Below, piece after piece: positions 1 to 64,000 of a DNA stretch of 64,000 nt. Below the pieces are notes generated by a model. It was given only the letters and a program-made list of their open reading frames with translations, did not search any database and had not been told where the DNA came from. The stretch is from contig JABDAR010000001.1 of the NCBI GenBank assembly GCA_013289085.1, forward strand, positions 115,864 through 179,863, given 5' to 3'. Source of the DNA: Gammaproteobacteria bacterium. GTDB lineage: Bacteria; Pseudomonadota; Gammaproteobacteria; JABCZS01. The translations under genes and the position numbers were made by a program. How positions within the stretch are numbered: position 1 is the first letter of the stretch; each line of letters starts with the position of its first letter.

Positions 1-139
1 GGGAATGACTATAATTATTTTCATGGTGGCCTATTATAGCCTTAAGCTATGCGTAGGTCGAGCCGATAGATAACGTTGACAATGGCCTTAAACCGGTCAA
101 TAATTAGTCAGTAAGATAAACAATCCTTGGAGAACTATA

Positions 140-610
140 ATGGTAAAATTTATACAAATGTCTTTATTAAGTGGCTTATTAGTATTGCCTGCTGTGGGTG
201 TATTTGCTGCAGATACAACAACGCAAGCACATGCTGCAACAACAACAGCACCAAGCATGAGCATGATGGATGTGCTGAATCAATTGGATGCTGCAAACTA
301 CAATAAAATTAAAGAAGTGGAACTTGGTGCTAACGGCACATATAAAGTTGATGCAATTAACGCAAAAGGTCAAAAAGTTGAATTTGTAGTTGATCCTGCA
401 AAACCTGTGATTGAAAAACAAGCACAAGCCACAACATTTTTAACTGCAAAAGATGTTGCGAAAAAAGTAATGGATGCTGGCTATATGAATATTACTAAAA
501 TCAAATACGATGGCGGTAAATATGACGTGAAAGCCCAAGATAAACAAGGCAAAATGGTTAAAATGGATGTGAATGTGGTTACTGGTGAAATCACTAAAGA
601 CTGGTTTTAA
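140..610 (+). CDS. Secreted PepSY-domain protein
   Basis: N-terminal signal peptide (LLSGLLVLPAVGVFA). Two PepSY-like Lys-rich repeats. RBS GGAG 7 nt upstream of the ATG. Possible promoter TTGACA at 76-81. Confidence 0.55.
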   Translation: MVKFIQMSLLSGLLVLPAVGVFAADTTTQAHAATTTAPSMSMMDVLNQLDAANYNKIKEVELGANGTYKVDAINAKGQKVEFVVDPAKPVIEKQAQATTFLTAKDVAKKVMDAGYMNITKIKYDGGKYDVKAQDKQGKMVKMDVNVVTGEITKDWF

Positions 611-652
611 TACTGGTTTTAATGTTCAGAAAACTATCGCCCCGCACGCAGC

Positions 653-1270
653 CTAGCTGTAAATGCGGGGGTTAGTATATATTAATAATCCCGCGCTACC
701 CCAAATCAAGATTGCAGAAATACGATTAAACACATGATAAAAACGTGTATTAGCCCGTAATATTTTCCGACCCACATAGGCAAGGGTAAAAAACCAACAC
801 CAAGAGACTAAAATACACGCTAAGGTAAATACAACACGTTCGCTGCCTGTATACGTAAACGAAGTCACACCAATGACAGCCATTGTATCAATAAACGCTT
901 GTGGATTTAATAATGAAAAAGAAGCGGCGAGGGTGATTTGTTTTTTTACCGGCCAGACAGAAACGTGCTCCGCATGCGGATGGGCTAAAGGACTTTTCCA
1001 AATCGACCAACCTATATATAACAAAAATAAAATACCCATAATGACCATTGCATCTTTGATCATGGGAAATTCCAGTAAAAATATGGAGAGTCCCAATACG
1101 GCCAATAAAATTAACAGCGTGTCTGCAAGTGCTGCGGTGATGAGCGCGGGCAGGGCGTGACTAAAACGCGGATACATTGCGCCAATATTAAATAAAAAAA
1201 TGTTTTGTGGACCAAAAGGTAAAATAAGGGCGAATGCCAAAACTATGCCGTGAAAAAAGCTCATAAGCAT
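653..1270 (-). CDS. LysE/RhtB-family amino-acid exporter
   Basis: About 205 aa, six predicted TM helices. LysE-type N-terminus (ILPFGPQNIF...) and overall LysE/ArgO-like layout. Confidence 0.7.
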   Translation of the reverse strand: MLMSFFHGIVLAFALILPFGPQNIFLFNIGAMYPRFSHALPALITAALADTLLILLAVLGLSIFLLEFPMIKDAMVIMGILFLLYIGWSIWKSPLAHPHAEHVSVWPVKKQITLAASFSLLNPQAFIDTMAVIGVTSFTYTGSERVVFTLACILVSWCWFFTLAYVGRKILRANTRFYHVFNRISAILIWGSAGLLIYTNPRIYS

Positions 1271-1467
1271 GGCAGCCCCCTTAATGAAGAATGATTTTAA
1301 CTGTTATTACAATGATTAATATAAAAAAAAGTACTGCAATACAACCAAAAAAAACATACCAACGCCAATCGATATGTTTAAAATCTTTTTCAGCTTCTTT
1401 TTGACTGCGCACGCCTAAAATGGCCGCGAGTAAACTTTTTATGATTTGGAAAAATGCCATTATTTAC

Positions 1468-2184
1468 TCACTTATCTAATAATTTTAGCATGACTTCTCT
1501 AACATGCTGATTGAGTGTAACTTCATCAAAATTATCAGAAACAATAGGATCGCCCATATGAACTTCTATCGTTTGCCCAGGATTAAACGCCCAAGTTTTG
1601 GGAGGCAATAATTGTCGCGCGCCGCGAATGCCAACAGGGATAATGACCGCATTTGTTTCCTTTGCCAATTTAAAAATACCCTTTTTAAAAGTACCTAATT
1701 GACCATCACGTGAACGCGTCCCTTCAGGCGCAACCCAAATCACAATACCATCCAACATTTTTTCTTTGGCTTTTTGCAAATCATTGATCGCTCGTGCGCG
1801 ATTTTTACGATCAATAAAAATAAATTCACTGTGTTTTAAACTGGTACCAAAATAAGGAATATAAGATAATTCCTTTTTCGCAATCATCCGAATGCTACCT
1901 GGCAGCGTCGCAAGAATAATGGGAATATCATACAAACTCGCATGATTACTCATAATAATATAAGGCTGATGATTTTGATAAACCGGTTTTGTGCCCATGA
2001 TAAGTGGCGTCACATTAACAATACGCAATAAAGCCCGCGCCCAATGTTTGATAATCTCATCTGTTTTAACACGACTCGCACGCCCCCACAACTTGGCCCA
2101 CCAAAATGTAGTCAATGTCACTATAGTCTGGACCAGGGTCCGGAGCATGATGATGGGTGCGCTATAAATTAGATTATTCATCAA
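1468..2184 (-). CDS. plsC: 1-acyl-sn-glycerol-3-phosphate acyltransferase
   Basis: NHxSxxD-like motif (SNHASLYD) and PEGTRS motif. N-terminal TM helix. Length typical of PlsC. Confidence 0.75.
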   Translation of the reverse strand: MMNNLIYSAPIIMLRTLVQTIVTLTTFWWAKLWGRASRVKTDEIIKHWARALLRIVNVTPLIMGTKPVYQNHQPYIIMSNHASLYDIPIILATLPGSIRMIAKKELSYIPYFGTSLKHSEFIFIDRKNRARAINDLQKAKEKMLDGIVIWVAPEGTRSRDGQLGTFKKGIFKLAKETNAVIIPVGIRGARQLLPPKTWAFNPGQTIEVHMGDPIVSDNFDEVTLNQHVREVMLKLLDK

Positions 2185-2253
2185 AAATCACCGTTGACAA
2201 TAAAAGTAATTACAGTATATACTTTATACAAACTTAAATATACTTAAATTAGC

Positions 2254-2535
2254 ATGATAAACGATAAAGCGCCATCACGAGATGCCAAATTAATTTCCAT
2301 AGGAAATTCAAAAGGTATACGTATACCCAAAGTGTTATTACAAAAATACGGCATGGAAGATAATATTGTGTTGGAAGAGTCTGAGCAGGGAGTATTAATT
2401 TATGCAAAGGAACAAAAAAAATTGAGCTGGACTGAAACCTATAAACAAATTAAAGAATCTGATGAAAATTGGGATGATTTTGAAGTAACCTCTGCAGATG
2501 GCTTGGAGGCAGATGATGAATCCCAAAAGATATGA
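2254..2535 (+). CDS. MazE/AbrB-family antitoxin
   Basis: SpoVT/AbrB swapped-hairpin motif (ISIGNSKGIRIPKVLL). Acidic C-terminal tail. Overlaps the downstream toxin gene. Confidence 0.7.
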   Translation: MINDKAPSRDAKLISIGNSKGIRIPKVLLQKYGMEDNIVLEESEQGVLIYAKEQKKLSWTETYKQIKESDENWDDFEVTSADGLEADDESQKI

Positions 2536-2845
2536 TATTTATATCGCCGATTTAAATCCCACACAGGGTCGAGAATTAAATAAAAAACGTCCTGTTGTTG
2601 TCATCAGTCAAAATTCTATGAATTCTCTTCTCGACACTATTGTCGTATGTCCTTTAATTTCAAAAACGCATCCTTTATGGCGTAGCCGCATACAGGTTAC
2701 ATGCGCAGGCAGAAAGGCTGAAATTGTGGTTGATCAAATCAGAACCATTAGTAAAATTCGATTGCATAAAAAAATAGATTCTTTATCCGCCCAAAAAGCT
2801 GATGAATTACGTCATATTATTCATGAAATGTACGCAGCCGCGTAA
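2513..2845 (+). CDS. MazF/PemK-family endoribonuclease toxin
   Basis: PemK/MazF signature (RYDIYIADLNPTQGRE...KRPVVVISQN). The likely start is the MMNPK methionine, which overlaps the mazE 3' end. Confidence 0.75.
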   Translation: MMNPKRYDIYIADLNPTQGRELNKKRPVVVISQNSMNSLLDTIVVCPLISKTHPLWRSRIQVTCAGRKAEIVVDQIRTISKIRLHKKIDSLSAQKADELRHIIHEMYAAA

Positions 2846-2860
2846 TTTAAGGAGCAAGCC

Positions 2861-3874
2861 ATTAAACCATATTCACCGTTATTTGTTTCTATTGAACAAT
2901 CCCATTTAACATCAGCAGATAAAGATATGTTGCGCCATCCATTTATTGGGGGTGTGGTTATTTTTAGTAAAAATTTTATTTCGGGTGCGCAAATTAAAGA
3001 ATTGATTTTGGAAATAAAATCTTTGAAAGAACCTGCATTATTAGTGTGTGTGGATCATGAAGGTGGTCGTGTGCAACGGTTTAAAAAAGATTTTACCATT
3101 ATTCCGCCTATGCATAAATTAGGCGAGTTGTATGATCAAAAAACTGAGCTTGCTTTGGATTGTGCGAAAGCTTGCGGTTATATTATTGCTACGGAACTGG
3201 GGCGCGTGGGTGTTGATTTTAGTTTTACGCCGGTATTAGATTTGGATTATGGCCAAAGTAGTGTGATTGGCGATCGGAGTTTTCATCATGATCCTGAAAT
3301 TGTGAGCATGCTTGCTGGCAGTTTAATTGAAGGTTTGGCGCAAGCCGGCATGCAGGCGATTGGTAAACATTTTCCCGGACATGGGTTTGTGGTTAAAGAT
3401 TCGCATTTAGAATTGCCACAAGACCCACGGGATTTAAGTGAGATTGTACAAAAAGATTTATTGCCGTTTGAAGATTTGCATTCGCAATTAGCCGGCATGA
3501 TGACGGCGCATGTGTTATATCAAAATATCGCGCCAGAAATTGCGACCTTTTCATCCTTTTGGTTAAAACAAGTATTGCGCGAGCAAATGGGTTATCAAGG
3601 TTTAATATTTAGCGATGATTTATTAATGAAAGCAACTGATGCTTCAGGCAATATGGCTACGCGTGCTAATAAAGCTTTAGATGCAGGTTGTGATGTATTA
3701 TTACTGTGTAATAATGATGCGGCTGTTTTGGAATTATTAGCTGATAAATCAGTGACGGATCGCAAAGCTGATTTAGATTATTCACAATTGTATTACCAGC
3801 CCATTGCTCAAAAGCATATTTACAATGACGCGATTGATTTATTAAATAAGCAAGGACTAATCAATCATGACTAA
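2861..3874 (+). CDS. nagZ: Beta-N-acetylhexosaminidase NagZ (GH3)
   Basis: GH3 NagZ motifs ([17 protein letters not shown]). The conserved N-terminal region ([12 protein letters not shown]...) lies upstream of the first ATG at 2927. The in-frame region 2846-2926 has no ATG, GTG or TTG, but has ATT at 2861 six nt after a perfect AAGGAG. Start is therefore uncertain, 2861 or 2927. Confidence 0.8.
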
Positions 3875-4544
3875 AACCGCAGTGGTATTATTATCCGGCG
3901 GTCTTGATTCTACAACGACTTTAGCGATTGCACAATCGCAAGATTATATTTGTCATGCGCTGTCATTTGATTATGGGCAACGCCATCAAGCAGAATTAAA
4001 TGCTGCAAAAAATATTGCCAAAATAATGAATGTTGCGAGTCATCAAGTATTTAACATCGCAATTAATCAATTCGGCGGTAGTGCATTAACGGATAAAAGT
4101 CAGGCTATTCCAGAATATCAAAGTGGGGCAGCGCATATTCCATCGACATATGTGCCAGCACGGAATACTATATTTTTAAGTATCGCATTAGGATTTGCAG
4201 AAACATTGCATGCAAATGCGATTTTTATCGGCGCAAGCAGCGTAGATTATTCCGGTTATCCGGATTGTCGGCCGGAATATTTTGCTGCATTTAATCATTT
4301 AGCAAAACTTGCGACAAAAGAAGGTGTTGAAGGTCATCCTATTCACATTGAAACACCGTTAATGAATTTAACAAAAGCACAAACGTTGCAAAAAGGCTTG
4401 TCCTTAGGGGTGGATTATAGTTTAACCGTTTCATGTTATCAGGCGACTGATGAAGGTTTAGCCTGCGGGCGTTGTGATAGTTGTATGCTGCGTAAAAAAG
4501 GTTTTATAGACGCAGGGATCGATGATGTTACGCGGTATGTGTAG
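3867..4544 (+). CDS. queC: 7-cyano-7-deazaguanine synthase QueC
   Basis: PP-loop SGGLDS. C-terminal Zn-binding cluster CxxC...CGRCDSC. Confidence 0.85.
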
Positions 4545-4606
4545 TTTTTTCCATTTTTCCCTACGTGCCGCGAACAAGTCGCGGTACGGAAAGAAATGGT
4601 GGAATA

Positions 4607-4924
4607 TTAGCCGCCGTTTTGGATGCTAAATGCGTTAGTTTGAAAATTAATTAGCGGGGTTTGTATGCCGTCATCATCCATTGAGCGAGAGTAGTTATGA
4701 TGATTATAAGTAGGCTTCTTAGTGGTACAGCACTTATCCATTGCATTACAAGTGTAATCAAGAGTTGTACCCGTAATATAACCGGCTATTCCACCTGCTC
4801 CAAAGCCTAATAAACCGCAGCCGAGGCCAATACACCCAAACTCTTTACATCCTAACACGAGCGCTGCAATCCCGACTGACGCTGCCCCAGTCCCAGTACA
4901 GAATGCATCAAATTTTGGTTTCAT
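4607..4924 (-). CDS. Hypothetical Gly/Cys-rich small membrane protein (glycine-zipper-like)
   Basis: GxxxG-rich TM segments with many Cys residues. Distantly similar in architecture to the ORF at 48027-48515. Confidence 0.4.
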   Translation of the reverse strand: MKPKFDAFCTGTGAASVGIAALVLGCKEFGCIGLGCGLLGFGAGGIAGYITGTTLDYTCNAMDKCCTTKKPTYNHHNYSRSMDDDGIQTPLINFQTNAFSIQNGG

Positions 4925-4992
4925 TTCATTTTTCCTGTTAATTGTTGATTTATCATGATAACATACAACCCAAAGATTGGAAACAAGAATAA

Positions 4993-7900
4993 CTAATTTT
5001 TCATTAGATGATTTAGCAAAAGCTGCACAAAATCAATTCTATCTTGATCTTCAGGTAAGTCTTTGATAACTTTTAGCTTTTCAGCACCTTCAAGTTTATA
5101 TACCTTAGCTTCACTTTGGATCAGTTTAATAATCTTTGTAGGGTCGATATTTACTTTTTTAGCAAACTCTATTTTTCCGCCTTTTTTATTGAGATCTATT
5201 TTACTGATACCCATGGGATAAGCGTGTAATTTTAGCAAAGTAATGGCAAATAAGTTTTTCACGGCTTGTGGTAATAAACCAAATCTGTCGATTAATTCCA
5301 CTTGTAGTTCTTTTAAGCTGGTTTCATTGTCGGCATTGCTAATACGTTTATAAAATACTAAGCGACCATGCACATCTGGCATATAACTCTCGGGAATAAG
5401 CGCAGGTAGTTGTAGATTAATTTCAGTCACAGTATCACGTGTTAATAATAAATCTTCAAAGGTTTCACCATTTTTAAGAGACGTCACGGCGCGCTCTAAT
5501 AATTCCATATACAATGAAAAACCTATCGCTTGCAAATGGCCGCTTTGCTCTTCCCCTAAAAATTCTCCAGCGCCGCGAATTTCTAAATCATGAGTTGCAA
5601 GCGTAAAACCCATACCTAACTCTTCTACTGCGGCAATCGCATCTAAACGCTTTTGCGCATCAGCTGTCATTAGTTTTTTATCAGGCGTGAATAAATACGC
5701 ATATGCTTGGTGATGCGATCTGCCGACACGGCCACGCAATTGATGTAATTGCGCAAGTCCTAATTTATCCGCTCTATCAATAATCATAGTGTTTGCAGTC
5801 GGAATATCTATCCCAGTTTCAATAATGGTTGTACATACTAAAACATTAAAACGTTGATGATAAAAATCAGCAATAATTTTTTCTAAATTACGTTCACGCA
5901 TTTGTCCGTGGGCAAATTGAATATTTGCTTCTGGAATCAATTCAATTAAATGCTGCGCAGTTTTTTCTATGGTGTCAATATTATTATGTAAATAATACAC
6001 TTGCCCGCCGCGCATGATTTCGCGCAAAATGGCTTCACGGATGACATCATCATTTTGTAATGATACAAAAGTTTTAATGGCTAAGCGTTTTTTAGGTGGC
6101 GTTGCAATAATCGATAAATCACGAATGCCATGCATAGCCATATTGAGCGTACGCGGAATAGGCGTTGCCGTTAACGCTAAAATATCGACTTCAGCGCGCA
6201 GGGTTTTTAGTTTATCTTTTTGCTTTACTCCAAAGCGATGTTCTTCATCTAAAATCAATAAACCTAAATTTTTGAACTTTACATTTTGACTTAACAATGC
6301 GTGAGTGCCAATAATAATATCAACCTTACCTTCTGCAAGTGCAATTAAATCTTTTTCTTTTTCATTTTTGCTGCGAAAGCGTGATAATAAGGCAATACGT
6401 ACTGGCCAATCGGCAAAACGATCACAAAACGTATCATAATGTTGTTGTGATAATAAAGTCGTGGGGACGAGCACTGCTACTTGCCGATTACTATGTACTG
6501 CAATAAATGCAGCGCGCAGGGCGACTTCAGTTTTACCAAAGCCCACATCACCACAAATTAATCTATCCATAGGACGCGGCGCCATCATGTCTTTAATAAC
6601 AGCTTGAATGGCTTGAGTTTGATCAGGCGTTTCTTCAAATAAAAAACTGCTGGCAAACGTAACATATTGATTATCAGGTTCTGGATAGGCAAATCCTTGG
6701 CGTGCTTCACGTTTTGCATAAATATCCAGTAATTCCGCAGCCACATCTTTTATTTTCTCAGCTGCTTTTTGTTTAGCACGCTGCCAAGTTTGCGTGCCTA
6801 ATTTATTAAGTTCGGCATGGGTATCATCACTGCCACTGTAACGACTAATGAGATGGAGCGAATATACAGGCACATAAAGTTTATCGCCGCCTTGATATTC
6901 AAGGCTTAAAAATTCGGCATCATAATCGCCGACTTTAATGGTTTGTAAACCAAGATACCGGCCAATGCCATGATCAATATGGACTACAAATGATCCTATG
7001 GTGAGCTCCGCTAAACTTTTAACCATGGTATCACTGTCAGGACTGCGTTTTTTCTGACGTTGCGCAACTACAGGTTGCCCAAAAATTTCAGTCTCAGTAA
7101 TAATAATCAGTTTACGCTCAGGTAAAATAATCCCATTGATAAGCGGCGCTATTTCAATATTAACTGGAATTTTTAAGGGGGCTAATAAGCTTAATAAAGC
7201 TTCTCTACGACCCGCAGATTCTACATAAAATATTATTTTATAATCGGTTACTTCTTCTAAAAAATGTTGTAGCGGTAATAAGGGATTAGCAAGCTTGGTA
7301 TTAATACGGATATCCGGCAACGTTTTATATTCGATAGTTGGCACACGTAATTTTTCAAAGCGTTTTAATTGCTCAAATACTTGCTCAGGCTTTAAAAATA
7401 AACCTTCAGGCTTTAATAATGGTCTTGAAATATCATGACCATATTGCTCATAGCGTTTATTGACTTGTTTATAAAATTCAATTAAATCTTGCTGAATATT
7501 ACCAATTGTCACGACTTGTGTATTATGAGGTAAATAATCGGGTAAATAATTTATTTTTTCAAAAAATAACGGTAAATAATATTCAATGCCTGCAGGTACA
7601 CTGCCTTTGCTGATACCTTGATAAATAGCGCTTGCGCTAGGATCTCCTGTAAATGCATCGCGAAAGCTTTCTCGAAAGCGAGTCACGCTGTCTTTATCTA
7701 GCGAAAACTCACGCGCAGGTAATAATTCAATGCGGTCTATTTTTTCATGTGAGCGTTGCGTTTGCGGATCGAAAATGCGAATGGACTCTACTTCATTATC
7801 TAATAAATCGATGCGATAGGGAAAGGGATTCCCCATCGGGAAAATATCAATGATTGAACCGCGAATACTAAATTCGCCATGTGAAAATACTTCAGAAACG

Positions 7901-8292
7901 GGGTAATAGCCGCTTAGAGTTAATTGCTCGCGCAGGCTATTGATATTGAGTTCGTCTTTACAATCTAAAACAAAACTGTTTTTTTGCAAATGTGATTTTG
8001 GACATAAAGGATATGATAAAGTAGGCGCGGCTACTATTAACGCACCGGTTGTTAACTGCGGTAATTTTGCTAATAATTTTAAGCGCGTAGAAATAATATC
8101 TTCATGCGGCGAGAAATGATCATAGGGCAATGTTTCCCAATTAGGGAAAGTATAAATCGGCATGGAAGGATTTAAAAATTTGAGCGTAGTCTGAAGTTCA
8201 TCAGCCGTTTGAGTATTGGGCGCAGCAATAAGCAACAAACCTGTTTGTTGTTGCAATAATTCATGAAGTGCCAGCGCCAATAATGTTGACAT
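4993..8292 (-). CDS. mfd: Transcription-repair coupling factor Mfd
   Basis: UvrB-like N-terminus, RNAP-interacting domain, superfamily-2 helicase motifs (GDVGFGKTEVA, DEEHRFG) and TRG motif. 1099 aa. Confidence 0.9.
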   Translation of the reverse strand: MSTLLALALHELLQQQTGLLLIAAPNTQTADELQTTLKFLNPSMPIYTFPNWETLPYDHFSPHEDIISTRLKLLAKLPQLTTGALIVAAPTLSYPLCPKSHLQKNSFVLDCKDELNINSLREQLTLSGYYPVSEVFSHGEFSIRGSIIDIFPMGNPFPYRIDLLDNEVESIRIFDPQTQRSHEKIDRIELLPAREFSLDKDSVTRFRESFRDAFTGDPSASAIYQGISKGSVPAGIEYYLPLFFEKINYLPDYLPHNTQVVTIGNIQQDLIEFYKQVNKRYEQYGHDISRPLLKPEGLFLKPEQVFEQLKRFEKLRVPTIEYKTLPDIRINTKLANPLLPLQHFLEEVTDYKIIFYVESAGRREALLSLLAPLKIPVNIEIAPLINGIILPERKLIIITETEIFGQPVVAQRQKKRSPDSDTMVKSLAELTIGSFVVHIDHGIGRYLGLQTIKVGDYDAEFLSLEYQGGDKLYVPVYSLHLISRYSGSDDTHAELNKLGTQTWQRAKQKAAEKIKDVAAELLDIYAKREARQGFAYPEPDNQYVTFASSFLFEETPDQTQAIQAVIKDMMAPRPMDRLICGDVGFGKTEVALRAAFIAVHSNRQVAVLVPTTLLSQQHYDTFCDRFADWPVRIALLSRFRSKNEKEKDLIALAEGKVDIIIGTHALLSQNVKFKNLGLLILDEEHRFGVKQKDKLKTLRAEVDILALTATPIPRTLNMAMHGIRDLSIIATPPKKRLAIKTFVSLQNDDVIREAILREIMRGGQVYYLHNNIDTIEKTAQHLIELIPEANIQFAHGQMRERNLEKIIADFYHQRFNVLVCTTIIETGIDIPTANTMIIDRADKLGLAQLHQLRGRVGRSHHQAYAYLFTPDKKLMTADAQKRLDAIAAVEELGMGFTLATHDLEIRGAGEFLGEEQSGHLQAIGFSLYMELLERAVTSLKNGETFEDLLLTRDTVTEINLQLPALIPESYMPDVHGRLVFYKRISNADNETSLKELQVELIDRFGLLPQAVKNLFAITLLKLHAYPMGISKIDLNKKGGKIEFAKKVNIDPTKIIKLIQSEAKVYKLEGAEKLKVIKDLPEDQDRIDFVQLLLNHLMKN

Positions 8293-9170
8293 TATAGATA
8301 CCGCTGTAAAATTCCTTCATAGGCATCAATACGTCTATCACGTAAAAATGGCCAGAATTGGCGGATCTGTTCGGTTTCTTTAAAATCAATTTCTGCTGTT
8401 AATGTTTCTACAGTATCGCCCGCTTGTTTAATTATTTCACCTTGCGGACCTGCAATAAAACTATGTCCCCAGAATTGCGTGCCTTCCAGCAAACCATTCG
8501 GATCTTTTTCATAGCCTACACGATTAATCACCAATACCGGTAAGGCATTAGCAATGGCATGTGAACGTTGTATCGTTTGCCAAGCATCTCTGTCTTTTAC
8601 AAAACCACTTTTTGAATCTTTATGATAACCAATCGCCGTAGGATATATTAAAATATCAGCACCTTTTAAAGCCATAATTCTCGCAGCTTCTGGATACCAC
8701 TGATCCCAGCACACTAATACGCCTAGTTTACCTATAGAAGTTTGAATGGGATTAAAGCCTAAATCGCCAGGGGTAAAATAATATTTTTCATAAAATCCGG
8801 GATCATCAGGAATATGCATTTTGCGGTACATCCCTGCAATTGAACCATCTTTTTCAAGTACAACCGCGGTATTATGATAAAGTCCAGGTGCACGTTTTTC
8901 AAAAATAGAACACACAATCACAATCTGTAATTTTTTTGCAAGCATTCCCAATGCATCGGTAGTTGGACCAGGAATAGTTTCTGCATGTTGATAATGTTCA
9001 AAATTTTCAGTAATCGGAAAGTAGGGTCCCATATGTAATTCTGGCAAGCAAACCAATTGCGCGCCTTGAGAAGCTGCCTTTTCGATTTCCGCTAAAAACA
9101 AGTTTAAGTTCTTAGTTTTATCCAAATCAATGGCTTGTTGCAATAAGGCAACGGATAGTGTTTGGGTCAT
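8292..9170 (-). CDS. aguB: N-carbamoylputrescine amidase (CN-hydrolase)
   Basis: Carbon-nitrogen hydrolase fold with catalytic E-K-C (CWDQWYPE). Sits directly upstream of the agmatine deiminase gene. Confidence 0.8.
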   Translation of the reverse strand: MTQTLSVALLQQAIDLDKTKNLNLFLAEIEKAASQGAQLVCLPELHMGPYFPITENFEHYQHAETIPGPTTDALGMLAKKLQIVIVCSIFEKRAPGLYHNTAVVLEKDGSIAGMYRKMHIPDDPGFYEKYYFTPGDLGFNPIQTSIGKLGVLVCWDQWYPEAARIMALKGADILIYPTAIGYHKDSKSGFVKDRDAWQTIQRSHAIANALPVLVINRVGYEKDPNGLLEGTQFWGHSFIAGPQGEIIKQAGDTVETLTAEIDFKETEQIRQFWPFLRDRRIDAYEGILQRYL

Positions 9171-9178
9171 TTTATTAC

Positions 9179-10186
9179 CTATAAAGTGGCTGGAATCTGC
9201 ATGCTGGCGCAGTGTAAAGCGCCATTATATTGTATTAACGCAAGGCTGGGAATAGGGATGATCTGATGGTTTGGGAACGCTGCGGTCAGCTGTTCTAGTA
9301 TCCTAGCATCATTATCATCCTCATAAGTAGGCACCAAAACCGCATTATTAATAATTAAGAAATTGGCATAAGAAGCGGGTAGTCTGCGGCCATCCATATC
9401 TAATTTAGCGGCAGGTATGGGCAGTGGAATGAGTTTATAAGCCTGGCCTGCCAAATCTGTTAAGGTTTGTAGCTGCGCTTCCATGGCTTTTAAAGAGTCA
9501 TAATGCGGGTCTTTGGGGTCTTCACAACTACTATAAGCCAATGTATGCGGGTCGCAAAACCTCACCAAAGTATCTATATGACCATCAGTGTCATCGCCCA
9601 ATAAAAGCCCGTGTTCAATCATAATCACGCGCTCAACATTAAGACTCGCACGAATATCTTCAAGGCTTAAATCAGCATTCCGCGTTTTTGTTAACACACA
9701 AGGCGTCACCAATACAGTCCCAAGGCCATCAGTTTCAATCGCGCCGCCTTCGAGAATAAAGTCTTGTCTTGCATATTCATCAATATTTAACAGCTTGGCA
9801 TCATATAATTGCCGGGTGACTTTATCATCCAAATCACCTGCATATTTGCCACCCCAGGCATTAAAGCCAAAATCCAGCCATTTAATTTTGCCATCTTGAA
9901 CAAGACTAATGGGACCATAATCCCGAATCCATAAATCATTAAATTCAGCATGCAGAAAACGCAATTGATGAGCATGTTCTGTACCCATTAACTGTTCAAT
10001 ATACTGTTGCTTCTGCAGATTACGACACACCATAATCACATCTTGATAAGCTAAAACCGCACGCGCAAATTGGACATACAGCGGTTCAATATCCGCAAGC
10101 GTATCCACCCAAATCGTATGTTCATCGGGAAAAGTTAACAATAAGGCTTGTTGTTTATGCCATTCAGCTGGGAGTGTATATTTCAT
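9179..10186 (-). CDS. aguA: Agmatine deiminase
   Basis: Porphyromonas-type peptidylarginine/agmatine deiminase fold. Conserved C-terminal catalytic Cys (GALHCASMQIP). Confidence 0.8.
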   Translation of the reverse strand: MKYTLPAEWHKQQALLLTFPDEHTIWVDTLADIEPLYVQFARAVLAYQDVIMVCRNLQKQQYIEQLMGTEHAHQLRFLHAEFNDLWIRDYGPISLVQDGKIKWLDFGFNAWGGKYAGDLDDKVTRQLYDAKLLNIDEYARQDFILEGGAIETDGLGTVLVTPCVLTKTRNADLSLEDIRASLNVERVIMIEHGLLLGDDTDGHIDTLVRFCDPHTLAYSSCEDPKDPHYDSLKAMEAQLQTLTDLAGQAYKLIPLPIPAAKLDMDGRRLPASYANFLIINNAVLVPTYEDDNDARILEQLTAAFPNHQIIPIPSLALIQYNGALHCASMQIPATL

Positions 10187-10325
10187 GGGCCAACGTTAAG
10201 GGATGTGAGGGAATTTGTCAATATATACATTAATGATATAATAAAATTAAATATTGCGCATCAAAGATTCGATATGATATTATTATTGAGAATTATTTAC
10301 CCAAGCTGAAGAAAATAAACTTATC

Positions 10326-10622
10326 TTGTATATTTCACCACTTGCTGTTGCGAATATTTATTATATTATTTGTAAACTCAGTACTAAAGCAAAGGCTTTT
10401 AAATATGTGAGTAAAATTAACTTATTAGTGAATATTGCTAAGATGGACGCAAGAATAGTGGAGCAAGCGCTTGCAGCCACTCAATTTACTGATTTTGAAG
10501 ACGCGCTACAATATTATACAGCGCTCGGATGTGCAGCGACTCATATGATTACGCGCAATAAAAAAGATTATAAACACTCTATTATTCCTGTTTACAACGC
10601 TAAGGAATTTTTAGGTTTGTAA
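10326..10622 (+). pseudogene. Truncated PIN-domain (VapC-like) toxin remnant
   Basis: Matches only the C-terminal two-thirds of a PIN domain (ISPLAVANIYY...EDALQYYTALGCAATHMITRNKKDY). The N-terminal catalytic Asp region is missing. The in-frame upstream extension hits a stop at 10287. No partner antitoxin is present. Confidence 0.45.
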
Positions 10623-10632
10623 AATAATCCTT

Positions 10633-12396
10633 TTAGTTTTGTGTGAACACATTAGTCACATTTTGCCAAAACACTTTTCCAGCAGCATTCGTCTCAACAT
10701 ATACTTCATAGACTTGATTGGTTACTTCAACGCCATCAAGATTATCAAAAGGGGTATTCGTGGTTGAGATTAGACCACCATAAATATAACCCACCATGGT
10801 TTTGCTATGAGGTGGTAGTTTATCTAATTGCAACACGTCACGTTGATCGTAATATTTTTCAATAGGTATAAATATTGCGGAAAGTCCTGTGTATATATGA
10901 GGATCACGTGGATTAGCATTGTATATAGGTTTTAAATTCACATATTCACGCGCATCGCCAGAATAACTTGAACTGATTAAATCTAATATATTTCCATAAG
11001 GCGTAGTGTCATCATAAATTAATTCATTTGTGTCATTCCAATATAAATTAGATAAGCCGCTAAAGGTAGCTACATAGGAAGTGCTGGTATTTCTACTGTG
11101 CATTGCTAAATGAGGGGCAGCATACTGATTTCCCTGTTGTTCAATAAAATTATCGTTAGAATTAATTTGACCATCGAACATAATGCCATTGGTCCATACG
11201 TGTGCAAAAACTTCTGGCGTAAATGGGCCTGCTAAGGCGAATAATGATTCAACACCATTCCACATAAAAGGCGCTAAGGAATAATCGCGTCTTCTCCAAC
11301 CACTGCCATCACCATCATCGTGAACCACGCTTGATAACACTTTTAAATGTAATGTGTGATTGTGGAAATTAGGTTTAGCGATAAATTTATGTATGGCATT
11401 GCTATAGACTTGGCCATCGCCACAATAATCACCTTTACAATTTTGACCAAAAGCTAAATATAAAGCGTGATTAATTTTACCCAAGTGGCCGCCTGTGACT
11501 TGGAAATAATTAGGATAAAGTGGATCACTGGGATTACTTGGACAGGCCGGCGTAGTTGTTGCGCTGCAATAAGCAATATATTTTTTTAAGTGTTTTTCAC
11601 CTTTTTTTACCGCATGCATCATACCAGGGACGTCAACAGCTGTTACAGTATTTAATGTGGTATAGCTTTCATCATCAGGATTGTAATAATAACCACCGAC
11701 GATATACATGATATCGCCATCTTGTAAAAATTCAGGCACAGAACTCGCTAACTGTTGTTGTACTTCAGCAGGTAAATCAGTTGCTGCAATTAAAACAGAT
11801 TTTAATTCATTCTCAATGGGATCGTATACATAAATATCCGTATTAAATTCATTAAAAAAATCATGAAAGCTGCCAAATGATCCACTTAACATTAACCAGT
11901 TATTGTCATGTGTTGCAACCAGCGGTTCACGAAATGCCGGTAATTTTGGTAAAAAAGTGGAAGCTCTAGCCGGTTTTAAAGTAATTTTAGGCAAGCTTTC
12001 TGTGATGAATACTTCGATTGCATAGCGGCTAATGTCGTATCCTGGTGTTGTTAATATTTTGATAGTTTCTTGCACATTTTGATGCGGCCATTTGGCATCT
12101 AAAAGTAAATCAATTTGACATGTGTCCGATGGGCTTAAAATATGACTACATGTAGAGGAATCCAATATAGACAATCCGCTTTTATGCGAAAAATGGCTAA
12201 TATTGATAGGCGTTACTGACGCACTTGAAATATTGGTTACCAAAAATGAGGCCCAAGTTTTTGTAGTGGCGGCAACAGTTTCAGGAAATGGCGTGATGGG
12301 CGTAATTTCCAGCGTATTAGCTTGATTGGCTTGTGCCGTGCAGGCAAAAAACGTAGCAAGTATTAAAGCAAATTTATAATGTGGCCAGTTTTTCAT
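10633..12396 (-). CDS. Secreted hypothetical protein with possible Kelch/beta-propeller repeats
   Basis: Signal peptide (ALILATFFACTAQA). Recurrent Y/W-rich blade-like motifs (GDIMYIVGGYYY, YVYDPIENE). No catalytic motif recognised. Confidence 0.5.
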   Translation of the reverse strand: MKNWPHYKFALILATFFACTAQANQANTLEITPITPFPETVAATTKTWASFLVTNISSASVTPINISHFSHKSGLSILDSSTCSHILSPSDTCQIDLLLDAKWPHQNVQETIKILTTPGYDISRYAIEVFITESLPKITLKPARASTFLPKLPAFREPLVATHDNNWLMLSGSFGSFHDFFNEFNTDIYVYDPIENELKSVLIAATDLPAEVQQQLASSVPEFLQDGDIMYIVGGYYYNPDDESYTTLNTVTAVDVPGMMHAVKKGEKHLKKYIAYCSATTTPACPSNPSDPLYPNYFQVTGGHLGKINHALYLAFGQNCKGDYCGDGQVYSNAIHKFIAKPNFHNHTLHLKVLSSVVHDDGDGSGWRRRDYSLAPFMWNGVESLFALAGPFTPEVFAHVWTNGIMFDGQINSNDNFIEQQGNQYAAPHLAMHSRNTSTSYVATFSGLSNLYWNDTNELIYDDTTPYGNILDLISSSYSGDAREYVNLKPIYNANPRDPHIYTGLSAIFIPIEKYYDQRDVLQLDKLPPHSKTMVGYIYGGLISTTNTPFDNLDGVEVTNQVYEVYVETNAAGKVFWQNVTNVFTQN

Positions 12397-12418
12397 GGTT
12401 TTGCATCCTTAGTTTCTT

Positions 12419-12808
12419 TTACTTTAGCAAGCGTATTGATTCATTGTATTGTGCAACAAGCGTATCGGCGGTTAACAAGGTAATGCCTTCAATCATTGAC
12501 TGGGCAATAAGAATGCGATCAAAGGGATCTTTATGAAGCGGGGGTAAGGTATCGATTGCGGCTGCGTGGGCGCTGTTAATTGATAGTTCGAGATATCCAT
12601 TGTCTAGTAAACCTCGACGTAAAGCATGAGGATCTGCACGAAAATCTTCTCGTTTTAATCCACGTTTAATAGCTACTTCCCAAATACTGGCTGGACTAAA
12701 TAGGAGCTCATGTTCCGGATTATTAAGTAAAGTGTGCGCCGTATCTGATAATTGCTCAGGTTGTCCTGCTGCCCATAATAAAAGATGAGTATCTAATAGA
12801 AACTTCAT
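12419..12808 (-). CDS. vapC: PIN-domain toxin VapC
   Basis: LLDTHLLLW N-terminal Asp and C-terminal TLLTADT motif. Overlaps the upstream antitoxin gene by 4 nt. Confidence 0.8.
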   Translation of the reverse strand: MKFLLDTHLLLWAAGQPEQLSDTAHTLLNNPEHELLFSPASIWEVAIKRGLKREDFRADPHALRRGLLDNGYLELSINSAHAAAIDTLPPLHKDPFDRILIAQSMIEGITLLTADTLVAQYNESIRLLK

Positions 12809-13050
12809 GCTTCACCATCAAATAATTGTTGAATTTCTTGACTTGCCATGTGATCAAAATCATCTGGTACCAGAATTTCACCACGCATGAAACCTAATCT
12901 TTTGATTCCCTCTCCAGTAGGCGCGGTAAGCGCAATCACTTTCACCATAGGTTTACCTGCTTTTGCAATGACAAATGGCTCGCCATGAGCAGCTTTTTCT
13001 ACCAATAGCGATAAATGAGTTTTAGCTTCATGAATATTAACGGTCCGCAT
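12805..13050 (-). CDS. Phd/YefM-family antitoxin
   Basis: Phd-type N-terminus (MRTVNIHEAKTHLSLLVEKAAHGEPFVI). Forms an operon with vapC. Confidence 0.75.
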   Translation of the reverse strand: MRTVNIHEAKTHLSLLVEKAAHGEPFVIAKAGKPMVKVIALTAPTGEGIKRLGFMRGEILVPDDFDHMASQEIQQLFDGEA

Positions 13051-13083
13051 AACACTTCCTAATGTAAACTAAGTTTAATTAGT

Positions 13084-13806
13084 TTAGTTCATATTTGCAT
13101 TAATTACAAGCGCTTTAATCTGTGCAATCTCAGCTTCCGCATCCTTTATTTGCGCCTTAAATGCATCACTTGCGACAATATTTTTTGCTAAGCTTTGGGC
13201 AAGTTTGACACTGCCTTCAATATCACTGGGGTAATGTACGCCACCCACAATTCGATCTTGGCCTAAGGATAAACCAGTTGCTAATAATTGATCGTGTCGG
13301 TCTGGAAATATTTCCGCATATACTAATGCCAGTGTCATGCCGCGTGTGCCATGACCGCTAGGGTATGAATAACTTTCTTCAATGGGAATCGCAGGTTTGA
13401 TATCTTTGTTGTCCTGATAAGGGCGTGGACGTTTATATTGTACTTTAAATGCATCAATAAAAATTCGAGCATCAGCCATTACCGTTTTCATTAAACTATA
13501 TAATTTTGGATAACGCGCTTCTTCAAAACGCACACCAAGGGCTTGATTAAAATAGCTGGGCTCCAAAGTCACACTGCCCCAAGCACGTTCTATATCATAA
13601 TAAGTACGAGAATTTTGCTCCCACATTAGAATCGCTAGATCTCTTGTCTTTGTTTCAGCATCAGCCGCAGGTGGCGGCAAGGTTTCAAGAGTAATATTTT
13701 GCGGGTCAATAAAAGTAGGGGTTTTAGTGATGGCAAGTGTACTTGCAAAAGCCGAAAAACTGAAAATAACGCTTAAAAATAATATCCCTAAATTACGGTG
13801 CTTCAT
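13084..13806 (-). CDS. Class A non-specific acid phosphatase (PAP2 family)
   Basis: Signal peptide. PAP2 motifs KxxxxxxRP (KRPRPY), PSGH and SRxxxxxHxxxD-like (VGGVHYPSD). Confidence 0.8.
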   Translation of the reverse strand: MKHRNLGILFLSVIFSFSAFASTLAITKTPTFIDPQNITLETLPPPAADAETKTRDLAILMWEQNSRTYYDIERAWGSVTLEPSYFNQALGVRFEEARYPKLYSLMKTVMADARIFIDAFKVQYKRPRPYQDNKDIKPAIPIEESYSYPSGHGTRGMTLALVYAEIFPDRHDQLLATGLSLGQDRIVGGVHYPSDIEGSVKLAQSLAKNIVASDAFKAQIKDAEAEIAQIKALVINANMN

Positions 13807-13838
13807 TATAGACTCCTTAAAAAAATATTAGACGGTCA

Positions 13839-15143
13839 TTACATCAAATAAACAATCTGTGCGCCAACAAAATCTGCTGAAGTTTCATAACTGCCAGTAA
13901 GATGCGTTGCGGGAACCGGCGTACCTGGGAACAGCGTGAGTAATAAATTTTGTTGAGAAAGTGAGCTATTGGCAAAAAAGCTATGCATATAGGCTAAATC
14001 AATGCGCATTAAATCATCCCAATTTTTGGGGGCAATACTTATGCCGATAGAGGCGTCGACGCGATCAGAATCAGGAGATTGTAATGTGCGCGTTTCATCT
14101 GTAATAGGTGATTGATCATAGGCAATACCAGCACGTAATTTAACAGTAGGGTTATATTGATAATTTGCGCCCAAAGCAAGACGCCAAGTATTTTCTAAAT
14201 CTAAAGGGATATCAGATTCAATTGGAGTCCCTAACTGTGCGGAAATAACATAATCATCCCAACGTCCCCAATGGGTAAATATTAAATCTGCTAACAATTC
14301 AATTTTAGGTGTTGCTTGATGAAAGAAACTTAATGTCGCGTAATCAGGTAATAAAAAATTTGAATTGGCCGCAGCAGGTTCAAAGCTGGGTGCATTCACG
14401 GCAGTGGAGGAAGTAGTTAAATAACCGTCAGTATTTTGATCAACAGGAAAAACATAGGCTAAACCCATACGCGTGTCGTCACTCCATTCATAGAGTAAAC
14501 CGACATTAGGATAAAATGCCAAACTATCGCCTGAATATTCAGTAAAAGCTTGTTCACCTTGTGGATCAGTAATTGTTCCAATAGCAAAATTCACTTCATG
14601 GGTAAAATACATAGCATTGACACCTAAACCGACCGATAATTCCTCTGTCATTTGTTTAGCTAAACTTAAATTACCATTATATGAATAGAGTTTACTTTGT
14701 ATGCCATTATATTTAACGGGTGTATTGCCATAATCAGTGACAATCCAATAAGGTGCAGTGATACTCATACCGAGCACCATATCTTCAGTAATAGGTTTGG
14801 CAATATGCAGTGCGGGAATTGGTGTTGACGGAATGCCAGAAGATATTTCTTGGCCGCTAGTATTAGGAATAGGATTGCCGGCACTATCAAATGCAGAATT
14901 AATTGTTAATGTTGAGTCTGGTATAGCATAAGTAATCGCACCGACCACTTGTCCTTCTTCAATTAACATTAAACCTGCTGGATTATAAAAACTAATACTG
15001 GCATCATCGCCCGCTGAAGCCGCACCTGCAAATGCATTCCCCATAGCTGATACACTTTGTTGGTCAACGCTAAGAAAACTTGCAAAACAAGTGTGTGAAG
15101 CTAACAATAAACTCGGTAATAAAACTTTTATCGTATTATTCAT
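13839..15143 (-). CDS. FadL/OMPP1-family outer-membrane transport protein
   Basis: Signal peptide followed by a FadL-type N-terminus (GNAFAGAASAGDDASISFYNPAGL). C-terminal aromatic residue. Confidence 0.7.
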   Translation of the reverse strand: MNNTIKVLLPSLLLASHTCFASFLSVDQQSVSAMGNAFAGAASAGDDASISFYNPAGLMLIEEGQVVGAITYAIPDSTLTINSAFDSAGNPIPNTSGQEISSGIPSTPIPALHIAKPITEDMVLGMSITAPYWIVTDYGNTPVKYNGIQSKLYSYNGNLSLAKQMTEELSVGLGVNAMYFTHEVNFAIGTITDPQGEQAFTEYSGDSLAFYPNVGLLYEWSDDTRMGLAYVFPVDQNTDGYLTTSSTAVNAPSFEPAAANSNFLLPDYATLSFFHQATPKIELLADLIFTHWGRWDDYVISAQLGTPIESDIPLDLENTWRLALGANYQYNPTVKLRAGIAYDQSPITDETRTLQSPDSDRVDASIGISIAPKNWDDLMRIDLAYMHSFFANSSLSQQNLLLTLFPGTPVPATHLTGSYETSADFVGAQIVYLM

Positions 15144-15167
15144 TAAATCACATCCTTGTTCAGCACG

Positions 15168-15974
15168 TTAAAAGTAGAAATTAACTCCAGCACCTATTTG
15201 CAGGCCACTTGGATTGAAAGTAAATTCATCAGTAACCGTAATTAAAAAACCATCATTTTTACCTTGAGATCCACTAATAGTGCTATTTTCATCTTCATAA
15301 AGCGCATAAAGTGCTTGCAAAGTGAAACTGATATTTTCACCAAAAAATCTTTCAAGACCTGCGCCAAATCTTACTCCAGTTAAATAAAACTTATCATAAG
15401 CAGTACTGATGGGGAATGTAGAATCGTTATTCGCCCAGGCATTGGTTACCGTTTCAAAGTGAGTAAAAATAATCCCAGCTTTAGCAAACACTAGCCATTC
15501 ATCTTCGTCAAAAAACAAGCCCTGTTTGAAGTCTGCACCAAAACTATATTGTGCTTTTGTACTTTGGGTAAAATTAATATTATTAGTATCACCGATAGAT
15601 CTGCCAAAAGTATCAAGAACAGTTTGATCAGAAAAACTTGCATCATGGGGTGCTGCAAATATTTCTATAGCGCTAAGCCAATCGTCATTTTCGTCCCAGC
15701 GCAGGTAACCACCGCCCCGTACTTCAACACTATAATCCGTTACATTATTATCAACATTAAAAGAGGTGGTTGTTTTATGACTTAAATCAGAAAGCGGAAT
15801 TTGATCTACATAGTTAATGTTAATATTATTATCTTGATCAAATTCCCAAATTGTCGCGGTAAAATCACCGCCGAGATAAAATCCATAATCATCTGGACCA
15901 TTTGATTCGCTATTTGCAAATGCGGAGAAGGTATTGCAGGCTAAACATCCTGTTAGTAATATCACTTTTTTCAT
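15168..15974 (-). CDS. Outer-membrane beta-barrel protein
   Basis: Signal peptide starting at the internal MKKVILL. Alternating amphipathic beta-strands. C-terminal FYF. Confidence 0.5.
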   Translation of the reverse strand: MKKVILLTGCLACNTFSAFANSESNGPDDYGFYLGGDFTATIWEFDQDNNININYVDQIPLSDLSHKTTTSFNVDNNVTDYSVEVRGGGYLRWDENDDWLSAIEIFAAPHDASFSDQTVLDTFGRSIGDTNNINFTQSTKAQYSFGADFKQGLFFDEDEWLVFAKAGIIFTHFETVTNAWANNDSTFPISTAYDKFYLTGVRFGAGLERFFGENISFTLQALYALYEDENSTISGSQGKNDGFLITVTDEFTFNPSGLQIGAGVNFYF

Positions 15975-16042
15975 GACGCTTTCCTTAAAGAAAGACAGCG
16001 TAATATAAGTGAAACTAGGAGTCAATTTTTATTGATTTAATA

Positions 16043-16264
16043 TTATAAAAATCCACGCTCTATCATCATTTTTTCAAGCAGATTTTCAGTCGTTAATTCA
16101 CCATTGGGTTTTTCAAAGTAGAGGATGCCGTTGATGGTATAGGAGTTAGGCACGCCTAATTGACGGTTGCGCTCTTGCGCATTATGCACAGCACGATTGC
16201 CGATGCGAGTGAGTTCTTGACCAGTTTTATAGAGTTCAAGAAGTTGCTGATCATTAATGTCCAT
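16043..16264 (-). CDS. Small hypothetical protein coupled to the zeta-like kinase (possible antitoxin)
   Basis: 73 aa. Its ATG lies inside the last codons of the kinase gene (11-nt overlap). No recognisable family. Confidence 0.4.
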   Translation of the reverse strand: MDINDQQLLELYKTGQELTRIGNRAVHNAQERNRQLGVPNSYTINGILYFEKPNGELTTENLLEKMMIERGFL

Positions 16265-16877
16265 GAATATTTTCCTGCTTTAAATTTTCTAAAAATAATT
16301 GAAATAAGTTTTCATCAGCAATCGTTTGTTGTTCATTAGCACCAGAACAAATTTCATGAAATGTGCTATTAGAATTATAAAGTAAGTACCACTGATTGAC
16401 GAGTTGCTTGTATCTATACCAAAAATTAAGTTTTGCTCGATAATAACGTCTTTTAACATCTTCAGTAGGTACAAAATGTCCACCCGTTAATGTGCGCTCT
16501 TGAACACGCGCAACACAGGCTTCAGGGCTTTGTAAAAATACAAACGATAAAATAATATGATAGCGAGCTTTATTTAGCTGTTGAATAACCCGCTGAAAAC
16601 CTATTCCTGACAAAGTTGTTTCAATGATTAAATCATCACCACTGCTAATATGCTGGGATACTTTATCAATAAACAAACGTCCCGCTTGGATTTTAACTAG
16701 CGAAGGCGCCTTTGCATTAAGTTCATATGCAATAGCATCAGCGCCAAGATATTTAAAAGGGTGAATCTTTTGGTATTCCATGGCAAGCGTTGTTTTGCCA
16801 ACGCCATTAGGGCCACAGACGATGATGGCATTTGGATTAGTTTGGGACATTTCCATATTATAACGTAATTGGGACAT
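16254..16877 (-). CDS. Zeta-toxin-family P-loop kinase
   Basis: Walker A motif GPNGVGKTT. Zeta/PezT-like C-terminal HFVPTEDVKRRY motif. About 200 aa. Confidence 0.65.
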   Translation of the reverse strand: MSQLRYNMEMSQTNPNAIIVCGPNGVGKTTLAMEYQKIHPFKYLGADAIAYELNAKAPSLVKIQAGRLFIDKVSQHISSGDDLIIETTLSGIGFQRVIQQLNKARYHIILSFVFLQSPEACVARVQERTLTGGHFVPTEDVKRRYYRAKLNFWYRYKQLVNQWYLLYNSNSTFHEICSGANEQQTIADENLFQLFLENLKQENIHGH

Positions 16878-17051
16878 AAAAGCCTTTAGATAGAATTTTG
16901 CTTTAGTATTATTACCATAATAACATTAATGATGTAAATAAATCAATTATTGATCAATAAAGATTTTACATGATACTATTAAATTAACATAAGTGATCTA
17001 ATGGTTATCTGTTGCTATATTGATTTCATATTTATTTGTGGCTATAATTAA

Positions 17052-17285
17052 ATGCTAAAGATTGATTTTGATTTAAACAAATCTCAAAAGAATATTAATG
17101 AGTGTGGCTTGTCTTTTGAGATGGCTTATTATTTTGATTGGGGCGGTGCTTTATATGCGCAAGATAATAGGAGTCTATATTCTGAGGATCGTTTTGTTGC
17201 AATAGGCTATTTAGATAAGCGATTGCATGTATTATGTTTTACGCCAATTTCGCAAAGCAAACTTACGAGAAATAAAGCGTTATGA
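17052..17285 (+). CDS. brnT: BrnT-family (DUF497) toxin
   Basis: DUF497 N-terminus (FDLNKSQKNINECGLSFEMA). Overlaps the downstream antitoxin gene by 4 nt. Confidence 0.65.
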   Translation: MLKIDFDLNKSQKNINECGLSFEMAYYFDWGGALYAQDNRSLYSEDRFVAIGYLDKRLHVLCFTPISQSKLTRNKAL

Positions 17286-17587
17286 AAAAGAAACCACTAA
17301 CTGATCATTTAGGACAGGTAAGAGAATTACATTTTGAAGATATTGAAGCTATGCGCCCGGCGCAGGAAGTCTTGCCACCTGAACTTGTAGAGCGATTACC
17401 AAAACGAAAACGTGGTCAACGTGGCGTGCAAAAATGTCCAACAAAAATTGCTTTAAATGTGCGCTATAGCCCAGAAGTGATAGAGTATTTTAAATCTACT
17501 GGAATAGGTTGGCAGAAACGCATGGATAATGCCTTAAAGGAGTGGATGGTAGAGCATCATCATGCAGTAAGTCAGCATAAGCTGTAG
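17282..17587 (+). CDS. brnA: BrnA-family antitoxin
   Basis: BrnA C-terminal motif (NVRYSPEVIEYFKSTGIGWQKRMDNALKEWM). Confidence 0.7.
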   Translation: MKKKPLTDHLGQVRELHFEDIEAMRPAQEVLPPELVERLPKRKRGQRGVQKCPTKIALNVRYSPEVIEYFKSTGIGWQKRMDNALKEWMVEHHHAVSQHKL

Positions 17588-17621
17588 GAAACTAAAGTTT
17601 TGTAGGGTTAGATGAACCAGT

Positions 17622-18440
17622 TTAGATGTGCGATTTACGAGGGATTTTAATTGATTTAACACCTTGTTCAAATGCTGCTCGCATTTGTGACATTAATTCT
17701 TCTGTGTCTTTCACAAGTTGTGATTTGCTGGATTTATTGTTATGCCATTGAGGGGCTATATAGGGCAGGGTTGTAGAAGAGATTCCCGAAAAAGAAGAGT
17801 TTTTTTTTGAGCCGGGGGGAGGTGCGATTAATTCATTAATTTCAGTGTTTAAGGTATGACATTCCCTTTCCATATCATCTTTAAATTGTTTATAGCCTAC
17901 TACGTCTTGTTTTAGTATGTCACGCATCTTTTCAATATCTTTTCGTTCAGATAAGAAAATATCAGTTTGATCGGAGTTGAAAAATTCATTAAGGTTATTG
18001 ATTAGACTGCTCGCTTCTTTTACGACTACAGTGTTATTTTGATGGGTGATGACTAATTGTGCTAATTCAGATTTAAGTTGTTTTAATCGATTTAATTTTT
18101 CATGACTTGGATTTGTATCAGTAGTATTAGAATTTTTTAAGCGGGACAAATAAGCATGAATATTATTAAATTCATCACAATAAGTTTTAAGGGGTGCTTG
18201 CAACTCATTTATTACCAAATGCTTTTGCGAGTCAAAATAATCTGCCTCATCCTTAAATGTTTTAACATATTCTGTATAGCCTTTTAGGCAGCCGTTATTA
18301 TGTTCGTGCTGAAAGTTAGCCAGCATTTTGATTTTTTCATTTAATTGAGAGATATAACTTTTATCAAGCGACTTTAGTTCGTCTTGTCTTGCGAACAATG
18401 CGTTTAAGCGGGTATTAGGATTTTTATTTTCTTTTGACAT
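17622..18440 (-). CDS. Hypothetical coiled-coil protein
   Basis: 272 aa, heptad-rich, no domain recognised. Last gene of a co-directional four-gene block. Confidence 0.5.
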   Translation of the reverse strand: MSKENKNPNTRLNALFARQDELKSLDKSYISQLNEKIKMLANFQHEHNNGCLKGYTEYVKTFKDEADYFDSQKHLVINELQAPLKTYCDEFNNIHAYLSRLKNSNTTDTNPSHEKLNRLKQLKSELAQLVITHQNNTVVVKEASSLINNLNEFFNSDQTDIFLSERKDIEKMRDILKQDVVGYKQFKDDMERECHTLNTEINELIAPPPGSKKNSSFSGISSTTLPYIAPQWHNNKSSKSQLVKDTEELMSQMRAAFEQGVKSIKIPRKSHI

Positions 18441-18475
18441 ATTTTTTTATCCTTAATCACATTCTATCATATATT

Positions 18476-28059: not shown

Positions 28060-29670
28060 ATGTCTCAAACACTACGCATCATCATCGCGCAACTGAATTT
28101 CCTGGTCGGAGATGTGCTGGGTAATGCCCGGAAAATGATTGTGAATATTCACAAAGCCCGTGATGAATTAAAAGGTGATGTGATTGTTTTTCCTGAGTTG
28201 GCGCTGACCGGTTATTCTCCAGAAGATTTATTATTACGTCCCGGTATGGATAAGCGTATTCGTGAGGCTTTAGTATTGCTTGCCGAAGAAAGTGTAGGAG
28301 TCGATGTGATTGTGGGACATCCTGATCATACCGAATTGGGGCGATTTAATGCGGCGAGTTTATTGCGCAATGGAAAAGTTATTAACACTTATCATAAACG
28401 TTATTTGCCGAATGCCGAAGTGTTTGATGAAAAGCGTTATTTTATTCCCGGTAGTGAAACGAAATTAATTCATATTAAAAATATCCCCATTGCTTTGATG
28501 ATTTGTGAAGATATTTGGCAGCCACAAATGGGCTTGCAGGCAAAAATGATGGGCGCGCAGGGGATTATTGCATTGAATGCTTCGCCTTTTCATATTGAAA
28601 AAGTGCGACAAAGACGTGAAATTGTTACTGAACAAGCAAAGAGAAATGGCCTGCCTATTGTATACGTTAATCTTATTGGCGGGCAAGATGAATTGGTATT
28701 TGATGGTGGATCATTTGTTGTCAATGCAAAGGGCGATATTGCTTTGCAAGCGCCTTTTTTTGAAGAAAGTTTAATGGCCATTGAATTGAATCCTGATCAT
28801 AAAACTGTGCCTGAATTACCGAGTATTGAATCTAGAATTTATAATGCCTTAGTATTAGGGCTGCGTGATTATATTGAAAAAAATCATTTTAAATCAGCCA
28901 TCATTGGTTTATCAGGGGGTATTGATTCTGCATTAACTGCGGCCATTGCTGTCGATGCCATAGGAGCCGATCGCGTATTTGGGGTATTAATGCCATCGCG
29001 GTATACGCGCGATATCAGTAATATCGATGCGCGCGCGCAGTGTGAGTTATTAAATATAAAGTATCAAGAAATTTCTATTGAACCTGTGTTTAACGCTTTT
29101 TTAAATGTATTACATGAGCCTTTTCAAGGAAAATCCATTGATAGCACTGAAGAAAATTTACAAGCACGTTGTCGCGGGATGATTTTAATGGCTTTATCTA
29201 ATAAATTTGGTCATATCGTATTAGCCACTGGTAATAAAAGTGAAATGGCAGTAGGGTATTCTACTTTATACGGTGATTTGGTCGGTGGATTTTGTGTGTT
29301 AAAAGATATTTGGAAAACGCTGGTGTATCGCTTGGCACATTATCGTAATGAAATAAGTCAGGTGATTCCTGAGAGAATATTTACCCGTGCGCCTTCTGCA
29401 GAATTGGCAGCCGATCAGTTGGACCAAGACAGTCTGCCAGATTATGCAATATTAGATCAGATCTTAAGTTTTTATATTGAGCATGATGAAGATAAGGAAA
29501 ACATTATCGCCCGCGGGTTTGATCCAAGCGTGGTTTCAAAAGTCATTCAAATGGTAAACCGGAATGAATATAAGCGCCGTCAAGCACCGATTGGCATTTG
29601 TATTACTACGCGTGCTTTTGGACGCGATAGACGCTATCCGATTACTTCTGGCTATGAAAATGGCACTTAA
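28060..29670 (+). CDS. nadE: Glutamine-dependent NAD+ synthetase
   Basis: N-terminal nitrilase domain fused to a C-terminal NAD-synthetase domain with PP-loop SGGIDS. Confidence 0.9.
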   Translation: MSQTLRIIIAQLNFLVGDVLGNARKMIVNIHKARDELKGDVIVFPELALTGYSPEDLLLRPGMDKRIREALVLLAEESVGVDVIVGHPDHTELGRFNAASLLRNGKVINTYHKRYLPNAEVFDEKRYFIPGSETKLIHIKNIPIALMICEDIWQPQMGLQAKMMGAQGIIALNASPFHIEKVRQRREIVTEQAKRNGLPIVYVNLIGGQDELVFDGGSFVVNAKGDIALQAPFFEESLMAIELNPDHKTVPELPSIESRIYNALVLGLRDYIEKNHFKSAIIGLSGGIDSALTAAIAVDAIGADRVFGVLMPSRYTRDISNIDARAQCELLNIKYQEISIEPVFNAFLNVLHEPFQGKSIDSTEENLQARCRGMILMALSNKFGHIVLATGNKSEMAVGYSTLYGDLVGGFCVLKDIWKTLVYRLAHYRNEISQVIPERIFTRAPSAELAADQLDQDSLPDYAILDQILSFYIEHDEDKENIIARGFDPSVVSKVIQMVNRNEYKRRQAPIGICITTRAFGRDRRYPITSGYENGT

Positions 29671-29692
29671 GTCCAGGCTGTAAAAGGCCGAT

Positions 29693-30139
29693 ATGTTGTG
29701 TATGATGAATAATACACAACTACAATCTGCGCGCGAAATCGTAATTAATGCTACTTTGGTCACCCAAGGTCCTGAAGCGATATTTTATGAATTTATTTTA
29801 GATGGCGATTTAGAAGTAAGTGAATGTGGTTACTTAGAATCCTTGTCTCAAGGCAAAGTAAAACCTATTTATGAGCCTATTAAATCATTATTTGGATCTT
29901 TATTTGAACTCAATCATGTGCGGGTTAATCCTAATTTAGACAATACTTATATTTTGTCGCAATTGTCCGCGGCGTTAACCGCTTCAGGTGTTCGCATTAA
30001 AAATGCAAAGCCTGGAGATTATATGAGTGTTTGTTTTAAACCACTCGGGGAATTAAGTGATGTAGTGCGATTTTATATCGCCCAAGATTCGCGTTTAGTA
30101 TTTTTATGTCCGTCTGTGACTTTACAACGCGTGAAATAG
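29693..30139 (+). CDS. Hypothetical protein
   Basis: 148 aa. RBS AAAGG upstream. No family recognised. Immediately followed by a MITE-like element. Confidence 0.45.
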   Translation: MLCMMNNTQLQSAREIVINATLVTQGPEAIFYEFILDGDLEVSECGYLESLSQGKVKPIYEPIKSLFGSLFELNHVRVNPNLDNTYILSQLSAALTASGVRIKNAKPGDYMSVCFKPLGELSDVVRFYIAQDSRLVFLCPSVTLQRVK

Positions 30140-30145
30140 GGTAAT

Positions 30146-30267
30146 CTCGCCCCCTTTATGAAAGGGGGCAGCGCTTTGCGCGGGGGATTTTGCAAGCTTT
30201 AATGTGATGTAAAGATCGCAAAATCCCCCCGGCCTACGGCCGGCCCCCTTTCATAAAGGGGGCGAGA
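30146..30267. mobile_element. MITE-like nested-palindrome element, family A, copy 1
   Basis: Terminal inverted hairpins ctcgccccctttatgaaagggggc / gccccctttcataaagggggcgag and an inner ggggattttgc...gcaaaatcccc inverted repeat. Located between convergent stop codons. Confidence 0.6.
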
Positions 30268-30269
30268 AT

Positions 30270-31835
30270 TTAGCGTTTGTTGGTATAAGTGAAAGTGCTT
30301 TTATACTCTACTTTTTCTTGTTTTTCTGGCGCTAATGGATATTGTATTTTTACTTTATCACGTAACAACTGTTGGCGTTGCTTAACAAAATATTCAAAAT
30401 CGGTTTTATCTTTACCATCATGTTGCTCATTAATATGCATTTGATTAAATTCAGTTTGTTGTTTTTGGCTGGTCATTACATTTTTTGCGGAATAGGCATG
30501 ATAATGTGCTGAACCAAATAAAGCGCCGACCATTAATCCTTGGGTGTTTAAAGCATGGACAGTGTGCTGTACATTTTGTTGATGTTTAATGGCATCCGGT
30601 GAGTGATCAACCGGTGCCTGCGTAGGTTTTGCATGATCGTGTAAAGTTTTATGAAATAATTCCTGATTGGGAGTTGCAACAGGTGTTGTCACAGACGTTG
30701 CGCGGACCGGATTTGATTTCATTAAATAAGTTTGCAGCGCTTTATCACTTGGCGTTAATACTGTAAGTCCAAGCATCAAGCCATTTTTGTAAAGATTAAA
30801 CCAATTTTTAAACTGCGCCGGTGCATTTTCCATCATAAATGCCAGGGATGCCGGCGATAATAAATATTGACGCTCGTTAAATAGTGCGGTTTCACCGACA
30901 AGAGCTTGTTGTTCATCTACATAATCAAAAAATTCCAGGGCTAATTCATTGGTGGCGTCTTTCTCGCCATGTAGCGGTGGTAATAATTTTAATAATTCTT
31001 GCTCGCTGAGTTTGGTCAGGCGCAGCAAATCTTGTAAAGATTCGGCGCGGTATAAATTTTCTAAAAGTTCTTCTTGTTTAGCGAGCTCATAAAGTATTTT
31101 TTCGCTTAAGGCCACAAAACTATGACTGACGCCGCCCGAACTTTCACCTTCTACAATACCTAACCACGCTTTTAAAGCTTCAGGATGTTGGGCAATCCAG
31201 GAAAAACCCTCCGCAGGCATCAGTTGTCTTGCAAGTAACTGGTGAATACTTTGCAGCGGCGGAATGCCTTTATCGGTTATTTCGCGTAATTTATAGTAAT
31301 TTCCCTGAGCGTTCATGCTCCCTTCAAAAGGCAGCCAATCTTTAACATGTGCGCCTTGCTCAGTGCATAAACTGACTTGATAATGGGAAAAAATTAAGCC
31401 GATACGGCGCAAAAGTGCGCTGCTAAAAGTGACATAATGCCATATGGCTTCCTGTTCAGTAACAATAGGGCGTAATGATTCACCCACCAATAAAAATTGT
31501 TCACGCATTTTTAAAGTGGTTTTGGCTAAACGTAAATGATGATCAAGCCAGGTAATCATTGGATGTTCAAACGATTCTAATTGTTGAACAAATTCTACAA
31601 AATTATGAATTAAAGGTTCATAAAAAGTTTGATAACCTTTGCTGGATGCAGCGCAGACATCTTGAATTTCTTGAATGAGGGCAACACGTTCCGGCAGCTC
31701 CAGCAATTGGCTGGCAGTTTGCACGGCACGAATGCGTTGATCGCGTTTTGGGGAGGCCGCAATTTTTTGTTGCTGAATTATTCTGGAATATTGCATAGTG
31801 GCTACATTATAAGCCAGAGTGGTATTAGAGAGCAA
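30270..31835 (-). CDS. Hypothetical protein (521 aa)
   Basis: Continuous ORF with a K/E-rich C-terminal tail. No domain recognised. Lies 18 bp downstream of bamD. Confidence 0.5.
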   Translation of the reverse strand: MLSNTTLAYNVATMQYSRIIQQQKIAASPKRDQRIRAVQTASQLLELPERVALIQEIQDVCAASSKGYQTFYEPLIHNFVEFVQQLESFEHPMITWLDHHLRLAKTTLKMREQFLLVGESLRPIVTEQEAIWHYVTFSSALLRRIGLIFSHYQVSLCTEQGAHVKDWLPFEGSMNAQGNYYKLREITDKGIPPLQSIHQLLARQLMPAEGFSWIAQHPEALKAWLGIVEGESSGGVSHSFVALSEKILYELAKQEELLENLYRAESLQDLLRLTKLSEQELLKLLPPLHGEKDATNELALEFFDYVDEQQALVGETALFNERQYLLSPASLAFMMENAPAQFKNWFNLYKNGLMLGLTVLTPSDKALQTYLMKSNPVRATSVTTPVATPNQELFHKTLHDHAKPTQAPVDHSPDAIKHQQNVQHTVHALNTQGLMVGALFGSAHYHAYSAKNVMTSQKQQTEFNQMHINEQHDGKDKTDFEYFVKQRQQLLRDKVKIQYPLAPEKQEKVEYKSTFTYTNKR

Positions 31836-31853
31836 CTTACATTAGTTATTAAA

Positions 31854-32660
31854 CTAGATTTTAAAAGGTAAGATCGGTAATGAATCACCAGACTCATCGT
31901 CTTCTTCTAAGGCTTCACGCGCGCGCTCAGGATCATTGAGCTCAAGTACTTTATAGCTTTTCTCAGCAAGGTCAGTGAGGCCCAAACCGTTATAGGCTCT
32001 GACCATAATGGCGAGGGCATCTACATGTTGGGGTGTTTGTGGAAAGTCTTTTAAGACCACATGTGCCCGTAAAGCTGCAGCAAGATAAGCTTTACGGCCC
32101 ATATAATATTCGGCGACATTAATTTCATATTGGGCCAAATTGTTCCGTAAAGCGATTAAACGTTGCCTTGCATCGGGTGCATAACGACTATTGGGGAAAC
32201 GATTTAACATTTCCATGTAATAAGTGTAAGCAGCTTGCCAATTAGAAGGATCTCGCAAGGTCAGATCTATCGGTAAAACCCTTGAAGTGGTGCTGATACT
32301 TTCATTAGATTTAATCATACCCCGCATATAATAGGCGTAATCGACATGGGGATGCCGGGGATGTAGACGAATAAAACGATCAGCTGCAGATAAAGCCGCA
32401 GGTAATTGATCAGCGCGAAAATTAGCATAAATAAGTGATAATTGTGCTTGTTCAGTGTAATCACCAAACGGATATTGATTTTCTAGACTTTGATAACCGG
32501 CAATGGCTTGCTCATATTTGTTATCCATTAAATTGTCTTCTGCTTGGACAAAAATAGCGGGCGCTGACCAATCTTGATAGGGGTCGACTTTAGCGCTAGG
32601 TGAACAGCCTTGTAAAAATGCGATTAAAGCAAAAAATATGGTAATATAAATCTTCTTCAT
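31854..32660 (-). CDS. bamD: Outer-membrane protein assembly factor BamD
   Basis: Lipoprotein signal (LIAFLQGC) and TPR repeats. Divergent from rluD. Start taken at the MKKIYIT methionine. Confidence 0.8.
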   Translation of the reverse strand: MKKIYITIFFALIAFLQGCSPSAKVDPYQDWSAPAIFVQAEDNLMDNKYEQAIAGYQSLENQYPFGDYTEQAQLSLIYANFRADQLPAALSAADRFIRLHPRHPHVDYAYYMRGMIKSNESISTTSRVLPIDLTLRDPSNWQAAYTYYMEMLNRFPNSRYAPDARQRLIALRNNLAQYEINVAEYYMGRKAYLAAALRAHVVLKDFPQTPQHVDALAIMVRAYNGLGLTDLAEKSYKVLELNDPERAREALEEDDESGDSLPILPFKI

Positions 32661-32675
32661 AACGCGCAGTTTATC

Positions 32676-33629
32676 ATGAAAGATGTTCATCTCCAAGATA
32701 TCATTCCCGAAACCCTTCAAGGCATGCGCTTGGATCAAGCTTTGGCGAGCGTATTTCCAGATTATTCACGCGCGCGTATTAAAACTTGGATTATTAATCA
32801 GCAAGTGCAAGTCAATGGTAAAACGCTAACGCCTACTGATAAAGTTTGCGGGGGCGAAGAAATTATCATTAATGCGACAGTACCAGAAGCCGTAGTATGG
32901 TCGGGACAAGATCTTGCTTTAGATATAGTATATGCAGATGATGATTTAATTGTGATTAATAAACCTGCAGGTTTGGTGGTGCATCCGGCTGCAGGACATC
33001 AAGCCGGGACTTTAGTGAATGCCATATTGCATCAATTTCCTGAATGTGCGCATTTACCGCGCGGCGGAATTGTGCATCGTTTAGATAAAGATACTAGTGG
33101 TTTAATGATGGTGGCGCGCAGTTTGCCTGCACATACGGCATTAGTAAAAGCGTTTGCGAAACATGATATTGAAAGAAAATATTTAGCGGTTGTAAAAGGT
33201 GAGATGACAGGTGGTGGTAAAGTAGATGCGCCCATTGGCAGACATTCAGGAAATCGGATACGTATGGCGGTGGTTAATAATGGCAAACCTGCCGTCACTC
33301 ATTATCGTATTAAACAGCGTTTGCTAGGACATACCTTGATTACTTGTCAATTAGAAACAGGGCGTACGCATCAAATTCGTGTCCATATGGCTTATATTGG
33401 TTATCCTTTAGTGGGAGATCCTTTATATGCAGGTCGTGCACGGTTTCCAAAAAATCTTACCGAAGCTGCGAGAGCTTATATTAATCATTTTAAACGCCAG
33501 GCTTTGCATTCGTGTGAATTATCTTTGACACATCCTATAACCCATGAAGCATTAACATTTACCGCGCCTATGCCAGAAGATATGCAGGGTTTGGTGAGGT
33601 TATTGAGCAAGGACGTGCCTAAAGTTTAG
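32676..33629 (+). CDS. rluD: 23S rRNA pseudouridine synthase RluD
   Basis: S4 domain plus RluA-family catalytic motif HRLDKDTSGL. Confidence 0.85.
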   Translation: MKDVHLQDIIPETLQGMRLDQALASVFPDYSRARIKTWIINQQVQVNGKTLTPTDKVCGGEEIIINATVPEAVVWSGQDLALDIVYADDDLIVINKPAGLVVHPAAGHQAGTLVNAILHQFPECAHLPRGGIVHRLDKDTSGLMMVARSLPAHTALVKAFAKHDIERKYLAVVKGEMTGGGKVDAPIGRHSGNRIRMAVVNNGKPAVTHYRIKQRLLGHTLITCQLETGRTHQIRVHMAYIGYPLVGDPLYAGRARFPKNLTEAARAYINHFKRQALHSCELSLTHPITHEALTFTAPMPEDMQGLVRLLSKDVPKV

Positions 33630-33630
33630 G

Positions 33631-33826
33631 TTTTTCCCCTCACCCTTTCCCTCTCCCACACTAGATCTCATAACTTCGTCGAATTATTGCAACATGGGAG
33701 AGGGGACTAATAACATAAATTTGTTTTTACTATTGAGAATTACGAGAGAGTCCCCTCTCCCACGTTGCAATGTTTCTACAAAGACCAATAAATAGTGTGG
33801 GAGAGGGAAAGGGTGAGGGGAAAAAC
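33631..33826. mobile_element. MITE-like element, family B (32-bp perfect terminal inverted repeats), copy 1
   Basis: Terminal inverted repeat gtttttcccctcaccctttccctctcccacac with its reverse complement at the other end. Inner inverted repeat ttgcaacatgggagaggggac...gtcccctctcccacgttgcaa. Starts 2 bp after the rluD stop. Confidence 0.65.
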
Positions 33827-33828
33827 AG

Positions 33829-34989
33829 TCAAGCAGACAAAACATTTAACAAAACATCAACAATAACATCTACATCTTGTTTATTAATAATTAAAGGTGG
33901 CGCAAGTCTAATTACTTTTTCTGCAGTGGTGCTTACGAGTAAACCTTGCTCTGCAAATTTCATTAATAAATGTCGGCAGGGTGCATCCATTTCAATACCG
34001 ATTAATAATCCTTGGCCGCGAACGTCGATGACTTGTGGAATATCTTTTAAAGCAGTTTTAAGTTTTTGTTGTAAATAAGGTCCGACTTCATTCACATTGT
34101 CTAAAATATTTTCATGTTGTAAAACATCAATAGTTGCAAGGGCCGCACTGCAGGCAAGTGGATTGCCACCAAAAGTAGAACCATGATTGCCGATATGAAA
34201 AATATCTTTTGCTTTTCCTGCCGATAAACAAGCGCCAATTGGAAAACCATTACCTAAACTTTTCGCAAGCGCCATGACATCTGGAATAATATTAGCATGT
34301 TGAAATGCAAATAATTTTCCCGTGCGACCCATCCCGGTTTGTACTTCATCGACCATCATGAGCCATTCATGGTCATCACAAAGTTGTCTTATTTGTGCTA
34401 AATAATGCGGATCGGGCACGCGAATACCGCTTTCGCCTTGTACAGGTTCTACTAAAATCGCGACGACTTCAGGATGATGTTCAGCAATTTTGCGCAAGGC
34501 TTCAATATCATTAAAAGGTGCGCGTAAAAATCCAGTGACTAACGGTTCAAAACCCGCTTGCGCTTTGCGTGAACCACCGGCTGCAAGCGTTGCTAAAGTG
34601 CGGCCATGAAATGCATTTTCCATGACAATAATACTGGGATTTTTTACGTCGCGTTGATGACCATAAAGTCTTGCCAATTTAATTGCACATTCATTGGCTT
34701 CCGCGCCGCTATTGCAAAAAAATGCTTTATCCATTTGGGCAAGATGCGTGAGTTCTGCGGCCAGTTTTTCTACTAAAGTATTGCCCAGCATATTAGAGCA
34801 ATGTATTAATTGTTCAGCTTGTTGCTTGATTGCTTTTACGATTTTAGGATGGCAATGACCGAGATTACAAACCGCAATGCCGGCAAAGGCATCTAAATAT
34901 TTTTTATCATGGGTGTCATAAAGCCATTGGCCTTCACCTTTTTTAATGATAATAGGTAAGGTTTGGTAGGTTGACATTAACGCAGACAT
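33829..34989 (-). CDS. argD: Class-III aminotransferase (acetylornithine/succinylornithine aminotransferase-like)
   Basis: PLP-binding Lys context (DEVQTGMGRTGK) and ArgD-like N-terminus. 386 aa. Confidence 0.7.
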   Translation of the reverse strand: MSALMSTYQTLPIIIKKGEGQWLYDTHDKKYLDAFAGIAVCNLGHCHPKIVKAIKQQAEQLIHCSNMLGNTLVEKLAAELTHLAQMDKAFFCNSGAEANECAIKLARLYGHQRDVKNPSIIVMENAFHGRTLATLAAGGSRKAQAGFEPLVTGFLRAPFNDIEALRKIAEHHPEVVAILVEPVQGESGIRVPDPHYLAQIRQLCDDHEWLMMVDEVQTGMGRTGKLFAFQHANIIPDVMALAKSLGNGFPIGACLSAGKAKDIFHIGNHGSTFGGNPLACSAALATIDVLQHENILDNVNEVGPYLQQKLKTALKDIPQVIDVRGQGLLIGIEMDAPCRHLLMKFAEQGLLVSTTAEKVIRLAPPLIINKQDVDVIVDVLLNVLSA

Positions 34990-35000
34990 GGGCGATTTCC

Positions 35001-35303
35001 TTATTGCACAATCTTCTGCAATTCCCCTTGCTCAAACAAATTCTGCATAATATCGCAGCCGCCAATCAGTTCCCCAGCAACATATAACTGCGGGAAAGTA
35101 GGCCAATTGGCATATTGAGGTAGCGTTTGGCGAATATCGGAATGTTCCAAAATATTCACATGCGCAAATTCAACATCACAGGCATTTAGCATTTGCACCG
35201 CACGGCTAGAAAAGCCGCATTGCGGAAAATCGGGGGTGCCTTTCATATATAATATGATTCTATTATCGGCGATTTGTTGCTTGATAGTGTCTAGTGTATT
35301 CAT
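35001..35303 (-). CDS. grxD: Monothiol glutaredoxin Grx4
   Basis: CGFS active site. Start taken at the MNTLDT methionine. Confidence 0.8.
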   Translation of the reverse strand: MNTLDTIKQQIADNRIILYMKGTPDFPQCGFSSRAVQMLNACDVEFAHVNILEHSDIRQTLPQYANWPTFPQLYVAGELIGGCDIMQNLFEQGELQKIVQ

Positions 35304-35350
35304 TATGCTATCATAACCCAGTTCAGCAAAAAAACACAAGGAGCTAAGTC

Positions 35351-35926
35351 ATGAGTTTTACGTTACCACCGTTACCCTATGCGCAAGATGCTTTGCAACC
35401 CCATATTTCCGCAGAAACTTTGCAGTACCATTATGGCAAACATCATCAAGCCTATGTGAATAATTTAAATACCTTAATTCCTAATACCGAATATGCCGAT
35501 ATGTCGCTTGAAGACATCATTGAAAAATCATCCGGCGGTATTTTCAATAATGCGGCGCAAGTCTGGAATCATACCTTTTATTGGCATTGTTTGAGTCCTA
35601 AGGGTGGTGGCGAACCTAGCGGCAAAGTGCTGGATGCGATTAACGGCGCCTTTGGATCTTTTGCCGCATTTAAAGAAGCATTTACTAAATGTTCAGTCGG
35701 TACCTTTGGTTCAGGCTGGGGATGGCTTGTTAAAAATGCTGAAGGGAAATTAGAAATTATCAGCACTTCTAATGCTGGTACACCCATGACTGAACAAAAA
35801 ACAGCGCTGCTGACATGTGATGTCTGGGAACACGCTTATTATATTGATTACCGTAATGCGCGCCCTGAATATTTAGGCGCATTTTGGAATGTAGTGAACT
35901 GGGATTTTGTAGCAGAAAATTTATGA
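35351..35926 (+). CDS. sodB: Fe superoxide dismutase
   Basis: Fe/Mn SOD metal ligands ([14 protein letters not shown]). Fe-type residues. Confidence 0.9.
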
Positions 35927-37021
35927 TAGAAAGTAATGCGCTGGTTGAACAATTAAAAGAAATGAGCGAGCGGGCAAGCGCGCTTAAGAGGTATCTTTGA
36001 CTTTGATCAAAAACTAGCGCGTTTGCAAGAAATTAAATTAGCTTTAGAAGATCCAACCATTTGGCAAGATCCAAAAATTGCTGAAACCCTCGGGCGGGAA
36101 CGATCGCTATTAGAGCGCACCGTTTCAGCCCTTGCGGCCCTTTTACATGATTTAGAACAAACGCAAGAATTATTAACGCTTGCGATTGATGAGCAAGATG
36201 AAGATACTTTTGTTGAAGCACAAAATGACACCCAAAATTTATTAAAACAATTAGAAACGCTAGAATTTCAACGCATGTTTTCAGGCAGTCAAGATGCGAA
36301 TAATGCCTATGTTGAAATCCATTCCGGCAGCGGTGGCACCGAAGCTCAAGATTGGGCCGAAATGTTATTGCGGATGTATTTACGTTTTTGCGAACGCCAA
36401 GGTTTTAAAACCGAATTAATGGAAGCATCAAGTGGTGAAGTCGCCGGTATCAAAAGCGCAACAATCTATGTGCAAGGCGATTATGCCTTTGGTTGGTTAC
36501 GCACCGAAACCGGTGTGCACAGATTAGTACGCAAATCTCCATTTGATTCCGGCAATCGCAGACACACATCATTTGCTTCAGTATTCGTATCCCCAGAAAT
36601 TTCCGATGATATTATTGTCGATATTAATCCTGCAGATTTACGCATAGATACTTATCGCGCGAGTGGCGCCGGCGGCCAACATGTTAATCGTACCGATTCT
36701 GCAGTACGGATTACTCATGAACCCACAGGCATAGTTGTACAATGTCAAAATGATCGCTCGCAACATAAAAATAAAGCCCAAGCGATGAAACAATTAAAAG
36801 CAAAATTATATGAATTCGAAGAACAAAAACGCAGAGCCACTCAACAAGCGCTAGAAGATACTAAAACTGATATCGGCTGGGGACATCAAATAAGATCTTA
36901 TGTATTAGATGCTTCTCGTATTAAAGATTTACGCACCGGTGTGGAAATAGGTAATACTCAATCGGTATTAGATGGCGATTTGCTGGAATTTATTGAGGCG
37001 AGTTTGAAGGAAGGGTGTTAA
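35923..37021 (+). CDS. prfB: Peptide chain release factor 2 (requires +1 programmed frameshift)
   Basis: Frame 0 runs from ATG 35923 to the in-frame TGA at 35998. The CTT TGA C shifty site is preceded by the SD-like AGAGG. The +1 frame continues to 37021 and contains SPF and GGQ motifs. Confidence 0.9.
35995..36001 (+). other. prfB: RF2 programmed +1 frameshift site CTT-TGA-C
   Basis: Canonical autoregulatory motif seen directly in the sequence. Confidence 0.85.
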
Positions 37022-37029
37022 TGCTTGCT

Positions 37030-47151: not shown

Positions 47152-47810
47152 TATACTATCCGATCAATCATGTATCCTACACCACGGATGGTTTGAATTA
47201 AGTCTTCGCCCAATTTTTTACGCAAATTATGGACATGTACTTCAACTGCATTACTGTCAATTTCTGTATCCCAACCGTATAAAGATTGTGATAATTGCTC
47301 GCGCGATAATACGCGGCCGGCATTTTCCAATAATTTATACAATAAGGTAAATTCACGTGGCGAAATATTAATACGTTTACTGTCCAAGAACACAGAATGT
47401 GAAGCGGGATCAAGCGTGATCTTGCCATAATGAATTAATGGTTCAGCACGTCCTGCTGCACGGCGTTGTAGTGCGCGTAGACGGGCATAGAGTTCTTTTA
47501 AATCAAAGGGTTTGGCGACATAATCGTCTGCACCGGCATCAAGGCCTAAGACTTTATCATCCAAACTTTCACGAGCGGTTAATATAATCACAGGGGTGGC
47601 TACACCTTTCATACGGATACTTTTTAAGACTTCTAAACCAGAGCGTTTGGGTAGGCCTAAATCTAGGATGACGGCATCGAAAGTTTCGGTTAAAAGGGCT
47701 AATTCAGCGACATGGCCGTCTTTCAACCAGTCAACTGTATATCCTTGTTGAGTCATGCCATTTTTAATGCCATCACCTAGTAATTCGTCGTCTTCAACTA
47801 ATAAGATTCT
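47151..47810 (-). CDS. OmpR-family response regulator (QseB/PmrA-like)
   Basis: REC domain (MRILLVEDD...DLGLP...KPF) plus a winged-helix output domain. Overlaps the kinase gene by 1 nt. Confidence 0.85.
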   Translation of the reverse strand, partial: RILLVEDDELLGDGIKNGMTQQGYTVDWLKDGHVAELALLTETFDAVILDLGLPKRSGLEVLKSIRMKGVATPVIILTARESLDDKVLGLDAGADDYVAKPFDLKELYARLRALQRRAAGRAEPLIHYGKITLDPASHSVFLDSKRINISPREFTLLYKLLENAGRVLSREQLSQSLYGWDTEIDSNAVEVHVHNLRKKLGEDLIQTIRGVGYMIDRIV

Positions 47811-48026
47811 CATAATCAATGTGCTCTCTATGTGATTGTTTATAATATAATTTACTTTGTCAATGGTCAATCTCTCAAAGTAACTTGAGACATCAGCCTA
47901 AGTTACTGGGTTAACCTTAGCAGGAATCATAAGAAATTGCAAAGACTTTCTTAAGAATAATTAAAAAGCTTGTGTTAAGTTAGGTTGATGATATAATGTA
48001 GGTCTTTATTAAATAAGGAGCATAAT

Positions 48027-48515
48027 ATGCCGCAAAAAGTAATGGTAAGAAAACAAGATGTAGATGCTTGCAAATGTAAATTAATGGCTTGTATCTGTAT
48101 GGGATCAGGTTGTGGATTGTGTATTGGTGCAGCAGTTTTATCAGAACCCTGCCCATTAGCATTACTGGGAACCATTTTGTTCGTAGTGGGCGCATGTCAA
48201 AAAGTAGAAGAGACTAATGAGTTTATTGAGGTCACCACATTTACGCCAGAAGAATGGGCATCCTGTAAAGATAGTGTGACACGTGCATGTTTCTTAGGAG
48301 GAGGCTTGGGACTTTGTATTACGGGCGCTTTTGTAGAATCTTGCGCAGGTCCTCTCGCAGTATTTGGGACTGCTTTATGTTGCGCTGCACTTTGTTTAGA
48401 AAACAAGAAGAAGCCTGAAGTTAATAATACTATTGATAGTCAACATTCAATTAATTCTGGGAGGATGAGATCTAGCTATAATACTTTTGACCCTCAACCT
48501 CCTATGATGAGATAA
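48027..48515 (+). CDS. Hypothetical Cys/Gly-rich membrane protein
   Basis: Perfect AAGGAG RBS 6 nt upstream and a TATAAT -10 element at 47992-47997. Two Cys-rich TM hairpins. Confidence 0.45.
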   Translation: MPQKVMVRKQDVDACKCKLMACICMGSGCGLCIGAAVLSEPCPLALLGTILFVVGACQKVEETNEFIEVTTFTPEEWASCKDSVTRACFLGGGLGLCITGAFVESCAGPLAVFGTALCCAALCLENKKKPEVNNTIDSQHSINSGRMRSSYNTFDPQPPMMR

Positions 48516-48521
48516 AGAAAT

Positions 48522-48581
48522 GGGGTCAGGCTTGACATTTGATTATTTTGTTTCAAAATGTCAAATGTCAAGCCTGACCCC
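48522..48581. terminator. Long inverted repeat (21-bp perfect arms, about 29-bp extended) between convergent genes
   Basis: ggggtcaggcttgacatttga...tcaaatgtcaagcctgacccc. Lies 7 bp after the stop of the 48027 gene and 8 bp before the nrdB stop. Confidence 0.55.
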
Positions 48582-48589
48582 ATAGCCGA

Positions 48590-49687
48590 TTAATCATCCC
48601 AGGATAATGATCCACCGGTTTGATATTCAGTGACTCTCGTTTCGAAGAAATTTTTCTCTTTTTTCAAATCAATCATTTCACTCATCCATGGGAATGGATT
48701 GGTGGCGCCTTTGTATTGTTCGGGTAAACCGATTTGTAGTAGGCGACGGTTGGCGATGAATTCTAGATATTCTCTGAACATATTGGCATTCAGCCCTAAA
48801 ATACCGCGGGGCATGGTATCTATCGCATATTGATATTCTAATTCTACGCCTTGTTTCACAATATCAATCGCTTCTTGTTGGAATTCAGGTGTCCATACAT
48901 GTGGATTTTCAATTTTGATTTGATTAATGACATCAATACCAAAATTTAAATGCATGGATTCATCACGCAGAATATATTGGAATTGTTCACTCGTGCCGAT
49001 CATTTTATTACGACGGCCCATGGAGAGTACTTGCACAAATCCTACATAGAAAAATATCCCTTCAAATACCACATAAAACGCAATTAAATCACGTAATAAA
49101 CGTTGATCATTTTCAGGTGTACCGGTATGGAAATTAGGGTCTGCCAAACTTTCTGTATAAGGCATGGCCCAAGCGGCTTTTGCAGCAACTGATGGTACTT
49201 CACGGTACATATTAAATGCACGCGCTTGATCGATACCCAAACTTTCAATGACATATTGATAAGCATGCGTATGAACGGCTTCTTCAAATGCTTGACGCAA
49301 TAAATATTGGCGGCATTCTGGATTGGTAATATGACGATATACCGCTAGCACTAAATTATTAGCAACTAATGAATCTGCAGTGGAAAAAAAGCCAAGATTA
49401 CGTTCAATAATAGTGCGTTCATCTTCAGATAAACCATCCGGTGTTTTCCATAAGACCACATCAGCGGCCATATTGATTTCTTGAGGCATCCAGTGATTGG
49501 CGCAACCATCATTATATTTGCCCCAAGCCCAATCGTATTTAATTGGTTCTAATTGATTAACATCCGCGCGACAATTGATCATGCGTTTTTCATCAACTTG
49601 AATCGGCGCTGCAAACATTTGCGGCGCTTCTAGGCCTATTACAGCTTTTGGTGCAGAGGCAGTTATGGTAGCGAGTTGTTCAGACAT
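48590..49687 (-). CDS. nrdB: Ribonucleotide reductase class Ia beta subunit
   Basis: Diiron ligands and tyrosyl-radical site, NrdB fold. Confidence 0.9.
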
Positions 49688-49709
49688 TTTATTATTCCTT
49701 TAATTTATA

Positions 49710-52565
49710 TTATTGACATGCTTCACAATCTGGATCAGTAATTAAGCATGCTTTAGGCTCAGTTTGTGTACTTTGCACTGCATTCAAAACACCTAGAGCA
49801 ACGGTAGATTTTTCACTATCGGTTGCGCCCAAACTGCGTAAATAATACGTGGTTTTAAGACCTAAACGCCATGCTAATTTATAAAGCTCATCCATTTTTT
49901 TACCAGAAGGTTGACCCATGTATAGATTAAGTGATTGTGCTTGATCGATCCATTTTTGTCTGCGAGAAGCGGCTTTAATGAGCCATGTGGCATCAATTTC
50001 AAAAGCGGTTGCATACAATTGTTTTAATTCATTCGGAATTCTGTCAATTTTTTGAATACTACCGTTAAAATATTTCAAATCATTGACCATCACATCATCC
50101 CATAAATTGCAGGCTTTTAAATCGCGCACTAAATAAGGATTGATCACCGTAAATTCACCGGATAAATTCGATTTTACAAATAAATTTTGGAAGGTAGGTT
50201 CGATAGATTGTGCCACACCGCAAATATTAGAAATCGTCGCAGTCGGTGCAATCGCCATCGTATTAGAATTACGCATACCCACTTTTTTCACACGTTGGCG
50301 CAATGTATTCCAATCCATGGTTGAGCGTGTATCTTGATCTAAAAATTCACCGCGAGATTGTTTTAAAATTTGAATTGAATCGATAGGGAGTATACCTTTG
50401 CTCCATAAAGATCCTTCAAAAGTTTCGTACGCGCCACGTTCAGCAGCTAAATCAACGGATGCGTCAATCGCATAATAACTAATCGCTTCCATCGTCGTAT
50501 CAGCAAATTGTACGGCTTCTTCAGAAGTATAAGCTACGCGTAATTGATGCAAAGCATCTTGGAAACCCATAGTGCCTAAACCCACTGGACGATGACGTAA
50601 GTTAGAACGACGCGCTTGTGGTACAGAATAAAAGTTAATGTCGATTACATTATCCAACATGCGCATGGCAGTACGTACAGTTTTTTGTAATTTAACATGA
50701 TCTAATTTGCCATCATCGGTTAAATGTTGGACCAAATTCACGCTACCTAAATTACAGACGGCAATTTCATCCGCAGAAGTATTCAGGGTAATTTCTGTAC
50801 ATAAATTAGAACTGTGAACCACGCCCACATGTTGTTGTGGCGAGCGTAAGTTACAAGGATCTTTAAATGTGATCCATGGATGTCCTGTTTCAAATAACAT
50901 GCCTAACATTTTACGCCACAGTTTTACCGCAGGAATTTGCTTGCTGAATATTTTACCCATTTGCGCTTGTGCTTCGTAATGCGCATAACGTTCGTCAAAA
51001 GCGCTGCCGTATAAATCATGTAAATCAGGCGCTTCATCAGGAGAAAAAAGTGTCCAAGGTTTATCTTCGAGTACGCGTTTCATGAATAAATCAGGAATCC
51101 AATTGGCAGTATTCATATCATGGGTACGACGACGTTCATCCCCAGTATTTTTTCTAAGATCAAGAAATTCTTCAATGTCCATATGCCAAGTTTCAAGGTA
51201 AGCACACACAGCACCTTTACGTTTTCCGCCTTGATTAACAGCAACTGCAGTGTCATTAGCGACTTTCAAGAAGGGTACGACACCTTGTGATTTACCATTA
51301 GTGCCTTTGATATGGGCATGCATGGCGCGCACGGGTGTCCAATCATTACCTAAACCACCAGCATATTTAGACAATAACGCATTATCACGAATCGCATTAT
51401 AAATCCCGGATAAATCATCAGGAATAGTGGTTAAATAACAGCTGGATAATTGTGGGCGCAGCGTGCCGGCATTAAATAATGTGGGCGTTGAGCTCATGTA
51501 ATCAAAGCTGGATAATAATTCATAAAACTCAATTGCACGTGCGTTTTTGTCTTTTTCAGCCACGGCTAAACCCATAGCGACACGCATAAAGAAGATTTGT
51601 GGCATTTCAAAACGGACGTCTTTATGATGGATAAAATAACGATCATAAAGGGTTTGTAGGCCCAAATAAGTAAATTGAAAATCACGTTCTGGTTTTAAGG
51701 CTTGTGACAATTGATATAAATCAAAGGTTCTTAATTGTGCATCAAGCAATTCAAGACTAATCCCACGTTCAATAAAATCAGGAAGGGTTTGTGCATAAAG
51801 TGTTTGCATCGTGGCAAATGATACGGTGGTATTAACGTTTAAAAATGCTAAGGCTTCTTCGTACAAATCGATCAGCAGCAAGCGTGCACAAGCGTATGAA
51901 TAATTGGGTTCTTTTTCGATTAATGTACGGGCGCTCATAATGGCGGCTTTATGAACATCCGCAACGCGAACGCCATCAAATAAATTGCGTTTGGTTTCAT
52001 CGATAATAAGTTGTGGTTCAACTTCAATTAAATCTTTGCACGCATCTTGAATGATGATATCCAGTTGTAAATGAGATAAAGGTACTTGTTGGCCATTAGC
52101 AAGCGTCACTTTGAGTTCAGTGGTACTTGCGAGTTCTTGTTCTTGGCTCGCGCGCAGGCGTTTACGTTCTTCACGATAAAGTACATATTCACGGGCTACT
52201 TTTTGTAGGCCTTCACGCATTAAGGTGAGTTCTACTTGATCTTGAATATCTTCAATATGAATCATGCCACCTGCGGGTAGGCGACGCTTAAATGTGTTCT
52301 GCATGGTTTGTGATAAACGTTCTACAGTTTCATGCACGCGCGTAGAAGCTGCGGCATTACCACCTTCAACGGCTAAAAATGCTTTAGTCATAGCAATGGC
52401 AATTTTATGGGCATCAAATGGGGTGATTTTGCCATTACGACGGATTACATGTAATTTGCCAGGTTCAGTTGCACCCACAGGTATTTGGGATCCAGCAGTA
52501 TTTAATCTGGACTTATTTAGTACTGTATCGGTGGATGTTGCTGCTATGGACATCATGTCGCTCAT
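49710..52565 (-). CDS. nrdA: Ribonucleotide reductase class Ia alpha subunit
   Basis: ATP-cone at the N-terminus, catalytic Cys residues, C-terminal CxxC. 951 aa. Confidence 0.9.
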   Translation of the reverse strand: MSDMMSIAATSTDTVLNKSRLNTAGSQIPVGATEPGKLHVIRRNGKITPFDAHKIAIAMTKAFLAVEGGNAAASTRVHETVERLSQTMQNTFKRRLPAGGMIHIEDIQDQVELTLMREGLQKVAREYVLYREERKRLRASQEQELASTTELKVTLANGQQVPLSHLQLDIIIQDACKDLIEVEPQLIIDETKRNLFDGVRVADVHKAAIMSARTLIEKEPNYSYACARLLLIDLYEEALAFLNVNTTVSFATMQTLYAQTLPDFIERGISLELLDAQLRTFDLYQLSQALKPERDFQFTYLGLQTLYDRYFIHHKDVRFEMPQIFFMRVAMGLAVAEKDKNARAIEFYELLSSFDYMSSTPTLFNAGTLRPQLSSCYLTTIPDDLSGIYNAIRDNALLSKYAGGLGNDWTPVRAMHAHIKGTNGKSQGVVPFLKVANDTAVAVNQGGKRKGAVCAYLETWHMDIEEFLDLRKNTGDERRRTHDMNTANWIPDLFMKRVLEDKPWTLFSPDEAPDLHDLYGSAFDERYAHYEAQAQMGKIFSKQIPAVKLWRKMLGMLFETGHPWITFKDPCNLRSPQQHVGVVHSSNLCTEITLNTSADEIAVCNLGSVNLVQHLTDDGKLDHVKLQKTVRTAMRMLDNVIDINFYSVPQARRSNLRHRPVGLGTMGFQDALHQLRVAYTSEEAVQFADTTMEAISYYAIDASVDLAAERGAYETFEGSLWSKGILPIDSIQILKQSRGEFLDQDTRSTMDWNTLRQRVKKVGMRNSNTMAIAPTATISNICGVAQSIEPTFQNLFVKSNLSGEFTVINPYLVRDLKACNLWDDVMVNDLKYFNGSIQKIDRIPNELKQLYATAFEIDATWLIKAASRRQKWIDQAQSLNLYMGQPSGKKMDELYKLAWRLGLKTTYYLRSLGATDSEKSTVALGVLNAVQSTQTEPKACLITDPDCEACQ

Positions 52566-52605
52566 AAACTACTCCTTGGTATTTTTTGAAACACAAATCA
52601 GGAAA

Positions 52606-52653
52606 AGCACAATATATAGGTTTTTTTTAGTCACACTACACAAGATAGCGTGT
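52606..52653 (-). promoter_or_regulatory. Two NrdR-box-like palindromes upstream of nrdA
   Basis: CACAATATATAGG, centred about 52614, and ACACAAGATAGCGTGT at 52638-52653. Centres are about 32 bp apart. Confidence 0.35.
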
Positions 52654-52692
52654 CTTGACCCCGTTGACAAGGTGATGACTCTGGGGGTTTTT

Positions 52693-52701
52693 TGTGGATA
52701 A
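52693..52701 (-). promoter_or_regulatory. DnaA box (TTATCCACA on the minus strand)
   Basis: Exact 9-mer consensus, about 130 bp upstream of the nrdA start. Confidence 0.5.
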
Positions 52702-53027
52702 TCTGTGGCTTATTTTCATAAAAACGAAAATGTTTTCAGATTCCTCAGCTTGCAGTAGGTAAGTTTGTTAAATTATCTTAGGAAAAATAAATAAAAATAT
52801 TTTTCTTGACACCAACCCTTTTTATGCATGCCTATGCACAGACTTATTCACAGCTGTTTATTTTATGACAGGAATAAAAAAATTAATAGCGATTTTTTTA
52901 AAAGACCTTAATATTTTCATAAGTTATTGAAAAATAATGTAAAAATTTATTAGTTTTTAGGCTTATTCGATATAACTTATTGTATTGTTTGAAAGTTTGA
53001 GAGATCTTGACAAGATATTCACAGAGT

Positions 53028-53036
53028 TATCCACAG
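53028..53036 (+). promoter_or_regulatory. DnaA box TTATCCACA
   Basis: Exact 9-mer consensus in the nrdA upstream region. Confidence 0.45.
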
Positions 53037-53042
53037 GAAGAA

Positions 53043-53068
53043 CCCGTCACTGTGAGAGCAGTGACGGG
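53043..53068 (-). terminator. Stem-loop (10-bp perfect stem cccgtcactg/cagtgacggg) downstream of the 53082 gene
   Basis: GC-rich hairpin followed on the minus strand by TTCTTCC. Confidence 0.45.
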
Positions 53069-53081
53069 AATATACACATGA

Positions 53082-54335
53082 TCACTCATTGGCGCTTACA
53101 GTATCACCGCATAATTGAATGGATGAATTAGGAGCACTAGTGCTGAAGGCAGCTGCGCTCCAAAGAGTGCCATTGACTTGAGCATGGCTTGTGCCCGGAC
53201 ATGTTGTGGTAATTGCAGGAATTGTAGGTGTCAACAGAAAAGTACTACCGGATAAAACTGAGCCATCAAGCTGTGCACCCGCATTGATTAGCACTTGTCC
53301 AGCACCCATTCCGACTCCACTATTTCCTTGCATAATCCAGAATACATTAGCGGCTGTAGAGAGTGGTGTACCTGTACTTTGATATTGGAATACTGTGTTT
53401 GAATCAATCTCTAAATTAGTTCCCGGGGTAACGAAAAAGTAATAATTTTGATTTCCAAATCCAGTTAATGTAATCGTACCTTGAACAAAGACTGTATCAC
53501 CACTAGCGGGACTTAAACTATAGCAACCAGGTCCTCTACTTTCGTTGTTCAGCCCATTAATAGGCATACAACCAGTCATGCCATTTAATTGAGTATAAGC
53601 TGATGCTAAATCCGATAATGCTGCTGTGTATATAGGATCTGGGCTTATAAGTTGATTATTGTAGAATGTTCCATCAGAGATAAAAGAAAATTGGAGTGGA
53701 TTAGAAGCACCACTTGAACCTATGTTACCATCGATTTGTGCTGAACCACTACCGGTATTAGCAACCACGCCAATTGTTGGCATTGGGGTACTACCGGCTA
53801 ATAAAGCAAAACTTGCACCTGAACCAATGACTGAAACTTCGGCATCTATTTCAGCCGTTAATTCTGATTGCTCACGTGTTTCCACCCCTATAAATAATTG
53901 GCGGTCAATTGTTTTTTGTAATATTTGTCCAGCTCCACCACAAGCCGGTGGGGTTACTGTCATCGTGATCGTGCATGTTGCAGATCCTGTTGTATATCCT
54001 GTGATAGAACCTGACCCTATACCAGCAGTGCTAGCCTGGATACAGTTACCCGTTCCGCCCACTACAAAAGCCGTCATGAGACCCGTAGCTGTATCGGCAG
54101 TATAAGTAATGACATGAATATTATCTAAATTAATTGTATTTGCTTCGGCGTTTACAAGAGTATACACAACAGGTCTAGCACCACTACCACAAGTAACATC
54201 CATAAAATCTGTAACAGGAGAGAAGCTAATGGGAATATCGAGCACTTCTACTTCTTGCGCTTGTGCAACTCCAGTTAATAAACTTGACAAGCAACTAAGT
54301 GCAAGTAATTTATAGTTAAATTTTTTCTTTTTCAT
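53082..54335 (-). CDS. Secreted Gly/Ser/Thr-rich protein with C-terminal DUF3494 (ice-binding-like) domain
   Basis: Signal peptide. C-terminal motifs typical of the DUF3494 beta-solenoid (SDLASAYTQLNG...NVFWIMQGNSGVGMGAGQVLINAGAQLDGSVL). Paralogous to 54428-55567. Confidence 0.55.
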   Translation of the reverse strand: MKKKKFNYKLLALSCLSSLLTGVAQAQEVEVLDIPISFSPVTDFMDVTCGSGARPVVYTLVNAEANTINLDNIHVITYTADTATGLMTAFVVGGTGNCIQASTAGIGSGSITGYTTGSATCTITMTVTPPACGGAGQILQKTIDRQLFIGVETREQSELTAEIDAEVSVIGSGASFALLAGSTPMPTIGVVANTGSGSAQIDGNIGSSGASNPLQFSFISDGTFYNNQLISPDPIYTAALSDLASAYTQLNGMTGCMPINGLNNESRGPGCYSLSPASGDTVFVQGTITLTGFGNQNYYFFVTPGTNLEIDSNTVFQYQSTGTPLSTAANVFWIMQGNSGVGMGAGQVLINAGAQLDGSVLSGSTFLLTPTIPAITTTCPGTSHAQVNGTLWSAAAFSTSAPNSSIQLCGDTVSANE

Positions 54336-54427
54336 AATTAATAATCCTCAATTCTTGTTAATATTATTCCAACTACGTTAAAAAAGTATAGATGCAGCCT
54401 AAAGTAAATCAACTACATAACAAATAT

Positions 54428-55567
54428 TTATTCAAAAATAGCCACAGAATCACCATACAAAGTAATAGCCTCTAAAGACCACAAGTGACCAATCACACTT
54501 GCAGGACTTGGGCCATTTGGTGAGGTGGTAATATTTCCGCCTGAAAGCACTGTGCCATCTAACTCAGCACCAGATTCGACTTGTATATTAGCGCCATGTC
54601 CAGTAATCCAATAAACGCGATCCTTTGTAGCACCATTTTTGTAAATAAATGTTGTTTCTGATTTTATGTGCAAATTACAAGGTGCACTTGATGATGCGGG
54701 AGAAGGGAAACAATTATTCTTGCCATCATCTACAAAGAATGCAAAAACACCATTACCTGATAAAACAATGGGACCGTCTACACTCACTTCATTAAGCCCT
54801 GAATCGCTGGTTAAGCAATAATAAGAAGCTTGTAATTCTGTAGGAGGGCTAATATCAGTATGTATACGGCAGTTTGCTTTATTCGCTATAAATTGAGTAT
54901 ACGCTGCAAGAAATCCATTATTGGCATTGATGACGTTTAGGTCGGTTGCTGATGTATATAATTGACCATTAGTAACGCTAAATGGCCCGGAAATGGGGGT
55001 ACTGCCATCGGTATGACCAATACTGCCCACCACGTTTGAAACTGAACCTTTGTTAGCTACTTCAGCACCTAATATTGCAAAAGAATCCCCTCCACCTAAT
55101 GTTGTATATTCAAAAGAAAATTTTGCAGTGGCTATTACTTGTAGTGTACTTACACCGACTTCTAAAATTCTGTCAATGACTCCGATAATTGGACCATTGG
55201 TGCAGCTCGCAGGTGTAATGATGAGATTAATATTACAGGTATTATGTGGAGGATTCCCGGACAATTTAGTATGCCCATCTAGTGGACAAGTGGTCAGACT
55301 TCCAGGCGCATCGAAAGGTTGTACAGAGACTAGAGCATCAGGAAAACTATCTTTGTTAATAATGTCCGCAGGGTAGATAAGAATAGGATTATTTTCTTCT
55401 AAATTGGTTACAGTAAATAGTGCATTGGTGGACGCGCCGCCACAATTAATATTGGCAATGTTAGAGACAAGTTTAAGCGTGACATCAGGCTCCCATGATG
55501 CGTTTGCCATTGAAGCAAAACAAAATAATAGACTGGTTAAAGTAATTTTTTTTGTGTACATGTTCAT
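54428..55567 (-). CDS. Secreted paralog with DUF3494 (ice-binding-like) C-terminal domain
   Basis: Signal peptide. Same C-terminal architecture (GFLAAYTQF...RVYWITGHGANIQVESGAELDGTVLSGGNIT). Confidence 0.55.
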   Translation of the reverse strand: MNMYTKKITLTSLLFCFASMANASWEPDVTLKLVSNIANINCGGASTNALFTVTNLEENNPILIYPADIINKDSFPDALVSVQPFDAPGSLTTCPLDGHTKLSGNPPHNTCNINLIITPASCTNGPIIGVIDRILEVGVSTLQVIATAKFSFEYTTLGGGDSFAILGAEVANKGSVSNVVGSIGHTDGSTPISGPFSVTNGQLYTSATDLNVINANNGFLAAYTQFIANKANCRIHTDISPPTELQASYYCLTSDSGLNEVSVDGPIVLSGNGVFAFFVDDGKNNCFPSPASSSAPCNLHIKSETTFIYKNGATKDRVYWITGHGANIQVESGAELDGTVLSGGNITTSPNGPSPASVIGHLWSLEAITLYGDSVAIFE

Positions 55568-55577
55568 TATTTTTCCT

Positions 55578-56399
55578 TTAAATTGTTAAGCGGACACCGA
55601 GTAATAGTGATTGAGCGTTTACATCAAGTTCTGTATCGCTGACTTCAAAGGGGAAATCGTCAGCGCCTTGAATATTTATATCGTCAAAAGCAGTGTATAA
55701 ATATTGCAGTGAAATATCTAAGTCACCTAAGACTTCATAATCTACACCCACACCAAATTCATAGGCAAAGCCGCTACTATTAGTGTCAGATAGACTAAAA
55801 CCGGGTATAGGAACGCCAGGATTAGGGATCCAATCCAAATTAGTAGTATTCCAAGCAATGCCTAATCCAGCTAAACCGTAAAAAGAAAAATCACGAATGG
55901 TTAACACATCAAAGGCGACATCAAACATCAAGCGCGTGCTACTGAAATCGGAAGAATAAGTCGCATCTTTATCATCTTCGTGACCAAAACGCAGAACATC
56001 ACCTTCCATATCGCTTTCACCAATAACGTAAACATTAATTTGTGGAGTGATAGTATCAAACCAAGCAATGCCAGATTCCATTTTAGATTCTTCGGCATCT
56101 TCACCCCAATATAAGGGCATGACATAACCGACACCGAATTGTCCGGTCCAAGTATCCCAGTCATTGCCATTGCTTTGAGTAAGGACATCTACTTCATCAG
56201 GTGCAACTTTGATACTACCATCATCTTGATTCAAGGTGGCAATACCTAAGAGTAATGACAATTGAAAGTCACCTTCAAGCAGATAGTCATAACTGCTGTC
56301 TTCATAGTCATCATCATCAGGACAGTTGCAACGTGCAAATGCATTATGAGACATAAGTAAGAGTGCTGTGCTGCTAATTAAAAAATGGTGCAAGCGCAT
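55578..56399 (-). CDS. Outer-membrane beta-barrel protein
   Basis: Signal peptide and amphipathic beta-strands. Sits 10 bp upstream of the DUF3494 paralog. Confidence 0.5.
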   Translation of the reverse strand: MRLHHFLISSTALLLMSHNAFARCNCPDDDDYEDSSYDYLLEGDFQLSLLLGIATLNQDDGSIKVAPDEVDVLTQSNGNDWDTWTGQFGVGYVMPLYWGEDAEESKMESGIAWFDTITPQINVYVIGESDMEGDVLRFGHEDDKDATYSSDFSSTRLMFDVAFDVLTIRDFSFYGLAGLGIAWNTTNLDWIPNPGVPIPGFSLSDTNSSGFAYEFGVGVDYEVLGDLDISLQYLYTAFDDINIQGADDFPFEVSDTELDVNAQSLLLGVRLTI

Positions 56400-56494
56400 A
56401 ATAGTTCCTTCTAAATGTTATCCTTGAAAATAAAGCTTTGATTAGTATAGTGGATTAAATATAATGATGCTAACACATATATGGAGCAACACAA

Positions 56495-64000: not shown

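Follow-up and report, generated by a model that had tools for sequence, protein, structure and literature searches.

A zeta-like kinase gene and its overlapping downstream partner in a gammaproteobacterium: a probable toxin-antitoxin module in reversed order

Introduction

Zeta-type kinases form a major toxin superfamily. A 64,000-nucleotide stretch of DNA from a Gammaproteobacteria bacterium (contig JABDAR010000001.1, positions 115,864 to 179,863; hereafter the window) encodes a short zeta-like kinase whose gene is overlapped at its 3' end by a small open reading frame (ORF). This locus raises the question of whether the two genes constitute a toxin-antitoxin (TA) module in which the toxin comes first, or whether the small ORF has some other role, or none. 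The reading considered probable here is that the pair is an autonomous, reversed-order TA module of the zeta superfamily with a new family of antitoxin, in which the kinase would be toxic and the small protein would neutralize it. Its support lies in the sequence relationships and fold of the kinase, in evidence that the small gene is real and conserved, in the preserved gene order and overlap, and in asymmetric decay, mobility and natural fusions.

The locus and its gene junction

The features of the locus, with coordinates in the window, are as follows.

16254 to 16877, minus strand: kinase gene, 207 amino acids (aa), a short zeta/AvrRxo1-like P-loop phosphotransferase and putative toxin
16791 to 16814, minus strand: Walker A motif (P-loop) GPNGVGKT, residues 22-29 of the kinase
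16737 to 16739, minus strand: Asp47 in the invariant ADAIA motif, putative catalytic base
16440 to 16472, minus strand: VPTEDVKRRYY motif, residues 136-146, after the lid arginines R124/R128 and GGH
16043 to 16264, minus strand: small ORF, 73 aa, putative antitoxin or kinase-binding partner, new conserved small-protein family
16254 to 16276, minus strand: translational-coupling junction, with Shine-Dalgarno sequence AGGAA at 16272-16276, ATG at 16262-16264 and kinase stop codon TAA at 16254-16256
16917 to 16946, minus strand: promoter-like site TTGATT-18-TATTAT with TG, a consensus match only, about 40 nt 5' of the kinase start
16374 to 16402, minus strand: promoter-like site TCGTCA-17-TATAAT (10 of 12), a consensus match only, inside the kinase gene

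As originally predicted, the 73-aa ORF begins within the last codons of the kinase gene, with which it shares 11 nt (ATGGACATTAA, 16254-16264). Its ATG has its own Shine-Dalgarno sequence, AGGAA, at a spacing of 7 nt. With both of these elements inside the last kinase codons, the small ORF would be translated by coupling on the same mRNA. The predicted lack of an epsilon-like antitoxin upstream was also borne out: the region 5' of the kinase consists of a 174-bp spacer (16878-17051) followed by the divergent brnT/brnA genes (Pfam E-values of 8e-13 and 1.5e-16), and neither an epsilon-like nor a PezA ORF is present upstream. A ParD-like ribbon-helix-helix (RHH) antitoxin is likewise absent from the window, as judged by the ORF list and Pfam.

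The first of the two promoter-like sites sits in the spacer common to the kinase and the divergent brnT. The second lies 110 nt 5' of the small ORF and is, speculatively, a candidate promoter for the antitoxin alone. Eight such sites occur in the region, against 5.8 +/- 2.9 in shuffled sequences, a number that is not significant alone. The spacer itself contains only short AT-rich inverted repeats. A type III RNA antitoxin or other non-coding RNA was considered and rejected, as nothing matched in Rfam and tandem repeats of any note were absent.

The kinase

The 207-aa protein scored 37.3 bits against Pfam AAA_33 (cutoff 27) and slightly lower, 33.7 bits, against Zeta_toxin (PF06414; gathering score 22.3), the latter match spanning residues 48-149. 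Among its homologues (n = 374) the typical length is 195 aa; the window kinase carries 12 additional residues at the N-terminus, which are also found in its closest relative (P0011), and its kinase domain begins at residue 16. These matches would place it in the short (~195 aa) AAA_33 branch that includes the toxic Rv0366c type. Its sequence identity to a kinase from Rhodococcus jostii pRHL1 is 29% (E 9e-16), and every motif falls into register in the alignment; that kinase served as the stand-in for the Rv0366c type in sequence comparison and has a ParD_like antitoxin upstream.

The Walker A motif named in the original prediction was found at residues 22-29, and G22, P23, N24, G25, G27, K28 and T29 are invariant in an alignment of 30 homologues, as are D47, E86, R124 and R128. 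Asp47 aligns with the Asp of VISSDF in the kinase domain of Clostridium thermocellum Pnkp (CthPnkp; PDB 4gp6/4gp7) and with the ADVIA motif of the Rhodococcus kinase of PezT-Mtb type. By alignment it would be the catalytic base, equivalent to D67 of zeta, D66 of PezT and D36 of Rv0366c; the roles of the catalytic Asp, lid Arg and Walker A residues were taken from published work (PMC6362051). The predicted VPxExxKRRY motif stood as far as its presence goes: VPTEDVKRRYY occurs inside the Zeta_toxin match, its P137, D140, R143 and R144 are invariant in the clade, and its counterpart in the Rhodococcus homologue (GGHHVPEEKIRARF) is conserved. The GTxR motif that binds UDP-GlcNAc (UNAG), as defined in PMC6362051, is absent from the window kinase, which has E86-T-T-L-S-G and no Arg. 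UDP-GlcNAc is an unlikely substrate because this sugar-nucleotide motif is replaced by ETTLSG.

An AlphaFold2 (AF2) model of the kinase had a pLDDT of 86 and a pTM of 0.84. Foldseek matched it to AvrRxo1 (TM 0.66-0.69), PezT (0.61) and CthPnkp (0.59), and gave a probability of 1.0 to the zeta/PezT structures 2p5t, 3q8x and 1gvn (TM 0.57-0.62). The rmsd of 8-10 Å to these zeta/PezT structures arises because the window kinase lacks their insertions. The assignment of the kinase as zeta-like is thus upheld both by the Pfam thresholds and by the fold. The concern that it might instead be a housekeeping NMP kinase fell away, since the best score against NCBIfam equivalogs, covering guanylate, adenylate, gluconate and shikimate kinase types, was 18.6 bits against a cutoff of 263. 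By these profiles it is not a housekeeping kinase, and it also scored 15.7 bits against the NCBIfam PezT equivalog, for which the cutoff is 470. The first gene would accordingly be read as encoding a P-loop phosphotransferase of the zeta/PezT/AvrRxo1 superfamily that is enzymatically active and may transfer phosphate from ATP to an essential target, either a nucleotide-containing metabolite or a nucleic acid.

The same comparisons can be read as pointing to a polynucleotide (RNA/DNA 5'-OH) kinase that takes part in the repair or processing of nucleic acids, the small protein being its adaptor. The best profile relatives in the PDB are the CthPnkp kinase domain, the closest solved structure by this measure (E about 1e-3), and Pnkp1 (E 1e-3 to 1e-2 for the two), both ahead of PezT. 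CthPnkp is also a compact structural match, with an rmsd of 3.2 Å and a target-normalised TM of 0.69, and there are PHROG matches to ATPase/polynucleotide kinase families. However, AvrRxo1 and PezT are equal or higher in Foldseek by E-value and query-normalised TM-score, with wider coverage. Pnk enzymes carry D-x-x-R, with an Arg three residues after the catalytic Asp, whereas the window kinase has Ala at +3 of Asp47 (ADAIA) and no Arg. The CthPnkp kinase domain belongs to an RNA-repair enzyme of several domains, phosphatase and ligase modules among them, that lacks a small coupled partner and displays no TA-like genomic behaviour; around the window-type pair, genes for a ligase, phosphatase or Hen1 are not recurrent neighbours, and the decay pattern and TA-island context described below are unexpected of a repair enzyme. 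A polynucleotide kinase is therefore regarded as very unlikely.

The small protein

The original prediction described the 73-aa protein as lacking a recognisable family. This holds for the curated entries of Pfam, NCBIfam, PADLOC and PHROGs, but the protein belongs to a large uncurated family, of which 509 cluster representatives were recovered at E<=1e-3 (251 of them at <=1e-10), and it has nine close homologues. The conserved core reads ExxRIGNRAVxxAQEExRxLGxPNxY-x-NG-xxxxExPxGE. Against a relative at 80-85% identity, dN/dS was 0.07 for the small ORF and 0.19 for the kinase, indicating purifying selection on both. The AF2 model (pLDDT 95.8) consists of a helix at residues 3-36, a hairpin at 41-51 and a second helix at 62-69. 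These results bear on whether the small ORF could be a chance overlapping frame, with the kinase alone being real. Nothing suggests this apart from the shortness of the ORF and its being in no curated family; the size of the family, the low dN/dS, the conserved Shine-Dalgarno sequence and overlap, and the confident model all oppose it, as do gene calls made independently in relatives and their RefSeq annotation. The chance-frame reading is refuted by the conservation data, and its probability is put at practically nil.

No known fold was matched by the model, Foldseek returning no PDB chain at E<0.7, and a profile of the family gave chance matches only against PDB sequences (ribosomal protein L6, E 0.24). 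DUF5118 matched 27 of 119 members weakly and below threshold (best E 0.0023), which was attributed to spurious local similarity in the hairpin. Two proposed relationships to known antitoxins were dropped for want of support from hhalign, namely that the small protein is the C-terminal toxin-binding part of a ParD-like antitoxin, and that it corresponds to the upstream small ORFs of 'antitoxin-first' loci in Zymomonas and Rhizobium. A by-eye likeness to antitoxin-first proteins (AAQEHLEAGFPVYY; EIGREAIAERRRLGLP; GRSYVELDQHGNIVRHP) came with hhalign probabilities of 0.5-22%, and the profile comparison with the Rhodococcus antitoxin with a probability of 0.5%. HTH, RHH and AbrB domains were not detected in the small protein; with no DNA-binding domain recognised, classical autoregulation is not evident, which may count against a TA module.

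The small protein is better conserved than the kinase in close relatives (85% versus 80% and 78% versus 64% identity) and across phyla (50-60% versus 40-50%). Antitoxins are usually faster-evolving and partly disordered, so the strong conservation and predicted stable lone fold of the small protein are atypical for an antitoxin. Both features speak against a TA module.

Under the favoured TA reading, this compact helix-plus-beta-hairpin protein would bind the kinase directly and hold it inactive. Most likely, the conserved polar face of the long helix (R20, N23, R24, Q30, E31 and R34) would cover the nucleotide/substrate cleft. This binding mode is proposed by analogy with epsilon, PezA and Arc1, which act on their kinases in this way.

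Linkage, decay and fusion across genomes

Conservation of the pair in other genomes had been proposed as a check on the original prediction, and the pair proved to be conserved across phyla and on plasmids. A kinase gene followed by an overlapping small ORF was found in at least eight bacterial groups. In species-representative genomes, 77 small-ORF loci could be assessed, and 54 of these have an intact kinase directly upstream; in metagenomes a downstream small ORF accompanies the kinase in 13 of 13 assessable loci; the contrary outcome, a small ORF not conserved with the kinase, was thus not what was found. Among 80 related loci the small ORF was never upstream of the kinase, and the intact junctions are overlaps of 1-26 nt or in-frame fusions, with the single exception of a locus called with a 7-nt gap (L072); the overlap is thus no accident. 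In the 54 loci with intact kinases, TAATG is the commonest junction, the others including ATGA and overlaps of 8, 11, 14 and 19-26 nt. One related locus (L118) has the same 11-nt overlap as the window, and the Poribacteria loci carry GGAGG within the C-terminal codons of the kinase. Small co-oriented overlapping genes whose linkage is kept while their surroundings vary are a generic trait of type II TA systems, and this trait is present here.

The two genes decay unequally. In about 15 loci the kinase is frameshifted, truncated or disrupted by an insertion sequence (IS) and the small ORF is intact, and about eight further loci contain orphan small ORFs, while no intact kinase without the small ORF was seen among the 13-19 sampled. 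Toxin decay with persistence of the antitoxin, and the occurrence of orphan antitoxins, are likewise generic traits of type II TA systems. For the asymmetry, Fisher's test gave p 0.03-0.005 on samples that are small and phylogenetically non-independent. Some of the kinase frameshifts may be assembly errors. Natural fusions of the two occur (P0194, P0198, P0277 and L028), with the small domain C-terminal, and imply physical association of the kinase and small protein. Covalent fusions are equally explained by an obligate two-subunit enzyme, an observation that tells against a TA module.

It could accordingly be argued that the two proteins form an obligate two-subunit kinase that is not toxic, acts on a metabolite or nucleic acid and has a dispensable accessory role, the small protein serving to activate or stabilise the enzyme or to direct it to its substrate. 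The greater conservation and confident lone folding of the small protein agree with this, as do the recurrent fusions that make it the C-terminal domain of intact kinases. In 14 Poribacteria loci, moreover, a radical SAM/SPASM gene lies on one side of the pair and an AP_endonuc_2 gene on the other, all tightly packed; yet such neighbours are conserved only within single lineages. Orphan small ORFs and dead-kinase loci are common and lone kinases were not seen, which disfavours this explanation because a subunit left without a use would be expected to degenerate along with the other. The pair is also found on plasmids and in TA/defence islands, and the related Rv0366c-type kinases are toxic (PMC6362051). 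On balance a two-subunit enzyme is thought unlikely.

Neighbourhoods, plasmids and viral contigs

No universal third partner accompanies the pair, the 118 neighbouring genes falling into 81 Pfam families. A conserved third gene was considered and rejected, the radical SAM and AP_endonuc_2 flanks being limited to one Poribacteria locus type. Neither epsilon nor PezA was present among the inspected neighbours of related loci. Other TA genes lie near the pair in the window (BrnTA and Phd-PIN) and at related loci (MazE-PIN and a HigA-like antidote). The Synechocystis plasmid pSYSG carries a member pair, ssl8003/sll8004, near restriction-modification (RM), DarT-like and macro genes; this pair was flagged and left unclassified in an earlier study (PMC4963859). 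Eco57I and N6_N4 methylase genes occur near the pair in Poribacteria, and DUF4276 is also among the neighbours. The pair was present in six of the six top plasmid matches inspected, including a conjugative plasmid of Legionella pneumophila and a Synechocystis plasmid, and is carried on conjugative plasmids and beside Tn3. Its distribution is patchy, and at least two assemblies of Poribacteria, which are sponge symbionts, contain more than one locus, a further indirect sign of a TA module. The pair thus behaves as a mobile unit, often adjoining other TA or defence genes.

The small ORF was found on two viral contigs out of 2.9 million. The copy on one of these (L108) is a pseudogene, with TAA at an invariant Gln codon. 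Recoding of this stop codon was considered, but since the TAA stands in place of CAA (Gln), a simple nonsense mutation is the likelier explanation. The other, predicted viral contig (L109) encodes a solo intact 58-aa family member (E 5e-28 versus the profile) and no kinase of the window-kinase family; it lies among genes for RNA ligases (Rnl1-like and Rnl2-like) and a gene resembling Pnk.

These surroundings bring in abortive infection or phage defence, a special case of TA in which a phage would deplete or displace the small protein, whereupon the cell is killed or arrested, and to which some phages would respond by encoding the small protein themselves. The RM subunits and DarT-like/macro pair on pSYSG, the Poribacteria methylases, DUF4276 and the solo copy on L109 are in keeping with such a role. 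Neither protein has a PADLOC match, however, the viral contigs with the small ORF number only two among 2.9 million and include one pseudogene copy, and the neighbourhood evidence is anecdotal. A defence function is considered rather doubtful. A fuller version, judged quite improbable, would make the helix-hairpin protein a dedicated ancient inhibitor of a short zeta-like kinase clade with a target other than a cell-wall precursor, the pair an abortive-infection switch, and the phage copy on L109 a decoy. In that case the solo copy, within an anti-defence cluster of RNA ligase and Pnk genes, would disarm the kinase, and the strong conservation of the small protein would reflect a second interaction, for example the sensing of a phage or host factor.

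Comparison with known systems

The toxin-first order was described in the original prediction as unlike the canonical epsilon-zeta and PezAT systems. This is correct, but the order has a precedent within the zeta superfamily, AvrRxo1-Arc1, in which the antitoxin gene is immediately downstream of the zeta-superfamily kinase toxin (PMC4938570). The sole precedent for the architecture is this system, from Xanthomonas oryzae pv. oryzicola (PDB 4z8q/4z8u); AvrRxo1 is also the best structural match to the window kinase noted above. AvrRxo1 is often inactivated with the Arc1 gene intact (PMC4938570), and the decay of the toxin with retention of its partner is thus common to AvrRxo1-Arc1 and the window-type loci. 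The sequences of the two kinases are only ~16% identical, and AvrRxo1 is a type III-secreted protein of 414-421 aa, whereas the window kinase lacks its N-terminal secretion region. AvrRxo1 phosphorylates NAD. Arc1 (81-98 aa) is predicted to form 3-4 short helices and has a KExFD...YExxYY motif, which is absent from the small protein with its 34-residue helix, beta-hairpin and short helix.

The PezT-Mtb/Rv0366c type resembles the window kinase in several sequence features. The two have in common a short length (~195 aa), the AAA_33/Zeta_toxin assignment, GPNGxGK[ST], a catalytic Asp some 20 residues further on, E-T-x-x-S, a lid Arg and GGH, and neither has the UNAG-binding GTxR motif. The positions of the motifs in the window kinase agree with those published for Rv0366c. 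The Rv0366c-Rv0367c and Mycobacterium sp. MHSD3 kinases are toxic in experiments and are neutralised by the adjacent gene (PMC6362051, PMC5728571). Their type of antitoxin is encoded upstream and has ~120-130 aa, with an N-terminal ParD-like RHH DNA-binding domain; the window partner, in contrast, is downstream, has 73 aa and no RHH, and displays no significant profile similarity to it.

Epsilon/zeta (pSM19035) and PezAT (S. pneumoniae) share with the window kinase the kinase fold, Walker A motif, catalytic Asp and lid Arg. Their toxins are larger (~250-290 aa) and carry the GTxR motif that the window kinase lacks, and their antitoxins, a three-helix bundle in epsilon and an HTH plus bundle in PezA, are encoded upstream. 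These antitoxins neutralise by direct binding, as the small protein may do. A zeta-type kinase and its inhibitor can also occur in one polypeptide, as in EzeT of E. coli, a fused antitoxin-zeta toxin (PMC10532202, PMC4963859). Fusions in the window family are comparable, except that the EzeT antitoxin domain is N-terminal and the small domain here is C-terminal, mirroring gene order, and the two are unrelated in sequence.

Significance

A literature search found nothing on COG4185, and a query for downstream antitoxins gave only general zeta/TA papers; neither yielded a description of the pair. Surveys of the antitoxins of zeta kinases examined the upstream gene only (PMC10532202), and as a result the kinase-first clade has been left as a 'zeta toxin family protein' plus a 'hypothetical protein'. 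This clade is now defined by a conserved overlapping downstream partner, itself a family of about 500 sequence clusters. If validated, the pair would provide a new antitoxin fold and a second toxin-first architecture in the zeta superfamily, along with a group of kinases that probably act on something other than UDP-GlcNAc. The combination of such a kinase with an overlapping downstream small ORF also gives an easy rule by which hundreds of genomes could be annotated.

Organization of the locus

The zeta-toxin-like kinase and its small partner are encoded by two overlapping ORFs:

16254-16877, minus strand: kinase ORF, 207 aa
16043-16264, minus strand: small ORF, 73 aa
16262-16264, minus strand: ATG of the small ORF, inside the last kinase codons (…CAT GGA CAT TAA)

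The two genes share 11 nt, and an AGGAA Shine-Dalgarno sequence lies 7 nt 5' of the small-ORF ATG. An AT-rich spacer of 174 bp precedes the kinase, followed by the divergent brnT and brnA genes (Pfam E-values of 8e-13 and 1.5e-16); no epsilon-like or PezA-like ORF was found upstream of the kinase. The original prediction had described this arrangement, including the small-ORF start within the last kinase codons, the upstream region shared with brnT, and a 207-aa kinase with Walker A and VPxExxKRRY motifs. Each of these features was recovered, the motifs as GPNGVGKT (residues 22-29) and VPTEDVKRRYY (residues 136-146). Promoter-like sites, which are consensus matches only, occur in the spacer and within the kinase gene.

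Counting the putative kinase module, three toxin-antitoxin (TA) modules are found within about 5 kb of the chromosome, and mfd and the NAD synthase gene belong to this region too. The 77-aa toxin BrnT and the 101-aa antitoxin BrnA are encoded at 17052-17587 (plus strand) with a 4-nt overlap, also toxin-first, and are transcribed divergently from the kinase across the spacer. At 12419-13050 (minus strand), genes for an 81-aa antitoxin of the Phd/YefM type and a 129-aa PIN-domain toxin overlap. On the same strand 3' of the pair (13084-16025, minus) are genes for an outer-membrane beta-barrel protein, a FadL/Toluene_X-family porin and a PAP2 phosphatase. The gap between the small ORF and the outer-membrane protein gene (69 nt, JGI gene call) showed no terminator-like site. 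Large proteins of 272, 992, 528 and 1116 aa that lack Pfam matches are encoded at 17622-26651 and 37030-42675 (both minus), alongside a 1881-aa protein with Lipase_3 and WD40 matches. The 992-aa protein contains two near-identical segments of about 50 aa (NVTYNGTPLK.DINLNNQEEDTDQ.QNLSHNILSPEMQ.AT.AVQQFI). All of these genes, that of the 1881-aa protein included, resemble effector-like genes of a Legionellales-like bacterium with an intracellular life.

The kinase

The kinase exceeds the Pfam thresholds for AAA_33 (37.3 bits versus 27) and Zeta_toxin (33.7 versus 22.3). A housekeeping nucleoside monophosphate kinase, which would have spoken against the original prediction, was rejected: the NCBIfam equivalogs for guanylate, adenylate, gluconate and dephospho-CoA kinases scored far under cutoff (at most 18.6 bits versus 263), as did the PezT equivalog. 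A word-indexed search returned 374 homologues, most of 195 aa. The P-loop, D47 (ADAIA), QAGR, E86-T-T-L-S-G, R124/R128, GGH, P137, D140 and R143/R144 are invariant across 30 homologues, and the kinase is therefore predicted to be active.

The AlphaFold2 model of the kinase (pLDDT 86, pTM 0.84) matched AvrRxo1 best in a Foldseek search of the PDB (TM 0.66-0.69), followed by PezT, zeta and the Clostridium thermocellum Pnkp kinase domain, all with probability 1.0. In the sequence-profile comparison, Pnkp kinase domains came closest among solved proteins (E about 1e-3); that the enzyme is itself a polynucleotide kinase appears quite improbable. The GTxR motif, which binds UDP-GlcNAc in zeta and PezT, is not conserved, as has also been reported for Rv0366c (PMC6362051). 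Kinases of the Rv0366c type are the only short zeta-like kinases that are experimentally toxic (PMC6362051; PMC5728571). As a stand-in for Rv0366c itself, the kinase of Rhodococcus jostii pRHL1 was used, a species listed with an Rv0366c/Rv0367c-type pair. This kinase (192 aa, AAA_33/Zeta_toxin), whose gene lies after that of a ParD_like antitoxin, is 29% identical to the window kinase (E 9e-16) with every motif aligned, which ties the latter by homology to the experimentally toxic short kinases.

The small protein

The 73-aa ORF had been said to belong to no recognizable family. This is correct for Pfam, NCBIfam, PADLOC and PHROGs, which contain no curated match, but a large uncurated family exists: a profile built from nine close relatives and run against 1.84 billion cluster representatives matched 509 proteins at E<=1e-3 and 251 at E<=1e-10. 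The conserved core is ExxRIGNRAVxxAQEExRxLGxPNxY-x-NG-xxxxExPxGE. Measured against an 80-85% identical homologue, the small ORF has a dN/dS of 0.07 and the kinase one of 0.19. The small ORF is a genuine gene on which purifying selection acts strongly; a chance reading frame is refuted by this ratio and by the size of the family.

AlphaFold2 modelled the small protein confidently from 119 sequences (pLDDT 95.8) as a 34-residue helix (3-36), a beta-hairpin (41-44, 47-51), a short strand and a C-terminal helix. Neither the PDB (best E 0.77) nor BFVD (best E 0.038) yielded a significant Foldseek match to this model, and the protein is unlike epsilon, PezA, ng-epsilon1 and Arc1. The conserved polar residues R20, N23, R24, Q30, E31 and R34 lie on a single helix face in the alignment and model, which suggests a candidate binding surface. 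Classical autoregulation is unsupported because no DNA-binding domain is evident in the protein. Sub-threshold Pfam matches to DUF5118 in 27 of the 119 aligned family members (best E 0.0023) probably reflect local similarity of the hairpin.

Linkage of the two genes

A scan from the small-ORF side, with one genome per species, gave 285 loci, of which 80 were retrieved. An intact kinase lies directly 5' on the same strand in 54 of the 80, and the junctions overlap in all but one of these, most commonly as TAATG, otherwise as ATGA or overlaps of 8, 11, 14 or 19-26 nt; the junction of locus L072 was called with a 7-nt gap. The loci are mainly from Poribacteria, with others from Planctomycetota, Acidobacteriota, Bacteroidota, Rhodothermales, Eisenbacteria, Thiomargarita, other Gammaproteobacteria and Aquificota. 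The 11-nt overlap recurs in the closest relative (81% identity), whose gene context differs. In the search that started from the kinase, each of the 13 metagenomic loci extending far enough downstream contained the small ORF, which in one case is divergent and helix-only.

Kinase homologues (about 25-40% identity) occur on 378 plasmids, where their annotation is 'zeta toxin family protein' or 'AAA family ATPase'. All six of the best matches inspected (Persephonella, Nostoc, a conjugative plasmid of Legionella pneumophila, Synechocystis pSYSG, Geminocystis and Crocosphaera) have an overlapping 'hypothetical protein' of 59-71 aa 3' of the kinase. That of Persephonella is a clear family member; the five cyanobacterial and Legionella proteins, aligned jointly, show remote similarity to the family profile (hhalign probability 82.5%, E 1e-5). 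Conservation of the pair in other genomes is thus borne out from both genes and on plasmids.

More distant kinases of Zymomonas and Rhizobium (31-33% identity) have a small ORF upstream instead; the distribution of the kinase-first architecture thus follows a sequence clade. These upstream ORFs (pZA1001, L114 1271-1507; pRt1078, L115 1324-1497) and the ParD-like ORF upstream of the Rhodococcus kinase (pRHL1, L122 827-1198) contain motifs recalling the window small protein (AAQEHLEAGFPVYY, EIGREAIAERRRLGLP and, in the ParD-like antitoxin, a C-terminal GRSYVELDQHGNIVRHP hairpin). Profile comparison of the small protein with these three ORFs was not significant (0.5-22%); from the motifs, a common toxin-binding element is possible.

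Full-length natural fusions place the small domain C-terminal to an intact kinase (P0194, P0198, P0277 and L028), and truncated examples also occur (P0204, P0219). The in-frame fusion in L028 (2416-3192) arose by loss of the stop at a TAATG junction. Such fusions, conservation of the small protein at least equal to that of the kinase, and its predicted stable fold alone are as compatible with an obligate subunit as with an inhibitor; an obligate two-subunit kinase is nevertheless considered unlikely.

Gene decay and neighbourhood

The retrieved loci were initially classed as 14 with degraded kinases and nine without a kinase, a count revised after inspection of L061. In about 15 loci an intact small ORF lies next to a kinase gene damaged by a frameshift, truncation, internal deletion or IS insertion, and about eight more have the small ORF alone. 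No intact kinase without the small ORF was seen among the loci examined. This asymmetry (Fisher p 0.03-0.005, a comparison limited by ascertainment and relatedness of the genomes) is the pattern of AvrRxo1-Arc1, in which the toxin is inactivated while the downstream gene is intact (PMC4938570). A transposase-like ORF occupies the place of the kinase in L049. The order recQ-kinase-small ORF, on one strand and abutting or overlapping recQ, occurs in L014, L021, L053, L091 and L064 (Acidobacteriota/Thermoanaerobaculia); in their relatives L031, L120 and L121 the kinase is absent and the small ORF directly follows recQ.

The 118 flanking genes represent 81 Pfam families, with no universal third partner among them. 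Other TA and defence genes are frequent beside the pair. The window has BrnTA and Phd-PIN within 5 kb; other loci have MazE-PIN, a HigA-like antidote, or PIN and MNT genes, and pSYSG has RM subunits plus a DarT-like/macro pair. In pSYSG (L112 1-4456, sll8001-ssl8005) a nucleotidyltransferase-family gene overlaps the pair sll8004/ssl8003 on its 5' side, and 3' of it are a DUF4433 (DarT-like) gene and a macro-domain gene, beside a type I RM S subunit. An earlier study had termed this region a defence island and counted ssl8003/sll8004 among TA-related genes but left them unclassified (PMC4963859). At least two Poribacteria assemblies carry two loci each. On a Poribacteria chromosome (L068 2317-3731), three tandem intact 76-aa small ORFs, each after an ORF of about 60 aa taken to be a kinase remnant, precede an MNT-like nucleotidyltransferase gene. 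Asymmetric decay, variable and TA/defence-rich neighbours and several loci per genome are behaviour typical of a TA module.

Viral homologues occur in two contigs. In L108 (IMG/VR 3300048574_000411, 4992-5195) an in-frame TAA replaces the invariant Gln30 codon (CAA to TAA), most simply a pseudogene. The predicted phage contig L109 (IMG/VR 3300028833_000316) carries a solo intact 58-aa member (4992-5168), situated between genes for Rnl1-like/Rnl2-like RNA ligases and a 132-aa Pnk-like ATPase (975-7095) whose relationship to the window kinase is remote (hhalign 91.6%); this group may be an anti-defence cluster. The L109 gene hints at a role in abortive infection, a special case of the TA reading that seems doubtful.

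Proposed mechanism and known systems

The reading with the most support, and a moderately probable one, is that of a TA module whose toxin gene comes first and is translationally coupled to the second gene. The kinase would phosphorylate an essential nucleotide-type substrate, probably not UDP-GlcNAc, and the helix-hairpin protein would bind it directly and block its nucleotide/substrate cleft, a binding mode proposed by likeness to epsilon, PezA and Arc1.

In architecture the closest system is AvrRxo1-Arc1, although the window lacks an Arc1-type partner; in kinase type it is PezT-Mtb, but the upstream ribbon-helix-helix antitoxin is missing. The pair also differs from canonical epsilon/zeta and PezAT, as originally proposed: it has neither epsilon nor PezA, GTxR is not conserved and the antitoxin candidate is downstream. 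EzeT provides a precedent for a zeta toxin fused to its antitoxin. The latest survey of zeta antitoxins covered upstream genes only (PMC10532202), and no paper describing the kinase/small-ORF pair was found. We regard the pair as a module of the zeta superfamily in reversed gene order, with a partner from a new family. Its architecture has precedent and its function is inferred; the small-protein family is large, unannotated and easily testable.

Follow-up and report, generated by a model that had tools for sequence, protein, structure and literature searches.

Long-loop, head-to-head repeat doublets of the BoxC class in convergent intergenic spacers of an uncultured Legionellales bacterium, with DUF559 nucleases as candidate partners

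Orphan repeats of the BoxC type, which occupy 23 loci in E. coli, have been known since the 1990s, and DUF559, present for example in E. coli YcjD, is among the commonest small nuclease-fold domains of unknown function. The BoxC unit of E. coli has the form CCCTCNCCC-N3-6-GGGNGAGGG-N3-GGGNGAGGG; it was later called PIT element and, most recently, TM_ECO (Holder et al. 2015, PMC4666352). In that study, 3610 copies of TM_ECO were recorded among 262 proteobacterial genomes, Salmonella was reported to have none, the unit was found to fold as an intrastrand triplex in vitro, and paired units of E. coli always consisted of one type A and one type B unit arranged tail to tail. E. coli PIT elements displayed neither promoter nor terminator activity and had no effect in vivo (PMC4666352). 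Members of the class are on record from hundreds of proteobacterial genomes, and a protein that mobilises or processes them has not been reported; the authors found no mobilising protein and reported no transposase or integrase near TM_ECO (PMC4666352). The same motif was described by Kaplan et al. 2016 as a G-quadruplex/hairpin switch, the HPG1 G-quadruplex-hairpin motif (PMC5100583). In a survey of PD-(D/E)XK nucleases, DUF559/3HRL was placed together with a Vsr-fold homing endonuclease (PMC3424549).

Two repeat doublets between convergent genes

The window, i.e. the whole 64-kb stretch of DNA that was analysed, includes two copies of a small non-coding element, each of which occupies nearly the entire gap of a convergent gene pair (rluD/argD for copy 1 and clpA/infA for copy 2). 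Units were delimited by motif positions and a unit alignment that shows the loop types. The features are as follows.

32676–33629, plus strand: rluD (NCBIfam NF008385, E = 2e-128); stop codon TAG immediately before copy 1
33630–33826, no strand assigned: copy 1, full doublet of 197 nt; inverted beta unit, centre and alpha unit
33630–33707, minus strand: beta-type unit of copy 1
33708–33749, no strand assigned: centre of copy 1, about 42 nt, AT-rich, common to copy 2 and to a further copy, L010, in alignments
33750–33826, plus strand: alpha-type unit of copy 1
33770–34078, plus strand: ORF that starts within the alpha unit of copy 1, antisense to argD
33829–34989, minus strand: argD-type transaminase gene (NCBIfam TIGR00707, E = 2e-144); stop 2 nt from copy 1
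58613–60895, plus strand: clpA (NCBIfam TIGR02639 and NF008263); stop codon abuts copy 2
About 60896–61134, no strand assigned: copy 2, full doublet of about 239 nt, in the opposite orientation
60896–60972, minus strand: alpha-type unit of copy 2
60984–61059, plus strand: tandem duplication in the centre of copy 2, 42-bp period; seen as 42 extra columns when aligned with copy 1
61057–61134, plus strand: beta-type unit of copy 2
61140–61391, minus strand: infA (NCBIfam TIGR00008, E = 4e-34); stop 5 nt from copy 2

The outer arms of copy 1 (33630–33663 and 33793–33826) are 100% complementary. A perfect terminal inverted repeat was expected here from the original prediction, and the repeat is indeed perfect, but it is 34 nt long and not 32, and starts at 33630 and not at 33631. 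The second inverted repeat predicted inside copy 1 was located at 33674–33708 and 33749–33783 (35 nt, 86% complementarity). Copy 2 was said to have the same ends, and perfect 30-nt arms (100% complementarity) were found at 60901–60930 and 61100–61129, together with an inner inverted repeat at 60939–60972 and 61057–61090 (34 nt, 85% complementarity). The two copies diverge in the outermost 6–7 nt of their ends. Exactly four instances of a 25-nt end core, CCCTCACCCTTTCCCTCTCCCACAC, are present in the 64-kb window, each at an element end, and no occurrence is expected by chance.

The internal duplication attributed to copy 2 is present, with a period of 42 bp rather than 43 bp, and is made up of identical 34-mers at 60984–61017 and 61026–61059 with an 8-nt spacer. 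The interior of copy 2 had also been described as flipped relative to its ends; no internal inversion was found. The plus strand of copy 1 and the minus strand of copy 2 are collinear over the full length, with 91.9% identity outside the duplication, and copy 2 is therefore the whole element in reverse. The placement of both copies between convergent genes was borne out, as NCBIfam identified the neighbouring products as RluD, an ArgD-type transaminase, ClpA and InfA. The ORF at 33770–34078 does arise from copy 1, as proposed, and gave no match in a protein-family search; it is very probably spurious.

In the alpha unit of copy 1, CCCTCTCCC (33753–33761), a 37-nt loop and GGGAGAGGG (33799–33807) form the hairpin, which is followed by AAA, GGGTGAGGG (33811–33819) and a GAAAAAC tail. 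The beta unit, given in plus-strand coordinates, has its C-stem at 33696–33704, a loop of 38 nt and its G-stem at 33649–33657, after which come AAA, the second G-block (33637–33645) and an A-rich tail. In the window, CCCTCTCCC is found on the plus strand at 33753 and 61060 and its complement at 33696 and 60961; GGGAGAGGG is found on the plus strand at 33799 and 61107 and its complement at 33649 and 60915.

Relation of the units to the BoxC/PIT/TM_ECO motif

The likeness to BoxC/TM_ECO was recognised through a literature search with 9-mers of the unit. CCCTCTCCC agrees with the C-rich 9-nt stem CCCTCNCCC of the class, and GGGAGAGGG, which is complementary to it, agrees with the first G-rich stem GGGNGAGGG. 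In 9/9 units from the Legionellales clade an AAA loop and then the second G-block GGGTGAGGG follow, as in the class. Read antiparallel to the G-stem, the second G-block fits the purine-motif rule for triplets (G·G:C, A·A:T, T·A:T) at all nine positions. Loop 1, in contrast, is 37–38 nt long in each of the nine units and 3–6 nt in the class, and for this reason the window units are filed as a variant and not as canonical BoxC/TM_ECO. By sequence, both halves of the window element belong to the BoxC/PIT/TM_ECO motif class as units in which loop 1 is expanded. As such a long-loop variant exists, published motif searches, with loops of ≤6 nt, miss or under-count the family.

By their loops, the nine available units are of two types, named alpha and beta. 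Every full element consists of one beta and one alpha unit placed head to head around a 42-nt centre, with the second G-blocks outermost; owing to this arrangement, the second G-blocks make up the perfect 30–34-nt terminal repeats. The second block mirrors the G-stem, and this relation recurs across lineages: among 195 asymmetric-stem cases from repeats at DUF559 loci, matches at all nine positions were obtained in 84 for a mirror repeat, as compared with 15 for a direct repeat, these counts not being independent of one another. Mirror symmetry is a requirement of a triplex and is not expected of the site of a dimeric protein.

The predicted fold of a lone unit is a 12-bp hairpin in which the second G-block is unpaired. 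Copy 1 as a whole is predicted to form a single long hairpin, at −119.4 kcal/mol (z = −15.4) as RNA and −65.9 kcal/mol (z = −14.2) as DNA, and the predicted RNA fold of copy 2 has −117.8 kcal/mol (z = −13.6). Rfam gave zero matches at the gathering level across the whole window; at a permissive level, the only hits were generic ones, of a long hairpin to models of plant miRNA precursors, at 68 bits against a threshold of 230 bits. A terminator/promoter scan of 33400–34050 revealed nothing terminator-like and no U-tract, and the tails are A-rich on both strands.

Insertion of the doublets and bracketing of DUF559 genes

A comparison with empty sites in relatives had been suggested; conserved 3′ UTR sequence with no additional copies would speak against a mobile element. 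The distance between the clpA and infA stop codons is 244 nt in the window and 27, 10 and 10 nt in relatives (L094, L096 and L097/L098) whose ClpA proteins are 95%, 93% and 86% identical, respectively. Between rluD and argD, where loci L101, L103 and L105 were examined, a relative with 96% identity includes a different palindromic element of the same four-arm layout, one with 83% identity a third kind of element, and one with 81% identity a plain hairpin. As the relatives hold differing occupants at this site, it is a hotspot for palindromic insertions; the palindromic families of L101 and L103 are absent from the 64-kb window. Since clpA–infA is empty and rluD–argD is differently occupied in relatives, the doublets are not conserved 3′ UTR sequence, and additional copies do exist on other contigs.

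These copies were sought with the 21-nt core in JGI metagenome contigs, in which about 80 kb of the source assembly was seen; the window is part of a 113.7-kb contig (Ga0206858_1002) of JGI 3300020618. In the same assembly, contig 1001 has a solo half-element right behind a stop codon (L006) and contig 1013 has two half-elements (L008/L107), and a full doublet (L010) is present in a sibling sample. The three full copies (copy 1, copy 2 and L010) are 90.5–91.9% identical. All copies seen sit immediately after stop codons, three of them between convergent genes. Matches to the 21-nt core were also obtained in unrelated contigs of high GC content (L007, L009), within small palindromes. In independent Logan assemblies of the same organism, contigs stop exactly at the shared core (...CCCACACTAG), which is the behaviour expected of a repeated core. 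An exact scan for the 21-nt core in one genome per GTDB species gave no match; therefore, the host and this exact variant lie outside the species representatives. Relatives at 93% (ClpA) and 83% (RluD) identity carry the name Legionellales bacterium, and by sequence affinity the host is an uncultured Legionellales bacterium with 38% GC.

No target-site duplication of consistent length or sequence, and no TA duplication, was found at copies 1 and 2 and L010. Copy 1 is flanked by AG/AG and L010 by TAG/TAG, and for copy 2 the flanks are approximately TAA/TAA only if one of its ends is moved by 1 nt; the element junctions at clpA–infA were judged against empty sites that are too diverged to place them exactly. 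The doublet is multi-copy and was inserted as one unit into spacers of 10–27 nt between convergent genes.

In L008/L107, two inward-facing alpha units touch the start and stop codons of an ORF of 115 aa that belongs to DUF559 (PF04480, E = 5e-44). This cassette lies between convergent genes and is nested in a further palindrome of 25–29 bp. The GC content of the contig (0.385, as compared with 0.380 in the window) and its tetranucleotide usage (r = 0.969 with the window; 0.980 between the window halves) match those of the window, and the contig is thus consistent with the same organism. No DUF559 gene was found in the window by tblastn; hence, the tie between DUF559 and the window copies is the sharing of units on another contig and not adjacency. 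Among the loci fetched, DUF559 is the sole gene bracketed by window-type units. Among solved structures, this protein is closest to the structural-genomics protein 3HRL (E = 1e-39) and, distantly, to a homing endonuclease domain of Vsr fold, 3R3P (E = 2e-4). The family has four invariant residues of catalytic type, D49, E60, D62 and H66.

Across phyla, short DUF559 genes are as a rule bracketed by inverted repeats of BoxC architecture. Many of 120 public DUF559 homologues have ORFs that extend into N-termini of the GERARVRG or GEGRGEG type and C-termini of the PSPSPSPRNGERG type, and such terminal peptides are the translated motif or its complement. Eighty DUF559 loci from named genomes, all selected as close to one query, represent Gamma-, Beta-, Alpha- and Deltaproteobacteria, Nitrospira, Dehalococcoidia, Elusimicrobia, Melainabacteria, Bacteroidota and others. 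Within 150 nt of the gene, the G-rich double motif was present upstream in 37/80 loci and the C-rich double motif downstream in 43/80; 35/80 had both, against a background of 38 double motifs in 389 kb of flank. In a motif-independent test, inverted repeats above the 99th percentile of the controls flanked 69 of 78 DUF559 genes; the median score at these loci was 26, as compared with a mean of 8.6 and a maximum of 18 in controls of the same geometry. At many DUF559 loci, the flanking repeats are near-perfect copies of each other. Their sequence varies by lineage and their architecture is constant, comprising a Y/R hairpin, a spacer of 3 nt or a small hairpin, and a second purine block. Repeat type co-varies weakly with DUF559 protein clade (0.550 vs 0.532 identity, a difference reached in 22 of 2000 permutations).

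Long-loop units flank DUF559 genes in Legionella anisa (L079) and in a Coxiellaceae MAG (L014). In L013 and L042, among others, the DUF559 gene is central in a head-to-head pair, which is the polarity of the window elements. The cassette of the source genome is alpha/alpha tail to tail and the doublets are beta/alpha head to head; because unit types and polarity differ, the doublets are not simple deletion derivatives of this cassette, and they are not its empty homing sites either. The ycjD gene (DUF559) of E. coli K-12 terminates in a degenerate unit, which is followed by a remnant of the 3′ end of a second DUF559 gene and then by TM_ECO number 9. When empty sites of the ycjD cassette were sought, homology was lost about 40 nt before TM_ECO number 9 in about 38% of 5426 E. 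coli genomes; the example examined shows replacement of a larger block and not precise excision of the cassette, so that the support from this test is partial. The literature searched, which leaves out most subscription journals and in which absence is not proof, includes no report of an association between DUF559 and BoxC.

Origin of the doublets and comparison with known systems

The window element is probably a REPIN-like, non-autonomous doublet of the BoxC class for which DUF559 is the candidate cognate enzyme, its mobilisation being inferred. DUF559 would recognise the structured unit, i.e. the hairpin plus third strand, which may be extruded as a G-quadruplex or an intrastrand triplex, and would nick or cleave at the unit. 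By analogy with REP/REPIN-RAYT, host repair or recombination might then copy units, doublets or the cassette, either through a homing-like process or through template switching. A PD-(D/E)XK nuclease alone does not join strands, and DUF559 would therefore not be a transposase in the usual sense. Once inserted, the doublet would form part of the 3′ end of either convergent mRNA, where it would fold as a very stable hairpin of about −118 kcal/mol, and this could, speculatively, alter 3′-end stability or processing of the flanking mRNAs. A wider proposal, put forward tentatively, is that BoxC/triplex repeats and short YcjD-type DUF559 nucleases form a widespread nuclease-repeat partnership of which the window doublets are non-autonomous long-loop Legionellales members. 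Such a partnership would be analogous to REP/REPIN-RAYT, with a PD-(D/E)XK nuclease recognising triplex-prone hairpin-plus-mirror-repeat DNA.

The main rival retains the association and reverses the causality. In that case, the repeats would spread otherwise, through recombination, slippage or another enzyme, and a homing-type DUF559 gene would lodge between existing units and use them as homology arms, the window doublets being unoccupied landing sites. The occurrence of DUF559 between units in both polarities, its kinship to the Vsr-fold homing endonuclease (PMC3424549), the tandem DUF559 remnants at the E. coli ycjD locus and the nesting of the L107 cassette in a further palindrome are all consistent with such lodging. 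However, the arrival of units and doublets at new sites such as clpA–infA is left unexplained, the DUF559 gene of the source genome is not within a beta/alpha doublet, and near-perfect matching of the flanking repeats at many loci is as the ends of an element would be. This account is considered rather unlikely. A further rival is an element selected by the host that needs no dedicated enzyme, such as a bidirectional terminator, an mRNA stabiliser, an RNase III site or a G-quadruplex/hairpin/triplex switch. Copies directly behind stop codons, three of them between convergent genes, an extremely stable predicted hairpin, the canonical G3N3 x4 motif GGGAGAGGGAAAGGGTGAGGG and the triplex and G4/hairpin formed in vitro by the E. 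coli motif (PMC4666352; PMC5100583) would suit such a role. It is opposed by the lack of a U-tract and of anything terminator-like in the scan, by generic hairpin matches far under threshold with no Rfam family, and by the inactivity of PIT elements as terminators or promoters in E. coli (PMC4666352). Close relatives, moreover, have 10-nt spacers with no element, and others have unrelated palindromes at the same site; hence, a host function is not conserved. An origin by host selection is accordingly given a low probability, and a terminator or stabiliser role as origin is unlikely; exaptation after insertion, with secondary effects on the four flanking mRNAs, is possible.

The original prediction was of a MITE-like, non-autonomous transposable element mobilised in trans and still diversifying. 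It holds in part, as the element is inserted, small, non-coding, multi-copy, non-autonomous and diversifying, but it is not a classical IS-derived MITE. Such a MITE, a deleted derivative of an IS630/Tc1 or IS200/IS605 element moved in trans by a transposase that binds the 30–34-nt terminal repeats, with parental ends that match CCCTCACCCTTTCCCTCTCCC, would account for the perfect terminal repeats and for the presence or absence of the element at orthologous sites in relatives. Against it, the target-site duplication is inconsistent and the TA duplication absent; half-units occur solo (L006) and oppositely paired (L008); the ends are a cross-phylum BoxC/TM motif that flanks DUF559 genes rather than transposases; and no transposase with these ends, or parental IS, lies beside the copies in any locus fetched, the bracketed gene being DUF559. 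The IS630/Tc1 or IS200/IS605 origin is therefore not upheld, and a classical MITE is judged very improbable. The layout of the family, with inverted hairpin doublets dispersed extragenically and a single-copy flanked gene, resembles that of REPIN/RAYT (PMC8266576, PMC5581495). A REP/REPIN proper, mobilised by RAYT, a Y1 HUH transposase, nevertheless has a negligible probability, as the gene flanked by the repeats is DUF559 (PF04480) and not a Y1 transposase, and the units do not have the GTAG/CGTC tag of the REP super-families (PMC3733652).

The candidate novelty is thus twofold, a long-loop head-to-head alpha/beta variant of the BoxC class and DUF559 as its candidate partner. If true, the partnership would give a function both to the orphan BoxC repeat and to the common DUF559 domain. 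Because the same repeats bracket DUF559 and build the doublets, the two questions merge into one testable hypothesis, namely that YcjD/DUF559 binds or cuts BoxC units and drives their spread or instability nearby. In practice, the doublets break short-read assemblies and give rise to false ORFs and to unusual protein ends (GERVRVRG, PSPxPSP).

Like bacterial MITEs (Correia, ERIC/IRU, RUP, Nezha), the window doublets are of small size, have perfect terminal repeats, are predicted to form a long-hairpin RNA, are inserted intergenically and are present in some relatives and absent from others; unlike MITEs, they have no consistent target-site duplication and, in the loci fetched, no parental IS or transposase, their half-units occur solo, and their ends recur across phyla. 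With REP/REPIN-RAYT the family shares short extragenic hairpin units, doublets that spread as units and a bracketed low-copy gene. It differs in its Vsr-fold PD-(D/E)XK nuclease, its third, mirror-repeat block and the absence of the GTAG/CGTC tag, and mobilisation is here proposed by analogy. The bracketed protein matches I-Bth0305I (PDB 3R3P) and 3HRL in sequence and in the conserved D...E.D...H residues; its gene is free-standing between repeats, whereas I-Bth0305I lies inside a group I intron. The closest system is BoxC/PIT/TM_ECO itself, which has the same three 9-nt blocks (CCCTCTCCC, GGGAGAGGG, GGGTGAGGG in the window), the 3-nt second loop and the mirror-repeat relation between G-stem and second G-block. 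In both, the units are strictly intergenic, occur as singles and inverted pairs, are tied to variable loci, and combine two subtypes within a pair (A and B in E. coli; alpha and beta here). The DUF559 link is absent from the BoxC/TM_ECO papers, which report no mobility genes. Loop 1 is 37–38 nt in the window units as compared with 3–6 nt in BoxC/PIT/TM_ECO, the paired units stand head to head with a 42-nt centre between them instead of tail to tail about 16 nt apart, and the doublet of 197–239 nt travels as one unit in a Legionellales host of 38% GC.

Palindromic repeats and base composition of the window

A second family of palindromic repeats, composed of GCCCCCTTTATGAAAGGGGGC-type hairpins, is present in the window together with a separate perfect inverted repeat.

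30145-30267 and 57727-57850: second palindromic family, 47-nt arms, 77–81% complementary
48520-48583: perfect 23-nt inverted repeat ATGGGGTCAGGCTTGACATTTGA, spacer 18 nt

Relative to the other parts of the window, positions 16001-28000 have a lower GC content (0.346–0.357) and a strongly negative AT skew (to -0.23). Possible explanations are horizontal acquisition of this segment or a series of genes in the same orientation.

The rluD-argD and clpA-infA gaps in relatives

The gap between the convergent genes rluD and argD, which carries copy 1 of the BoxC-type doublet in the window, is filled in two relatives (loci L101 and L103) by two further, unrelated palindromic elements.

L101:2949-3161 and L103:2958-3170: palindromic elements in the rluD-argD gap
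Window 30270-31835 (-): TraI_2 (PF07514) family gene, the same gene as L004:595-2121

The L101 element has the ends CTGTCACCCCGCAAAAATTCCGC... and the four-arm layout of the window element, and the L103 element has the ends GGGCGAAAGATTTTTCGCCCCTACGGATG...; neither type was found in the 64-kb window. Logan contigs L102 and L104 break within elements of these types, which are therefore probably multi-copy in those relatives. The TraI_2 gene adjoins a bamD/yfiO-like gene upstream of rluD, and this order is kept in both relatives.

Near clpA-infA, the location of copy 2, locus L098 includes a 136-nt insert related to the second palindromic family that is absent from the otherwise identical L097. 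The insert is contained in a terminator-like hairpin in the space that separates infA from a thioredoxin-reductase-like gene, on the upstream side of infA. In the closest relative, L093 (ClpA 98% identical), synteny is lost directly after clpA (L093:4284-4343), a gene for 1144 aa stands where infA would be, and inspection of this junction revealed no remaining repeat.

DUF559 genes and adjoining repeat units

In the same-assembly cassette L107 (L107:3897-4451), the BoxC-class unit upstream of the DUF559 gene has a G-rich end, GGGTGAGGGGGAATATG. This end supplies a Shine-Dalgarno-like GAGGGGG 5 nt ahead of the start codon; hence, folding of the unit could mask the ribosome-binding site of the gene.

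NC_000913.3 1351040-1351410: E. coli K-12 ycjD / TM_ECO #9 region (L012)

In E. coli K-12, a second DUF559 3'-end remnant (ENMETVLENIRQGLNR...HERVRG) lies between the stop codon of ycjD, itself a DUF559 gene, and the published BoxC-class motif copy TM_ECO #9. Across 5426 complete E. coli genomes, homology breaks off ~40 nt short of TM_ECO #9 in ~38%, and the one O157 strain examined has a TetR/RND-efflux block in place of the region.

Follow-up and report, generated by a model that had tools for sequence, protein, structure and literature searches.

A putative envelope docking cassette of Legionellales, built from a small outer-membrane barrel and Ig-tagged, ice-binding-like proteins

Within the 64,000-nucleotide stretch of gammaproteobacterial DNA analyzed here (the window), three consecutive minus-strand genes encode a small outer-membrane beta-barrel protein (OMP) and two secreted proteins, which we call cargo A and cargo B. 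We propose that this triad is a putative docking or display cassette, typical of the Legionellales, that holds flat-faced binding proteins at the envelope, an interpretation to which we give about an even chance. The conserved unit is the barrel plus a cargo tagged with an Ig domain: the C-terminal heads of the cargos vary while the Ig domain stays, and thus it is the Ig domain, not the DUF3494 domain, that travels with the OMP. The recurrence of this arrangement in relatives of Legionella suggests that binding proteins may be held at the envelope by a means not described before, and our literature search, which covered DUF3494 and ice-binding proteins in connection with Legionella, DUF3494 in connection with the outer membrane, and SPOR-containing barrels, found no account of a barrel paired with an Ig-DUF3494 cargo. 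The observation from which we started, an OMP gene in an operon with two secreted DUF3494 paralogs, was confirmed, and its interpretation as a surface-display or secretion module is supported, with the corrections given below.

Gene organization and expression signals

The triad is located between nrdA and icd (Table 1), and the spacing given in the original prediction, 10 bp between the OMP gene and gene A and 92 bp between genes A and B, agrees exactly with the ORF coordinates. Each gene has its own ribosome-binding site: GAAGGA upstream of the OMP gene, AAGGA for A, which overlaps the OMP stop codon, and GAGGA for B. A strong terminator-like hairpin lies 14 bp past the stop codon of B, and it is the sole minus-strand terminator-like site in a scan of positions 52400-56700. 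Based on the short gaps, the presence of a ribosome-binding site for each gene and the single strong terminator after the third gene, we infer that the three genes are co-transcribed as one operon. Its candidate promoter is located in the spacer between the divergent OMP and icd genes; it should be noted that the number of promoter-like sites in the region (14 found versus 13.9 expected) shows no excess over chance. An internal promoter-like site in the A-B spacer (54385-54412) was rejected because it did not rise above chance either, and an Rfam scan of positions 52300-56800 gave no match.

The triad had been described as inserted between its two neighbors. However, its GC content (~0.40) is similar to that of the flanks and it occupies the identical site in sister genomes, for which reasons we rejected a recent horizontal insertion.

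Table 1. Coordinates of the genes, domains and candidate signals, counted from the first nucleotide of the window
Feature	Position	Strand	Basis or remark
OMP gene (gene 1)	55578-56399	minus	ORF, 273 aa
Cargo A gene (gene 2)	54428-55567	minus	ORF, 379 aa
Cargo A N-terminal Ig domain, aa 24-157	55097..55498	minus	AF2 model, Foldseek, conserved columns
Cargo A DUF3494/ice-binding-like domain, aa 158-379	54431..55096	minus	PF11999, AF2, Foldseek
Cargo B gene (gene 3)	53082-54335	minus	ORF, 417 aa
Cargo B signal peptide, aa 1-26			By inspection
Cargo B Ig domain, ~aa 27-169	53829-54257	minus	N-domain HMM match
Cargo B DUF3494-like domain, ~aa 170-417	53085-53828	minus	Homology to A, C-domain HMM match; has extra loops
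nrdA	49710-52565	minus	Flank of triad
icd	56495-57724	plus	Flank of triad, divergent from OMP gene
Promoter-like site TTAGCA-18-TATACT	56444..56473	minus	Consensus match only; 95-bp OMP/icd divergent spacer
Intrinsic-terminator-like hairpin	53043..53068	minus	10-bp stem, 7 GC pairs, then T-rich tail

The barrel and its two cargo proteins

All three proteins start with a Sec-type signal peptide, as judged by inspection (ending in NAFA before R in the OMP, MANA before S in A and VAQA before Q in B), in agreement with the predicted secretion of the cargos. The assignment of gene 1 as a beta-barrel protein was also borne out, since the OMP matches PF13505 (OMP_b-brl) with 36.1 bits against a Pfam cutoff of 28.7. 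Behind its signal peptide (aa 1-22, MRLHHFLISSTALLLMSHNAFA, with RCNC following the cleavage site) come a tail that is acidic, disordered and contains a CxC motif (aa 23-43) and then the barrel itself (aa 44-273), whose strands are long and which includes a short helix at aa 99-109. Overall, the protein is strongly acidic, with 49 D+E versus 9 K+R. The AF2 model (pLDDT 80.3) contains 9-10 DSSP strand segments, from which the barrel most likely has 8 membrane strands with tall extracellular hairpins, within a candidate range of 8-10; the 8-strand reading with extended hairpins is the one that fits strand parity. Foldseek searches with this model retrieved Pla/OmpT, OmpA, Ail, OmpX, OmpW/OprG, OpcA, NspA and Legionella Dot/Icm-associated porins, the sequence likeness to Ail and OmpX being marginal (E 0.06-0.6), and NCBIfam gave only a sub-threshold match to Rickettsia Adr (21.5 bits, cutoff 210). 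The OMP is therefore a small OmpX/Ail/OmpA/OmpT-like barrel. Some of its homologs have an N-terminal, peptidoglycan-binding SPOR domain, which the Pfam scan did not find in the window OMP. The C-terminus (...LLLGVRLTI) lacks the usual aromatic residue of the beta-signal, and homologs end in I, V or L; this ending is atypical, yet uniform across the whole barrel family.

It had been suggested that the OMP might resemble a two-partner or autotransporter-like exporter, and this suggestion did not hold. Firstly, Pfam gave no match at E<=1 to ShlB, Bac_surface_Ag, Omp85, POTRA or PF03797 (Autotransporter). Secondly, with 273 aa the OMP is only about half as long as TpsB proteins (~550 aa or more) and has neither a 16-strand Omp85-type barrel nor POTRA domains; no Omp85-family structure was present among its top 50 Foldseek matches, in which the sole BAM-complex chain, 9n2d_B, was weak (TM-score 0.19). 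Thirdly, the autotransporter NalP appeared only at ranks 38 and 49, with TM-scores of 0.17-0.25, while OmpT, Pla, OmpA, Ail and OmpX ranked at the top. A type V passenger arrangement was rejected as well: the cargo is encoded apart from the barrel and has a signal peptide of its own.

Cargo A (signal peptide, aa 1-23) matches PF11999 (Ice_binding) with 39.8 bits, above the cutoff of 28.7; the match extends from aa 168 to aa 375 and takes in profile positions 5-207 of 208. Its AF2 model (pLDDT 81.6) has stacked strands at aa 163-376 and a flanking helix at aa 210-228, so that the C-terminal domain is predicted to be an IBP-1-fold beta-solenoid with a long alpha-helix packed alongside. The predicted solenoid superposes on solved ice-binding proteins: a Foldseek search of the PDB retrieved 31 ice-binding protein chains at E<=1.2e-7, and the matches to FfIBP (4nu2), AnpIBP (7bwy), TisAFP (3vn3), LeIBP (3uyu), ColAFP (3wp9) and SfIBP_1 (6bg8, rank 16) have E-values of about 1e-9. 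TM-scores on the target are 0.7-0.8 (maximum 0.80), with an identity to real ice-binding proteins of only 15-25%. Cargo B can be aligned with A from end to end (28% identity, E 1e-18) and, judged by this alignment, is a diverged paralog of A, in line with the predicted paralogy. The assignment of both paralogs to DUF3494 stands directly for A but not for B, which on its own gives no Pfam match and misses the PF11999 model; B is placed in the family through its homology to A, through its ortholog P0012, which matches PF11999 at E 3e-7, and through a joint A+B profile that matches the solved structure of FfIBP at E 1.6e-8. NCBIfam yielded nothing for A or B, and no relative turned up when metagenomes were scanned with the A/B alignment.

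The predicted richness in Gly, Ser and Thr is evident (28% in A and 34% in B, versus 18-19% in the icd and nrdA products). The motifs reported for the paralogs needed correction: AYTQ is present in both proteins, whereas AYTQ.NG occurs only in B, and the longer second motif matches neither protein in the form originally given, the core common to A and B being [FY]WI...GA[EQ]LDG[TS]VLSG. We also considered that the cargos could be lipoproteins, and rejected this because they lack the lipobox [LVI][ASTVI][GAS]C; A has LLFC and B has ALSC, the Cys of which is not kept in B orthologs.

The original prediction did not include the N-terminal part of the cargos, both of which begin with an Ig domain of ~130 residues and four cysteines (conserved in A as C42, C94, C111 and C122), predicted to be a beta-sandwich and presumably stabilized by disulfides. 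In Foldseek searches, the Ig domain of A matched FimC, PapD and CEP192-ASH (E 3e-4 to 1.6e-3, probability 1.0), and profile searches retrieved HYDIN/VesB/ASH-like Ig repeat proteins rich in PF22544, PF15780 and PF07610; no Pfam model matches the Ig domain of A or B directly. The domain defines a four-cysteine subfamily of its own, probably PapD/ASH-like, and a search of 1.84 billion proteins yielded only 95 representatives. A chaperone-usher system was rejected, since neither the operon nor its flanks contain genes for an usher (PF00577), a two-domain chaperone or a pilin. Some cargos contain the Ig domain in tandem copies (L017, L019). In the window cargos the solenoid follows the Ig domain without a linker, and in the cargo of Legionella jamestowniensis these domains are separated by a Pro-rich stalk. 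The cargo Ig domain also resembles the generic Ig repeats of giant adhesins.

Linkage of barrel and cargo across genomes

The barrel family is narrow and belongs to the Legionellales, only 16 relatives having been found in 5.8 billion proteins. Among 39 non-redundant homologs, an Ig-domain protein is encoded directly downstream of the barrel in 28, typically at a distance of 2-38 bp, and directly upstream in 2. The carriers of these linked pairs number at least 6 MAGs, together with 2 Tatlockia MAGs, L. jamestowniensis and contigs from metagenomes; the chromosomal sites differ, and the adjacency persists down to ~30% OMP identity; given the rarity of the Ig N-domain family, it is not due to chance. 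Hence the OMP is not a generic porin unlinked in other genomes. Seven to nine homologs have no adjoining cargo (e.g., L020 and L024); the L008 barrel was counted as unlinked, its adjoining 507-aa protein matching the Ig-domain HMM weakly (7.3 bits). The C-terminal heads are Ice_binding/IBP-like in at least 17 cassettes and BNR_2 propellers in at least 5, and some cargos consist of tandem Ig domains.

It is very improbable that the barrel and the cargo are functionally unrelated neighbors, the barrel being just a small porin or a structural OMP that happens to share a transcript with proteins secreted freely. This possibility would account for the family barrels that stand alone, but it is at odds with an adjacency kept in 30 of the 39 copies across sites, heads and genera, and with the fact that both families are rare and clade-restricted.

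The OMP and the Ig domain of its cargo co-diverge (Mantel r 0.68, p 2e-4, 20 pairs), which is also expected from simple co-inheritance of adjoining genes. Between sister genomes, the icd and nrdA products are 89-97% identical, versus 30-68% for the triad proteins. In addition, the cargo genes are amplified: the window has 2 of them and L003 has 3, whereas on contig Ga0206861_1018 a single OMP gene is followed by at least 8. Such fast divergence and cargo amplification are as expected of exposed surface proteins.

Possible mode of action and alternative interpretations

Based on these data, we propose that the cassette might work as follows. Sec would carry the cargo across the inner membrane, after which the cargo would reach the cell surface, probably via the type II secretion system. 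There, the Ig domain would dock on its cognate barrel and thereby retain the cargo, and the flat face of the solenoid would point outward, where it could bind a surface of regular structure. As the bacteria are amoeba-associated, the ligand would most plausibly be a polysaccharide or the surface of a host or a particle; it need not be ice. The small size and the OmpX/Ail/OmpA/OmpT-like nature of the barrel suit an anchor better than an exporter, and the SPOR domain on some homologs would also suit a structural anchor; the Pro-rich stalk of the L. jamestowniensis cargo is another anchor-like feature. A barrel of 8-10 strands cannot export a folded protein, so that a separate export route must be assumed; to our knowledge, a type II secretion signal is not readable from sequence. 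Precedents exist for several of these steps. There are known "ice adhesin" proteins that combine beta-sandwich domains with DUF3494, and it has been suggested that DUF3494 proteins which do not bind ice attach to surfaces of other kinds (PMC11645318); among the type II substrates of Legionella, some remain on the cell surface (PMC12239567); and the Jonah cyst-wall lectins of Acanthamoeba, described in a study of cellulose binding, have three-sided beta-helices that were likened to ice-binding proteins (PMC11423589). On the other hand, the tandem copies of the Ig domain and its likeness to giant-adhesin repeats mean that it could be a spacer and not a docking module.

A more far-reaching version of this proposal, tentative and rather doubtful as a whole, is that of a putative, previously undescribed display system present throughout the Legionellales. 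In it, a dedicated 8-strand barrel, sometimes tethered to peptidoglycan by SPOR, would capture type II-secreted modular proteins by means of the PapD-like Ig domain that these carry, perhaps through beta-strand augmentation involving the protruding hairpins of the barrel; 5-7 duplicates per genome, bearing interchangeable heads (ice-binding-like solenoids or BNR propellers), might then serve attachment to protist hosts or to cellulose-containing cyst walls.

If the barrel is indeed a docking site, the triad would show how, with just two components, soluble secreted proteins can simply be made to decorate a Gram-negative surface, and it would add a new, fast-evolving family of surface proteins in a group of intracellular parasites of amoebae, some of which are human pathogens. 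DUF3494 proteins occur in hundreds of bacteria that never meet ice, and the triad gives the question of their role there a testable context: in relatives of Legionella, the head formed by DUF3494 is carried by an Ig domain whose gene is linked to that of a dedicated outer-membrane barrel, and the identical chassis also bears sialidase-like propellers. As L. jamestowniensis, one of the carriers, is culturable, the docking idea can be tested directly.

The cargo could equally sit on the periplasmic side of the barrel. It is possible, although unlikely, that the triad is a periplasmic module for envelope architecture or maintenance, in which the cargo stays in the periplasm and binds the periplasmic N-terminal tail or turns of the barrel, or the glycan strands of peptidoglycan. 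By normal OMP topology the N-terminus of the barrel is periplasmic, and this is where some homologs have their SPOR domain. Furthermore, the cargo has a Sec signal peptide only, with no recognizable outer-membrane export signal, the barrel is too small to translocate it, and flat solenoid faces could bind glycan chains. However, housekeeping proteins of the periplasm do not usually diverge so fast or undergo the tandem amplification seen for the cargo genes; a Pro-rich stalk, BNR propeller and IBP-like heads and an Ig domain with relatives among giant adhesins are all typical of extracellular proteins; and the window OMP is itself without SPOR.

We consider it quite unlikely that the two cargos are genuine ice-binding proteins which, anchored to the cell by the barrel, would act in ice adhesion or recrystallization inhibition and so favor freeze-thaw survival in peat, soil or groundwater. 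Cargo A does pass the Pfam Ice_binding threshold, its best structural matches are all experimentally characterized ice-binding proteins, relatives occur in seasonally frozen habitats (e.g., a SPRUCE peatland MAG), and there is a precedent for an anchored ice adhesin with beta-sandwich domains in SfIBP_1 (PMC11645318). Against this stand the low identity to real ice-binding proteins, the occurrence of DUF3494 in hundreds of bacteria of non-freezing habitats (PMC11645318), and the fact that the carriers include Legionella and Tatlockia of ordinary soil and water. Moreover, the presence of BNR propellers and other heads on the identical barrel-Ig chassis indicates that the system is not ice-specific.

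Finally, it is very improbable that the barrel is a dedicated exporter of its cargo, as in a two-partner-like or autotransporter-like system split into separate genes: the tight, conserved, barrel-first gene order and a barrel about the size of an autotransporter beta-domain would fit, and the Pro-rich linker of the L037 cargo could in principle thread the barrel lumen, but the profile and structure searches described above argue against it, as do the lack of an interdomain linker in the window cargos and the finding that from 2 to at least 8 cargo genes share a single barrel.

The proposed docking cassette differs from the systems it most resembles. Cargo A shares the solenoid-plus-helix fold of DUF3494/IBP-1 proteins and, like their bacterial members, has a signal peptide; unlike in those proteins, the DUF3494 domain of A and B is fused to a PapD/ASH-like Ig domain, whose predicted fold resembles that of the PapD-like, ASH and HYDIN-VesB domains, and is coupled genetically to an outer-membrane barrel, while B falls below the Pfam threshold and the host lineage, the Legionellales, is not ice-associated. 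The logic is similar to that of SfIBP_1 of Shewanella frigidimarina, a proposed ice adhesin in which tandem beta-sandwich domains form a cell-attached stalk for a DUF3494 head. Vance et al. are said to have reported in 2018 that SfIBP_1 is lipid-anchored and uses BIg-type domains; the window cargos differ in having no lipobox, a single PapD/ASH-like Ig domain and a partner barrel gene. The OMP, in turn, resembles OmpX/Ail, OmpA, Opa/OpcA/NspA, Rickettsia Adr and the omptins in size, PF13505 match, protruding long strands and Foldseek matches, but its Ile/Val/Leu-type ending and marginal sequence likeness set it apart from OmpX/Ail-type barrels. All these known barrels act alone as adhesins, proteases or tethers, and none of them is known to have an Ig-domain partner that is dedicated to it and co-transcribed. 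In function, the homologs with a SPOR domain would be comparable to OmpA, although here the peptidoglycan tether precedes the barrel instead of following it. A genomic logic comparable to that of the triad is found in PorP/SprF-like proteins, which adjoin type IX secretion adhesins, and in Slam, which adjoins its surface lipoproteins: a small or medium-sized barrel gene occurs in many duplicates per genome, each beside the gene of the surface protein it serves. The barrel families, phyla and secretion machineries differ, and the window cargos lack both the C-terminal domain of type IX substrates and a lipobox; the likeness concerns the way in which the cassette may work, and not family membership.

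Organization and products of the operon

The original prediction proposed an operon of an outer-membrane barrel gene (OMP) and two genes for secreted, paralogous DUF3494 proteins (A and B), all on the minus strand with gaps of 10 and 92 bp. The ORF list bears out this layout, and the finding as a whole is confirmed; its interpretation holds for the most part and is refined in three respects: the kind of barrel (anchor-type, not an exporter), the domain linked to it (an Ig domain) and the modular make-up and wide spread of the system in Legionellales. Shine-Dalgarno-like sequences accompany the three genes (GAAGGA for OMP; AAGGA for A, overlapping the OMP stop codon; GAGGA for B), and each product starts, by inspection, with a Sec-type signal peptide. 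The hairpin beyond B is the sole minus-strand terminator-like site within the scanned region 52400-56700. Based on the spacing, the conserved gene order and this single terminator, we infer that the triad is co-transcribed. A promoter-like site is present in the 95-bp spacer common to OMP and icd, where promoter-like matches as a class are no more frequent than chance. Beyond icd lie cspD, clpS and clpA. The GC content of the triad (~0.40) is similar to that of its flanks, and an Rfam scan of the triad region gave no match; nor did Rfam match the spacer preceding nrdA, which is unusually long and AT-rich.

Table. Coordinates of the operon, its surroundings and related loci
Feature	Sequence	Position	Strand	Details
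OMP	window	55578-56399	minus	ORF, 273 aa
A	window	54428-55567	minus	ORF, 379 aa
Signal peptide of A	window	55499-55567		
B	window	53082-54335	minus	ORF, 417 aa
Terminator-like hairpin	window	53068-53043	minus	10-bp stem, 7 GC pairs; 14 bp past B stop codon
Spacer, operon terminator to nrdA start	window	52566-53042		~480 bp, GC ~0.30
nrdAB	window	48590-52565	minus	
icd	window	56495-57724	plus	
ASH-like Ig protein	window	10633-12396	minus	587 aa
PIN/VapC-like ORF	window	12419-12808		
Signal-peptide ORF	window	13084-13806		
Candidate channel ORF	window	13839-15143	minus	434 aa
Small barrel-like ORF	window	15168-16025	minus	285 aa
SPOR-barrel homolog	L037 (Legionella jamestowniensis)	5611-6693		
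SPOR-barrel homolog	L032	5539-6693		
SPOR-barrel homolog	L056	551-1660		
Polysaccharide deacetylase	L010	3611-4396		PF01522
Polysaccharide deacetylase	L011	992-1777		PF01522
Cargo array, Ga0206861_1018	L016	6001-12839		
Cargo array, Ga0206861_1018	L059	1-7383		
Additional genes between B and nrdA	L003 (sister genome)	10549-14983	opposite to triad	

As predicted, A matches the Pfam family Ice_binding/DUF3494 above threshold (39.8 bits; cutoff 28.7). Its structural model (pLDDT 81.6) has two domains, and the C-terminal one (residues 158-379), for which a beta-solenoid had been proposed, superposes in Foldseek on over 30 ice-binding proteins of solved structure (E ~1e-9, TM-score on target 0.7-0.8), including FfIBP, AnpIBP, TisAFP, LeIBP, ColAFP, SfIBP_1 and Cryosericum proteins. 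B itself has no Pfam match; one of its orthologs matches PF11999, and a joint A+B profile matches FfIBP (E 1.6e-8). The proposed paralogy of A and B holds over their full length (28% identity, E 1e-18), as does their Gly/Ser/Thr richness (A 28%, B 34%; proteins encoded by the flanking genes 18-19%); the motifs quoted for them were approximately right, not exact. In almost every ortholog of A, a Cys precedes the predicted signal-peptidase I site by 7-8 residues. A lipobox at this Cys was rejected, since the residue in front of it (F, V, I or L) is at odds with one.

The N-terminal domain of the cargo proteins had been missed. It spans ~130 residues, contains four conserved cysteines and carries the motif C-x-I-x-L-x3-P-x2-C...IDR-x-L. 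In A it covers residues ~24-157, which resemble chaperone domains of PapD/FimC and the ASH domain of CEP192 (E 3e-4 to 1.6e-3); in B it covers residues ~27-169. An exhaustive profile search of 1.84 billion proteins with this domain alone retrieved 95 representatives; about two thirds are single-head proteins of 340-690 aa, and the remainder are giant multi-Ig proteins with HYDIN/VesB/ASH, Cep192_D4, DUF1573 or DUF7933 repeats. The retrieval of these Ig-repeat proteins assigns the domain to the PapD/ASH Ig superfamily, as one of its divergent branches.

The OMP product exceeds the threshold of Pfam OMP_b-brl (PF13505; 36.1 bits, cutoff 28.7), and its AlphaFold model, built from 14 homologs (pLDDT 80.3), shows a long-strand barrel behind a disordered acidic tail with a CxC. 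Its Foldseek matches comprise the omptins Pla and OmpT, OmpA, Ail, OmpX, OmpW/OprG, OpcA, NspA and Legionella Dot/Icm-associated porins; by sequence, Ail and OmpX alone turn up, marginally. Together, these Pfam, Foldseek and sequence matches place the protein among small adhesin- or anchor-type barrels, not among two-partner or autotransporter exporters. The protein is strikingly acidic (49 D+E versus 9 K+R), and its last residue is Ile where an aromatic one is usual. In some homologs an N-terminal SPOR peptidoglycan-binding domain stands in front of the barrel, which marks the barrel N-terminus as periplasmic and the homolog as a structural tether, an analogue of OmpA with the domain order reversed; the OMP of the window carries its acidic CxC tail where these homologs have SPOR.

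Linkage of the barrel to Ig-tagged cargo

The exact A, B and OMP proteins were found on contigs of JGI sample 3300020618, and their orthologs come from MAGs that bear the label Legionellales or Gammaproteobacteria. A search of 5.8 billion proteins retrieved 7 relatives of A, 5 of B and 16 of OMP, which points to small families. Four sister genomes (L003, L004, L005 and L006) have the triad between icd and nrdA. Distant OMP homologs are located at other chromosomal sites, with a signal-peptide protein within 15-20 bp downstream, and an HMM of the Ig domain picks up these downstream proteins, including those with an unrelated C-terminal part (for example L010_549; 29.9 bits, E 1.8e-10).

Every ORF of the loci with OMP relatives, 27 from GTDB species genomes and 16 from JGI metagenomes, was scanned with HMMs for OMP, the Ig domain and the ice-binding-protein (IBP)-like C-terminal domain, and OMP copies were collapsed at 95% identity or more, leaving 39 OMPs. 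An Ig-domain protein lies directly downstream of 28 (gaps mostly 2-38 bp), directly upstream of two, and on neither side of nine; among these nine, two have no available downstream sequence, another is a fragment of a gene, and L008 has a protein that matches weakly. Such barrel-cargo cassettes are carried, among others, by several Legionellales MAGs (5-7 cassettes per MAG), by two Tatlockia MAGs and by L. jamestowniensis. The L. jamestowniensis cargo (WP_058448754.1, annotated in RefSeq as 'ice-binding family protein') has a Pro-rich stalk joining its Ig and solenoid domains, and its gene lies immediately downstream of the SPOR-barrel gene of this species. The barrel-cargo system is modular and widespread in Legionellales.

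At least 17 cassettes have an Ice_binding or IBP-like C-terminal head and at least five a BNR_2/sialidase-like propeller, and the remainder have tandem Ig domains or domains without assignment; DUF3494 is therefore the commonest of several interchangeable heads. Because heads differ while Ig-domain cargo stays beside OMP, the barrel and its Ig-tagged cargo form a conserved unit. The predicted pairing with a dedicated outer-membrane protein stands as a linkage to the cargo, and the linked element is the Ig domain, not DUF3494. OMP distances correlate with those of the cargo Ig domains (Mantel r 0.68, p 2e-4), so that whole cassettes have been duplicated and their parts have diverged together.

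The window and L006 share 95-97% identity in the products of icd and nrdA, versus 61% for OMP, 39% for A and 30% for B; when the window is compared with L006, L003 and L004 the ranges are 89-97% for icd/nrdA, 54-68% for OMP, 39-64% for A and 30-65% for B. The triad is a fast-evolving island inside a conserved backbone. Cargo genes are also amplified in tandem, with two in the window, three in L003 and at least eight following a single OMP on contig Ga0206861_1018. Exposed surface proteins of host-associated bacteria would be expected to show both the fast divergence and the amplification.

Possible display at the cell surface

We give roughly even weight, for and against, to the view that the barrel docks Ig-tagged cargo at the cell surface. 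The barrel would be inserted in the outer membrane; the two cargo proteins would be exported by Sec, presumably reach the surface via type II secretion, and be held there by docking of the Ig domain on the cognate barrel, leaving the flat face of the solenoid exposed and able to bind a regular surface. The data establish the order of the genes, their signal peptides, the folds and the linkage; the docking, the location, the export route and the ligand are inferred from these. The cell surface retains some Legionella type II secretion substrates (PMC12239567). Docking of the cargo on the periplasmic side instead seems unlikely. It is rather improbable that the ligand is truly ice, which would be compatible with surface display. 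Designs combining a beta-sandwich and DUF3494 are known as candidate ice adhesins, and DUF3494 proteins of non-icy bacteria, of unknown function, have been suggested to bind other surfaces (PMC11645318). The three-sided beta-helices of the Acanthamoeba Jonah cyst-wall lectins have been likened to ice-binding proteins in a study on cellulose binding by cyst-wall lectins (PMC11423589). That barrel and cargo are unrelated neighbours is very unlikely, set against their linkage at 30 of the 39 OMPs. Finally, a dedicated exporter is highly improbable: the predicted barrel stood, and the likeness to two-partner or autotransporter exporters that was to be checked is ruled out, with a weak match to the autotransporter translocator NalP (TM-score 0.17-0.25) and no Omp85-family protein among the best 50 Foldseek matches.

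The DUF3494 protein, the Ig domain and the small OMP are each of a known kind. Our literature search found no link between DUF3494 and Legionella, or between DUF3494 and a partner outer-membrane protein, and the conserved coupling of the three appears to be undescribed.

Cassette variants and other genes in the window

On Ga0206861_1018, the Ig+IBP-like paralogs that follow one barrel, at least eight in tandem, are interrupted by a small GIY-YIG gene. In the sister genome L003, a gene for a 1095-aa Cadherin_3-domain protein lies between B and nrdA together with the third Ig+IBP-like gene. Two loci have a polysaccharide deacetylase gene directly upstream of a barrel-cargo cassette; among the type II substrates of Legionella, a recent study reported a secreted polysaccharide deacetylase (PMC12239567).

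Elsewhere in the window is the gene of a 587-aa protein with a signal peptide, an N-terminal ASH-like Ig domain that weakly matches the Ig-domain HMM (11.6 bits) and an unassigned C-terminal domain; no barrel adjoins this gene, and a PIN/VapC-like ORF is located just upstream. A further minus-strand stretch (13839-16025) contains a small barrel-like ORF followed by an ORF that, from the appearance of its sequence, is a candidate FadL-type outer-membrane channel, after which comes a signal-peptide ORF that, by eye, may encode an acid phosphatase.
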